From NCBI GenBank assembly GCA_051530055.1, contig CM121341.1:11448784-11512783 (forward strand): a stretch of DNA of 64,000 nt, read 5' to 3'. Origin of the DNA: Neoechinorhynchus agilis. Taxonomy: Eukaryota; Animalia; Acanthocephala. The position numbers were made by a program, and so were the translations under genes. Positions 1-64,000 of the stretch are shown here, one piece after another. Under the pieces are notes generated by a model that worked only from the letters and a program-made list of their open reading frames with translations, made no database searches and was not told the DNA's origin. Position 1 is the stretch's first letter, and each line of letters begins with the position of its first letter.

Positions 1-244
1 TTTCGAACTTCTTTTTATATATACATTGCAATATAACTCAAACTTAGTCTTTGTTGAAAAATTTGGGAATTTAAATCCAATGTGATCTGTAAATAAGGAG
101 AATGATTTTCTAACTCGTGTGGTCTAAAATAAAGATGCAAAATCTCACTAATTAAATCTCAAGGTTATTGAAAATTGTAAAGATGTTGTTCATAGTTTGT
201 TTTGGTGAGGGCGAGATTCGGTGCAAAAGATACTTTCTTTTTGC

Positions 245-447
245 AGTTTTGCCGCCCAGGATTTAAATTCACTAATTTATTTCCCCAATATTTCACCTCT
301 CGGATAATTCCGACATTTCCTCAAGGTTTATCGTTGTCTAAATGTTTTATTCTAATGATAAACGTTAGTGAAATGTCGGAATTATCCGAGAGGTGAAATA
401 TCGGGTAATTAAATAAATGAATTTAAATCCGCAGGGGTGGCAAAACT
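245..447. mobile_element. Foldback/MITE-like element, family A (~90-bp inverted arms, ~18-nt spacer)
   Basis: 245-335 is the reverse complement of 354-447 with a few mismatches; a 32-bp perfect core (288-319 vs 370-401, atatttcacctctcggataattccgacatttc). A related half copy lies at ~24963-25012 (agttttgccatcccggatttaa...ccccgatattt). Confidence 0.7.
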
Positions 448-827
448 AAGAAAAAAAGGAATTTAATATTTCGTCCTCTACGTGAAATTTCTTCAAAATT
501 GCTTATGTACGCTATTTATGGCTTTTTATCGATGATTCGCAATTTATGAAAACTAAGGTTCGTCACTAAGAAGTACCGAACGAATTTTTTGAATCACTGG
601 GATATTTTATTGTTTAAGTCGCTTGTTAGCAAAACTCGACAAGCGGGATCTTGTTAAAGACGAACCAATATATTTCGACTGATTGAATCAGAGTCATTTT
701 ATCAATTCAATTGTGTTTGCTGTATATACTCAAGAGAAAAAGTTTTTGCATGGAAGAAAGCAGAATTTATGTCAATGACGTCAACAATGCCTTTTTTTAG
801 ATTTTTGTGGACCTATTGGAAAATTCG

Positions 828-1604
828 ATGCTGCGTAGTACATTTCAGTCCGGTTTCTTATCGATTTTCTACAGTCTCGGATCAGATCCCCTTCAGATTT
901 GGACTCAGCAGGTATTTATCCGTTAATTTGAGAACTAGGTAACCACAAACCCAAAAGGTCCGTGGAGGTAAAATTGAATTTGTTGAGGATTCAGTGATAG
1001 ATAGTAAAGTTCTAGAGCTTACCAGTTCGAGCATAAGGTTTGATTGAATTAGAAATCGATTATTTCTGCCATTTTCGTTCAGTTCAACGTTCATATCGTG
1101 TCCGTCATGCTCTAGCGAAGGTCTTGGAATAAAGCTACCGATTTTTGTGATGATTGTTAAGAATCTTGACAAGTATTTCTCCTTTGAAGTTGAAGTACTT
1201 TTTTTCTATCAAATCTTTGATTTTTTTACAGTCGCTATTGAACAGATAATTGATGATCGATCAGTTGTTCGTCACTTCAGGGCAAACACTTTCCAGGCTG
1301 CTCAAAGAGTGAAGCCGTACATTTGCACAATGCCATTGTTGATGGACGAAGGATGGAATCAAGTTCAAATGGATTTGAACGATTTATGCCGCCGAGCGTA
1401 TAATACCACTTATAAGGAAACCAAGAGTGTTATGGTGAAACTAAAATATTTTAAGGACAATTTCCTATGAAAATCATTTAGGTTCATGCTAATTGCAGAT
1501 TAAGAAGAGCTTTTTTCGCCGAGAGGATATGCGCTGAAGATGAATTTCCAACTGAATTTAGACTTTATTATAAACGTGCTTCGGAAAATAGCGAGAATTT
1601 GTAA
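828..1604 (+). CDS. CFAP20: Cilia- and flagella-associated protein 20 (BUG22 family), 5 exons, divergent
   Basis: Splicing out GT-AG introns 912-957, 1038-1082, 1195-1245 and 1435-1481 gives a continuous ORF: [25 protein letters not shown]...[24 protein letters not shown]...[10 protein letters not shown]...GWNQVQ...RRAY...HANCRLRR...EFRLY. These are the hallmark CFAP20 blocks. Confidence 0.93.
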
Positions 1605-2209
1605 TTTGCAAAATAAAGTCATTGAATGTAGTCTTCTTAGAACGATTCTACAATAACCGTATCATTTCGTCGATATTCAATTTGAAATCAATGGAAAATG
1701 AATTTGTTTTCACTTGTGAAAAAGACAGATACTTGCATTTGGAGGAAAATATTATACTGAAATATGTACGGAGGTAAATAGTACGTCGACGTGCTTGAAC
1801 AAATAAAATCAAGGAACATTAACATCCCACCTTGTATTTAAGTTAATTTTGGGCCAAAATCAATGGAACTGAGATAACTGAAACTACTTTGATGTCGGAC
1901 TTGCAGGAATTGTACGGCGTATGTTAGCAAACGGTAATCGTTAAGCTCAACCATGAAGCAGAACCAATCTATAAAGTACATTTTATTTATAACCTTTTTA
2001 ATGAACTTTTCAAATGGTAATCTACACAAATTTAGGATTGTGCTCGAGAAAAAAGCGTCTAAAACAAGTTTAAATTGAGAACAAACGGCTAGTTTACATC
2101 ACAACCAAATGGATAAATAGTTTTAATATCTAAAGGATGAATAGTCGCAAGATTGGATCTCTAACTAAATATTGGGTACTATTCTCCTCACTACAGTGCT
2201 TATTGATGT

Positions 2210-2602
2210 TCAATAAGGCATTCCAGCTCCTGGTCCGCATGGCATTCCAGCTCCTGGTCCATAGGGCATTCCACCTCCTGGTCCGCATGGCATTCCACCT
2301 CCGAGTCCACATCCACCGCACATGAGCGGCAGTAGAAACAATATGAAAAGAAGGAAGATCCCAGGCCCGAAGAAAACTAAATTAAGATTCAGGTGAGCTT
2401 TTTCGATTTTAAAAACAAACTTACATCTCTTTCCGCGTTCCACTTTCATCGGAACTTTTCCGCTCTTGAGGATCATCTCAAGTGTGCGGCTGTCAATATC
2501 ATCCTCTGAAATCCACTTGGCGTCCTGGTCCTCTCGTCTTGTACATTTAACGGTACAGATCGAGATCACGGCGATGAGCGAGATAAGTAGAAAAGAACGC
2601 AT
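2210..2602 (-). CDS. Small secretory-pathway precursor with Gly/Pro/Met/Cys/Tyr repeats, copy 1
   Basis: ATG, hydrophobic signal-like N-terminus, acidic pro-region, GKR site, hydrophobic segment, then GPG(G/A)GMP(C/Y) repeats. It has a 48-nt in-frame GTAAGT...TTTAG intron. The translation is identical to the copy at 6057-6449. Confidence 0.75.
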   Translation of the reverse strand: MRSFLLISLIAVISICTVKCTRREDQDAKWISEDDIDSRTLEMILKSGKVPMKVERGKRCKFVFKIEKAHLNLNLVFFGPGIFLLFILFLLPLMCGGCGLGGGMPCGPGGGMPYGPGAGMPCGPGAGMPY

Positions 2603-3079
2603 TATTCAAATTTACTCTATATGAGAATTGTGTCGAGCTTTACCCGTTTTGAAAGAGATGCAAATTGATGATGATTTCATAAAATCTATTTACAATCATT
2701 CCAAAGTTGATGTATAATATTGAGTTGTTGAAATATCAATTCGTGATTGTTTTTATATTGCGTTTATATGGTATATATGCATCATTTTAAAGATGATATA
2801 TCCTTGAGCTAGTTGATAATCTAATAGCACTCGAATATTTGAAATTAATCCACTAAAAACTTAATTTTCGTCACCGACCTTTGATATCGTTTTCAGGAAT
2901 TAGGTTAAAAATTGTTCTTCACACAAAGCTCCAGAATTGAGAATTATCCGTTGAATATATTTAAAATTGAATGACATTTTCATAGATTTTTTATTAAATC
3001 AGAGTATGGCTACTGACGATAATAATTCCAAGGAATCGTCGTAAGCAATAAAGAAGTTCACCGGTTAACCTCCTTGGTT

Positions 3080-3626
3080 CTTGTGCCGACCACAAGGATC
3101 GATCACGTCGACTCGAGGCCGTTATCGTCGATTGGTACTAAAATGGATGACCGTTCCCTTAGTCTCACTTCGGCACTATTTTTTGCGCGTTTTGCTCAAT
3201 CCCTTCGACATGCAAGTTCAGTGCCGAGACGGGGACTCCACTGGAAACCACGGGACTCGATTGTCTCAAAACGATACCCAGCCCAACCGTCACAGCTTAT
3301 TGAATACTATACAATGAAAGGCTTTGGAAACGGCAGGCATTCCATCTCTCCTCGAGAAGATCGGTTTTAGAAGAGATGATCGGCAAAAACCGGACGACGC
3401 ATCAACAGCTTTGTGAGAAAGAGGCCGCCTCCTAGAATGGGACTTCACTTGCTCGAATACGATTGCTAAGATCAACTTGTCCCTTGCGAAAAGGGCGGAA
3501 GATTGAAAAAAGGAGAAATACCAATGCCTCAATTCGTTGCTCAACATTTTCCAACCTCTCGCCATTAAGACCATTGATGCCGTCGGACCAAGTATTGCAG
3601 AATATTTAACCACGGTTGGAAAATAG
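3080..3626 (+). mobile_element. Decayed CRE-like non-LTR retrotransposon fragment (restriction-like endonuclease region)
   Basis: Frame-broken translation RPLSSIGTKMDD...RHSLLNTIQ*KALETAGIPSLLE...FRRDDRQKPD...LEWDFTCSNTIA...KKEKY...FQPLAIKT aligns motif by motif with the ORF at 59434-60369 (VPLASVGTLLTD...RALRTANFPNILE...LDGRRPD...LWDATCVNTLA...RKIRKY...FVPFGVET). It carries several stops. Confidence 0.7.
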
Positions 3627-4018
3627 CACAACAACAAAGTACTCTAGCAGCCAACTATTTTTAGTAGAGACTCATCTATGCGATTCATATAGAGAATGCT
3701 GGATGCATCCTCAATGCACTGGAGAATAAAGACGTTCCTCCGTTGTAATCGGAACTTTTATAAAAAGTTTGGGTTCCTATTGATGTAAAGATAAAAGTGC
3801 GAAAATGACCTCAATGATGTCAGTTATTGGCAAAAGATTGATTCAATTGTTTTAAAAAGTTGATTTTAAATCCTTGAAAACGACTGCTTCAATTAAGTAA
3901 AGCACGCGAAGCACTGTCAAAACCAATAATTGAGTCAATTTGATTCTAAAAGGCGTGGTGGCGATATTCTTTAATAAAACTACAACATTGAAAGTTTTTA
4001 AGAAAATCTAAATTCATT

Positions 4019-5587
4019 TCATACTGATTTATCACTCATTCTAAGAGGAGCGAAATTTTGATCCAAAATTGCCTTTATTCTCCCAGATAGATCCTCACTG
4101 ATAAGTGCCAAAATTTGCAGTATTCTTTTTTTTAAGAAAAACTGCACAATACATATATCTTCTGCTAAATTTTTCACAAGGAATTTCCGCTCATCTTCAT
4201 CGAGGACTCTTTCATAAAATGCTCGAACTTGTTGAAAGTTGCAACTTTTAGAGGCAAATCGTCCACAATGCCCTGTTAGGAGTTCATAATCAGGAAGCTT
4301 AGGAAGCAGCTTCATCTTTGAATGTAGCCCGTTGAATGAGTTCGGAATATAATTGGGCATTCCATTTGGATTATCGAAATTTAACTTCCCTCCTCGGCTC
4401 ATACTCCCGACCGGACAGCGATCGCGATTGCAACGCAATTGTCGAAAATTTACTCCTAATCGATGCCTCTGAGCATCAGCGTAGGCAAACAATCGTCCTT
4501 GTAAAATTTTATCCTGCGAAGGTTGAACACCGTCGATTAGGTTATTTGGACTGAAGCAAAGCTGTTCAACGTCTGCGTGATAATCCATAGGCAAACTATT
4601 GAGGACAAGTATCCCGCATTCCATTAGTGGATATTGTTCATGAGGCCAGACAAAAGTGCAATCACATGGATCGAAAGTGGGAACATTTTTTGTTGGGTTA
4701 AGGATCTGAGCATAAAGAGTCCATTTTGGTGGGATTGATTTCGTAATTGCTTTAATCAGTTCTTCGGTATAAAAATCAGGGTGCTGAGAAACCAGCTTGT
4801 TCGCATCTTCATCACTCAGGACTCTCGTCCCATTTTGCGGTTTCCATGTGAATCTGCAAAGTATGGACTGTCCCATTTTATCAACGAGTTTATAGGTGTT
4901 GACCGAGTAGTAGTTGGCACATTGATAACTGTAGTGAATTCCTCGGGAACTGTTAAGCATCAGTGTCAAATGAAGTGATTCTGGACATTGGGTCAAAAAA
5001 TCCCATTTCATCTCTGGATCAGGTAAATTCGTCACTGGATTCGATTCATGCGATCGACAAAGGCTCACAAAGTTAATTGGGTCATTAATGAAGAACACTG
5101 GAAGGCTGGAACATATCATATCCCAGTTTCCATTTTCTGTGAAGAACTTTACTGACATTCCGAGCAAATTCCGAGTAGTGTCGGGTGTACCCGCTGAACC
5201 GAAAAATTTAGAGAACCTCACTGTAACCTCCGTTATATCATCTACTTTTCTCAAAGGAATTGCTGTTGTAAATGTACTGCATTTTTCTGAGGTGCATTGA
5301 AAGTATCCGCGAGCTCCGTAGCCTTTTGCAAAGCAACAACGTGGAGCTAGCAATGATCTGTTAAAATCAGAAAGTTGTTCAATAAGAACTGTGTCCTGAA
5401 GAACGATTGGACCACGGGGTCCCGCTGTTAAGCTGAATTGAATGTTTACCAATGGACATCCTGAGTTTGCTCTTAGTTCTGAAGGTTCGTGATTTATAGC
5501 ATACTGCTGTAATTGATTAAAAAATCGAGGATCATTCTCTTCTCCAATCTGCGCTGTATCCGTACTATCTTTGTCCTTCTTTAGCAT
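4019..5587 (-). CDS. Catalase-fold heme protein, intronless, distal catalytic His and Asn substituted (probable pseudo-catalase)
   Basis: 522-aa ORF with catalase motifs LTAGPRGP, AKGYGARGYF, VRFS, GNWD, EQLCFSP and DKILQGRLFAY. The canonical ERVVHAKG reads PRCCFAKG, and GNWDLVGNN reads GNWDMICSS. Confidence 0.9.
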   Translation of the reverse strand: MLKKDKDSTDTAQIGEENDPRFFNQLQQYAINHEPSELRANSGCPLVNIQFSLTAGPRGPIVLQDTVLIEQLSDFNRSLLAPRCCFAKGYGARGYFQCTSEKCSTFTTAIPLRKVDDITEVTVRFSKFFGSAGTPDTTRNLLGMSVKFFTENGNWDMICSSLPVFFINDPINFVSLCRSHESNPVTNLPDPEMKWDFLTQCPESLHLTLMLNSSRGIHYSYQCANYYSVNTYKLVDKMGQSILCRFTWKPQNGTRVLSDEDANKLVSQHPDFYTEELIKAITKSIPPKWTLYAQILNPTKNVPTFDPCDCTFVWPHEQYPLMECGILVLNSLPMDYHADVEQLCFSPNNLIDGVQPSQDKILQGRLFAYADAQRHRLGVNFRQLRCNRDRCPVGSMSRGGKLNFDNPNGMPNYIPNSFNGLHSKMKLLPKLPDYELLTGHCGRFASKSCNFQQVRAFYERVLDEDERKFLVKNLAEDICIVQFFLKKRILQILALISEDLSGRIKAILDQNFAPLRMSDKSV

Positions 5588-6056
5588 TTAAAATTTTTCG
5601 CAATAAAATTCGACTTTCTAATACGAGTGGTAGTTATAGAAACGCTTCACATCGATATGAAATTCATTAATGAATTTAGCGCTGTAGGTTTAACTGAATT
5701 TTGCCTTTGTAAATTTTACATTGGCAATTTTCAACTGATAATTTTCAAAATCATCTTAGTGACTGAGCGAGCGACACTTTATGCATTAAGCATTCATTTT
5801 GGCTTTAAATATTCGAACAAAACGACCGTGAGCATTTTTTAGGACATGCAATTTGCTAAACAACAGTCTATTCTTGTTGGAAACTCTCGAAAAGTCCTAG
5901 TGGACAAGGCACAAATGTACCTGATAGCAAACTATTAATATTTAGCAACAAAGCGGCGATTGATTGTAAATAGATTTTATGAAATCATCATCAATTTGCA
6001 TCTCCTTCAAAACGGGTAAAGCTCGACACAATTCTCATATAGAGTAAATTTGAATA

Positions 6057-6449
6057 ATGCGTTCTTTTCTACTTATCTCGCTCATCGCCGTGATCTCGAT
6101 CTGTACCGTTAAATGTACAAGACGAGAGGACCAGGACGCCAAGTGGATTTCAGAGGATGATATTGACAGCCGCACACTTGAGATGATCCTCAAGAGCGGA
6201 AAAGTTCCGATGAAAGTGGAACGCGGAAAGAGATGTAAGTTTGTTTTTAAAATCGAAAAAGCTCACCTGAATCTTAATTTAGTTTTCTTCGGGCCTGGGA
6301 TCTTCCTTCTTTTCATATTGTTTCTACTGCCGCTCATGTGCGGTGGATGTGGACTCGGAGGTGGAATGCCATGCGGACCAGGAGGTGGAATGCCCTATGG
6401 ACCAGGAGCTGGAATGCCATGCGGACCAGGAGCTGGAATGCCTTATTGA
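6057..6449 (+). CDS. Small secretory-pathway precursor with Gly/Pro/Met/Cys/Tyr repeats, copy 2
   Basis: Same protein as 2210-2602. Intron 6235-6282 (48 nt, GT-AG, stop-free). Spliced product: MRSFLLISLIAVISICTVKC-TRREDQDAKWISEDDIDSRTLEMILKSGKVPMKVERGKR-FFFGPGIFLLFILFLLPLMCGGCGLGGGMPCGPGGGMPYGPGAGMPCGPGAGMPY. Confidence 0.75.
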   Translation: MRSFLLISLIAVISICTVKCTRREDQDAKWISEDDIDSRTLEMILKSGKVPMKVERGKRCKFVFKIEKAHLNLNLVFFGPGIFLLFILFLLPLMCGGCGLGGGMPCGPGGGMPYGPGAGMPCGPGAGMPY

Positions 6450-9400
6450 ACATCAATAAGCACTGTAGTGAGGGGAATAGTACCCAATATTTAGTTAGAG
6501 ATCCAATCCTGCGACTATTTATAAGTTGTTATCAAATGGACTTTAGATAAATAATAAAACTATTTAGCAGAAAACGTGCATGGATTTTTGGCCAGGGCAG
6601 ATTTATAACTTTTAAAAATCAACCATTAGCCATGTCGTTTACAATTTACTTTTCAAAATTATCGCCTAAATTCAATTGCTTATTTTCGAATTGACTTGTA
6701 AAATTTAGTTTCTAAACTTTACACAATTTCAGTGAAGTGAATCTCGCATAAAATATTTATTGTAATTTAATTTGACCTCTTAATGGCTACTGATTCTGTG
6801 TGTGTGGATTATTGTTGAATTTGCTTGGTAGACTCAAAAAAGCCATAGCCTCGCATAATAAAACTGCTCTTTATTTTTGCGACAAAAAGTATTATTGCAT
6901 AGGGAAAGATTGTTTAAGATTTGTTATTGTCACAGTGCGCCTCAGATCGAAACAACCACACAAAAGTCTTATTAGAATTCAATTTAATCTCAAAGTAAAT
7001 CAAATTCTAAGAGTGTCGCTTCCCATGTTCACTTTTCTCTCAGTTCAAAATATTAGTCGTTCGATTTTATATTTCGAAATTTTTTCTGTGTGATTCGGAC
7101 AATGTTTTTCACCCGAATTTCCTGCATCGAACATTGAAACGGGACTTAAATATAGCGATTAAATTGTTAATACGTTAAATTCCAAAAGGTTTGATAGAGA
7201 GTTCAACATAAAAAAGAGACATTTTAGACATAAGTCTTAATCATTAGAAAAACGGTACGGCATATCACGATATGATGGTGCAAACTACTCAAAAAGATTA
7301 CGCACCGTGGCAAAAAGCACGTTACTGTGATATCCTGCAAGCGAAGAAGTTCGAAATTTAATCCAAGAAAAAACAAGACCAAGTTTTATATTCAAATTAC
7401 ACGATTGTTTGCTGCAGTGATTTTCTTTAGGCTTACAGGTTGGTAGTTTAGCTCATAAGATGAGCTTGTTCAATCTTTGTAGATTTTTCCGGGTGGAAAT
7501 GAGTAATTTCGGGATTTCGATATTGGTATAACAGCATATAAGTTGAATTTTTTTCGAGTAAAATTTATGCATCTGAATGTGTCAAAGAAGATTAAGCCTT
7601 TCTTTTTATCATTTCAATTTTACAAGAAAACAATATCATTCATTGTCGACAATGGCAACAAAAAGACGAAAAAACACAGCTCGATGTTTTTTCTCCTCAC
7701 AGACAAAACTAAGTGCATAATCTACCTGCATTTACAGTGAGAAAACATTGTTCTATATTATATAAATTGCGCTTTTTAAGACATTTAACTTGTTAGTGTA
7801 AGCCATCGTGAAATATGCTTTTATTGATCCATAGCGAGTAGAAATGAAATGTCTATTCAGATGATATTTCTTTAATGGTCTTGAGATTCACACGTCTCAC
7901 AATCACGATTAGAGGACATTAAAATGTCTTTATGGGGGAATTAATGACAAACAGTGACTATTGAGCAAGTTTAAGGCTGTGGAAATTCAGATTTAAAATG
8001 AGACATGAAAACATTAAATATCCATAATGTACAATTTAAGCCTTTGATAATCGCATTCTAATGTGATCGACCGTTTTAAGATTAATTACTTAAATAAAAA
8101 AGATAGAAACTAACAGGCGAAATTACATGCGATCTAACAATTTAAATATTCGTTTAGTGTTTTCCACAGTGGATCCCTTTTATTATGTACGAAAAACCGT
8201 TCAATAAAATGCTCAATATTTCCTTGAACTGCAAATGCTCAGCTTTTAGTTAAAAAGACGAAAAGTATTAAAAGTTTAACAGTTGAAAATTGACCATTTA
8301 TATAAATTAATAGCTGAGAAGGAAAGGAAAATTTTATGGATCTAAACAAGTTGTAGGGTTGTATTTAAGAAAAGTTTAAGGGAACAGTAAGGATTACCCG
8401 TTTAGTTGCATTAATAAAATGTTCTTGCATTTATTAAACCAAAAAGGAAAACTCTTCAATGGTTCTGTAAACTACCAATGTAAGTTAAATTATTATATAG
8501 AATTTATTCATTAAATAGAACGCAAAATTTGGGGATTTTTTAACTGTCTAGAACATAGAAGAAATTTTAGAGTAAGAAATAGTCGAAAGGTTAACGTTAA
8601 AAAGTTATTTAATGATAGCGAAGTTCACATTTAGGAAAAATAATGCTAAATATTCACAATTTTTCTGTTCTATTTTTTAAGTAATAGAAAATGAAAGAGC
8701 GCTAAGGAATTTTAGGATCATTTATATCAGCCTAGGTGATTTTTCGACTTAAAAATCTTAGTTTTAAAGATCCATTCACCGTAGATGTCTCGCTAAGCAT
8801 TTAGAATCGCGCTTAGTAGAAGATGTAAAAAATTTAGACAATGAGAGATTTTTATCGTTGACAGTTATCCGCACCAAAACAATGTAACTCTTGAAGAATA
8901 CTTTTACTAAAAAACAATAAAAATCTCCTTAACGATTTAATGAACTTTCTTATCTATATTATTAGCTTCCTCATTATCTGTGTCTATCATAAAGACTATT
9001 TAAACAAATGATTTCCTTACATATCTTAGCGACAACCTATTCTCAAGCGATTACCAATAAAAAAATCACCCAATAATTTGTTTAGATGCGGCAGAAAGAA
9101 ATCGGTGAACCCGTTCATGGTGAACATGAACCAAAGTAGAATTTACTAATTTAAGTCTCTTCCTCGATTGTTTTGTCTAAAAGTCAATGTCGCGATTTAA
9201 ATCTACGATTTGCAGTTTTAATTTGATGTTCATTTAGACCTAAAAAATGCTATATTTATGGTCGGCGCATTTAATTTGGAAAAGAACGAGGTTTAAAATG
9301 CAAAGCTTTTGAAAAAAGACATCGGATAAAATCAATCTTTTTACGGGTTTTAAAAGAAAAATATTATCTAAAGGTTATTTAACGTGAGTTACTTTCTTAA

Positions 9401-9747
9401 ATACGAATTGATCGTAGAAATCAGTCTACCAAAAGTCCACGAGAATATTGTTTAAAGATGTTTCAATGTCCACTTTAAATTAAGCCTGTTCAAGACGGAT
9501 TCCATTTTTTACGATTCCGATTTTTGAGATCACCAATCGTATTCTGGTATATTTTAAGTACGTTCTTTGAATGCTTACGTCTCACTTTCTCAGCCTATTT
9601 TGCCTTTTGAGACGAAAACGAGCCTTTCAGCATTTCGCCTGTGCTCCTGCCAAAGGAAAAAGTCAACCTTTGACTCATTTTCCCGCCTTCATTTGAATGC
9701 ACACATCGACTGCACTCAATATTAAAAGTCCGTTCGTTTAAGATATT

Positions 9748-10904
9748 ATGGGAGCGTGGATTTTTACGTTATTTGGACGAAAAAGACAAAAACCTCATTC
9801 CGAAGAACTCGCTGAGTTGCATAAGGTTCGTAATGGATTGTATAAAATTCTCCCAAAATTTCCCTTTTTCTCAATCAGGAACTTACTGAAGCTGAGGATT
9901 ACAAGTACATAATTGAGAGGAGTGAGAAACGTATCAGTCGAAATTTTTTATGGTACTCATTGAGCGCATATGTAATAATTGCGGCCATATCGATTCTATT
10001 TTTTCCATCGAATGTTGGTGATCGAGCCTTAACGATATTTGTTCTCGCTGGCACACCAACCATTTTTTGGTTTTTGTGGAAAGTCGTCAAATGGTTCTAT
10101 GTAAGTCGAATAATCTACGCAGGTTAGCTTTCTAGAGTAACAATTTCAAAAAGTAATCGTTTTAAAACAGAGGAAAGGCTTCAGAATTTAAAGAGACGAA
10201 AAAGGAAATTGGTTCGATATTTTAGTTTAAAAGAGTGACTCTTCACTTTTCTCGTACAGCTCGATGAAATTAAATCAACAGAGTCGTACAGGACAGTTCA
10301 GGATATTTTAAAGAAGTATTCAATGGGCGATAGTTCAAATGACGACGATGATGAGGACGATGGGGAAGTCACTGAAGATGTTGAAGTGGAGTGCGTTGTA
10401 CAACGCCGGTCCAGTTTCAATCAGAAAGTCAGCTACACTCCTCCTCCACCTCTCCATTCAACACCCTTGCGTCCGGCTCATTTTCAAATTGCAGAAAATC
10501 AATTGCCAGTGGAATGCAGAAAGGATCAACCTCAACTTGTGAGAGCATTAATATCCCCCAATAGAGGCATCTTAATAAGAATTTTTGAAGTTCTGGCACA
10601 AGCTGGGCCACAGCACAGGTTAGTTGCTTGTTCGGGTTAACCAAACAACACCGTAACTGACTTGTGCATGAGTCAGATATGCGTTGATCTGCACCAACTG
10701 TAGCTGTCACAATGGAATGGCATTTCCGGAGGAAATCGATTCTCTTGGTAAGGTCTTTTATCCACTATAAAAAAAAGAGTATATCCCATGAAAAACATAG
10801 AATATAAATGCGCTTTTTGTGGATTTTTTAATCCATCTAGACGCGCGACCCGAGAAAAGACGGCGGAAATCGTCGGGGGCAAGACTGAGTCACAAGAACA
10901 ATGA
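9748..10904 (+). CDS. LNPK: Lunapark ER-junction protein, 6 exons
   Basis: Five GT-AG introns of 48-58 nt (9826-9878, 10123-10170, 10212-10259, 10619-10676, 10748-10800) give MG- (myristoylation-type start), two TM helices, a coiled coil and the zinc finger GPQHRYALICTNCSCHNGMAFPEE...YKCAFCGFFNPSR. Confidence 0.92.
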
Positions 10905-11221
10905 GTTGTCTCAAACGTCTAAAGGATGTACGCAATCAAAATAAAGTGAATGGTGAGACTCTGGATCATTGAATGATGTGCTTTTGTTCCGCTGACTAGG
11001 CTCAGAGCAACGCAGTTTGAGTCGCTCTGAACCGGTGGGTGCCATTTTGCGCAATTTCGTGACTATGGAGTTTCCTTGTTAGATGACATGTCAACTCTCT
11101 TACCTAACACTTCATTTATTTTACCTATCCTTGGAACCTAGAGTTTAACTAGACCAACAAATCGATTTCATCACTTAAAGCGATCAAAAAAATTCATTAG
11201 AAGGCAGTGGGTCATCGAGTA

Positions 11222-14200
11222 ATGGAATGTAATGTCTCTTGGTACATGAAAGATCTTCTGAATACTTCACTTTAAATTCTTCGAGTTGATCGAAATCAAT
11301 TTTGTCCATACTAATTTTACTTGAAATCAATTATTGAGATTATTTGTATTGCTCAAAATGAAAATATATTCTTAGATTATGGATTGTAATGTCTCTTGGT
11401 ACATGGAAGATCTTCGGAATACTTCACTTTAAATTCTTCGAGTTGATCTAAATTAATTTTGTCCTACTAATTTTACTTGAAATCAATTATTGTGATTATT
11501 TGTATTGCTCAAAATGAAAATATATTCTTAGATTATGGATTGTAATGTCTCTTGGTACATGAAAGATCTTCTGAATACTTCACTTTAAATTCTTCGAGTT
11601 GATCGAAATCAATTTTGTCCTACTAATTTTACTTGAAATCAATTATTGAGATTATTTGTATTGCTCAAAATGAAAATATATTCTTAGATTATGGATTGTA
11701 ATGTCTCTTGGTACATGAAAGATCTTCTGAATACTTCACTTTAAATTCTTCGAGTTGATCTAAATTAATTTTGTCCTACTAATTTTACTTGAAATCAATT
11801 ATTGTGATTATTTGTATTGCTCAAAATGAAAATATATTCTTAGATTATGGATTGTAATGTCTCTTGGTACATGAAAGATCTTCTGAATACTTCACTTTAA
11901 ATTCTTCGAGTTGATCTAAATTAATTTTGTCCTACTAATTTTACTTGAAATCAATTATTGAGATTATTTGTATTGCTCAAAATGAAAATATATTCTTAGA
12001 TTATGGATTGTAATGTCTCTTGGTACATGAAAGATCTTCTGAATACTTCACTTTAAATTCTTCGAGTTGATCTAAATTAATTTTGTCCTACTAATTTTAC
12101 TTGAAATCAATTATTGTGATTATTTGTATTGCTCAAAATGAAAATATATTCTTAGATTATGGATTGTAATGTCTCTTGGTACATGAAAGATCTTCTGAAT
12201 ACTTCACTTTAAATTCTTCGAGTTGATCTAAATCAATTTTGTAATTTGTGCTCAAAATGAAAATATATTCTTAGATTGATTGTAATGATCTTTCTGAATA
12301 CTTCTGAATACTTCACTTTAAATTCTTCGAGTTGATCTAAATTAATTTTGTCCTACTAATTTTTTGAAATCAATTATTGATTATTTGTATTGCTCAAAAT
12401 GAAAATATATCTTAGATTATGGATTTAATGTCTCTTGGTACATGAAAGATCTTGAATACTTCACTTTAAATTCTTCGAGTTGATCTAAATTAATTTTGTC
12501 CTACTAATTTTACTTGAAATCTTCAAAATGATTATGGATTGTAATGTCTCTTGGTACATGAAAGATCTTCTGAATACTTCACTTTAAATTCTTCGAGTTG
12601 ATCTAAATTAATTTTGTCCTACTAATTTTACTTGAAATCAATTATTGAGATTATTTGTATTGCTCAAAATGAAAATATATTCTTAGATTATGGATTGTAA
12701 TGTCTCTTGGTACATGAAAGATCTTCTGAATACTTCACTTTAAATTCTTCGAGTTGATCTAAATTAATTTTGTCCTACTAATTTAACTTGAAATCAATTA
12801 TTGTGATTATTTGTATTGCTCAAAATGAAAATATATTCTTAGATTATGGATTGTAATGTCTCTTGGTACATGAAAGATCTTCTGAATACTTCACTTTCAA
12901 TTCTTCGAGTTGATCTAAATTAATTTTGTCCTACTAATTTTACTTGAAATCAATTATTGAGATTATCTGTATTGCTCAAAATGAAAATATATTCTTAGAT
13001 TATGGATTGTAATGTCTCTCGGTACATGGAAGATCTTCTGAATACTTCACTTTCAATTCTTCGAGTTGATCTAAATTAATTTTGTCCTACTAATTTTACT
13101 TGAAATCAATTATTGAGATTATCTGTATTGCTCAAAATGAAAATATATTCTTAGATTATGGATTGTAATGTCTCTTGGTACATAAAAAATCTTCTGAATA
13201 CTTCACTTTAAATTCTTCGAGTTGATCTAAATTAATTTTGTCCTACTAATTTTACTTGAAATCAATAATTGAGATTATTTGTATTGCTCAAAATGAAAAT
13301 ATAATCTTAGATTATGGATTGTAATGTCTCTTGGTACATGAAAGATCTTCTGAATACTTCACTTTAAATTCTTCGAGTTGATCTAAATTAATTTTGTCCT
13401 CCTAATTTAACTTGAAATCAATTATTGTGATTATTTGTATTGCTCAAAATGAAAATATATTCTTAGATTATGGATTGTAATGTCTCTTAGTACATGAAAG
13501 ATCTTCTGAATAGTACACTTTAAATTCTTCGAGTTGATCTAAATTAATTTTGTCCTACTAATTTTACTTGAAATCAATTATTGTGATTATTTGTATTGCT
13601 CAAAATGAAAATATAATCCTAGATTATGGATTGTAATGTCTCTTGGTACATGAAAGATCTTCTGAATACTTCACTTTAAATTCTTCGAGTTGATCTAAAT
13701 TAATTTTGTCCTACTAATTTTTCTTGAAATCAATTATTGTGATTATTTGCATTGCTCAAAATGAAAATATATTCTTAGATTATGGATTGTAATGTCTCTT
13801 GGTACATGAAAGATCTTCTGAATACTTCACTTTAAATTCTTCGAGTTGATCTAAATTAATTTTGTCCTACTAATTTTACTCTAAATCAATTATTGTGGTT
13901 ATTTATATTGCTCAAAATGAAAATATAATCTTAGATTATGGATTGTAATGTCTCTTGGTACATGAAAGATCTTCTGAATACTTCACTTTCAATTCTTCGA
14001 GTTGATCTAAATTAATTTTGTCCTCCTAATTTAACTTGAAATCAATTATTGTGATTATTTGTATTGCTCAAAATGAAAATATATTCTTAGATTATGGATT
14101 GTAATGTCTCTTGGTACATGAAAGATCTTCTGAATACTTCACTTTAAATTCTTCGAGTTGATCGAAATCAATTTTGTCCTACTAATTTTACTTGAAATCA

Positions 14201-17200
14201 ATTATTGTGGTTATTTGTATTGCTCAAAATTAAAATATATTCTTAGATTATTGATTGTAATGTCTCTTGGTACATGAAAGATCTTCTGAATACTTCACTT
14301 TAAATTCTTCGAGTTGATCTAAATTAATTTTGTCCTACTAATTTTTATTGAAATCAATTATTGCGGTTATTTGTATTGCTCAAAATGAAAATATATTCTT
14401 AGATTATGGATTGTAATGTCTCTTGGTGCATGAAAGATCTTCTGAATACTTCACTTTAAATTCTTCGAGTTGATCGAAATCAATTTGTTCTACTAATTTT
14501 ACTTGAGCTCAATTATTGAGATTATTTGTATTGCTCAAAATGAAAATATATTCTTAGATTATGGATTGTAATGTCTCTTGGTACATGAAAGATCTTCTGA
14601 ATACTTCACTTTAAATTCTTCGAGTTGATCTAAATTAATTTTGTCCTACTAATTTTACTTGAAATCAATTATTGTGATTATTTCTATTGCTCAAAATGAA
14701 AATATATTCTTAGATTATGGATTGTAATGTCTCTTGGTGCATGAAAGATCTTCTGAATACTTCACTTTAAATTCTTCGAGTTGATCGAAATCAATTTGTT
14801 CTACTAATTTTACTTGAGCTCAATTATTGAGATTATTTATACATTGCTCAAAATGAAAATATATTCTTAGATTATGGATTGTAATGTCTCTTGGTACATG
14901 AAAGATCTTATGAATACTTCACTTTAAATTCTTCGAGTTGATCTAAATTAATTTTGTCCTACTAATTTTACTTGAAATCAATTATTGTGATTATTTGTAT
15001 TGCTCAAAATGAAAATATAATCTTAGATTATGGATTGTAATGTCTCTTGGTACATGAAAGATCTTCTGAATACTTCATTTTCAATTCTTCGAGTCGATCT
15101 AAATTAATTTTGTCCTACTTATTTTACTTGAAATCAATTATTGTGATTATTTGTATTGCTCAAAATTAAAATATAATCTTAGATTATGGATTGTAATGTC
15201 TCTTGGTACATGAAAGATCTTCTGAATACTTCACTTTAAATTCTTCGAGTTGATCGAAATCAATTTTGTTGTACTAATTTTACTTGAGCTCAATTATTGA
15301 GATTATTTGTATTGCTCAAAATGAAAATATATTCTTAGATTATGGATTGTAATGTCTCTTGGTACATGAAAGATCTTCTGAATACTTCACTTTAAATTCT
15401 TCGAGATGATCGAAATCAATTTTGTTCTACCAATTTTACTTGAGCTCAATTATTGAGATTATTTGTATTGCTCAAAATGAAAATATATTCTTAGATTATG
15501 GATTGTAATGTCTCTTGGTACATGAAAGATCTTCTGAATACTTCACTTTAAATTCTTCGAGTTGATCTAAATTAATTTTGTCCTACTAATTTTACTTGAA
15601 TCAATTATTGTGATTATTTGTATTGCTCAAAATGAAAATATAATCTTAGATTATGGATTGTAATGTCTCTTGGTACATGAAAGATCTTCTGAATACTTCA
15701 CTTTCAATTCTTCGAGTTGATCTAAATTAATTTTGTCCTACTAATTTAACTTGAAATCAATTATTGTGATTATTTGTATTGCTCAAAATGAAAATATATT
15801 CTTAGATTATGGATTGTAATGTCTTTTGGTACATGAAAGATTTTCGGAATACTTCACTTTAAATTCTTCGAGTTGATCTAAATTAATTTTGTCCTACTAA
15901 TTTTACTTGAGCTCAATTATTGAGATTATTTGTATTGCTCAAAATTAAAATATAATCTTAGATTATGGATTGTAATGTCTCTTGGTACATGAAAGATCTT
16001 CTGAATACTTCACTTTCAATTCTTCGAGTTGATCTAAATTAATTTTGTCCTACTAATTTAACTTGAAATCAATTATTGTGATTATTTGTATTGCTCAAAA
16101 TGAAAATATATTCTTAGATTATGGATTGTAATGTCTCTTGGTACATGAAGGATCTTCTGAATACTTCACTTTAAATTCTTCGAGTTTATCGAAATCAATT
16201 TGTTCTACTAATTTTACTTGAAATCAATTATTGAGATTATTTGTATTGCTCAAAATGAAAATATAATCTTAGATTATGGATTGTAATGTCTCTTGGTACA
16301 TGAAAGATCTTCTGAATACTTCACTTTCAATTCTTCGAGTTGATCTAAATTAATTTTGTCCTACTAATTTAACTTGAAATCAATTATTATGATTATTTGT
16401 ATTGCTCAAAATGAAAATATATTCTTAGATTATGGATTGTAATGTCTCTCGGTACATGAAAGATTTTCGGAATACTTCACTTTAAATTCTTCGAGTTGAT
16501 CTAAATTAATTTTGTCCTACTAATTTAACTTGAAATCAATTATTGTGATTATTTGTATTGCTCAAAATGAAAATATATTCTTAGATTATGGATTGTAATG
16601 TCTCTTGGTGCATGAAAGATCTTCTGAATACTTCACTTTAAATTCTTCGAGTTGATCGAAATCAATTTTGTACTACTAATTTTACTTGAAATCAATTATT
16701 GAGATTATTTGTATTGCTCAAAATGAAAATATATTCTTAGATTATGGATTGTAATGTCCCTTGGTACATGGAAGATCTTCTGAATACTTCACTTTCAATT
16801 CTTCGAGTTGATCTAAATTAATTTTGTCCTACTAATTTAACTTGAAATCAATTATTGTGATTATTTGTATTGCTAAAAATGAAAATATATTCTTAGATTA
16901 TGGATTGTAATGTCTCTCGGTACATGAAAGATTTTCGGAATACTTCACTTTAAATTCTTCGAGTTGATCTAAATTAATTTTGTCCTACTAATTTTACTTG
17001 AAATCAATTATTGAGATTATTTGTATTGCTCAAAATGAAAATATATTCTTAGATTATGGATTGTAATGTCCCTTGGTACATGGAAGATCTTCTGAATACT
17101 TCACTTTCAATTCTTCGAGTTGATCTAAATTAATTTTGTCCTACTAATTTAACTTGAAATCAATTATTGTGATTATTTGTATTGCTCAAAATGAAAATAT

Positions 17201-17357
17201 AATCTTAGATTATGGATTGTAATGTCTCTCGGTACATGAAAGATTTTCAAAATACTTCACTTTAAATTCTTCGAGTTGATCTAAATTAATTTTGTCCTAC
17301 TAATTTTACTTGAAATCAATTATTGAGATTATCTGTATTGCTCAAAATGAAAATATT
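11222..17357. repeat. Tandem satellite, 156-bp unit, about 39-40 copies
   Basis: The unit ggattgtaatgtctcttggtacatgaaagatcttctgaatacttcac...cttagattat recurs at 11381, 11537 and onward (156-bp period). It is AT-rich with scattered point variants. Confidence 0.98.
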
Positions 17358-20306
17358 TTCAGCTTATACTTTGTTATAAAAATCCAAATTAAGTTGTTTG
17401 TTTCGTTAACAAAGATGAAAATTTCTTGGCAACATTTTTTTACCTATGAAGTTTTGCAAGATTGTCGATTTTTCTACATTCTTATCGGATTAATTGATTA
17501 ATGAAAGAATTCCAGATGCTATAAAATATTGTAATTGCATAATGTTAAAATTCCTGGAAATTCCCATTTTTGTTTCGAGGTAACGGGGGATAGAGATGTT
17601 CATTCGTTCTCACCGGAACTTTTATAAATTTTTGCATGTTCCCTAGATAATTTTAAGTCATACCAAAAAGATCAAAATAAATCTTTATGAAGTTCAATGT
17701 GTGATTTTTCGAACTAATAAACAATAATGTAGGTCGCATCCGTCATTCTGCATTACTTCTTAAATGTTCCTTAAGTAGGAATATCAAAACTTAGCTTTTG
17801 CGACTTTTACTACAAGAGCTGACTGTTTAGGATCTTATGCTCACTTTCTCATGTCAATATAACCAATACTAAAAATTTTAATTTCGAACCGCGGCGATTG
17901 ATTATTTCGAGATGTTTCTCGCTTCTGCTTTTATTTCTTAATAAATACATCGCATAGGCGACTTTATGAAGCAACTGGACAAACTGAATGGCGTATTTGA
18001 CTGTAAGAATGCTTAATAAAAGTCTAATCGCGCACAGATTGTAGTTTGTAAGATACAAACTGGTTGGTGTTGAAGTTTAGTTTCCCTAGGTGGACCATTT
18101 GACCAATTCAGTTTTAAATCGATACGAAATTGGGCCATAAGTCATGACGTTTGGCGATTAAGTCTTTAAGCGGGACTAGTTTTATCGTTTCGCTTAATTG
18201 CTGACACCCCTAATGGCCCAAAAGTGAAGAAAACTTTATGCTAGTTGATTGAATTGGTTGCTAATGAACCAGTGAACATATTTTTGGATCAGATCGTCTT
18301 TCAAAGAAATAGAATGGACAAAAGCTGAGTTTTATTGTTTATTTTGCCTCCATAAACATCACGGCGTAATTTCTGGGATGTAACATGTTTGTGAATCTAA
18401 GACCTCTGTTTGGTTCCCTCTTTGCACTTATTGTTTTAGCGAGTAAAGATTTCCCTAATGAGGCGCTCGAAAAGCTTATTATTTCACTCCCCTTTCTTCA
18501 AACCAGAACACATACTCGAAACTATAATTGGAATCTCAAACACCATCTCCTTTTGATGTCACTTCATGCTTATGACTAATACAAACAATATTCTTATCAA
18601 ATTTAGTCATTCTTGTTGCCAATTTTACACTTTTGTAAGATAATGGGAAGTTTCATTTTTAGTACAGGGTGACTCCATGTCCAGAATAGACTCTTTGTCT
18701 GTTAGGAATAAAAAGCGTGAACGGTTTCCTGCAAAAACTATAGACGAGAAATTCTGTTTAAATGGCCAATATTTTTTACTGGCTTTTCTATGTAAATGTG
18801 TGTTTGTTTCGACTTTATTTTCGATGGAATCTATGATACTTTACGGCTGAATGAATCTCGATCTACAATTACGATGCTTTTCTATGGATAGGAGATATCT
18901 GTGAATCGAATAAAGGTTTATGAATTTTTCGCCCATTCAAAACACTCGACATTTAATAATCAGAAAAGATACAGCGGCGTGTAAGATGTTTACGAGAATT
19001 TAAGTGCTAATTGCTTGAATATTTAATGAATAATTTGACGGAATTTGTCAATTAATGATTTTTTGTTTTCGGTGATCCACCCAATGTACCACTTATCCAA
19101 AATAATGATTATTCAGGTTCCCAGAAACAACGAGGTGTTTTTAGAAAACGTTGTCCATTCAAAGAAAAGGAATGAAACGCCTTAACCACCATTAATTCAC
19201 TGTTACAAGCCCGTGGTCATTTTTGGATTGTGGACAATAACTTAACTGTGTAGAACAAATAGTTGCTAAGTTAGAATTTCTTAATCCTTTTTCCATTTGA
19301 GGCGATTATATATGGAAGGATCAATAAAGAATTTGCAACATTTTTAAGGAGTAAAACTTATATGAATAAAATTGACATTTTTAACTAACAGGGCATTTTA
19401 TTCGTATGATAACGGATTTTTTAAATACTCAAAACCCATACAAAATCCCTGATAATGCACAGGTTAGGTATCCTGCTGAACAGTTTCTAAAACGCCTCCA
19501 AAAATTGTCTAAAAACACAACGCCTTCAATCGAGGGAAATCAATATCTTGCTATCATTTATAATCTTATGGGAATAGTGAGAGCGTCAGACTCGCTTGAC
19601 ATTCCGATTACATGGTGCCTCAACAATTCAGCATTGTGGTAGATGTCGCCGTCTCCGAAACTCATCGTCTCTCTCAACGGGTTTTGCATTCCGAAAAGTT
19701 TTGCTTTTGCTCCTACCTTCGCCCCCAGAGTTCGATTTTGAGTTCTTTTAAAATCATCAATGCTTAATCGTAATGTTTTCAATAAGCTCACTGCATAGGT
19801 AAAGGCATAGGTATGTTTCCTTTTGGATTTGTATTGAGTATTCCTTTGTTTTGGATGTTGGCATACTCTTGGGAAAATCCTGATTGCGAATTTAGAGTAT
19901 TATGACTGTAAGACGGGTTTTATGCAAGTTGCGAACGCAATCCTTACAACTTTCCTTCTATGTTGTTACTCAGCTAAAATAGTTAAGCATATGCGCAAAT
20001 TATGATCATTTAAAAATAATTTGAGTAGTTAAACGCACCACTTAGAACTCATAGAAAACCGTAGACATTTAACTCTTAAACAACTTTCATTTTGAGTGGT
20101 TATTTGGAATCGTTCACATTTTTCTTCAATCTCATAATAGCTTTAAATGTCATCTTTAAAAATGAGATGACCAAAATTGTACTGGAGATGTCTTCGTCCA
20201 AAATAAGAATTCGATCGATTTAGCGTTCCCTTAGATACCCATACGAATATTCATGCTTCCTATTTTTGTTATTCAGAACTCTTTTTAAAACGTCCGATTT
20301 CAGATA

Positions 20307-22347
20307 ATGGCCTTGGTAACCATCCAACGTACCTCAGTACTCAGCCTTCCTCCACTTGACGACGCTTCTCGAGCTCCGTCCGCATCAATGCTGGCGGCAT
20401 CAGACAACATATGGAAGCGGTGCCGCCGCGTTCAAAGTATCATCACAGAGAGTTACTTCGTGGTACGTGGAGCAGCTCTAATTCTCAGAAAAAAGGATTG
20501 TTACCTCAGTAAACACCAATCATCGCATTTACGTTCAGCCGACGACATGCGTGAACATCTTGAAGCCATGTTCAATCTCATTCATCCAATGGATACCGTC
20601 AGTCTCGCAGTTCGTGTCGAATCCTCAACTGCATCTCATGTCCGTTACGCGTTAATCATAAACCGAGTCGACAGGTTGGACACCGAGGAAGCTGGCGTTT
20701 TAGGAATTGACATAGTCAATGGTCGTGCGTCTGTGGGCCTCATTATGCCCGTATTTGCAGACTTAAATATTAAATTAAGTGGCGACGGAGGTTTAAAACT
20801 GTTTTCAAACGATGAACAACATTCGATCAAGCCAGTTACTGTCCAAGCGATGTGGTCGGCTTTTCAAAACTTGAACCGAGCTAGCGGACAGGCACGACTT
20901 TATAATTACTATCCGAATGGAATATCCCATACATGGCTCCATGTATACCGATCGCCACATCTCACGTCCGATCAAGTATTTGTTAACGAATGGAATATCC
21001 TTGAAGATGTTCTCTATCACCGTCAAGAATCTTTGTCTCACTACATCGATTGCGATGAACTCCATAAAAATGGACTGCTTGACACCATTCGTCATCGCCT
21101 TCGTGAAATCATGACCACTGTCGATCTGGACGATGTAACCAGCAAGTATTTAAGAGAACGGCTCGAGCAAGAACTTGATCAGGACTTGTCTCGGTATGGA
21201 AAATTCATAGACGATGTTATTCTTCAGGTTTTCGCCCATCTCGACGCTGCTTCTCAGATTGAGCCATGGCTTTATTTGGGATCAGAGTGGAACGCTTCTA
21301 ACTATGAAGAACTTAAAGCTCGTAATGTAGGTTACATTCTTAATGTTTCTCGGGAAATTGATAATTTTTACCCTGCTGATTTTGTTTACTTGAACATTCG
21401 AGTTAGAGATGACGAGCAAACTGAACTTATCCGAGAATGGAATAAAACTTTCCGATTTATTAAAGATGCACGTAGTCATGGAATGTCTTGCCTGGTTCAT
21501 TGTAAGATGGGAATAAGTCGATCTGCTGCAACTGTAATCGCTTTTCTTATGAAAGAGAATGAGATGAACTTGAACGTCGCGTTAAATCATGTATGCAGAA
21601 TTCTTTTTCTGTTGGCTGGGTAGCACAAGAAAAAGGGATTTATTAAAAGGAAGGAGGTCTTGTGTGAGACCAAATGACGGATTTATGGATCAATTAAAAG
21701 TCTACGAAGGCATATTGTTGGCTAATCGAGTTAGCCGCTTTCTGTTTCCTGACTACCGATCTGGAATTCATTTCCATACCTATTTCGATTGGTCAGCACG
21801 TCTAGGTCTCGAAGATACCTTTGACAGATTTTCTCAGAAAGTCAATCAAATTGAACCATTATCGGCTGACCACGAAAATGAATCCATAGATGGTGCTCAG
21901 TATGTCTTTAAAAGGTTTATGAATAGTTTGTTCGACGATCAACAAATACAATCCACAGCAAGCACCCTTCCGTCGAACGAGGAAGGTCCGGTGGTTGGAC
22001 GTAGGACTTTGGTGCCCCGCGTGACCAAACCCGACTCATTTTGGATCCGTTCATGTCGAAGCACAGAGCGAACCATGTCTGATTCGGATATCTCAGGTCA
22101 TAACTCGGTTGGACCTGCGAATTCTAAATCTGTCATTCGGTATTCAGGAGAAGTGAGGCGACGCGTGAATGACCTTGAAGCGAGGACGCGTGATGGAAGT
22201 GATTCTCAAAGAGATGAGGGAGGCATCAGTGCGGTTTCTTGTGTGGAATTGAACAGTATTAATCGAATTCAAAGTTTGGTTAAGCTTTACTCGAATGAAG
22301 AAAGATCAGAGCGGAGACTTGAGACGAGTGCAATGGCTGCGAGATGA
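20307..22347 (+). CDS. SSH: Slingshot protein phosphatase (SSH-N, DEK-C-like and dual-specificity phosphatase domains)
   Basis: MALVTIQRTS start, ESYFVVRGAAL, YLGSEWNASN, catalytic VHCKMGISRSAATVIAF and downstream RRSCVRPNDGFMDQLKVYEGIL. There is one frame change near 21580-21650, presumed to be an intron with an uncertain junction. Confidence 0.92.
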
Positions 22348-25139
22348 ATTTGATTGTACACATTTGTGAGTTTGTAAAACAAAGATTAGTTCTCGCTTTT
22401 TACGTTTGGAAAATTAATACAAACATCAGCGGATGCGATCATTTGTGAGATTATAAATAAAATAATATTTTCGTTGATCCATATCTCCAGGTGAGTCCGG
22501 ACATATTGACAAAGCGTATAGAATTACAGTAGCTTCTCACTGTCATAAAGAAAACAAACTGGAGGCATGCATTCGATTGAAGTCATTGACAGTTGTATTA
22601 AATCACCGTGCTAAGAAGAGTCGCTGTAGCACCAGTAGCGATGATCGAATGACTTTATCTGATTCGGCAACCCACCCAGGCATCCGGCAATTAATTTTAT
22701 TGCATCTTGAAAACACTTGTGATGAGATAAATACTTTCATTTATCGACTTTCTTTACGAATGCTTAAAGGATTTAGAGTCTGGATACAAATATATCTCAA
22801 CAACGTTGAAATTATTTTCGAATTTAAAGTCAGGAGTGCTTAAGACGCTTTCTAAATTCGATTTACGACTTCAATGTTGTAAATATGTTTGCGAAATGTG
22901 ATTAATTATAAAAGTTGGGCAAGTTAGTATCTTTTGTTGTCCATTTATAACAGCCCCATATATTAATATTAAATCTATGGAACTATCATCAATTGTCGAC
23001 TACTTTCTAATTCGTATTTTCTGCACTCTAACCTATGCTACTTTAAAATAAAGCTAGGAAAATGCAAGTTTTATAAGAAATCAACAAGTGAAGGCAAATC
23101 CAGCAATTAAAATTCTTTATTTAGATAAAAAAATCAACTTGTTTTAATACCTTAGAACTTCTTTTTCTTTTCGGATGCCATATATCACCACTACTAAAAA
23201 ATAGTTTTCTCCCTGTTTTCGGGAATTCAACTTTGTAATGTGTTGACTCAAATTTTTAGCTGGTTTTAGTTTAAATGGACAGCTGAATTACTTAAAGAGT
23301 TCGCTTACAACAGCCGTAATTTACTCAGAATTGGTTCTACTTCCATTTTGGAATTGGGACATTCGAAACATTTGACAGCTCGAATAAGTCTCACCCAGCA
23401 AGGAAGCTGTACAGCTGCTCAAAGAAATGGCCGCAGACTAATGGATACTTCGTTTCGTCATACGACGCACATCAAGCATCTTAGACAACAGATTCGAAGA
23501 GAATTGAGCTCCAGAAGATGTGCTTTGTTAGTAATTGAAATCATGAAGCTATATTTTGTCCAGTAAACCGGGAGGGCAATCTCTTTAGGCAACGCTTCTA
23601 ACAATCTTAGTGCATCAAGCCTGTATCCCATAACAACCTTGAGTGTGCATCCACCTTGTGGGTTTCTTTTATGGCTCTCCAGGGAAGCGGAAATCGCTAA
23701 TGACTAGGCAAGATCCTATTATTTTGTTTCCTTCGGCTACAAAACATGCGGAAATCATTTTACACTAAAATTCAGCGGAACTATTTTCTGCCAACGAGAT
23801 TAATTTTAAAACGCAACTATTAAAATTCCGGAGAACTTTGTGTTGCATTACACTCTCCAATTTTAATAGAGGAAGTCACCTTTTTTCTTAGTTTCGTACT
23901 GAATTACCGCCCATTCTGAAATGCCCATTCAGCCTTTTTTTATTGCTTTTTACACCAATTAGGTATAAAATTTTATCTAAACTTTGCAATGGGATTATTT
24001 ATGAGCTGATAGCAGCCAATTAAACTTACCGGCCCATTATAATAGCGAGCATATATTTTGGTGGAAATATCATTTTGGATAACGAACAGCGAATGAGCCA
24101 TCTTTGGCGAAAAAGCTGAAACGTTACGCAACTTGCTAATAGCAATTCATTAACCCTCTGAATGGATCCAATTATGAACATTTCATTTGTATAAGTAGTG
24201 TATGGTTTAAGAATTCCAGTACTTTTGTCTTTAAAATGTAATGTAGTGAGAACCAAAAGTTCTCTTTTAAAAGTGTAATTAAATTTAATACAGAGGGCAA
24301 TCTGAATGGCTTCACTCAAGCGTATTTGCAATTCGCGATTCAAGTACACTTGAGACGCGATTCCATTAAAGCCGGAAAAGCGTTGGAAACTCGAGAGCAA
24401 ACTTTTGTAGGTCGTTGCCTACTCCAAAATATCTCTTGCGTGAGAACTAAAACAATTATCAATTAATACGCTAGAGAGTATAAAGGATGGCCGTTCTAGT
24501 TGTTTGTATCGCAGATCTATCGATCATTGATCCGTAATTAATTTTCACACCGCCGGAGTTTACAAGTTAGGAAACGAACCTTATTGGTAATTAATGTTCA
24601 ATCAGGCGCTGCGCAACAAATGAGATTTTATCTATTTAATTTTTACACTATTTGCAGGAGTGAAATCGGGATTTTATATGCCACACTAACAATACACAAA
24701 CCAAAAGATAAGATGATAACTGGTGTCGGCTTTTCGCGCAATATTTTTCGTGGATAGATTAATAATTATACCAAGTGAGTAGGTTTTTTTTGGAAATTCG
24801 CTGATTGAAATTTTCAGCTACCACGTTAAAAAAATATTTTAGAATTTGACGCCGTTTACTTTTTTCATGAGATATTTCGATCTTTTTTATTTATCTCATT
24901 AAATTGAAAAAAACAAGATCTTGTTTAAAAAATTATAATGAAATGTTTAACTTTCTGTTGGTAGTTTTGCCATCCCGGATTTAAGTTTTCTAATTTCTTA
25001 CCCCGATATTTCGTCTGATTAGCAAACAAAAAATACGAATATAATTTTTAAATCTTTAAATACGAAAATTTTAATTAATTACTCGGATGTTTAGTCAATT
25101 TGTTGTTGCTTTAAATTTTTCTTCTAATTATTGTTAAAA

Positions 25140-26800
25140 TTCAAATTTTATCTCACTCTTTGCGATCACTTTCCCACGTTCCAATTGCATAATCCCCGCC
25201 TACTCGTCTACCCAATTCGGCTCATTAATTATCTCATGTTTTCCGTCTCGGCATTTGATTGGTTGATATCCACTTTCATCATCTTTTTCCCATTGTCATC
25301 CTCCTTTTTACTGTTCGTTGATTAATGGATAGACTCCATTACTTGTTAACCGGCGGGTGGATGGCACGGCCATCAACCACAATGATATATTACGACCGGA
25401 AAAATTTGCACCCTGGGACCTATTTCCTTGTCTTTTCTTATCAATAGTTTTAACGAACCGATCTTCATTTCATGGATGTCGTTTGTATGCACTTTGTGGG
25501 TTAGGTAATCTATGGATATAAGAGCACATAGTTCTTTTGTCACTTTGGGCTGAACCCTTGCGATAAGATGCACCGGTGTCTTGGGTTCGACAGACAGGCA
25601 CATGATAGATATGACAGGTCGGACTCTACAAAAAAGGATTTTCTTGTACAACAGTCTGATTTAGTCCAAACGGTCTCGTGGTCGAGCTAGCATGACAAAT
25701 TATTCCTTCTCTGTATCTCGATCTGGATAATTACCTCGTATTTCCTTTAGGCTATCATCCCGATCTGACAATGTGTAACAACGCTGCTCCTGGTGAATAA
25801 AGTCAAACTTTAATGGAAATGCACTTTAACGCCCATTTCCCCTTCTGAGCGCTTCCGGTAGTCAAACCTTCTTTATAGAGAATGTGAAGGTTAGCCAAAA
25901 ACCACACCGTCAATCTTTTATTAAATGCCAACTGTAGACACAGTAGTCCCAATTTTGGCGTTGCAAAAGGACAAGGATTCGGAATCTTCGGCTTTTCTGT
26001 CTTCTATGGCGTAATGGCGAGTTTAAATAGTCCTCTTTTTCCTTAGTATCCGGTGGAATCGACTAAAAGCATTTTTAATTAGATTTTGATTAGTGTTTAC
26101 ACAATCTGAAAATGTATTCTCTTTTTACTCAGACTTTATGTACATTGACATTTTTTTGTTTTACCCGTGTTGCCGACTGTCATCCGGCTCTTCCGCTCGC
26201 TGTAGATTTCGGAGAATTTTTTTGCATCACTTATCGAAAAGATTGCGGCGAGGGAACGACGGCGGACGAGAGTGGCTAATTGAAATCCTATTCCTCATCT
26301 CCACCCACCGACGTGGACGGAAAAACGATATCCCCCGAGTATCCTCGTTAAATTAACTAGAGACATACAATAGTCTAATGACATTTTTACTTCTTGCTAT
26401 CCCATACATTCAAAGATTTCTAGTAGCACCCGATGGATCAATCAATCACGACTACATCTCACGCTCTTGCAATTTGTTTTTATTGTTCTTAAGGACTGAT
26501 TCTTGATTTGATGTTGCCGCTAGGTAATAACGCGAATATTCTCTTCTGCAAACACGGTAACGGCTGACCTCTTTCATTGCCCCGGGTTGAAGGACATCGC
26601 GAACTGAGAAATTCCAATCAAAATACAGGAAGTGCTTATCAAATTATGATGTGTCCGTGTAATCACTGGTGATCTATTGTGTTTCAATGACGAATGCCAA
26701 TCACTGACCTTCTACAGTTATTCACCTGTCATATCAAACAAACCCTTAAACTCATTTTTTTCTCATAAATTTGAAGGACAAATTACTAAAGAGACTTCTT
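25140..26800 (-). mobile_element. Heavily decayed Bel/Pao-like LTR retrotransposon (gag knuckle to RT region)
   Basis: GC-richer island without a long ORF. Frame-broken minus-strand motifs appear in Pao order: ATPKLGLL (cf. TKLGW), RLTVWFLANLHI (cf. FW.LE.LGI), REGII, HIYHVPV (cf. YLPHHPV), EDR, VQIF, WVDE (cf. YVDD). Each match alone is weak. Confidence 0.5.
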
Positions 26801-27680
26801 GATTCTTATCACCGTCGGTCTCCCCGGGCTACTGTTTCTCACCTCCTCTAAACGACCGCACCCATATCGGCCCCAGCTTTTGGTTATCTTACCCGTTCCA
26901 ACAAGATCAGAGTCACGCACATACTTAGGCTAAGATCGATAGCTCTGATATCTTCGTCTCCCCTTTCGCGAGCGGCGAACCGCTTCATTCCCGAAGGCTA
27001 AAGAACTTCATAAAACGCGAATATTGGTTACGCTTCAAGCCAAATTTTAATTAAACGAAATTGTTCGGTCATTATGGGATACCGCCGTGACTAGTAGCCC
27101 TGGGCAGGGAGGGTCCAGTCATTCTATCGGCTTAATTAAAGTGACCTTTGTTCTGGTGGTCACTTCATCCGGAGGGTACTTTGATCACGATCTCAATCTG
27201 ATAAGCCAAATAAAAAATTCAAACGAGATAGTGCCCATAAAATCTTTTTTGCAGACGGAGACCTGTCATGTCTTTTGCTTGTCTGTGGTATGTAAATCCT
27301 CGACATTAGACGGAGAAATTCCAACAGTGATCACTGTCCTACACCACTAAGAGAGAGAGAATGCTTTAATTATCCTTCCTCACACAACAACAAGGACTGC
27401 ATGCCGGCCTCAATTACTTTGGCTATCTCCCACCGGCATTTCTTTATTTTGATTGTTTTACTACCGTTCAATCATAGACCTCGATTAACCATAAAGAGCG
27501 GAATCCTTTATTTTTTTCGTTATTATAACCTCATCAATGCTTCTTTGATTTCAGATTATATCACACTCAGCCAAGAAAACAGCCTCATCACTAAAGAAAA
27601 GAATACTTCTTTTCACATGCCAAAGGTATTTCCTTTGTATTGTTACATAATTCAACCGTTTGTAATTTGCAGGCTTAAAT

Positions 27681-29948
27681 ATGGATTTGTCTGTATATTT
27701 CTGTTGGCTAATTTTTCTATTTACACCCACTGAAGCATGTCCCCTACTGCCGGATAGCCCATGCCATTGCGGAGTCCGGAATGACAGCACGTCCTACATT
27801 CAATGTTCGGGACTTGGACTTCGTGAAATTCCAAAATTCACGCTATCATTCACCTACGATGAATTACACCTGATCGATAATTATATCAGTCGAATCGAGG
27901 ATAATTCATTCTCGAAACTACGAGTACGCAAGATTTATTTGACCGGTAATCCGATTTCGTACGTCAGTAAATCGGCATTCAAGCCTCTCAGTCGACAGCT
28001 TGAGCTGCTTCATTTGGATGTTGTCACTCCCAGTCTCGACGAGGATGATTTGGACGAAGAACCGATCACTTCTATCGATACGACAACTCTTGCATTCCTA
28101 TGTTTACCGAGGCTTGTAAATATCCGTCTGAAAGGTTTTCAGCTGGAACGATTACCCGGACTTTGTCCAAATCTTACAAGACTCACAAACGTCGCACTCC
28201 TGTCATGTGGTCTTCGTCTCATCGACTATAACCACGGTCCATTTATCAATGTAAAACATTTGGACGTCTCGCTAAACCCGCTTCTGGAAACAGTGCCCAC
28301 TTCTCTGTTTCCAAACATAGAATCACTTAATCTAAGTGGAAACGCCATTAACCAACCAATTGAAAACTCTTCGATGTCCACTGTTAAAACTCTCGACTTA
28401 AGCAAGAATGGAATCGATAAATGGTTGCTGCCGGAATTAAGTAATCTTGAGCATTTAATACTAGACAAAAACCGCCTCACAATCCTTGATCAAACTCCAA
28501 TCTACACAAATCTCAAAACGCTCTCTGTGAGGCACAACAAAATTTCAACTGTTTTTAAATCATTTTCATCCAAACTTCCGAATCTACACACACTCGATCT
28601 ATTTGATAACCAACTGGTCAACTTTGATTGCCAATTCACCAATCCCAAAATCGAAAATCTTAATCTTGGATCCAACCATCTTACAGTCGCTCCATCTAAT
28701 CTTCCCATAACGATTAAATCCCTGGACATCTCAAACAATGTTATCTGCTCATTTTCAGCCCCGATAGTACATTCTTTTACACGGATAAATGATATTTTCG
28801 TCCATGATAATCCAATATTTTGCGATTGCAACATTAGGTGGCTCAAAATCGAACTTATGAGACGAAAAATTAAAGGAGTCAAATGTACGTTGCCCATTAG
28901 GCTCAAATCAATGGATTTGATTAATCTTACGGACACACAATGTGTTCCAGAAGTTCCAGCATGCGTCCATCTTGCTCATGGTCCGTATGTGAGAATAAAA
29001 GAAGACTTCGTGGAACCTCATTCAAGTAACGAAACTAGTGAGATAACCGAGAGGACAGAGACGCCTCGGGAAAAGTCGAATCTTCCGTCAATATCCTCAA
29101 TTACTCTTCATTACATCTCATCTTACGACACGATGAACCGTCCCAGAAAGTCTATTCTCGTCAATTGGAAACTTCATTCTTATAAGAAAGTTAGAGGTAT
29201 TCGCGTTAGTATAGTACCAAGACAGATTAACTCAAAAAGCTCAGCAAATCTTTTCCAATATTCCACAGTCTTACCGAGTTCATCTAGACATTTCGTAATT
29301 CATGGCGTAAAACCCGATGTGGTCTATACAATTTGTGCTGAGCCTCTCGGTCATGTAGAATCATATGGTAAAATGTGCAAGGATCTTAGAACGATTGGTG
29401 AGAGCAATGTCCACGCTGCAGCCGAAGTAATAAAAGCTCCACTTGGTGAAGTGAACACAGTGGACGCTAGAATGTTAATTGCGGCTTCAATCATGATTGG
29501 AAGTGTTCTCGTGTCTTTGTCTCTATTAATTCTATTCATGGCATTTTCTAAACCTCGGAAACGATCAATAAAGTCTCCACTTATGAAAAAACTTCAAGGA
29601 AATCAGTATTTGACAAACACGAACCTACAAATGATCACATCGTCTGCAATGGCAGGTGCTCATTTTGACGATCGCGACCGCCTGATGGATTATTTTTCAT
29701 GCCATGGCGGACATTTCTTATCCCCACATACCATAAGTCCTAATGGAGGAGGAACGTGCTGTTGTAGTTGCAACTTTCAGCCAATCACACGACTACACGA
29801 CGAAAAATCTTCTTCTGAAATTAACCAGCAAAATACAACTGATACAAGGATAACCAGTGCTCTTGGTGGACGGCACCTCTATCATGAGATTGCCAATGCA
29901 TGCTCACTTGAAAATGAACACCATTCCGCCGAAAGTGATGTTGTGTAA
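27681..29948 (+). CDS. Single-pass LRR-LRRCT-FN3-TM receptor (FLRT/ELFN-like architecture), intronless
   Basis: 755-aa ORF: signal peptide, LRRNT CP...PCHC, many LxxLxLxxN repeats, LRRCT NPIFCDCNIRWL...KCTLP, FN3-like VNW...GVKPDVVYTICAEP, TM MLIAASIMIGSVLVSLSLLILFMAF and a cytoplasmic tail. Confidence 0.9.
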   Translation: MDLSVYFCWLIFLFTPTEACPLLPDSPCHCGVRNDSTSYIQCSGLGLREIPKFTLSFTYDELHLIDNYISRIEDNSFSKLRVRKIYLTGNPISYVSKSAFKPLSRQLELLHLDVVTPSLDEDDLDEEPITSIDTTTLAFLCLPRLVNIRLKGFQLERLPGLCPNLTRLTNVALLSCGLRLIDYNHGPFINVKHLDVSLNPLLETVPTSLFPNIESLNLSGNAINQPIENSSMSTVKTLDLSKNGIDKWLLPELSNLEHLILDKNRLTILDQTPIYTNLKTLSVRHNKISTVFKSFSSKLPNLHTLDLFDNQLVNFDCQFTNPKIENLNLGSNHLTVAPSNLPITIKSLDISNNVICSFSAPIVHSFTRINDIFVHDNPIFCDCNIRWLKIELMRRKIKGVKCTLPIRLKSMDLINLTDTQCVPEVPACVHLAHGPYVRIKEDFVEPHSSNETSEITERTETPREKSNLPSISSITLHYISSYDTMNRPRKSILVNWKLHSYKKVRGIRVSIVPRQINSKSSANLFQYSTVLPSSSRHFVIHGVKPDVVYTICAEPLGHVESYGKMCKDLRTIGESNVHAAAEVIKAPLGEVNTVDARMLIAASIMIGSVLVSLSLLILFMAFSKPRKRSIKSPLMKKLQGNQYLTNTNLQMITSSAMAGAHFDDRDRLMDYFSCHGGHFLSPHTISPNGGGTCCCSCNFQPITRLHDEKSSSEINQQNTTDTRITSALGGRHLYHEIANACSLENEHHSAESDVV

Positions 29949-30835
29949 ATTTGATTTTTTTGGATTTTGTTTGTACAAAAACCTCTTTGTGAGTTTGTTT
30001 TCAGGATTAAATATTGAATTATGCATCATATATGACTAGCCGAGACTAATCGTATTTAATAACACATGAATGCAATAAGTCTTCTCCCTGTGGACTTTGC
30101 ATTCGAAATGATGTAAATTCCTTTGTTGTGCTTAGGGAGACGCACTAGATTTTTGACATTCTTGTTATTTAGTCAGACGAATATTAATATACACTGCAAT
30201 GGCCTTTGTGTCCTATTAGTAAATCTTAGGGATAAATTTAAATAATCTAATTTATTAGGTCATTTGAAACGCAGGTTGAGACAAATTTGGGAACATAAAT
30301 TGATATTCAATTGTTTATTCTTAAGCGAACGTATTTAGGAAATCAAGAGACGATTATGGGGATGTTGTGATTTAAGTACGATGCTATATGACAAATGCAG
30401 ATTAAACGAGAATAAAGGTGACCGGTGTGTATTTAGGAAAAATATTAATTGATTAATGTATTTGAGTTGGGTCAATCCGAAAACCTACAAAAAAGATGAT
30501 CGAATTTCGTGCGAATATAATCCTCCGTATTTAAAATTCGGCGGAAATCCTATTGCTTTTAGCCCGAAGATCTATAGCACCCATAAGAGCATTTGTAGCT
30601 CAAACGAGATCTTTGTGCGCCTCCACTATTGTGCATTAAGATGATAAAATTCCATTATAATCGAACAACAATTCTTATTGGCGCTCAGTAATCTCGAGAT
30701 GTAAACACGATGTTTTAGAATATCACGACTAAACATAATTGCATTCTTTTATTATTTGATTTTAGAATAATATGCACGTTGAGTTTGTGGCTTTTAGTTA
30801 AAAACATTAAGGAAAATTAGAAATATCATTTAGGT

Positions 30836-30891
30836 ATTCACCCGGTAAATATCATTTTTTATTAAATACGTTTTAAACCTCGTTGGGTTCA
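30836..30891 (-). repeat. Degenerate copy of the ~70-bp hammerhead-like repeat family
   Basis: Minus strand TGAACCCAACGAGGTTTAAAACGTATTTAATAAAA...ATTTACCGGGTGAATAC matches the copies at 39473-39560 and 61632-61812. The CUGANGA core is lost. Confidence 0.6.
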
Positions 30892-31209
30892 GGATTAAAC
30901 TATAACCCGGTACCTCAAATAACGACATTTGGGATAATATTATTGTACTATAAAATTTAGTTATAGAAGTTTTTTGTACAAAAGATGAGAACTATTGTGG
31001 TTGTTATTGAGTAGCATTTGGGTGTTGGTCCAAAAATTTATGAAATCGTCAAAAACTCTGTTTATAAGAACCTTATAATAAAGAAAAATAAACGCAATTT
31101 ATCTAGTTTTCTTAGAAAATACTATAAAAATAGAACCTAATCGCACATATTAAACTGCAATTTATTACTACATGAATGTTAGTCAATTGTAAATCACCAT
31201 TGTAATTAA

Positions 31210-34200
31210 TCACGCACGAAACTCGTTATCCTTTAATAGAGAAATCTGATTGCTAAAATCAGTGATAAATGCCACTTTACCTGGGCACTTGGGACATATC
31301 TAGGTGTCAAAGTTTGCATCTCCACTTCGTTTGAAGGTATGCGACTGTGTCGTTTGTTTCGAGATTTATTTGGTACATTAATCAAGATATAAGCGATGAG
31401 AAAGGAGCATGTTGCCATTAGAGCACCAACAACCAAGAATCCTTGAATTTAGACATTTAGTTGTTGATTCAACATTTGGACCATAACTGACCTTTAATAG
31501 GTATATCAGCCTTGTCATTAATCTTAGCATCACCTTGACCGCCAAATACGTTATCTACACTTAACGACCTTCGAACAATCTTCCCATGCTGTGAATTCTA
31601 TGCAAGGATCATGTTTATTTGGTTTCAGTGAAACGGCAAAAGAAGACAATACCTCAATTAGTAATGAATGAAAGAGCTGTCCACGGTTGGATGCCCAGCA
31701 GTTTAGGTCAAATTGTTTGCTGGTCGCTCCTTGACTTGCACTCACGTATACAATGTTATTCAAAAAGTTCTGAATATCTTTTATGTTTTCACCTGCATGA
31801 AATGATTTACAATAAAGTTTTTATGCAATTTTGCCTCATTAAATCGTAAATTTATTCGGGATTTTTAATGATTATCTTTAGAAACGCAAATTTATCAGCT
31901 ATATAATAATCCTTAAAAAGTCGATATTATAAGATAAAAAAATCTGTAAGTATAAGTAATGCACAATGAACAGTTTTTAACTAATTGTTTGACGTTAAAT
32001 AGTAACCTTTAAAGATATAGTTACTTAGGTAGCTACTGTAAAATACTTACAATTATCAGTAATTTTATATAAGCATTTTCAAACTTTACAGAATCTGCTC
32101 TTTAAAAGTACTGACTAATTGATATTTCGATGCTTTAAGATTATTTTGATCCAACGAGTTCTGAACTTCGCAAAAAATAGCACAGATTCATCCAATAAAC
32201 CACAGTTGGGAAGTGTGAAATATTCGTTTCAGAAACGATTTTTAATAAAAGAAGTTGTCTAACTTTGGCTAGGATGCAAAGTTTATCGATGAACGTGAAA
32301 CTTACTAATGTTGAGGGTAAGGATGACTGCGGAACTGAGAAAAAAAATTCTCAGGTCAAAAATAAAGAATTAACATAATAAATTATAAATTTTTCACCTT
32401 CGAAAACAAAGGACCGATCCTTTTCTTGTGACACCTTGAAGCCAGGAATATTAAGTAAATAGACTTCATCGACATCTGCAGGCACAGGATCCACGGTTAT
32501 TGTGCAATTCGTAAAACTTTGCATTTCTCTTAGAATCGGTGGTAGAATGCTAATGTTTGCAAACGGTTGAAAATGCTGGAACCGACTGCTTCGGGTGATT
32601 CTTAGTTCGCTAAGAATCTGATTGACTTGCTTGCTTTTAAGAATTATGTAAACCGATGGTAGAACTTGTTTAGGCATGTCTTTGCAAACAATCGCTCCGG
32701 TGATGTTTACAAACGTATCCGTAACATTTCCTAATGGATCAGGGACGTACTCGAGTTTACTCAATACAGATCGTATTTGATTAGCGGTTTGAGCTCGGAC
32801 GATTGCAACCGAATTGTTCTCATTAAATGCGATTTCCTATTCGAGTTAAAACTTTCTAAAATCGAAGAAAGAGAATAACTCACCCATTTCTTCATTTCAC
32901 CAATATCATGAGCATCCTGAAACCTTTCGGCACATTTCCGCGTACAGCTACTGTCTCTTAGTTTACGTTTTACGATCTCAAGTTTCGCTAACTTTCCTTG
33001 GAAATTTTGTGACCATCTTTGTGAACGTCCTAATTAAACTCAGCCATTTCGAATTTTCCATTCAAACAATAACTCACCATGCCAGCAAGCGCCGATTGCA
33101 CTCACAGTCGTTCCAGAATCACTCTCTCCACTCACGATCGCCTCAAGGGGAAGGCTTTTCACTACGTTAGCCAAATGAATCTCTTGCTCGCTATCATTGA
33201 CATGTAATGTTACTTTTTGCCATTCATGATCGATAGAGATTCTATAAAAGGTCCAAAATTTTGGATCAATTCTTGAAATATCCCATTGCCAAAGAGAAGG
33301 ATAAAACTCATGGTTCGCTGGTTCTGGTTGAGGATCGTGCCTTAGCAACATCTTCAGCATATTGTCATGCAAATATACGGAGAAATGATGTCGATTCATC
33401 GAGTCTTTGTCTGATTTACATAAGATTTGTTGTTTATGTTGGCTAAACGCCGGATCGTATGATTTCAACCAAAATGAAACCGAAGAAATATGATTGACAG
33501 ATGAGAGATCTTTTATGTTTAAAAAGTCATCGTGGCCATTGAAAGCGTATTCTGATTTTTCACTAGGCGGTCTATTTTCGCCCAACGATGTATCGTAGCT
33601 ATTGAGCAAAGCCACCTTGTACCCTTCAGATTCTATGTATAATAAATAATAAAAAGCGATAATAGCAAACGGATATCCGAAACTAACCGCATTGTGGTTT
33701 TTCACAAATGTTTCGGGAGTTTTTGCTAAATTGAAGTTCAAAATTAATAACGATATCTTCCAATTGACAATGAGGACACGTCTTTATGTCCAGATTCTTG
33801 AATGGGAATTGTGTAGACAGTGTATTTGATATCTGGTTAACTGCTCGATTGTCAAGATATGAATTTGTTGAAGACAAATAATATTTGAAAAATACCAAGG
33901 GAAATGTTAATAAAAATGGATGATTATTTTTGTTCTCGTTAGAATGTCACATAGAAAATAAAGAATAAGAAGGCAATAAACCTGAGACACATAGCTTAGA
34001 CATATTGGCGAAACCAGAGTCCTATTTAGCTCTCGGCTTTTGGGACATCGTAGTATTTTAAAATTTAGACTGTTGCAATTGCGAAATGAAAAAGTTGTAG
34101 ACGGAAGGAAAATTGACGAGGTTAAACTTTGAGTATATTGTGGATCCCAAATGTAAAATATTAATGGCGAACTTCTATCCATTTCCCCCTACTTTGTTTT

Positions 34201-35313
34201 CAATCTAATCATCTTATCAAAAGCTAGCGCGTTAAATGGAAAATCTAACCGGGAAATTTTATCACAGACTAAAAAATGTACACTCCTTTATGCAGTCTTT
34301 TAGACTAAGTCAAAGAAATCGTGGAACTTTCTTGAGCACTTTTTCAAATCTTCCAAAAAATACCTTAAGCTTCTATAATGGACATAATTTCTTAAATCAT
34401 GAGCATTTTGATGATTACTTTGAGATCTTAAAATTTACCTGATATCGAAGGCAAACAAGATTCTTCGATTTTAACAGTAACCAGTGCCGGTTGGCTTTCC
34501 GCTTGATCGAAGCAATCGAATGCCACAACATGAAACATGAATTGTTCTTTTCCGTGTGTCTTGTAAATATGTCTGGTAGGTCGAACAAATCCATCTGAAT
34601 TGACCATAAATGGAACGTCTTCTTTGATTTTATAACCACAGGCTACGTGATTATTGATACAATCGTCGTCATGAGCCGATATCTAGTGACGAAAACCGGG
34701 TTAAAACTACGAAGAAATTGAAAAACCTTTAAAATATCGCTGGGTTCCGTTCCTTCGACATATTTCGCGACATATTCCAATTGATTGAACACTGGAAGAT
34801 GTTCGTTGCTTTCGTGAAGGTTGACTTGTACTCGTAGGCTATATAGGGCGAAGTATTCGATGTTGGCAAAACAATTAAATACCTTTTATCAATTTCAACT
34901 TCTCCATTAGGACATTGTTTAGCAATCGCTAAGAGATAAGAGGACCTCCAACTGCACTCCGATCGATTTTTATTTGCGGCATGAATTGTACTTCCTTCCA
35001 AAATAAAATTCGAAGACGTGACCCAGTGGCCGTCTACTTGCTCCAGGGTTAATAATTTACAATTTTCTTTTTTTATAAAAAATCAGGCTATAAGAAACCA
35101 CTTTTTTTAAAAACCTTCATAAACACTGTTAAATATTCCTGAACTCAGTTCAAATGACGGCGATTTTCTCGATGCATGTATTGCAAACGGAACGTACGAT
35201 TCTAATAGCGAAAAAAGTAGTTTGAATTGTTTTTCCCATTAAATACCGTTCGTATTTGATTGAGCTCCAGTGTAAATTAAAGTTGTTATCAGCACGAAGA
35301 CGATCTCCATCAT
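31210..35313 (-). CDS. CLSTN: Calsyntenin (cadherin-cadherin-LamG-TM), multi-exon
   Basis: Signal peptide MMEIVFVLITTLIYTGAQS; cadherin motifs VNLHESNEHLPVFNQLEY and AHDDDC...ACGYKIKKDVPFMVNSDG...VVAFDC; LamG QILCKSDKDSMNRHHFSVYLH (cf. ILCSSDKTDMNRHHYSLYVH) and IGACWH; TM GFLVVGALMATCSFLIAYILI. A few central exon boundaries were not resolved. Confidence 0.88.
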
Positions 35314-35966
35314 CTCGGTTCCACTTCCTGCACTTGTTCGAAAGTGATCTCTGAAAAAGTTGCACAGAAAGCGACGTTTCTCCGACTGCCAAAGTTACTC
35401 GCTTTTGTGTAGGTGACTCAGTCTGCTTCATTTTAAAGGCCCATGTCACACTCGCTGTTAATAATGTTAGTGTTTACAATTCTTGGAATAATAAAGGAGA
35501 GAAATTTGACACTTACATAAGTAAAAATACCCAATATTTTTGGATGCGAATTGGAGAAGCTAGAAAACATTCGCCTTTCAAGAAGGAACGGTTATTTAGA
35601 TTTGCTATTTTCTAATATAATGATTTTCTAAGACACTCGTGTCTTCTCACACTAGCCATAATGTGTAATCTTGTTAATTTGTTGCAAATGAAATTAAAAT
35701 TTAAACATGTATTGTTTTGTGAGAATCGTAGAATATTATTGGAAACACGTTCAATACCTTCTAATTGATGTCATTTTTGATATTCGTAACCGTTTCAAAC
35801 ACATTCATTTAGAGATATAAATAGATCCATTGGCAGTTTTTATTTGCGAACCTTTTGACATAATATATTGAAAAAATTAGGCAATTATTAGTGGATTGTT
35901 GTTTTTCTGAGCATTGATTACCTCTCAAAGTAAAAAGAGATGATTTATTTTTTATTCCATTAAATC

Positions 35967-36914
35967 TTAGACGGGTGTAAACGCCGGTTTGCCCAATTGC
36001 GCTTCATGCATTGGTTCATGTCTGGACGAGAAATAGTAGAAAAATGATGATCTGCAAATATTTCCCAAGCATAGTTTAAAATAAACTCTAATTCCACCAC
36101 TCTTCCACTCCTCGCTGCCCTTTAAGGATAAAACATTCATTCGTGTTCTCCTCACCTCTCCCGGTTGAAGAATAGTTGGACGGAGATCTGACTTTGTTGC
36201 AGCTCCAGGAAACACGCATGCTTTAGAACTTAATTCATCAATCAATACGAGTGAATCTTCCCAAGAAATATGACCGTTCTGATCACTGAGAAGGGCTTCA
36301 ACCTCAATAGGCGATGAGCTAATATTCGCTACACTGACAATGAATTCACCGTCCCCATAAGGAGCTGAATATTGGAGTGCCGGATCACCACTACGAACTT
36401 GTTCTACTTTTAAATCCACACCTTCGCCACAGTACATCGCCGGTCGTCGAGTTTGGCAGCACTTCACCTTTGCATAATACTTTTGATCGTTGTACCATCG
36501 AGGCTCAGTCATAGTCTTAGGAAATGGAGAAACCCATCCGCTATGAGTACGTGTCCAACCGCATGGGATTGATGGTAATTCCATCAAGAGCTGCATTATT
36601 TCGCCATCGTTGGCTTTCTGGATAACGTCGATAACTGGATAACCCTCATTGATATGCCCTCCAACGACGTATTTAACATCCGTAGCAAATACCGGCTCTT
36701 CCATTTGGCGAGCTTGAAATCCGTACTCCTCGACATCACCGTGTCCATTCTCATGTGGACCTCCTCTAATGAACTTTTTATTTTGGAAACTGAGTTTTTT
36801 ATGATGGATTGGTGGCAGTGATTGTGAAACCATTTGACCTATTGATTGATCGACATTTGCTGTAAAGATAAACTCGCATTGCATCAAGTCGGTTGCGAGA
36901 TGGTTTGGATCCAT
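35967..36914 (-). CDS. Uncharacterised ~300-aa protein (single large exon; probable short upstream exon)
   Basis: Long stop-free ORF, GC-richer than its flanks, with globular composition. A GTGAGT...TTTACAG intron probably covers the first part of the tracked ORF. No family recognised. Confidence 0.65.
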   Translation of the reverse strand: MDPNHLATDLMQCEFIFTANVDQSIGQMVSQSLPPIHHKKLSFQNKKFIRGGPHENGHGDVEEYGFQARQMEEPVFATDVKYVVGGHINEGYPVIDVIQKANDGEIMQLLMELPSIPCGWTRTHSGWVSPFPKTMTEPRWYNDQKYYAKVKCCQTRRPAMYCGEGVDLKVEQVRSGDPALQYSAPYGDGEFIVSVANISSSPIEVEALLSDQNGHISWEDSLVLIDELSSKACVFPGAATKSDLRPTILQPGEVRRTRMNVLSLKGSEEWKSGGIRVYFKLCLGNICRSSFFYYFSSRHEPMHEAQLGKPAFTPV

Positions 36915-37633
36915 CGTCGTTCAAAAAGCAAGACACCAACCCGCGAACTCACCTTTGTGTGGTTCACTTATACTTCTCGAGCTCTGTCGGAAAACAATTC
37001 GTCATAAGAAGCATAGAGATTCAGTGAGATGGAGAAAAGACGCACTTTATTCTAGACTAACGCCGAGATTTGTTGCACATCAACGGATGCATTTTACACC
37101 ACTCAGCTCCGTGTCTTTTTAAGCAGAAGAAACAATGTAAATTCAAAAAGTGGCCCAGAGATTCTCATTTTAAAGCGTACTGCTCATTTAATGATTCTGA
37201 GGCAAATCGAACATTGTTGCAATGATTGAAGTATTCAGGTTGAAATTTTCGATTTTCAGAAAATTAAGTTTTTCTGAAGATTTTGGTACGAACTATGCGC
37301 TAAATCGACTTTTTTTGGATCACTTGAACAAAAGTAAATGAAATAATCAAACTTGATCTCGTAATCTTTTTCGGTTAGAAGATTTAACCTTAATGAATTC
37401 TGGGCTCTCAAATAAAAACTTCTACGTATTTTATGGCTTCATCTACATGAGTAAAATATTTAAATTTGAGCTTAAAATGTTTAGACGTGACAAGCTAGCC
37501 TTAAATTGCTAGGATTTGATGATCCATCAAAAACATTCAGCGCACTCCAATGCGTAAGAGTATTAATGGCTAATGTAGCTTCGAACGCGAAACCTCTTTA
37601 AATACGAACATTATCCGTCAAAATAAGTCTTTA

Positions 37634-38760
37634 TTAGTCTTTAAATATTTCTTCACATCGTGCAATGAGTTTTTCTATGTCCTTGATGGCATGAGTAAAT
37701 CCAGGACTCTTATACTGGACATAACGCCTTACAACTCCAATCACCTCCTGAATATCCACGCGTTTTACATTAAGTACCGTCTTTAAGTTATTAATAACGC
37801 TATCGTCGCATTTCTCAATGCAAATCATCAAGGTTTCATCAATCAAAAAGAGAATATAAAGACCAGCATCCAGTTCTTTTAACAAATACTCGTCATTGTC
37901 CTCTGCTTGATACATTCGATCTGCCTTTTCGTCATCGATTATCTTACGGACCAAATGGTAGCGTTTATAATTGTCTGTATGTGTAGATGGAGTGACATTC
38001 CGAGGTGCGAAATTGAAGCGTTTTTATGTCGCCTTTAAGTGAAGACAATGCTGTGTTTTATTTATCAAACCTAGAAAATGTGATCTAAGGGTCGTGATTA
38101 CCAAATATTGATTTAGCCGTTCGTTCTTTTGCGAAATCAAAACCTCAAAAATTAATATGGTCAACTAACTACAATCACGGAAATGATTTCCCTAAGCGTC
38201 AACATGAGCACTTTCTGACCTTTTAAGGAATAAATGTCCCTTTCAAAAGGCAGATTTTTATCTTGTTTTCAAAAGGCTACTCCTCTATTCCTTAGAAAAA
38301 CCCATAAATGTCACATCATCACTAACTCAACTAACCTTTGAATTTTCTCAAAACGATTCTCGGAAAATTTGAGAAGAACTCGTTCTTTGGCTACTAGAGT
38401 ACAGTTCTTGATAAGGCTGTTCACAACGGTCATTATGTACTCATGTAACTGTGATTGGGAATAAGAATCTGCTGGGACGATGCCCTGTTGTTTATGGCGT
38501 AAACTTGGCGTTTTCATCAGCAGTGGAAATATGACACAAAGTCCGAGCATTTCTACAAAGGCATTGCAATACACTCCAATTTCAGGTACATCGGAATTCA
38601 GACAATATGAAAGGAGTTTAAGAGCTCCAAATCTGGACAGTTTCTTTCCTTTCATCATAATATTCATCAATTGAAATCCTTCTTCTTTAAAAAGTTTTCC
38701 TTGCGGTTCCATCAAGGCAAACTGAGCAAAGTGCAGTGAACAGGTAGTCAAAGATCATTT
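37634..38760 (-). pseudogene. CTNNBL1: Beta-catenin-like protein 1, C-terminal part only, with a frameshift (pseudogene or assembly error)
   Basis: IFDYLFTALCSVCL..RKTF / KEEGFQLMNIMMKGKKLSRFGALKLL...CNAFVEMLGLCVIFPLLMKTP...FSEN...KIQRLVEL and EYLLKELDAGLYIL match CTNNBL1. The frame changes in the T5/A3 run near 38688-38695, and no clear N-terminal exons were found. Confidence 0.75.
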
Positions 38761-39472
38761 AGTTTAATATAAGTGAGAAATAGTTATATTAATTTGCTTG
38801 TAGCTTTCAGCAACTTTATTCTTAAATTTTTATTGGCAATCTTAGCAGCTCAGGTGTTATAAGTTTTAAATTAAATAATCTAAGTATTTTGACTTTGGGT
38901 GGAAAAGAAGGTAAGTATTGCCGTTTAAAAGCTTTTCTTTGTCAGCCTTCAATTATTTTGATTCCTTTGCGTAGTGCAAGCGAAATCTCGATTAGGATAT
39001 TACAGACAAAAATCAAATTCAGAAGAAACCATCAACGCCGATTATTTTAATTTTTATCTGAAGATTTATTTGAGGTAACGACTTAAGGATTTTCGAACGT
39101 TTCGAATTTGTGTGGATACAATTTAAGGTCGTCGTTCTCTTATTTGCTGCCATTGTTGCTACTTAAAATTCATCCAATCAGAATTAAAGATATAATTAAG
39201 CGCAACTATGGCAACATGGCCCACTGAAACGCATCGGTATGAAAAGATCGTGTTATTTGCAACATGAACAGTGAGTATAAAAACGTTCAAATTTCTTCCC
39301 ACGGAACAAGGAAAAAATTAAAAGACCGTTTAAGGAGGTGGATTCTATAGATTTAAAGAATTAAATGCCTGAAAATCGGACGAGATATTGATTCGCTAAG
39401 GAAATGATTCTGTGGTGTCATTTTTTCCAGTAATCTCAAGTAGAAGAATGCCTAGCATCAAGTTTTATTTAG

Positions 39473-39560
39473 GTCTCTTCATCCGGTAAATAAATTTTTA
39501 TTAAAGCTGTTTCGAACCTCGTGGGGTTCATCTTTAGTTTGTTTATTATTAAAAGACGCC
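39473..39560 (-). ncRNA. Hammerhead-ribozyme-like motif (minimal Penelope-type), degenerate
   Basis: Minus strand AAA-CTAAAGA-T-GAACC-CCACGA-GGTTC-GAAAC-AGC-TTT has a perfect 5-bp stem II and a GAAAC box. It has one substitution in CUGANGA and lacks the NUH triplet. Confidence 0.45.
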
Positions 39561-40379
39561 TTGATTAACGCATGCGTTGAGCGCAAATCTGTGAATATAT
39601 CTTAAATGAAGAAAACGATATTCTTTTCCCACGGTTGATAATTTGCCCTTGGCCACACAGACAAACCGTGGAAAGGGCCTTACTTCAACACAGAATAAAT
39701 GTAACCGGCTAGCCAAGGGCAAGACGCGATCAATAGACTGCAAAATAAATAGCCCAAGTAAATTGATTCTCTGGTGTCGAAGATTTCGAAGATTAAGACA
39801 GTGAGACGAAATGATGAATCGAAGGAGAACGATGCATATTGTTTATTTTTTGGATCACCGTGTTCATTATGATGTTGCCCGCATAATTTTCCCTTATGTC
39901 ATTGAGCAAATGCGGTTGCGAACAAACCAGTCAATAAAAACCTGGCGGTGACTTTGAGATTCACGACTATCGTCTACAAGAATTTCGTTTTTGTATGACA
40001 TTTCAGCATTTGATCAGAGTGAAACTGCAAGAAAGACTTAAATTCCTCTCGTAATATAGTTTCATTTGAGGTCAAAGCGCAGATAATTTGAAAACCCTGT
40101 ACAGCAAATATTGCGCAATTTCCGCAAAAAGTTTGAATCTTTAGACCTTGTATAATAATTCATTTCAAACACATTACGAAATCTCTTTATCTAAGACCGA
40201 TTTCTTGATGATGGAATTAATGTTGACACACTATTGGCGGATGCTCGTTAGGTACTTTTAGATTATACTTATGAAGTTTATTTAGCGATTATTCATTAAA
40301 AAGAAAAAATAATTTATTGAGAATGAGCAAGTAATTCTAAGAAAAATAAATACTTTTTATTTTAGTATTAATGTAAGAG

Positions 40380-42600
40380 CATTGAGCGTCCGGCGAAAGG
40401 ATGAAATTAAATGCATTTCTATTATTTCGCTCTTTTTGAATGATGAACGAAGACAATGCCCTTCGATGGAACATTGGAAACTACCTTGGGTTTCCGCAAG
40501 GTTGTTACAGAGTATTGCTGCTCCGAGAATTTCTGTCATGAACCTAAGCCTTGGCCTTTGGTTTTATCGATAGCCTAGACTGCAAGGTCCAGGAACAAGC
40601 CTCCAACGATGAGATTCCTGTTGGTCCGCGACTCAGTCTTTAACAGAACTGAGTAAACCCCAAAGGATAGTGGCGGTAGGGTTACCTTGTAGAGCCTTCC
40701 TCAATCCGACACCATGCACTTCGTGGAAGTCAAAAAACCAAAAATAATTATTTCCCTTATCATTGGAAACATTATAGGTGCTCCTATATATTCTGAAATT
40801 ACTTCCCAGGAAAGATATAATTTCACACTTTAAGCATTTCATCGTTTAGCAAAATAATCGAATGGGTTATCCCATGTGGGTTCGAATTCCACCCTCATTG
40901 CGATCAACTACTCACATTACCACATTCACAAGCCATAATTTAACAACTATGAGTGGCAAAGTCGTCATCGCCACAGTATCGTCTTTATTTTCTATGCAAA
41001 AAATATTGTGAAGTACTACTTAATTATCCAGCCGAATGATTGATCAAGTTTTCGTTTTTAAATGGAGAAAAAAACCCTTATTTTCGAGCTTTCACCGTAT
41101 TATTGCTTCCTTGGAAATCTACAAAGGGGCGTGGAGTTTTGTAGTTTGTGTTAAATTAACGACATCGAAGCGGAAAGTTCGTATCGCTTGTTGAGCAATT
41201 CTGGGGCTTTGTAGAGCTGATTTCCAGAACTTTCCCTCGAGATGTCTGCATTATCTGCGAAATCCCCTTCGCAGTGCATTTGTACAAGTGAAAAGCAGAT
41301 TGAGAGACATATCGATTTGTATTTCATTGAGTGACAAAGGCGTGGCCTAATTCCGATCGAATAAGGGGTAGAAGAGATACTGATAGAGGAATTAATGCGA
41401 GATCGCGCGCAAGAAGTTGAATAGCATCCTTCGTGAAGTGAAAGCCACAAGAGAGTTGAAAGGAATGAGTAGCTTCGTGCATGGACCATTGCTGGTGCCC
41501 GTGATATATCCAGTGGTCAAAATACACAAGATACTAGTCGGCCCATAATCTTTGATTAAATGCAGTACAGATTATTTCGGCAGTCAATGGACCTGCGTAC
41601 TGATTATCTCGCTTCTTGGCGATGGCGATTAGCCCACTGCTTCAGAAAACGATTGCTTATTTGCGGAATGTAGAAGGCTCACTTAATTCTCTGAATGCAC
41701 GATGCAATGACTTAAATGGAAGCCAGGTTATTTTTTAATTTGTCTTATTCTATACGAACGTCAACAATGAAGGAGCGATACGAATACCCGAGAAGCGATT
41801 GAATGAGAACAAAGAGAAGTCAAACCAATTGGGAATGCTGCCGACGGACGAGATTTTAGAGTGCTACGCTATGCGGCAGACGATGTGCCGTTCACCTACA
41901 GAAAAAGCTGTGAGATAGATGACGTTTAGAATAGGTTTAGTTCTATGGATTTTACTGGGCAAACCATCGGATTATCTGCCTTTCATCAATTTGTGCTCCA
42001 AAGTTAATCAGGTCACTGATTTCAGTTGGTATCGCAAACCGTAAAAGGTTAGTCATGCATAGAGATTCCCATAATCCTTGATGTTGAGATGCACAGGACA
42101 ACGCTGGTTTGCTCATCTTCGTCAATGGAGCTCGAAGCATTTCGATAATTTGTTGGTCCGGACGAAGGAGCTTATCCATGCAAGCAGTCAAATAGCACCG
42201 CGGATGCCACCGTCCTCTAATTTTTCAGATCTTCGTCTTCCGAACGCTTAGTTCGAGGACTCTTGGACACTACAATTGACAGAATAGTATAGGAAGTACT
42301 TGCAGCGTTAATCGGGTAGCTTAAAGAGGTTGCACTCACGGAACACGCAATGAAGTTTTAGCGAACCCGAGAAGGAGTGTCTACAGGATTTCGCCTGGAG
42401 GCTCTTCATTAACCGCCTCGATCAAGTCTCCGAGTTTCACCACTATCATAAATCTCGCTGACGAAGAATACATCGGATTAAGCGAGCGTTCTGTGCTAGG
42501 AGGTTTCGTAGCGCAGCCAAATCCTCATTGATTGGATCGATTGTTGGTGTAACATTTTCCTGGCACATCTCATTGATTGCAAGAAGGGTACTCGAATGTG
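40380..42600 (-). mobile_element. Old decayed CRE-like retrotransposon (pre-RT and RT region)
   Basis: Frame-broken minus-strand motifs RLIRCI, EKLEDGGIRGAI*LL (cf. KLADGDVRGA at 60790-61107), AFSVGE, HEATHSF...FTKDAIQLLARDLAL (cf. DF.NAFN..RD) and TEILGAAI. Many stops. Confidence 0.55.
40856..40900 (+). pseudogene. 3' half of a tRNA-Ser-like sequence
   Basis: Long variable arm tggg-ttat-ccca, T-arm gtggg-TTCGAAT-tccac, and acceptor 3' strand cctcattg resembling eukaryotic tRNA-Ser ends (GTGGGTTCGAATCCCACCCTCGTCG). No 5' half or anticodon is visible. Confidence 0.55.
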
Positions 42601-43465
42601 GTTTGCCGGAGCCGAAACATTTGGATCCACTTTTTCGACGTCGAATTTGCGATTAATGAAAAATTATTAAAGCATAGAGCGCACAAAACATGTACATCGC
42701 AATTGGTTGATGCTTCGTGATTATTGGTTGTTCTGTTGCTTTCGAAAGGAGCATGGGCCGACCTTTTAAGCAAAAATTAATGTAAACGTCTATTTTGCTT
42801 TTATTAGTCTTCGTTCAACTTACGCGTTTAAAAATATTGGCACAATTTTTAGCGCAGTCTTCACAATTTCCTTAATTTTCTTCATAAAAGCACTTTGACC
42901 GAGTTTCACATGCAAGCTCCTTTTAATATATTTTGACGCAAATAATCCCAATGAGTTCACAAATTTAAGCGAGCGCAAGTAAAGCAAAATTATCATTTAA
43001 ACTATTCTTTCCAAATTTAAGATACTTTATTTGGCCTTCGATTATACTCAATAAAATAATTTGATTAGGACTTCAGTCGAGTTTGAAAAATTAGGTTCTT
43101 TTAAGAGACAAGCTTTTGAATGAAACAAGAAAAATTAATCGCGATTCGCCGTATTCTGCGATATTAAACGTTGTTCATTGTGTTGCAAAAAATAGCGATC
43201 ACCATCGATCGTCTAAATCACAAGAGGCTCGCAGTATTTGATAAGACATCGAAATGTCTTTTGAGATAAAAGAGAAACCCTAAAAACATTGAGTTTTCTG
43301 TACAATAAGAAATGATGTAATCCTTTTTGACATCAAACTAAAATGGGCAAAGGAGAGAAAACCGTCGAAAGGGCAGTAGACAAATGTACATCAAATTTGA
43401 CGCTTTAAATCCACTTTTCATATAAAAAGCAAACGATAAGAGTTTTATATTTCTCTCTAACTAAA

Positions 43466-45388
43466 ATGACCATTCTGTCTATTGTGAAAGCGTCGCTCGT
43501 TCTAATTCTCGGATTAAGCATTTGCTTTGGAAATGATGGGCTAAATCGTTGTTCACTTCAATACCAAAAATACGACGCAGTGTACATTGTGTGCCCAACA
43601 ATTAAATCCAGCAAGTCGCTATCAAGTGTTTTGAGCAGTATAGAAACAAAAAGATCAATCAATCGAATAAAAATAGAGTTAGCTTTTTTCTATGATATTG
43701 TAAACAGTAACGATCACATCATCCCCGTCGCTGCAGACGTATCAATATTTTGTAGAAGAAATCAAGATGAGATTATTACCATCACGAGATCTCTTATGCA
43801 TAAATTCATTTATTCTAGAAGGCTTCAAATCAAAAACGCAAGATTTGGATATATCGAGGATGATGCATTTAAAGGCTTTTACAATCTGAACGATCTCGAT
43901 TTGAGCGAAAATGGTTTGTGGCAGTTGGGATCAAATATGCACGTCGATCTTCGCAATCTTCAATCCTTACACTTGTCGCATAATAGTTTAAGTAATGACT
44001 GCATCAATGTTGTCGAGAGGATGAAAATGTTGAAGGTTTTAGATTTGTCCAATAATTTAATTGGGCGATTCGTGCTAACCGATGAATTCAACTTTGATAG
44101 ACTGGAAAATATACGGATCACAGATAACCTTTTAAATGAGATAAATTTAAGTCGATTGGCTAAACTTAAGAATCTTAAAATTCTAGAATTTTCATACCAA
44201 CGAGATTTAAACCAATTGTTCAAAGATGAATTTCAATTCGAAAAATTGATGAAATTCGCTGTACACGGCCGAATCCCTCGACGTTTGGATTCGGGAATTC
44301 TAGCCAGAATGCCAGAAGTCAAACTTGTGAAGATATTTGGTTCGAATCTCAAAGAAGTTCCACGTGGAAACAATCGGACTGAGATGTTAATTCTAAGAAG
44401 AAATCGCATAGAAATAATCAAGTGTAACAGCTTTGTTTCGTGGATGAATGTTAGACAATTGGACCTGTCATGGAACAGAATCACACAGATATCCGAAGTT
44501 GCATTTTATCCGCTGAAAAAACTTGAAATACTTAACCTCGGGCAAAATAAGTTGTACTTGCTTCCATCGGGAATTTTTCGAAACAACGAATTACTTGATC
44601 AACTTATATTAACAAATACAAAGTTATCTGTCCTCCAGGAAGATCTTTTTAAAAACGTGAAACATTTGCGGTTCCTGGACGTGTCCCAAAATTCACTGAG
44701 AGGCATGGTTTCAGATTCACTGCATTCTAAAACGATCGATTATTGTCTTGTAAAACATAATCCCTTTTATGTTCTAATATACGATAAAAATAACATTGGG
44801 GATACACTTTTTACGTTGCATGATCTTGCAAAATATATGCCTGAACCGACACGATTGGCTGCTAATGTAAACGATGAGATTACAGTCTATAATGTTTCAA
44901 CAAATTTTACTCTACTAACATGGAAAAATTTGACCCGAATACAAGATGTCCGATTGTTTATCCATGGCAATGCGTTCTCAGTCGATTTGAGTCATAATGA
45001 GATATCCGCAATCAATTACGACGATTTTCAAGACTTGAGAAATCTTGAATTTCTTTGTTTGCAGTTTAATCGGATTCAGAAAATAACTCCTAGGGCATTT
45101 AGAAACACTCCTCGGTTAAAGATGCTCGACCTTGCCAATAATCGATTGAAAGATATAGACGATTTTTTCTTATTTTTCGGTCTTGATCAACTCATCTTTC
45201 TTCATATGGCAAATAATGGATTCCCGTTCTTTCCATCCCATCATTTGTGTGAACTGAAGAGTTTGCAGATTCTTAATATTTCCAGCAATCCGATACGTGA
45301 ATTTTACAGTAAACCTTTCAAAACTCTTCAATCTTTGCATACAATTGGAATCTATAATACAAGTATAGAAACAATTTACGATTTCTAA
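43466..45388 (+). CDS. Secreted leucine-rich-repeat protein, intronless, no TM or TIR (possibly a truncated receptor ectodomain)
   Basis: 640-aa ORF with a signal peptide and two blocks of LxxLxLxxNxL repeats. It ends at a stop right after an LRR, with no Cys-capped LRRCT or hydrophobic anchor. Confidence 0.85.
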   Translation: MTILSIVKASLVLILGLSICFGNDGLNRCSLQYQKYDAVYIVCPTIKSSKSLSSVLSSIETKRSINRIKIELAFFYDIVNSNDHIIPVAADVSIFCRRNQDEIITITRSLMHKFIYSRRLQIKNARFGYIEDDAFKGFYNLNDLDLSENGLWQLGSNMHVDLRNLQSLHLSHNSLSNDCINVVERMKMLKVLDLSNNLIGRFVLTDEFNFDRLENIRITDNLLNEINLSRLAKLKNLKILEFSYQRDLNQLFKDEFQFEKLMKFAVHGRIPRRLDSGILARMPEVKLVKIFGSNLKEVPRGNNRTEMLILRRNRIEIIKCNSFVSWMNVRQLDLSWNRITQISEVAFYPLKKLEILNLGQNKLYLLPSGIFRNNELLDQLILTNTKLSVLQEDLFKNVKHLRFLDVSQNSLRGMVSDSLHSKTIDYCLVKHNPFYVLIYDKNNIGDTLFTLHDLAKYMPEPTRLAANVNDEITVYNVSTNFTLLTWKNLTRIQDVRLFIHGNAFSVDLSHNEISAINYDDFQDLRNLEFLCLQFNRIQKITPRAFRNTPRLKMLDLANNRLKDIDDFFLFFGLDQLIFLHMANNGFPFFPSHHLCELKSLQILNISSNPIREFYSKPFKTLQSLHTIGIYNTSIETIYDF

Positions 45389-45449
45389 AAGTATTAACTT
45401 AAGCATCGATGTCTTTTTTAAAACTAATTTTTTACGGTGCGTTAAAAAT

Positions 45450-46400
45450 TGTTAAAATGGGAATGAGAAGGTGTCGTACTTTGAACGGGCGAATGATTTC
45501 ATACTCTCAAGCGAGTTCGCAGTGACACTGAACCATTCTTTAATAAGCATGCTATTCGGATCATTTACAAAACAATGGCACTCACAATAAATCCTTTTTG
45601 CGCTACGGAAAAATGAAATATTTAGTCGTCTGATGTCAAAAAAGGGCATATTAATAATAAAAAAATTGCGAAAACTCAAGCAACATTGGAAGAAACTAAT
45701 AAATATGCCGGATCAACCCACCACGAAGAAGCGTCATAGTGTCCGATTTCGTACTTTATATGCAAGCATCCCAGTCACAACGTCCAAGGGCGGACGTCTC
45801 AGCTTTTCTAGTCAAAATCTAACTTACGAATTGCATCGTTTTTTAAACCAATGAGCTGCTTGTCTTGTTCAGTTGCAGAAATGAATAAAAGCTGTCAGTT
45901 GAGCTTAGCCACTAATGTCTGTGGATTTCTTAGCTTGAAGATACTACAACAGAGACACTTCATCATCAATCTCGTTGAAGTGTTCGCAGATTTGATCTTG
46001 TAAATCCAATGACAAGTCTTCAACTCTGAACGGGAACTTTCTTAATTTTTTCGGTAGCATCGGGGTTGATTGAAATCCAAAAACATCAAGGCTTTTCAAG
46101 GCAAAACTTGATTTACGACGAACTGCATCGTTTTCTTAAACCAATGAGCTGCTTGCCTTCTTCAGATGAAGAAATGAATAAAAGCCAAAAACTGGGTTTG
46201 CCGCTAGCGTCGGTGGATTCATCGCCGTAAAAGGATAGCAACGCATCGAGATTCTCATTATTGATTTGCTCACCGTCATTAACGAATAAACGATTTGCGA
46301 TAGACAGAAAAAACGCAATTTTCGAGAATAATGGATATCAACGTCAAAGGGAGATCGTGTGGCTCCAACAGGATGATCGTTCACTCGAATTGATATGGCG
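45450..46400 (-). mobile_element. Decayed hAT (Buster/SPIN-like) transposase remnant with an internal tandem duplication
   Basis: Minus-strand DESTDASGK..LAFIHF and LQDQI...KSTDISG*AQLTAFIHF (cf. DESTD.S..AQL..F.R), VVG*SG and HCFVN (cf. HC.IH). A ~90-bp direct repeat lies at 45802-45892 and 46091-46185. Confidence 0.6.
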
Positions 46401-47286
46401 GAAAGCCGATTCTCAAAATAAAAATATATCAGTAAAAATTTCACCAGTAACATTCGAAAGCTGCTGCTACGATCGAGAATGGATGTCCGTATTGTCCACA
46501 GAAGGACGAGAATAGGGCATTATAAAAATGTCAGAAACACGTCCAGCGTCGTCCTTCATTTGTATGGACTCGAAGAAACTTGGTCTACGGAACGACCTGC
46601 GTACGATGTTTGGCGGAAAACAATCACGGGGTTCACACGCCTGTGTAGATTTCTAAAGAAGCCGTAAGACTTCGAAAACTTAGAAATAAATATTTTTTAT
46701 CATTACAACAGCCTTCCCAAGTGTCCATTTATAAACAAAAATTGATCAGAAAAGTATTATGGGCTTCAGAACTAGAAAGACGAATGATGTCCAGCAGTAG
46801 ATGTTAAGGTAATATTTGTTGAAAAGAGAAGCAATGATTGGACAGGCCTAATCGGATTCCTATTGCTCGAGATACTAAAATTAAGCTTTGAAATGGGCGG
46901 CGAGACCATATAACTAAACAGACGGATGATGTGGAATTTGGAGCTGGTACAAGAATTACTAACTTTGCAAATTTGACACTAGAGATTAACATCGAGAGGG
47001 AGAATCCATCGGAATGATGGTTTTTTAGATGTCGCAATCACGGTCGCGGAAAGAGAATATTTTATTGAATTGAGAGCGTTCCCCGAACCTCGTTACAATA
47101 TAAAGTAAAAAAACCTTTTTTTCGCGGAATGTATTTCAATAAAATATTTTCTAGCCGGGGTTATGATCACCACATCTAAAGCTGGAGATTATTTTTTGGT
47201 GAAGTTTGACAGCCGTTCGTTTAATTGTTTTATGTGATGTCCAGGCATAAAAACAAGAACTAATACCATTTTTTCGCTATAAGCGT

Positions 47287-48998
47287 TCATTCCTCGGCTG
47301 GAAGCTCAACAATCGGATCTGGATCTTCAACGTACATATCGAACACCTTACACGTGCCATCTTCACCACAAGTTACAATCTTTCCTCGATCACTAAATCG
47401 CCAATTTGAACGTAGATGTAAAGAGAAAACTTACTCCATTAGAAAAAAATCCAGAATATGGTCGTGGTGACATATCTTCTTAAGACCTACGCAACCCACA
47501 TGGATGTCAATTACACAAACACTTCCATCGAGGCAAATAGCTGCGACAGAGTGTGGTCCATTCCAATGCCATTTGATCATTTTAACAACTCCTGCGTTTA
47601 AATCCATTGACGAATGAGTGGTAAACGTGGCCATTGAATAAGTGATAAGTTTTCCGTCCACAGTTCCACAGACTGTTAACTTTCATTTTTTAGAATCTCA
47701 AAAAAAATAAAAGTCTTTTAGGTATTTATCATGACCAGAAAGAGGATCAGTGATGATTAAGACGCTCTCAACCGAAGATCGCTTTCCATTATGCTCACCA
47801 ACTTGAATGTTTTGAAGAACTGACCCTCGTTCAGTTGACAGAACACAAACTGTTCCATCGCAACAACCCGCTGCCACGAGCGTTTGAGCCTCATTCTTTG
47901 TTATCGATATGACTTCAGCACTGTTCACTGAAGGAACTTCATAAGTAAAGATTACTTGTTGTGTCTTTAGATCGAATAATAAGAATCGCTTTCGGTGATA
48001 GGCAACTAAGCATTTCGAGTTACCTGAAATTTAATTTCTTTTATCAATGGTTAGAAAAAATGCAGCTTGTACAAACCGACGATTACTAAGGCGTCCACAC
48101 AGGCACCAAAACCGGATTGTAGGAGTTTGAACTCACAGCCAGGAACTTGCCAAAGCCATACATCGCCTTTTATCGTCCCACCAAACAGTGCTTTATCTTG
48201 TGGATGCCATTCGAGAATCTGCGTGTAACCAAAAAATAATAATTGATCGTATGCATAGGAAAAATCGATTTACAGTCGAGAATTTTTTAATGAAATCTAA
48301 GACAAACTGTCGATATTGTAAGGCGATATCAAATTTAAGCCTTAATATTGACAATCCGTCGCTTTCAAGTGAAAAAAGATCTCAGATGAAGTACTTTTTT
48401 GAATTTCGTAACTCTTTTATTAAAAATACAAAATATACTTACAGATAGTTCGTCCGTCATAAACTCCCATACGAGTGGGAAAGCGTTCTCCTCCTTTTTT
48501 TCTGCATTGTCGTTAAGCGCATAAACTTCAATTTTGCCTGATAAATCTCCGGCGGCCAAATGCGATTTTGAGTTTGATAAGCGCAAAAAAGTCACACTAT
48601 CGCTGAATTTCTTAAATTTGAACATATCCAATAGACAAAATGCCCAATCTTAAGGACGCGCACCTTATCAAGAACAACATTACCTTGCTTATAGTTCCAG
48701 ACAATCAATCGATCATTTCCTGTACCGAGTGCAATATGATCACCAAATTGAACGCAACAATAGTTCGGATCTGGATCACCCGTTTCAAGACTTGCGATGG
48801 CAGCGTCACAAGGAATCCGCCTAGGGTCTACGTCATCACTGTAAACTTCCTCGCCTCCACTTGAAACTTCCACGTCGCAATCTAAGGAAAAGAAAATCAT
48901 AAAGTTCTTAAGAACTTATGTTTACCTGATGCGACCTCGACGACGGGATCATGTTCATTTGGGATTAATTCCTCAATATCCGAATCATGGCTACTCAT
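47287..48998 (-). CDS. AAMP: WD40 protein AAMP/SQT1 (ribosomal uL16 chaperone family), multi-exon
   Basis: Acidic N-terminus, DSVTFLRLSNSKSHLAAGDLSGKIEVY, VWEF..DEL, LEWHPQDKALFGGTIKGDVWLWQVP, SVESV, HILDF and IVTCGEDGTCKVF follow the AAMP blades in order. Short GT-AG introns. Confidence 0.82.
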
Positions 48999-49261
48999 CT
49001 TTGAATGTGTATCAATAACAGTCAATTCGTGAGTTTTTTAAACTTCAACTTTTCTGAACTCATCAACGAATAAATGTAAATTCGAAAAAAAATAGAATTA
49101 CAGGGGTGTCGAAACTATGCAAATTTAGAACAATATTTTATTGAATTTATAAATATTTAGCGATGCTTTATTTCAATGCAATATTTTCCATTCCAATTTG
49201 CACTTGATTCCCACGATGCTCTACTGTCAGCCAATTTATATTGTCTGTTTTCCTAGGTGTA

Positions 49262-50016
49262 CAGTGGAACGCCGATTATCCGAAAAAGTCAATTATCCGA
49301 ATATATTTGTTGTCAACTACATGAACATTATATAAGTGCATTTTCTAACCGCAAAATGCTTTAGGGTGATTTCGCTTAAGGTCAAACGTGCGATACTCTG
49401 CCAGGAAAAGGAAATTTTTGATTCGGAATCAGTTTATTGTCAAATTCTTTTGTTAGTTGTGAATGTGGCTTCAAATTCGAAAACGATCGCAATGCCTTGA
49501 ACGTATAAACAAAACTTGAACTATTGAATCGTCCTGAGAAAGGAACACGTCTCTAGCACAGTTTTATAACGTTGGAAATTCAACAATTTCCAGTCTTGCA
49601 ACGAAAAAACGAAGGTGTTCGATGGTACAGAGAAAATAAGTGATTATTTTAAACAATAAGCCTAAAATTATGTAAATCTGTCCCGGTTTCGCATTTTTTT
49701 ACAACTTCCCTCGCATGTTAAAAACGTTGATATCTGAAGTCTTGCTTTAAAAACTTGATACATCCAATTGAGTTTTCGGCTATCCGAATTTTTTATATCC
49801 GAACGTTGTCCGATCCCAATTAATTCGGATGAAGACTTTCTACAACATTTTCAACAATAAAGCTAAAATTATGTAATTCTTCGATTTTGCTTTATTAAAT
49901 ATCCTCCCCCGCATGCTAAGAATTTTGATATCTGAAGTCTAGCCTTAAAAACTTGATACATCCAATTGAGTTTTCGGTTATTCTCTCAATTAATTCGAAT
50001 AAATGACTTTCTACTG
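49262..50016 (+). mobile_element. Non-autonomous pogo/Tigger-like DNA transposon
   Basis: TA flanks both ends. TIRs CAGTGGAACGCCGATTATCCGAA and CAGTAGAAAGTCATTTATTCGAA match at 17/23. Internal frame-broken psq-HTH remnant (KLELLNR.EKG...YNVGNSTIS) at ~49490-49600. Confidence 0.7.
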
Positions 50017-50236
50017 TACTAATAGATCAATGATTGATTAGGCGAGACTTGCTCTTCCATAATATCCCAATTCAATACGATTTATTAGGGGTGGATTATG
50101 ACCATACCGCCAACTTTGTCATCCCCCGTTAAACGGCTGAAACGCACACAACATTCAATGTTGAGCGAATCTCTATACGATTTTCGAGAATTTCTTCCTG
50201 AATTAAAACGCACTTACAAATGTAATCTTTTCAAAG

Positions 50237-50749
50237 GCACGGTCTCGTTTGCCGCAAGTCAGGAGGAAGGTTCTCACGCCATTCTAAGATCGATAGCGTA
50301 ATTTCTCGGGCGTTGAGAACGGCGAACTTCCCCAGCATCTTGGAATCCGCCCATCTTTGTCAACTAGACGGTTGTCGACCTGACAGAATTTCGGTCTTCC
50401 CGTGGCGGGAGGGCAAATGCCCGTGGACACCCTCGCAGTAAGCAACATTCCATACTCTCTCGAAATCCCTGTAGGTGCAGCGGAAGGGAGGAAGGTACGA
50501 AAATATAGAGAATTAGCAAGGGCCCACTATTTTGTACCATTCGGAATAGAGACGTATGGAGCGCTTGGCAGCTCGGCACTCTCTCTGCTCCAGGATCTCT
50601 CGAAGAAATTGAGAGAGGCAACCGGAGACTCAAGAGCAGGCGTATTCCTTCGACAAAATATCTCGCTCGCAGTACAACGAGGCAATGCTGCCAGCGTGAT
50701 GGCGACGGTCGAGGAAGAAGAGAAGCTCCAATTTTGCGGACGGTGGTGA
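50237..50749 (+). mobile_element. CRE-like retrotransposon 3' fragment (endonuclease C-terminus)
   Basis: Closely similar in DNA to the reverse complement of ~59434-59970, including HYFVPFGIETYGALG and RQNISLAVQRGNAASVMAT. It has small internal deletions. Confidence 0.88.
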
Positions 50750-52241
50750 TTGCACGTTTTGTGCTTCATTATGCTCGAGAATTTAAGAGAGTATTGAAAA
50801 CTTTTTGCTTAAGGAATTTATTTAATTCGATATTTCGGCACAATCTCGCGTTTTTTTGTCAAGTTTAAACTTTTTAACAAAACACGTACAGGATTGTGGC
50901 TCCGAAAACAATCGGAATCAATAAATTCCTCTAATTTTTACGCCATAAACAAACATCAAAATAGTGCAATCTTCAGACGTTAAATTTGCAAAGTTATTTT
51001 TTGCTTTATACTTAATTTTAATTTAATTTGACAAATACGACCTAGAGTTTATTTATTTGCCTAGCTTTCGCCGTTTTACGGCTTCAACTAAGTAATTGTT
51101 TGCAAGTTTTTCAAAGTGGTGGGATCAATTTTTATAAAGGCAAAGAAAATGCTAAAATTAAAATACTGAAATTTTTTACTACCAGAAGATCATCCGAGCG
51201 GCGGTATTCATTATTAATAATACGAGAAATTTTGAAATCAACTATTATACGTTATCTTTTTTTTGCTTTCTCCAGAGAGATAAAAACGAATCGTCTGATT
51301 CAAAAAGGTTTCTACTCATGAGCAAGGTCAATTTTTCGTTGATAACAAAACGTTCCTTCTCAAAAATTATGTGAAATTAATCAATGAAGTGATCGATTTT
51401 TGAGGAACTCACTTAAACAAAAAAAGCCGCAATTGTTTGATTTAGTTTAATATTGAAAAAAAACCCGGAAACCGGGTTATAATATTTTAAGAGGCGGAAA
51501 CGACGATGAACCACAACAATTTTCACACTTGATCACCGATAAAATTTATCATTGATTTTGTTAATGTAATCTCAAGGTCCACTATGCTTTTCGGCGCTAG
51601 GTTGATTATTGGACGTTTTTCGAACTCAATTATTGTTAAACTGTTCAATCTTGCAATGAGTGATTGCAATGCCCCTCGGGGTTTCCCTCGTTAAGATCCG
51701 TGATTATCCTGCACTGCTCTTCTGATATTATGCTTGGATGTTTAGTGTGAAATTGTATTCTTTTCTGAAGGTATTCATGGCCAGCGAAGTGACACAAACG
51801 ATTTCTTCAATTCGAGCGAATCTGAGGGCGAGATGTGAGATCCGTAGTCTTAAATTAATGGATTTAATACAATAACTTTTAGAATATCGAATGTTTTGTC
51901 CGGATCTGTATTGTAGCTGCCGTTTCTCTAGAAACCTTGGAATAGAATAGCCTATTGGCGACTTTAAATCCTTGTTAATGCTCGTTGAATTGTAGAGAAA
52001 TGCCTGACATGATACAAATCGTTTGTTCAACATTTCTATTGAGTGTGGATGTGCGAAATCGATTTTGACCCTCTCTTCACCAATATTATAAAAGATTGTG
52101 TCTATATGAATCCGTCATGCTTCTAATTGTAAAAATTCCCTTGTTACGCCGTTGTTTCTCTCATAAACCCACAAATGACTCAAAGGCGCTCTTTAAAGCA
52201 CTTACAAAAGTAACGACAATCGTTGTTCTTTGGCTTGCACA

Positions 52242-52572
52242 ATGGTTGAAGGTAAGTTGCTGTCCTTTTTTTAAATCCATTGACGAAAATTTTAATCAAT
52301 TTAAAGTTAATGGCATCTATTATGGAGCACTGTATGAAAGCAGACCTGAAGATTTGTATCTAGGAGGATTCTTAGTAGTTTGGCCTCTTGTTCTACTTGC
52401 ATTGGCAGGTATATGCGGCTGGGTGCGTTTGGAATGAGTTATAATCTTGAATTTAGGAGCATTTCTTATTGTCGGGATTATTGGATTCACTGCAGACGCT
52501 TTTAGTGGAAAGCCTGCTCAACGTGTGGAAGCCGTTAATTTGCATGATTCCCTTGACTATTCGGACGCTTGA
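52242..52572 (+). CDS. Predicted 75-aa membrane microprotein, 3 exons
   Basis: ATG at 52242, and introns 52252-52306 (GTAAGT...AAG) and 52409-52456 (GTATAT...TTTAG) are phase-compatible. Product: MVEVNGIYYGALYESRPEDLYLGGFLVVWPLVLLALAGAFLIVGIIGFTADAFSGKPAQRVEAVNLHDSLDYSDA. Confidence 0.62.
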
Positions 52573-52825
52573 ATGTTCGGTTTCTATAATAAAGTAGATT
52601 TTGTTGCTTATTTATCGATAATAATAACTACGTAAATTATTTCGGATTGTCCATAGCGATGAGAAACTTGAGGCATATAAGACAGAAAACTTTTTATTTC
52701 CCTGCTTATTATGATATTCCTAGTCGGCGTGGTTACGATAATTAAATTGAGCTGTAAGTTAAGATGAAATAATCGATTTCAAGGAGTTGGTAAACTAATT
52801 GCTTTTGGCGGAAAATTTGAAGGAG

Positions 52826-52959
52826 TTTTATTAAATCCGACATTTCGGCACAATCTTCTGTCTTTATCAAGGTTGTAAATATAGATCCAGTCGATTAGAT
52901 TAATTTACAACCTTGACAAAAAAGTACGAGATTGTGCCGAAATATCGGATCTGATAAAA
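52826..52959. mobile_element. Foldback/MITE-like element, family B (~55-bp arms, ~22-nt spacer)
   Basis: atccgacatttcggcacaatct...tcaaggttgtaaat is mirrored by atttacaaccttga...agattgtgccgaaatatcggat. A half copy lies at ~50822-50865. Confidence 0.7.
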
Positions 52960-53450
52960 TTAGAAACAAACATGAAAAATTCAATCTTTAAACATTTTGT
53001 AAACTTCGATCTCATTGATTTTTCATCACGAACTATTATTGACAGGTATTTTGAGAAAAAACCTCTGAATGAAGAAATACCAAATGTCGATTAAAAGCTC
53101 AATCGGGTTCAAAATCTGCAAATTAAAATACTTTTGAACCAAAGTCTAAAAAGAACCTGCTGGAATGCTCTCAAAGGATTGTGATTTTTTTATCAACAAG
53201 TAGCTTTCTTGAGCACTCATGCAATAATTAATTTTAAGAAATCCCTCGCGAATAACGTGAGGGTTTCTTAAAATTTTAAATATCAACCGTGTTTGTAATA
53301 ACTTCTCAATCCTAAAGATATCCTTATAACATTTTGGTTTTACCCCAATTCTCAAAGGTGAAAGTCAAAATACATGCAATGACCTCAATCATCTTCTACA
53401 TATTTTAATTCATTTCAGATTTTTCTGCGAAACACGAACTTGAGCAAAAA

Positions 53451-54236
53451 ATGCTGAACCAAAAGAGATTCGGCTCATATGCTCGATTACTTGGCATGAA
53501 GGTTAACCATAAAGTAAAGAAGCGAATGATCACTTATCACAAACGGTCTCTAAAAAGAATAGAACTTGCGATCATACGTGAATCTACGTTGCAAGTTGAT
53601 GAAATGAACATGGATGAATATTTAGAAGCCACAAATGAACAAAATCAGGCCGAATATAAGAAATGGCTGGTTGCTGATACAGAGTCACACTTTAAGTGGT
53701 TACTAAACCGTCCTGAACCCCCGCTAATCCTTACTAGCGAGAAGAAAAATGCGAAAAGGTTCAAAAATAGCGACAGATTCTGCATGTTTTTCGATAGGAC
53801 CGCTGTTTGCCGTGAAGGCCTTAACTGCAGTCGTCCCCATCGATTATTGAATATTGATCAATGCAACTGCCTTGTATTTTTGAATGTTTACAATGCACGG
53901 AACTCCCTGGATGAGCTGACCAATGAGTTTTTTAAAGGAGTATTGCAGGATTTCTTAGGAAATGTAAAAGAATTTATTATTTGTTCGAATGAATGCCCTC
54001 AGCTTAAAGGAAACATATACGTTGAATTCAGCAAAGACGTGAGTTTAAGGCAATCGTATGACAGAATGGCTGGAACTGTATTTATGGGTAAGGTACTTCA
54101 GTTGAGTTGGATTAGGGTTCTTCATTGGGGAAGATCCATTTGTGCGACTAAAATTAAAGGACGATTTTGTCCTCGAGGTGATCAATGTAGCTTTATTCAT
54201 CCCTATCCTTATGACCGTTGGAGAGCGCTCGTGTGA
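53451..54236 (+). CDS. ZRSR2: U2AF35-related CCCH-UHM-CCCH protein, most like ZRSR2/URP, intronless CDS
   Basis: Basic/coiled N-terminal extension, ZnF1 CMFFDRTAVCREGLNCSRPH, UHM with N..PQLKGNIYVEF, and ZnF2 CATKIKGRFCPRGDQCSFIH. The N-terminal extension and CPRG motif favour ZRSR2 over U2AF1. Confidence 0.7.
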   Translation: MLNQKRFGSYARLLGMKVNHKVKKRMITYHKRSLKRIELAIIRESTLQVDEMNMDEYLEATNEQNQAEYKKWLVADTESHFKWLLNRPEPPLILTSEKKNAKRFKNSDRFCMFFDRTAVCREGLNCSRPHRLLNIDQCNCLVFLNVYNARNSLDELTNEFFKGVLQDFLGNVKEFIICSNECPQLKGNIYVEFSKDVSLRQSYDRMAGTVFMGKVLQLSWIRVLHWGRSICATKIKGRFCPRGDQCSFIHPYPYDRWRALV

Positions 54237-55011
54237 TATGAAGGAAATCAAATAAAGTTCGCTATTATTCGTATGGAATTTAAACACTACTTGAGATGAT
54301 GAATACTTTTTTATCACAATGTAAGTACATTCTGTGGTTTTAATATCGAATGGGACAGTTTATTTTTTCTTAATATGTTTGATACTCGATCGCTAATATC
54401 GAGGTTAATTTAAAAAGGATTTTAATCACTTTATAGCGGACAACATATATGAAAATAACGTGTGCTTCAACTTTGTGTATTCAAAGCGTGAAGTTCGGGT
54501 GGAATCCGTTTGATTGAAATACGTAAGATTCATTCATTTAACGTATAATACATCGATTAAAATACAAATAAGAGAAAAATTTGAAGCCATTTTGAGATAA
54601 ATGAGGAGTTTCAAGTAGTACAAACTTTTTAAAAACGCCATTAAAATGATCGAAATATTAGTTTTTAAGAAGTAATGCACCGTCATAAATTCTTTGAGAT
54701 CATATTGATGTCCGAATATTGACTGAACTAAACTATTTTATTGTTCTGTTGAAAGCACCTAAGTACTTTATGATTCTCAAAACGGATTCTACCTTTAAGT
54801 TGCAACACCTAGTGAATCTTTTCCACAATATTTTTGCTCAATAGCAGAACTGTTAAAGCATCATTCTATGGAAGCTATGGAATCAGTGTAATAGTTCATC
54901 TACCAAACACTTCTGTTCCGATACTGATGTTAACCATTTGAATGATCTCGCAATAAATGATGGATTATATTAACAAATTTACAAAAAAATAGCATAGCAG
55001 CATTATACAGG

Positions 55012-58000
55012 TCAGTTGCATTGTTGATAAATGGAAGATTGAAGTATCGAATGGCGAGTTTGATCTCGGAATATTATTGCCAATTTCTTATAATTTTCTT
55101 GATTACAATTCTTTTTTTCATTTTGTTGTAACAATCGCTTCTTAGCAGCGTCAACGTAGGTTTGGCTTAGCATAGCACTCGATCTTTTCCTACTTCGTTT
55201 CATGGTTCTCCTGTTGGCCTTCTCGTTAACCAGCGCTTGTTTTATGAGTAGAAGCATTTCTTTGGTACTATTGGTAGCCAAAGACAAAGGAGATTCATTA
55301 AAACTGGTTAACAGATTGATTTTCGCTCCATATGAGACGAGCAACTTTGCAGCAGCGCAGTTATTGTTTCTGATAGCGAAGATCAATGGAGTTGCTCGGT
55401 CATTGTTTGTTGTGTTTACTGAAGCTCCATGATTTACAAGTAAATCAATACACTCAAGACTGTCTACTTCGGCAGCCAAATGAAGTGCTGATGCACCTTC
55501 TAGATTATAGTTGTATCCACTGGTAACAATGTCCACTTTAGCTCCTAGTGCTATAAGACATTCCACAGCTGAAACGGAATCTCCAAGTACCGCTTGTTGA
55601 AGAGGAGTCCGGCCATAAGAATCGACTGCATTCAAGTTGGCAAATCCTTGAGAGAGTTCAACCATAATTCGTACGATTGCTGGAAAATCGGAACTTGCGG
55701 CAATGTGTAAAGGAGTTCTCTGAAGTTTATCTCGACATTTACATAAGGCTGGGTATTTAACAAGTAATAGTTGTGAACACTGGATGAGTTTTTGATGGGC
55801 TGCCAGATGAAGAGCGCTTTCTCCGTTACGTTCATTCACACAGGAAAGCATTTTGAACGCAAGGCGAGAATTCTTAGATCGTTCAGACATTTCGATTGTT
55901 TCGCTAAGTCTTGCTGCCTTATCCTGGTCTATTGAATGAGGACAATTAAGTATTGAGCATACAAGAGCACGTTCATTTTCTAGAAGTGAACGAGTTGCTT
56001 CGTAGTCGATATCTGCTTGTGTCCAAAGACGAAGAAGGCTTTCTTTGATTAAAGAAAACGTTTCTGTTATACTTTTCCTTGACCGTTTCGAGTCATCAGG
56101 ATGATCAGAGTTTGTGTAAGCTCTGTAACCCGTTCGTTTTCTGTTTTCATCGCAACTATTGGAATAATCGAGTCCGCTTATTGCAAAAGAGCACTTTAAA
56201 CTCTTTATGATAGCTTGAGTTCGAATAACTGCAATTAGAGAAATGAGCAGAATCCCACTCATAGCGCCAATACCGATTCCAATGAACATTCTATGAATCA
56301 AATGAGTTTTTGGCTGACTTGATTGTGCTTCCGCTAAGAAAATCGATCGACCGCCTTGAACAAGGGCTCGAACGTCCGTTAATTGTAAACCTGTAGGAAG
56401 GTTTCTTATAGCACGTATTCTATTGAGAGTATCTGTGATGGCACCATGCTCTGGAATTCGAAACAGAATTCGCACACAGTTATCATCTTCGTAAAGTTCC
56501 GAATCGCATTTTGTGACATTAATTTGCCCCAATTTACTTCCCTGGGGCTCAAATTTCTCTTCTAGAATCCACTTAAAAACATCCACAACACTGTCTCGTA
56601 TATTATGATTCCTATGATTGATCGATAGATTAAGTGAAATAATTGGATCAATTTCTTTTTCTAGAGATTCCCGCTTATATTCACAATGTTCTCCATAATA
56701 CCCATCGGAGCAGTCACATTGTCCTTTAAGACTACATCTTCCACCGTTCAAACAAGGGCACCAATGCTCCTCACAATGTTGACCACGAAATTCAAACGGA
56801 CATCGACAAGTGAATTCGTTACTGCCAAACGAAATGCAAGTTCCGTTATTGGCACATGGATAAATCGCACATGGATCGTTATTTTCACACAATTCTCCTT
56901 TATACCCAGGAAAGCAAATACACTTAAAGCCCGTCAAAGTACTAATGCAATTTGCTCCATTTTTGCACTTTGACTTTCCAACTGAACAAAAATCAAATGG
57001 ATCGTTACAAAGGTCTCCCTGATAACCTGGCGGGCATGTACATTTAATTTTTTCTGGGGATAATCGTGACATTTCCGATGAACATATGCCTCCATTCTTG
57101 CATTTGTATTCGTTTCCATCACATGGATCAACTTGAATCTCGCACTTCTTTCCTGTGAATCCACTTGGACAACTACATTGAAACGATCTGGATTCATTCA
57201 CGTACTCACATTTTCCGCCATTCTCACAATTCGAACACCCAGGAGCTCGAATCTGACAAAACGATCCTTCGAATCCATTGGGGCATTCACAGATTTCTTC
57301 ATACGTAAATTCGTCAAATCTACATTGCCCATCGTTTTTACAAGGATTGTCCGAGCAAGGACTTGTCCATTTTCTGCATTGTCTATCTTTTGTCCATCCT
57401 TTTTGACACTCACAGCGAAACGAACCAACGGTATTCACGCACATCCCGTTATTACTACATGGCTGACTCTCTTTACACTCGTCAACATCTTCACTGCAGT
57501 TTTGACCGGTCCAACCAATCAAACATGAACACTTGTACTCGTTTGCCAACATCATGCAGATTCCATCGTTTTGGCAAGGATTTCCGAGGTAACAGTGGTC
57601 TATGTATTGGCACCGATCACCATGACGTCCTAGTGGACAATCGCAAAAGATCTCTGTTTTGTTTTTCCGATATTGGCAGACCCCGCCGTTGCACACTTGC
57701 TCTGTACATTCCGCTGAAAATATATTTTCACAAAAATCTCCCTTGTAGCCTTAAAATTTCAATTCATGGAAAAAAAAGACAAATGGAAATTAAGCAAACC
57801 TGAAGGACAGAGACATTTAGCTTCGTATCCAGTTAATTCGGATCCGATCGGAATGCACCGACCTCCGTTAAGACAAACAGACAAATATGAATGATTTGTG
57901 GCGCATGGATTAATAAATTGGCACCTTGATCCAATAAATCCTGATTTGCAAATACAAATTGTATCCAGACGTTTCAGTCGTGTATCGTATCTACAGTCAC

Positions 58001-58106
58001 CATAATTTTCACAGTTATTTACATTGCATTTGGTCCATTTTTTTCGTCTGTGAAATTGAAGCGAATCGAAAATAGAAATTAAAAGGAAAAATCCCAAAAT
58101 GATCAT
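55012..58106 (-). CDS. Notch-like receptor: signal peptide, 11 EGF repeats, ~125-aa juxtamembrane domain, TM, ankyrin repeats; no LNR or RAM
   Basis: Exon 1 (58106 to ~57800) is joined by a ~50-nt GTTTGC...TTTTAAG intron to the 894-aa ORF. I counted 11 six-Cys EGF units (one cbEGF DVDEC). TM MFIGIGIGAMSGILLISLIAVI; Notch-type ANK motifs GESALHLAA, RTPLHIAAS and GASALHLAAEV; NLS-like RRTMKRSRKR. Confidence 0.85.
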
Positions 58107-59344
58107 CTAAAAATGTAGTAGAATTTTTCATTCTCTTCTGCGGAAATAAGAAATTTTTTACATATTCTCGTCATTGAAAAATATGCTAGAAAAATACATA
58201 GTTTTGGGAGGAGTTCTAGGCTAGTTTATAAGGCAAAGCACAATCTTACTTTCCGTGATGCTGATTGGTTCCATAAACAATTAAGATAATTTTACGATTT
58301 ATTTTGTAACATAAGTAATATTCAATATTTTGCATGCTACTTGTAATTTATGTGTTCGAAAATTAACATAGGTTACAGGCGCTATGTGTTTGCTTTTAAC
58401 CTTCATGATAAAATTTTATTGGGTTGAAATTATCGAACGCTAACTAATTTGAGATTATAAATTTTTAATTTAAAAATGGAGCTGCTTTTTTAATTAGATT
58501 AACTTATTTTCTGCAAATATTTTTAAATTTAAAAAAAATTGAGTTTTTTCCAATTTGCAATAGCGACGCCCAAACACTAGTAAATAGTGAGCCGCAGTCA
58601 GTAATGATCGACAGGTACTTAACAATTTCCTTACGTAATAAGCGTACAAATTAACCACTTAAGTTTTAGGCTGGTAAGTTGTGCTTAAGGATTTTTATTG
58701 TCTTGATATGTCAAGCTTTATTTCTCGCATAATTCGATGACCCTAAGTACAACAATCTCAGGTCGATTCCCACATAAAGGAAAAACACACGTTGCGTCAT
58801 AAAAGAGGCATATTGAACAAATGGAATTTTTTTGATATGGTACGAAATCAAGAAATTAAATTCATCAATGTTCCACATTTATATAAGACGTGTGCTTGCT
58901 AATAACAAAAATTGACACTTTTCAGTTATAATTATCACAAAATTTCACGATTGTTCGAAGCGTGCAAATACTTTTCACACAAGCCAATAGATTTCTGTTT
59001 TTCTTGCAAGAACATTTCGGTGCACGTTATAGAAGTAACGCAATAGTGATGATGTCGTTTTAAAATTTAATGGAAAAATTAAAAGTATTTTAGGCGACAG
59101 CAATTTTATTAGCTATAAAAGTACACGCTTCGCACATTTTTAACCAATGGATTCCTTCATTTATTAATCAACATTCCAAGAAAATTCATTAATAAATTAC
59201 GCACTTACAAGATAGGAAAGCAATGAACTTTTCGTTAAAATGCGTTGAATCCTCATTCGATCATTAAAGTAAAATTTTGTCTTGATTAGCATCCACCTGT
59301 ATCAATTTAAATTCTTCCACTTTGATTAACGCTAACAGGTCTAC

Positions 59345-61107
59345 TTTTTTTTAATATAAATTTTTTTATTTTATTTTAAACCTGTATAATTTTTGAAATT
59401 CAATCAATCTTAATTTCTCGACAATTAACACACTCACCACCTCCCGCCGAATTCCAGCTTTTGTCCTTCCTCGACCGTCGCCATTACGCTGGCAGCATTG
59501 CCCCGTTGTACTGCTAGCGAGATATTTTGTCGAAGGAATACGCCTGCTCTTGAGTCTCCGGTTGCCTCTCTCAATTTCTTCGAGAGATCCTGGAGCAGAG
59601 AGAGTGCCGAGCTGCCGAGCGCTCCATACGTCTCTACCCCAAAGGGGACAAAATAGTGAGCCCTCGATAAGTGAAGATATTTCCGTATTTTCCTCCCTTC
59701 CGCTGCACTGGCGGCACCACCGGCGATTTCGAGGGAGTGGGGGATGTTGCTGGCTGCGAGGGTATTCACACACGTGGCGTCCCAGAGAAGGCATTTGGCC
59801 TCCCGCCACGGGAAGACCGAAATTCCATCGGGCCTACGGCCGTCTAGTCTAAAGAGGTGGGCGGGTTCCAGGATGTTGGGGAAGTTCGCCGTTCTCAACG
59901 CCCGAGAAATTACGCTATCGATCTCAGAATCGCGTGAGAACCTTCCTCCTGACGTTCGGCAAACGAGACCGTATCGCCCGAAACCATCAACCAAAGACCC
60001 ACATCGACAGCGATGGGGCGTGCATATCGGGAGACCAAGTCTTAAGGATACTGCGATCCTCGTTACCTCGTCAGTAAGAAGAGTTCCCACTGATGCCAGA
60101 GGAACAGCCTCCAACCACGCCCCAGATTCTCGTGTTGAAACTGCCAACAGTCTAGCTCGGACGACCCCATCGCGAGAACCGGAAAGTAGAGAGCTGTGAG
60201 CTCTCGCGACAAGAGGTCCGTCCCAGATCGACTGTCTGAGGCCATTCACGGGAACATGGTTAGCGCCTGTCTGCTGGCACCATTCTTCAACCGCCACCAC
60301 GAAATCCCGGTCAAGACAGAACTTTTCCTTCAAAATGTTCTTCGAGACTGGTAGGCTCCCCTCAAGCAAGGTCTATTAGCGCCCGAATTCCCAATCCCCC
60401 AGACGACACAGGCAAAGAAGCTTGTCGCCACGCCTCATCTGAGAGCTGGACATTTAAAATACGCTCGAGGCATGCCCTCACCTTGCCGTCGAGCTTAGCC
60501 AATCCTTCCTTATGTTTGAAAAATGTTGCTGTGCGAACCTTGTACAATAATTTGGGGATGAAGAGCGCGTTCTTTATGAGAAACAAGGCTTCATGAGCCG
60601 AAAGAGCGCTAACCCTATCGCACAGCAACGAAAGTTTCGGTATGATATGACCGATCTCATCTTCCACATTTGAATCGAAGACGCAACTGCCCAGGAGGCT
60701 GAGTGGCTCCCGAGTCACGAGTTTCAGACCTGGAGCTACGGCCTCGAACCCAGCCATTAGTTCTTTGACTTTGGCGGCGTCTCCAATATTCAGTACAAAG
60801 AGCTCACATTTTCCAGCATTAAGCTCAATGCCCATGCCCCCCGAACATCCCCGTCCGCAAGCTTCGAAGCGACACGCTCAGTCAGTGATCGTTTTGAAAA
60901 ACGGCAGCGAAACTCTTCCTTCGTGCGTCCCTTACGAACCTCGCGGAGATTCCTTTCAAAATCGTTAAATATTTGTTCAAAGGAGGCTAACCTTTCCTTG
61001 ATTGTTGATGTCAAAGACACCCCAGAATCACCGCATGCCCGTTTAATGCGAGAAAATCTAGTTTCTTTGATCGCCATCCTAAATCCATAATCACAGTCTT
61101 TTTTCAA
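59345..61107 (-). mobile_element. CRE-like non-LTR retrotransposon, 5'-truncated, RT core internally deleted, A-rich 3' end
   Basis: GC-rich island. KLADGDVRGA abuts GIELNAGKCELF at ~60840. It continues with W.QASLPV..GGLG, a C-x-C knuckle, the RLE motif RPD...WDATC...K..KY and QRGNAASV, then an A-rich tail ending near 59345. Confidence 0.9.
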
Positions 61108-61418
61108 TGCTACCTGTTTCTTTTGTTATGCTAATAATTTTAACATTGCTTGTAATTTCTAAGAATCTTAAGTCATTCTCAAGCTTTTAAGTCCGGTAAG
61201 TAAAACGAATTATTTGATGTACCCATAATTTTATGTTGTCCGGGAAAAGTCGCCTAATCGGTATTGGACTACGAATGCACCATTAATACAGTCAACTCCT
61301 TTAAAATGATTCCGTATCGTTACATAAATGGGCATTGTATACATTTTGATTGGTCTTATCCGCTAAAAAAATTATTTTTTGGCACATAAAGTATTTTAAT
61401 TTATTTGTCTGTGTATAT

Positions 61419-64000
61419 CTAAGCATAATATGTTAAAACGTTCTCGTGGTTTCCTCTGAGCATCACCACTGGTGGAAGATCCTTACTGATAAAATCGAGT
61501 AATGCCAGGTACATTGCGACTGATTCGCCGTGTTGTTGTGGGACAGGAAGAGTTCTAAAGACAAGTGAAATGAAATTAAACGTACCGGATGAAAATGTCG
61601 ATATGTGAGGTACCAAGGAATGTGGTTGGGTTTATTGCTTAGAAGTCTTGGTAAATGTTTATTTATTAAAGACGTTTTGCGACCCTCGTCGGGTTCATCA
61701 TCAGTTTGTTAGTTAGTAAAAGACGCTAAGAAACTGGTGATGAACCCGACGAGGTTCGCAGAACGTCCTTAATCGAAATAGTCATTTGCCGGGTGAAGAC
61801 TTCTAAACAATAATTCGTACCGGATGAACTTATTTTAAATGTGATCAAAGACGAAGGAAACATGTTAAAGCCGAAATTTGATTTATTGTTTGAGCGCATA
61901 AACTTAAAATGTAATCCAATCTACTGTCGAGATTAAAAATGATGTATCATATACAATGTTTAACAAAAAGTAAAGATTAAATTCGAAGCGTTTAGACAAT
62001 ATTTTATATAAATCAACTTGATCCTTAATTTAAGTATGATATAAAAAATTCTGATTTCAAACGATGAATGCTCATTGATATTTTAGAGTTTATAAAAAAA
62101 TAAATGGTTTACAGATAAATAGCTATAATAGACAGGGAAATATTTGTCGAGAATCGAATATATAAAATCGGACGAGTGTATTAATGCATCTGCTATACGC
62201 CAACGTGAGCTTCAAAAATTAGCCAGGATTAAAATGTACATGCCGTTTAAGCTTTAGAAATTTTTCTAATGTTCCGATGAAAATGTTATATTGGAAATAA
62301 CATGTTGAGAAATTTCAAATTAGTTTGTACGAAACTTTAAGATTTTTTATGATCAAGTGAATGTAAGATAATATCATAGGTACGCATTTAGAAAGGCAAC
62401 GTTTTATAAATTGTCGAATAAGTAAACTCTGTCTTAATTTCTTAATAATACAAGAAAGGATTTTTCCAAAGTGGATAACTTACATGAATATAATATGCGA
62501 TTTAATTGAGTATTCGTTTAATAACTCCTTTAATCTCACACTACGTTGTTTCTACAATTTGACGGCACTTACAAAATTCCGATTTTTAAAGTTCACTCAC
62601 CTTTAATTCGTAATCATCAATATCTTGTTTGGATACACTAACACTTCTCCTATTGTCTTCTTCTTCTTTAATATCAGAAATAAATCTATCGAACTCAGTC
62701 ATTCTAAGTAGGAGGCTAGCGTAACGCATTTGATCGAAATGGACACTCACGAATCCTGCGACGGATGAGCGAAGAAATTACTGACCACAAATATCTGGTC
62801 ATAACGGATCCTAAATGAGTCCAACATATGTGCCATTCTAATGAAAATCAAAGAATGATGTCTTCAATATCAATAAGAGACATATGAACTTATCATGCTC
62901 CTCTGATGACTCTGCGGTCGATGGAATAAAAACACGAAGTTTACTTTTACGCCATCGTTTCCTTGTACTCAATAAATACGGTAATAGAAGGGTTAATCCT
63001 ATGAGAAACGACGATGGTAAAATTAAAATAACCATATAAGAATCACCTCCATCTTCAAACAGCCACCAAACGTCAATATGCTTTTGTTCTGAGGTCTCAA
63101 TAAGGTAAATCTTGCTTAAATCCGTTTTCGAAAAATCGTCTCTTCTGGTTTGATCAACTGACGGACCGTCCAATTTCTCAGTGCTTGTGTCATCAGCGAT
63201 AACACTTGTGAAATCATCCTCATCTTCTTCTTAAATCGTATTGGTAATATCAATACGTGAACACAAGCAAATTGTGATCAAAATGAGAATCGAATTTTTA
63301 CACTCAGATCTTCGGTATTAGTTTAAAAACCCAACTGAAGATGTCGTAAAGAAATAGTGATTGTTTCCAATCTTTAAACTATGTTTCCATGAAAACATGC
63401 CATTCTGAAAAAATCCTAATAGATTGTTAAACTGAACAGAATTCATCTACTTATTTATTTGTATTTCTAGAAATTAATCCAGAGTATTTTATAACCAAGT
63501 TTACCGTTATCTTTAACTTCAGGCGGAAAAAAATCAGCTGGAGGTACTTGATCGGACCCTTTCGCCAATCGCGTTATGGCTAATCCCATAGACATGTCCA
63601 ACGCATCGCTATGAAGGGGCTTTATACATGAAAAGACAAAGACAAAAACTTACTGAATAATATCGACATATTCTTTGATTTTTAAAGCATCGACGGATTT
63701 CCAGTCGTGTTTAAAGCCAAGCACTAGAATGTTTGGTCGCATTCCACCGAATCCGGAGCACTTTAAAATTTGAGAAGGTTGAAGTAGAATCACATGCAAG
63801 TGGAAAGAGTATACCTCCATTAGGGCACGAGCTCCTTTAAAGAGATTTTCTTCTAGAATCCAAGTATAAAATGAGTATATCTTGTGGTCTATTAGCCATT
63901 TCTGCAAAACGTTAGCGTCCGCCATGCACTCAAATACTTGTTTTCCTTTTGTTGGCTATAAGAAGGCAATTCAGTTCGTCTGTTGTCGAAGAAGTCAAAG
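61419..64000 (-). CDS. SLC12A: SLC12 cation-chloride cotransporter (NKCC/NCC-like), 3' exons; 5' end beyond the window
   Basis: WLIDHKIYSFY, GFGGMRPNILVLGFKHDW, DALDMSMGLAITR, HIDVWWLFEDGG/LTLLLPYLL...W..SKLRVF and the terminal TLPVP...MYLALLDFISKDLPPVVMLRGNHENVLTYYA. Confidence 0.92.
61632..61812. ncRNA. Inverted pair of hammerhead-like motifs inside the last SLC12 intron
   Basis: 43-bp arms 61665-61707 and 61731-61773 (39/43 complementary) with a 23-nt spacer; weaker pairing extends outward. Each arm reads AAA-CTG(A/G)TGA-T-GAACC-CGACGA-GG(G/T)TC-GCA(A/G)AAC-GTC. Confidence 0.55.

What the first reader, a model, noticed from the sequence alone, without database searches (positions are those of the whole stretch)
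55012..58106. Notch-like receptor with no LNR shield and no RAM motif
Seen: signal peptide, 11 EGF repeats, then directly a ~125-aa juxtamembrane region with only two Cys (none of the three six-Cys LNR modules), a TM helix, a membrane-proximal segment with no WxP motif, Notch-type ankyrin repeats and a basic NLS. No obvious PEST tail. The EGF-to-TM part lies in one open exon, so LNR exons cannot be hidden in introns. Established: canonical Notch, including short nematode LIN-12/GLP-1, uses LNR plus HD to hide the S2 site, and the RAM WxP motif gives high-affinity CSL binding. Inference: this is a non-canonical Notch-derived receptor. It could be constitutively cleavable, gated only by an SEA-like domain, or signal independently of CSL.
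Basis: partly seen in the sequence, partly recalled or inferred. Interest (0 to 1): 0.78.

Follow-up and report, generated by a model that had tools for sequence, protein, structure and literature searches.

The report
Notch-shaped receptor lacking LNR and RAM
A thorny-headed worm (Neoechinorhynchus agilis) expresses a membrane receptor laid out like Notch (EGF repeats outside, ankyrin repeats and a nuclear signal inside). It lacks Notch's LNR safety catch and its RAM docking motif, and has a small SEA-like domain next to the membrane; descent from Notch is plausible but not shown.

Summary
A two-exon gene on the minus strand (58106-57800 and 57749-55012, with a 50-nt GT-AG intron) encodes 1014 aa. 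The product is identical to NCBI ACOME3_002686 of Neoechinorhynchus agilis.

Spliced 3.1-kb contigs in four runs show one mRNA form and no extra exon.

Layout:
- signal peptide
- 11 EGF repeats
- a 130-aa juxtamembrane (JM) domain
- a transmembrane helix
- a 128-aa linker
- six clear ankyrin repeats, with room for a degenerate first one
- a basic NLS

Pfam finds no LNR, NOD or NODP, and there is no WxP anywhere in the tail.

New findings:
- An exhaustive search of 1.84 billion proteins finds one relative of the JM and linker. It is an intronless paralogue about 2.7 Mb away (ACOME3_003368, 773 aa). It shares the JM-TM-ANK-NLS cassette but has no EGF repeats. The scan had already flagged that paralogue as note s1-039539.
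- The JM is predicted to be a beta-alpha-beta-beta-alpha-beta sandwich. The best structural match is the SEA domain of Gpr126 (Z 8.7), barely above generic ferredoxin-like folds.
- "Notch-type" ankyrin repeats are not established. One profile test favours Notch. The reverse profile, the ML tree and language-model features say generic ANK.

Best reading (about 0.5): a lineage-specific Notch-like receptor gated by the SEA-like domain alone. An independent fusion is the main rival.

The parts
57800..58106 (-). Exon 1: start codon, signal peptide (58059-58106), EGF1 and most of EGF2
   Evidence: ORF and splice donor read directly. The spliced product equals the NCBI protein. RNA contigs end at 58106.
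57750..57799 (-). 50-nt GT..AG intron (phase 1) inside EGF2
   Evidence: Sequence. Skipped exactly in the contigs of 4 runs.
55012..57749 (-). Exon 2: rest of EGF2 through the stop codon. One open frame holds EGF3-11, JM, TM, linker, ANK and tail.
56683..58028 (-). 11 EGF repeats (residues 27-458, intron included in the span). Only EGF5 has the calcium-binding consensus. EGF10 has one O-fucose consensus. There is no O-glucose consensus.
   Evidence: Pfam EGF E=2.8e-42. Cysteine parsing.
56353..56646 (-). Core of the juxtamembrane domain (residues 471-568). Predicted b1-a1-b2-b3-a2-b4 sandwich, SEA-like. Two N-glycosylation sequons (NLS, NVT). No furin site and no GSVVV motif.
   Evidence: AF2 on the two paralogues: pLDDT 69.8 overall, core ~80-86. 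VIA top hit is the Gpr126 SEA domain, Z 8.7. No Pfam or PDB sequence hit. Motifs.
56293..56352 (-). 20-aa stalk between the folded domain and the membrane (residues 569-588), the candidate shedding site. Poorly conserved in the paralogue.
   Evidence: Alignment A1. Low pLDDT in the model. That it is cleaved is inference only.
56221..56292 (-). Transmembrane helix (residues ~589-612)
   Evidence: Hydropathy maximum 2.36 at 592-593. Helix in both models.
55837..56220 (-). Membrane-proximal linker (residues 613-740). Basic cluster SKRSRKS at 656-662, 'RLWTQ' at 676-680 (56017-56031), no WxP.
   Evidence: Regex and comparison with 12 canonical Notch proteins. No Pfam hit.
55231..55836 (-). Ankyrin-repeat domain (residues 741-942), six recognisable repeats
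   Evidence: Pfam Ank_2 E=1.5e-30. Colinear with Notch ANK 2-7 at 28-29% identity. Specificity tests.
55183..55212 (-). Basic NLS-like cluster RRTMKRSRKR (residues 949-958). Conserved in position in the paralogue (ARKRSRQ).
   Evidence: Sequence. Alignment.
54943..55011 (-). 69-nt 3' UTR
   Evidence: The contigs of three of the four runs (X1, X2, X4) end at 54943; the X3 contig stops at 54992.

Best explanation
This is an expressed, lineage-specific Notch-like type I receptor of the acanthocephalan Neoechinorhynchus agilis.

Shown:
- The architecture is SP, 11 EGF, a ~100-aa alpha/beta juxtamembrane domain, a 20-aa stalk, TM, linker, ANK repeats and an NLS.
- LNR, NOD/NODP and RAM WxP are absent.
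- A paralogue shares the JM-TM-ANK-NLS cassette.

Inferred, fold: the juxtamembrane domain is an SEA-like fold. It takes the place of the whole Notch negative regulatory region.

Inferred, mechanism:
1. A ligand binds the EGF array and pulls on it, or basal shedding occurs.
2. The stalk or SEA-like domain is exposed to a metalloprotease.
3. The membrane stub is then cut by gamma-secretase.
4. The ANK-NLS fragment goes to the nucleus.
5. With no RAM motif, any CSL partnership would rest on ANK alone, or the fragment uses another partner.

Most likely origin: a much-diverged Notch gene that lost its LNRs and later duplicated. This is not proven.
For: - Gene model and identity to the annotated protein.
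- Spliced mRNA contigs in 4 runs.
- Pfam finds EGF and ANK only.
- The JM length (131 aa from the last EGF Cys to the TM) is close to the 140-160 aa between the last LNR and the TM in canonical Notch.
- The JM model has a confident core and ferredoxin/SEA topology.
- The best of 48,161 chains is the SEA domain of Gpr126, Z 8.7. The juxtamembrane MAD12 of PCDH15 also appears, Z 6.6-6.7.
- Published chimera work shows that SEA-like domains with a structured N-terminal neighbour can replace the NRR as ligand-dependent switches, while those without a neighbour are shed constitutively (PMC6586460; bioRxiv 10.1101/2024.07.10.602225).
- The paralogue P0240 conserves JM (39% identity), TM, ANK (37% identity) and NLS, which argues that the cassette is under selection.
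- A two-sequence ANK profile ranks Notch ANK domains 1, 3, 4, 5 and 6 of 238.
- 4 of 6 repeats best match the positionally equivalent Notch repeat.
- 'RLWTQ' resembles the Notch 'RxW(S/T)xQHL'.
- An earlier scan note reports a presenilin gene in this genome. This is a lead only.
Against: - No sequence similarity between the JM and the canonical Notch HD, by sequence against profile or profile against profile (probability 0.4%).
- Notch NRR structures are not among the top 50 structural matches, and Z 8.7 is only about 0.5 above generic ferredoxin folds.
- A Notch-ANK HMM does not prefer this protein over generic ANK arrays.
- The ML tree puts it outside the Notch ANK clade.
- Language-model features give generic ANKRD clusters.
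- The diagonal-repeat result is matched by 3 of 25 controls.
- The EGF array has just one calcium-binding EGF and one O-fucose site, unlike Notch ligand-binding regions.
- No cleavage, ligand or nuclear partner has been observed.
- The presence of a canonical Notch, CSL or DSL ligands in this genome could not be checked.
Confidence: 0.5

Rival explanations
1. Independent invention. A lineage-specific SEA-like-TM-ANK receptor family, of which the EGF-less paralogue is the plainer member, acquired 11 EGF repeats in one copy by exon shuffling. It therefore mimics the Notch layout without descent from Notch. It may act as an adhesion or scaffolding receptor whose ANK domain recruits cytoplasmic partners, with or without proteolytic release.
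For: - The JM has no relative outside N. agilis among 1.84 billion representatives and no similarity to the Notch HD.
- The ANK repeats behave as generic in the reverse profile test, the tree and language-model features.
- The paralogue has the cassette but no EGF or LNR.
- The EGF array lacks Notch-typical calcium-binding and glycosylation patterns.
- A phase-1 intron sits inside an EGF module.
Against: - To my knowledge, EGF-TM-ANK in this order with an NLS after the ANK domain is otherwise known only from Notch.
- The forward profile ranks Notch ANKs on top.
- The AU test does not reject a clade with Notch (p=0.23).
- The RLWTQ motif.
- The JM length matches the HD.
- The comparison ANK windows were picked for likeness to the query, which biases the tree against Notch.
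Confidence: 0.33
2. Constitutively processed or ligand-independent variant. Without LNRs, and with an exposed stalk, the receptor is shed continuously. Its output is then set by expression level rather than by ligand. The published transcriptome reports 'Notch signaling pathway' enrichment among size-associated male transcripts.
For: - By established knowledge, deletion of the LNRs makes canonical Notch ligand-independent.
- SEA domains without a stabilising neighbour were constitutively cleaved in chimeras (PMC6586460).
- The stalk is poorly conserved and modelled with low confidence.
- The GO enrichment is mentioned in PMC12690905.
Against: - EGF11 abuts the JM directly and could act as the stabilising neighbour.
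- Keeping 11 intact EGF repeats argues for ligand binding.
- The GO term in the paper is not tied to this gene.
Confidence: 0.12
3. Annotation or assembly artefact, or a decaying pseudogene of a canonical Notch.
For: The assembly is a hybrid draft (PMC12690905).
Against: - An intact 3045-nt frame.
- Identical spliced contigs in four runs, with only one conservative (I785V) and one synonymous difference.
- A conserved paralogue.
Confidence: 0.03

Closest known systems
Notch / LIN-12 / GLP-1 receptors
   Same: - Type I topology.
- N-terminal EGF array.
- A juxtamembrane alpha/beta domain of HD-like length.
- A single TM helix.
- A ~130-aa linker.
- Six to seven ANK repeats colinear with Notch ANK 2-7 (28-29% identity).
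- Basic clusters before and after the ANK domain.
- An 'RLWTQ' like the Notch pre-ANK motif.
   Different: - No LNR modules.
- No NOD/NODP signature.
- No furin S1 site.
- No RAM Phi-W-Phi-P.
- No PEST tail.
- Only 11 EGF repeats, with one calcium-binding repeat.
- The ANK domain is not recognised preferentially by a Notch ANK profile and lies outside the Notch ANK clade.
SEA / SEA-like juxtamembrane switch domains (Gpr126 SEA, PCDH15 MAD12, Trop2/EpCAM, dystroglycan)
   Same: - Predicted beta-alpha-beta-beta-alpha-beta sandwich directly before the TM helix of a type I receptor.
- A structured N-terminal neighbour (EGF11).
- Best structural match is the Gpr126 SEA domain.
   Different: - No Pfam SEA hit.
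- No GSVVV autoproteolysis motif.
- No furin site.
- The structural score is barely above generic ferredoxin-like folds.
- Those receptors lack an ANK-NLS tail.
Engineered LNR-less Notch and synNotch-type receptors with substituted switch domains
   Same: A recognition module, a minimal juxtamembrane switch, a TM helix and a releasable nuclear effector. The natural layout here resembles these designs.
   Different: Those are artificial and retain a Notch core or a defined transcription factor. Here nothing is known about cleavage or output.
ACOME3_003368 (P0240), the N. agilis paralogue
   Same: JM 39% identical, TM, ANK 37% identical and colinear, NLS in the same place. Same chromosome, about 2.7 Mb away.
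   Different: - Intronless.
- In place of EGF repeats it has a ~125-aa Cys-rich N-terminus with no Pfam match.
- The linker is shorter and lacks the RLWTQ segment.
- It has a ~200-aa S/P/Q/Y-rich tail.

Membership tests
Notch receptor family | Signal peptide and extracellular tandem EGF repeats | tested here: met
   11 EGF repeats, Pfam E=2.8e-42.
Notch receptor family | Ligand-binding pair of calcium-binding EGFs with O-fucose/O-glucose consensus sites | tested here: not met
   Only EGF5 is calcium-binding. One O-Fuc consensus (EGF10) and no O-Glc consensus. This was consensus matching only.
Notch receptor family | Three LNR modules (PF00066) | tested here: not met
   No hit at E<=1 on the protein or E<=10 on the JM. 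No DGxDC motif, whereas every canonical comparator scanned except P0004 has 2-3. RNA shows no extra exon.
Notch receptor family | Heterodimerisation domain (NOD PF06816 / NODP PF07684) | tested here: not met
   No Pfam hit. hhalign against a canonical HD alignment matches only the TM. Profile-profile probability 0.4%. The fold class (alpha/beta sandwich) and the length are compatible.
Notch receptor family | RAM Phi-W-Phi-P motif shortly after the TM | tested here: not met
   No WxP anywhere in the tail. 11 of 12 canonical comparators have it.
Notch receptor family | Notch-type seven-repeat ANK domain (orthology of repeats) | tested here: inconclusive
   For: 4 of 6 on the diagonal; RLWTQ. Against. 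Control windows reach the same diagonal score in 3 of 25 cases.
Notch receptor family | NLS flanking the ANK domain | tested here: met
   SKRSRKS at 656-662 and RRTMKRSRKR at 949-958, read directly.
Notch receptor family | C-terminal PEST / transactivation tail | tested here: not met
   The 56-aa tail is K/Q/N-rich with no Pfam hit. The paralogue does have an S/P/Q-rich tail.
Notch receptor family | ADAM (S2) and gamma-secretase (S3) cleavage; CSL/Mastermind complex | not testable with these tools
   Needs biochemistry. The presence of CSL and DSL genes in the genome could not be searched.
SEA domain (PF01390) / SEA-like juxtamembrane domains | Sequence match to the SEA profile and the G/SVVV autoproteolysis motif | tested here: not met
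   No Pfam hit. No GS[VI]V motif.
SEA domain (PF01390) / SEA-like juxtamembrane domains | beta-alpha-beta-beta-alpha-beta sandwich next to the membrane | tested here: met
   AF2 model with the core at pLDDT ~80-86. Top VIA hit is the Gpr126 SEA domain, Z 8.7. Confidence is moderate, because the alignment holds only two sequences.

The most novel reading that the evidence does not exclude
In acanthocephalans the canonical Notch receptor has been replaced by a small family of LNR-less, RAM-less receptors. In them a bare SEA-like domain is the only gate, and the recognition module is interchangeable: 11 EGFs in one copy, a novel Cys-rich module in the other. This would be a natural counterpart of synNotch design, and it implies CSL-independent or ANK-only nuclear signalling.
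Probability: 0.25. Interest if true: 0.85.

Novelty: new variant of a known kind. Interest (0 to 1): 0.6.

Why it matters
The LNR-HD negative regulatory region and the RAM motif are treated as near-universal parts of Notch, even in the short nematode receptors.

A natural, expressed receptor that keeps the Notch outline but drops both would bear on two questions. It also has a sister gene that swaps the whole recognition module.

- **How little is needed for a force- or shedding-gated nuclear signal.** This is a live question for synthetic receptor design, where SEA-like domains are being screened as NRR substitutes.
- **What happened to Notch signalling in a strongly reduced parasite lineage.**

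If instead it is an independent fusion, it is a clear case of convergent assembly of a Notch-like architecture.

Tried and rejected
- **Word-indexed search with the whole exon-2 protein.** Hits were dominated by EGF proteins. It gave the species and the exact annotated protein, but no orthologue.
- **The same search restricted to residues 459-1014 and a PDB sequence search of the tail.** Both were swamped by multi-ANK proteins through summed repeat scores, so they say nothing about Notch affinity.
- **PDB sequence search of the JM and ESM Atlas features of JM plus linker.** Nothing found.
- **Single-sequence AF2 model.** pLDDT was 54, too weak. It was replaced by the two-paralogue model.
- **Foldseek against PDB and the ESM Atlas structure search.** Only generic ferredoxin-like folds, E>=1e-3.
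- **N-terminal Cys-rich region of the paralogue against EGF and LNR.** No significant similarity.
- **Papers on acanthocephalan Notch.** Only GO-term mentions; nothing on this receptor.
- **Earlier scan notes for CSL, Delta, Hairless and SEA.** Nothing found.
- **Pseudogene or artefact reading.** Rejected.
- **Third word-indexed search.** I did not use it, because no query could bring an N. agilis canonical Notch or CSL into the top 120 rows.
Full report
**What is there**

- On the minus strand an ORF of 894 codons (55012-57696) continues upstream in frame to an AG acceptor at 57751-57750.
- A second ORF (57759-58106) starts with a hydrophobic signal sequence and carries a GT donor at 57799-57798.
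- Joining 58106-57800 to 57749-55012 removes a 50-nt GT..AG intron. The result is a 3045-nt frame whose 1014-aa product is identical to the NCBI protein 'hypothetical protein ACOME3_002686 [Neoechinorhynchus agilis]' (P0001).
- The window therefore comes from the acanthocephalan genome described in PMC12690905.

**Transcript evidence**

- Four runs of one study each hold a single ~3.1-kb contig that lies on 54943-57748 and 57799-58106 and skips exactly the intron.
- The runs are only guessed to be RNA. An intron-less contig, however, shows a spliced transcript.
- No contig brings any other sequence into the EGF-to-TM stretch.
- The only differences are one conservative change (I785V) and one synonymous change.
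- The contigs stop at the A of the ATG, which follows 'ttttag'. This could be a trans-splice acceptor or simply the 5' end.

**Anatomy (residues of P0001)**

- Signal peptide: 1-16.
- 11 EGF repeats: 27-458 (66 Cys).
  - Only EGF5 is calcium-binding.
  - One O-fucose consensus, in EGF10.
  - No O-glucose consensus.
- Juxtamembrane region: 459-588, with Cys517 and Cys527.
- TM helix: 589-612.
- Linker: 613-740, with one basic cluster and a single Trp in 'RLWTQ'.
- Six clear ANK repeats: 741-942.
- Basic cluster RRTMKRSRKR: 949-958.
- K/Q/N-rich tail: to 1014.
- Pfam reports EGF and ANK families only. LNR, NOD and NODP are absent even at E<=10 on the isolated juxtamembrane piece.
- In a control set of 12 canonical Notch proteins, 11 show a Phi-W-Phi-P motif shortly after the TM. 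All but one of the canonical comparators scanned show 2-3 DGxDC LNR signatures. This protein shows neither.

**Relatives**

- An exhaustive HMMER search of residues 459-740 (JM, TM and linker, chosen to avoid the EGF and ANK repeats) against 1.84 billion representative proteins found only the protein itself and one other, P0240 (E=1.6e-10).
- P0240 is KAL7677123.1, ACOME3_003368. It is an intronless 773-aa gene on the same 19.4-Mb chromosome. It matches the earlier scan note s1-039539, about 2.7 Mb away.
- It aligns with P0001 from the start of the JM to the NLS: 203 bits, 32% identity over 494 columns. The JM is 39% identical and the ANK domain 37%.
- In place of EGF repeats it has a ~125-aa Cys-rich N-terminus with no Pfam match and no significant similarity to EGF or LNR modules.
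- It also has a shorter linker and a long S/P/Q/Y-rich tail.
- The conserved unit is thus a JM-TM-ANK-NLS cassette, and the recognition module differs between the two copies.

**The juxtamembrane domain**

- Sequence methods find nothing:
  - PDB phmmer.
  - Pfam.
  - hhalign of the JM against an alignment of 12 canonical Notch HD regions, which matched only the TM.
  - A profile-profile comparison without the TM, probability 0.4%.
- Its length, 131 aa from the last EGF cysteine to the TM, is close to the 140-160 aa between the last LNR and the TM in canonical Notch.
- A single-sequence AF2 model was weak (pLDDT 54).
- With the two paralogues as alignment, the model reached pLDDT 69.8, with the core at ~80-86. 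The topology is b1-a1-b2-b3-a2-b4, then a short stalk helix and the TM helix.
- Structural searches:
  - Against 48,161 PDB representatives, the best match is the SEA domain of zebrafish Gpr126 (6v55_A 371-506; Z 8.7, rmsd 4.8, 101 aligned).
  - It is followed within 1 Z unit by generic ferredoxin-like folds.
  - The juxtamembrane MAD12 domain of PCDH15 appears at Z 6.6-6.7.
  - No Notch NRR is in the top 50.
  - Foldseek and the Atlas give the same fold class.
- There is no furin site and no GSVVV motif.
- I read this as an SEA-like alpha/beta sandwich, at moderate confidence. That is the fold class to which the Notch HD also belongs, but homology with the HD is not shown.

**Are the ankyrin repeats 'Notch-type'?**

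*In favour*
- BLASTP aligns them colinearly with Notch ANK 2-7 at 28-29% identity.
- A profile built from the two paralogues ranks Notch ANK domains 1, 3, 4, 5 and 6 among 238 proteins by best single domain. About 118 of those proteins are multi-ANK proteins with many possible registers.
- Four of six repeats score best against the positionally equivalent Notch repeat.
- 'RLWTQADIDYEA' before the repeats resembles the canonical 'RxW(S/T)xQHL(E/D)A'.

*Against*
- Raw single-HSP scores are as high for generic ANK proteins.
- A Notch ANK profile built without nematodes scores held-out nematode Notch at 117-144 bits. It scores P0001 at 80 and P0240 at 84, inside the generic range.
- The ML tree gives a 100/99 Notch clade that excludes the two paralogues. 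They pair with each other (100/99) and then with an unnamed multi-ANK window (96/81), on an unresolved backbone.
- 3 of 25 control windows reach the same diagonal score.
- Language-model features of the tail point to generic ANKRD clusters.
- The RLWTQ segment is deleted in the paralogue.

*Verdict*
- The AU test does not reject a Notch-plus-query clade (p=0.23).
- The result is inconclusive.
- The control windows were chosen for likeness to the query or to Notch, which biases these tests against a Notch signal.

**Mechanism**

- *Shown:* a type I receptor with a folded module next to the membrane, a 20-aa poorly conserved stalk, and an ANK-NLS tail.
- *Inferred:*
  1. Ectodomain shedding at the stalk or SEA-like domain.
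  2. Gamma-secretase cleavage of the membrane stub.
  3. Nuclear entry of the tail.
- Published chimera experiments show that SEA-like domains with a structured N-terminal neighbour can replace the Notch NRR as ligand-dependent switches. Those without a neighbour are shed constitutively (PMC6586460). An in vivo screen found many unrelated domains that work (10.1101/2024.07.10.602225).
- Here EGF11 abuts the domain directly, so either behaviour is possible.
- Without RAM, high-affinity CSL binding as in canonical Notch is not expected.
- An earlier scan note reports a presenilin gene in this genome (unchecked lead).

**Comparison and novelty**

- The protein fails four tested defining features of Notch: LNR, NOD/NODP, RAM and PEST. 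It is inconclusive on the ANK domain. I therefore do not file it as a Notch family member.
- It works, as far as anatomy can say, like a minimal Notch.
- I rate Notch descent at roughly 0.55-0.6 and an independent fusion at about a third.
- I found no description of this receptor in the searched literature.

**What I could not do**

- I could not search the rest of this genome for a canonical Notch, CSL or DSL ligands. That is the decisive missing piece.

Noticed in passing
window 58104-58125 (minus strand): The mRNA contigs of all four runs stop at or within 1 nt of the A of the ATG (58105-58106), which is directly preceded by 'ttttag'. This may be a spliced-leader trans-splice acceptor or an unassembled 5' exon rather than a true cap site.
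   Followed up: partly
L001:6001-8322 (CM121341.1, about 2.7 Mb from the window): The intronless paralogue ACOME3_003368 shares the JM-TM-ANK-NLS cassette. It has a novel Cys-rich N-terminus and an S/P/Q/Y-rich tail that contains an LPSY motif.
   Followed up: partly
window 59434-61107 (minus strand): A GC-richer block (0.43 against ~0.36) holds three consecutive frame-shifted ORFs (311, 157 and 105 aa) with no Pfam hit. It looks like a decayed repeat or retroelement remnant just upstream of the receptor gene.
   Followed up: partly
window 53451-54236 (+): A single-exon gene for a CCCH zinc-finger / Torus-domain protein (U2AF35-related type) converges on the receptor's 3' end. The two 3' ends lie about 700 nt apart.
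   Followed up: partly
window 12001-18000: A very AT-rich stretch (GC 0.26-0.27) with strong negative AT skew (-0.12 to -0.16), unlike the rest of the window.
   Followed up: no
window 4019-5587 (-), 20307-21623 (+), 27681-29948 (+), 43466-45388 (+): Long single-ORF genes for a catalase, a Slingshot-type dual-specificity phosphatase and two leucine-rich-repeat proteins. Long intron-poor genes seem common here.
   Followed up: partly
window 55704 and 57430: Two differences between runs: T>C at 55704 (I785V, in ANK repeat 2) in one run, and G>A at 57430 (synonymous, T209) in two runs. These are probably alleles.
   Followed up: partly
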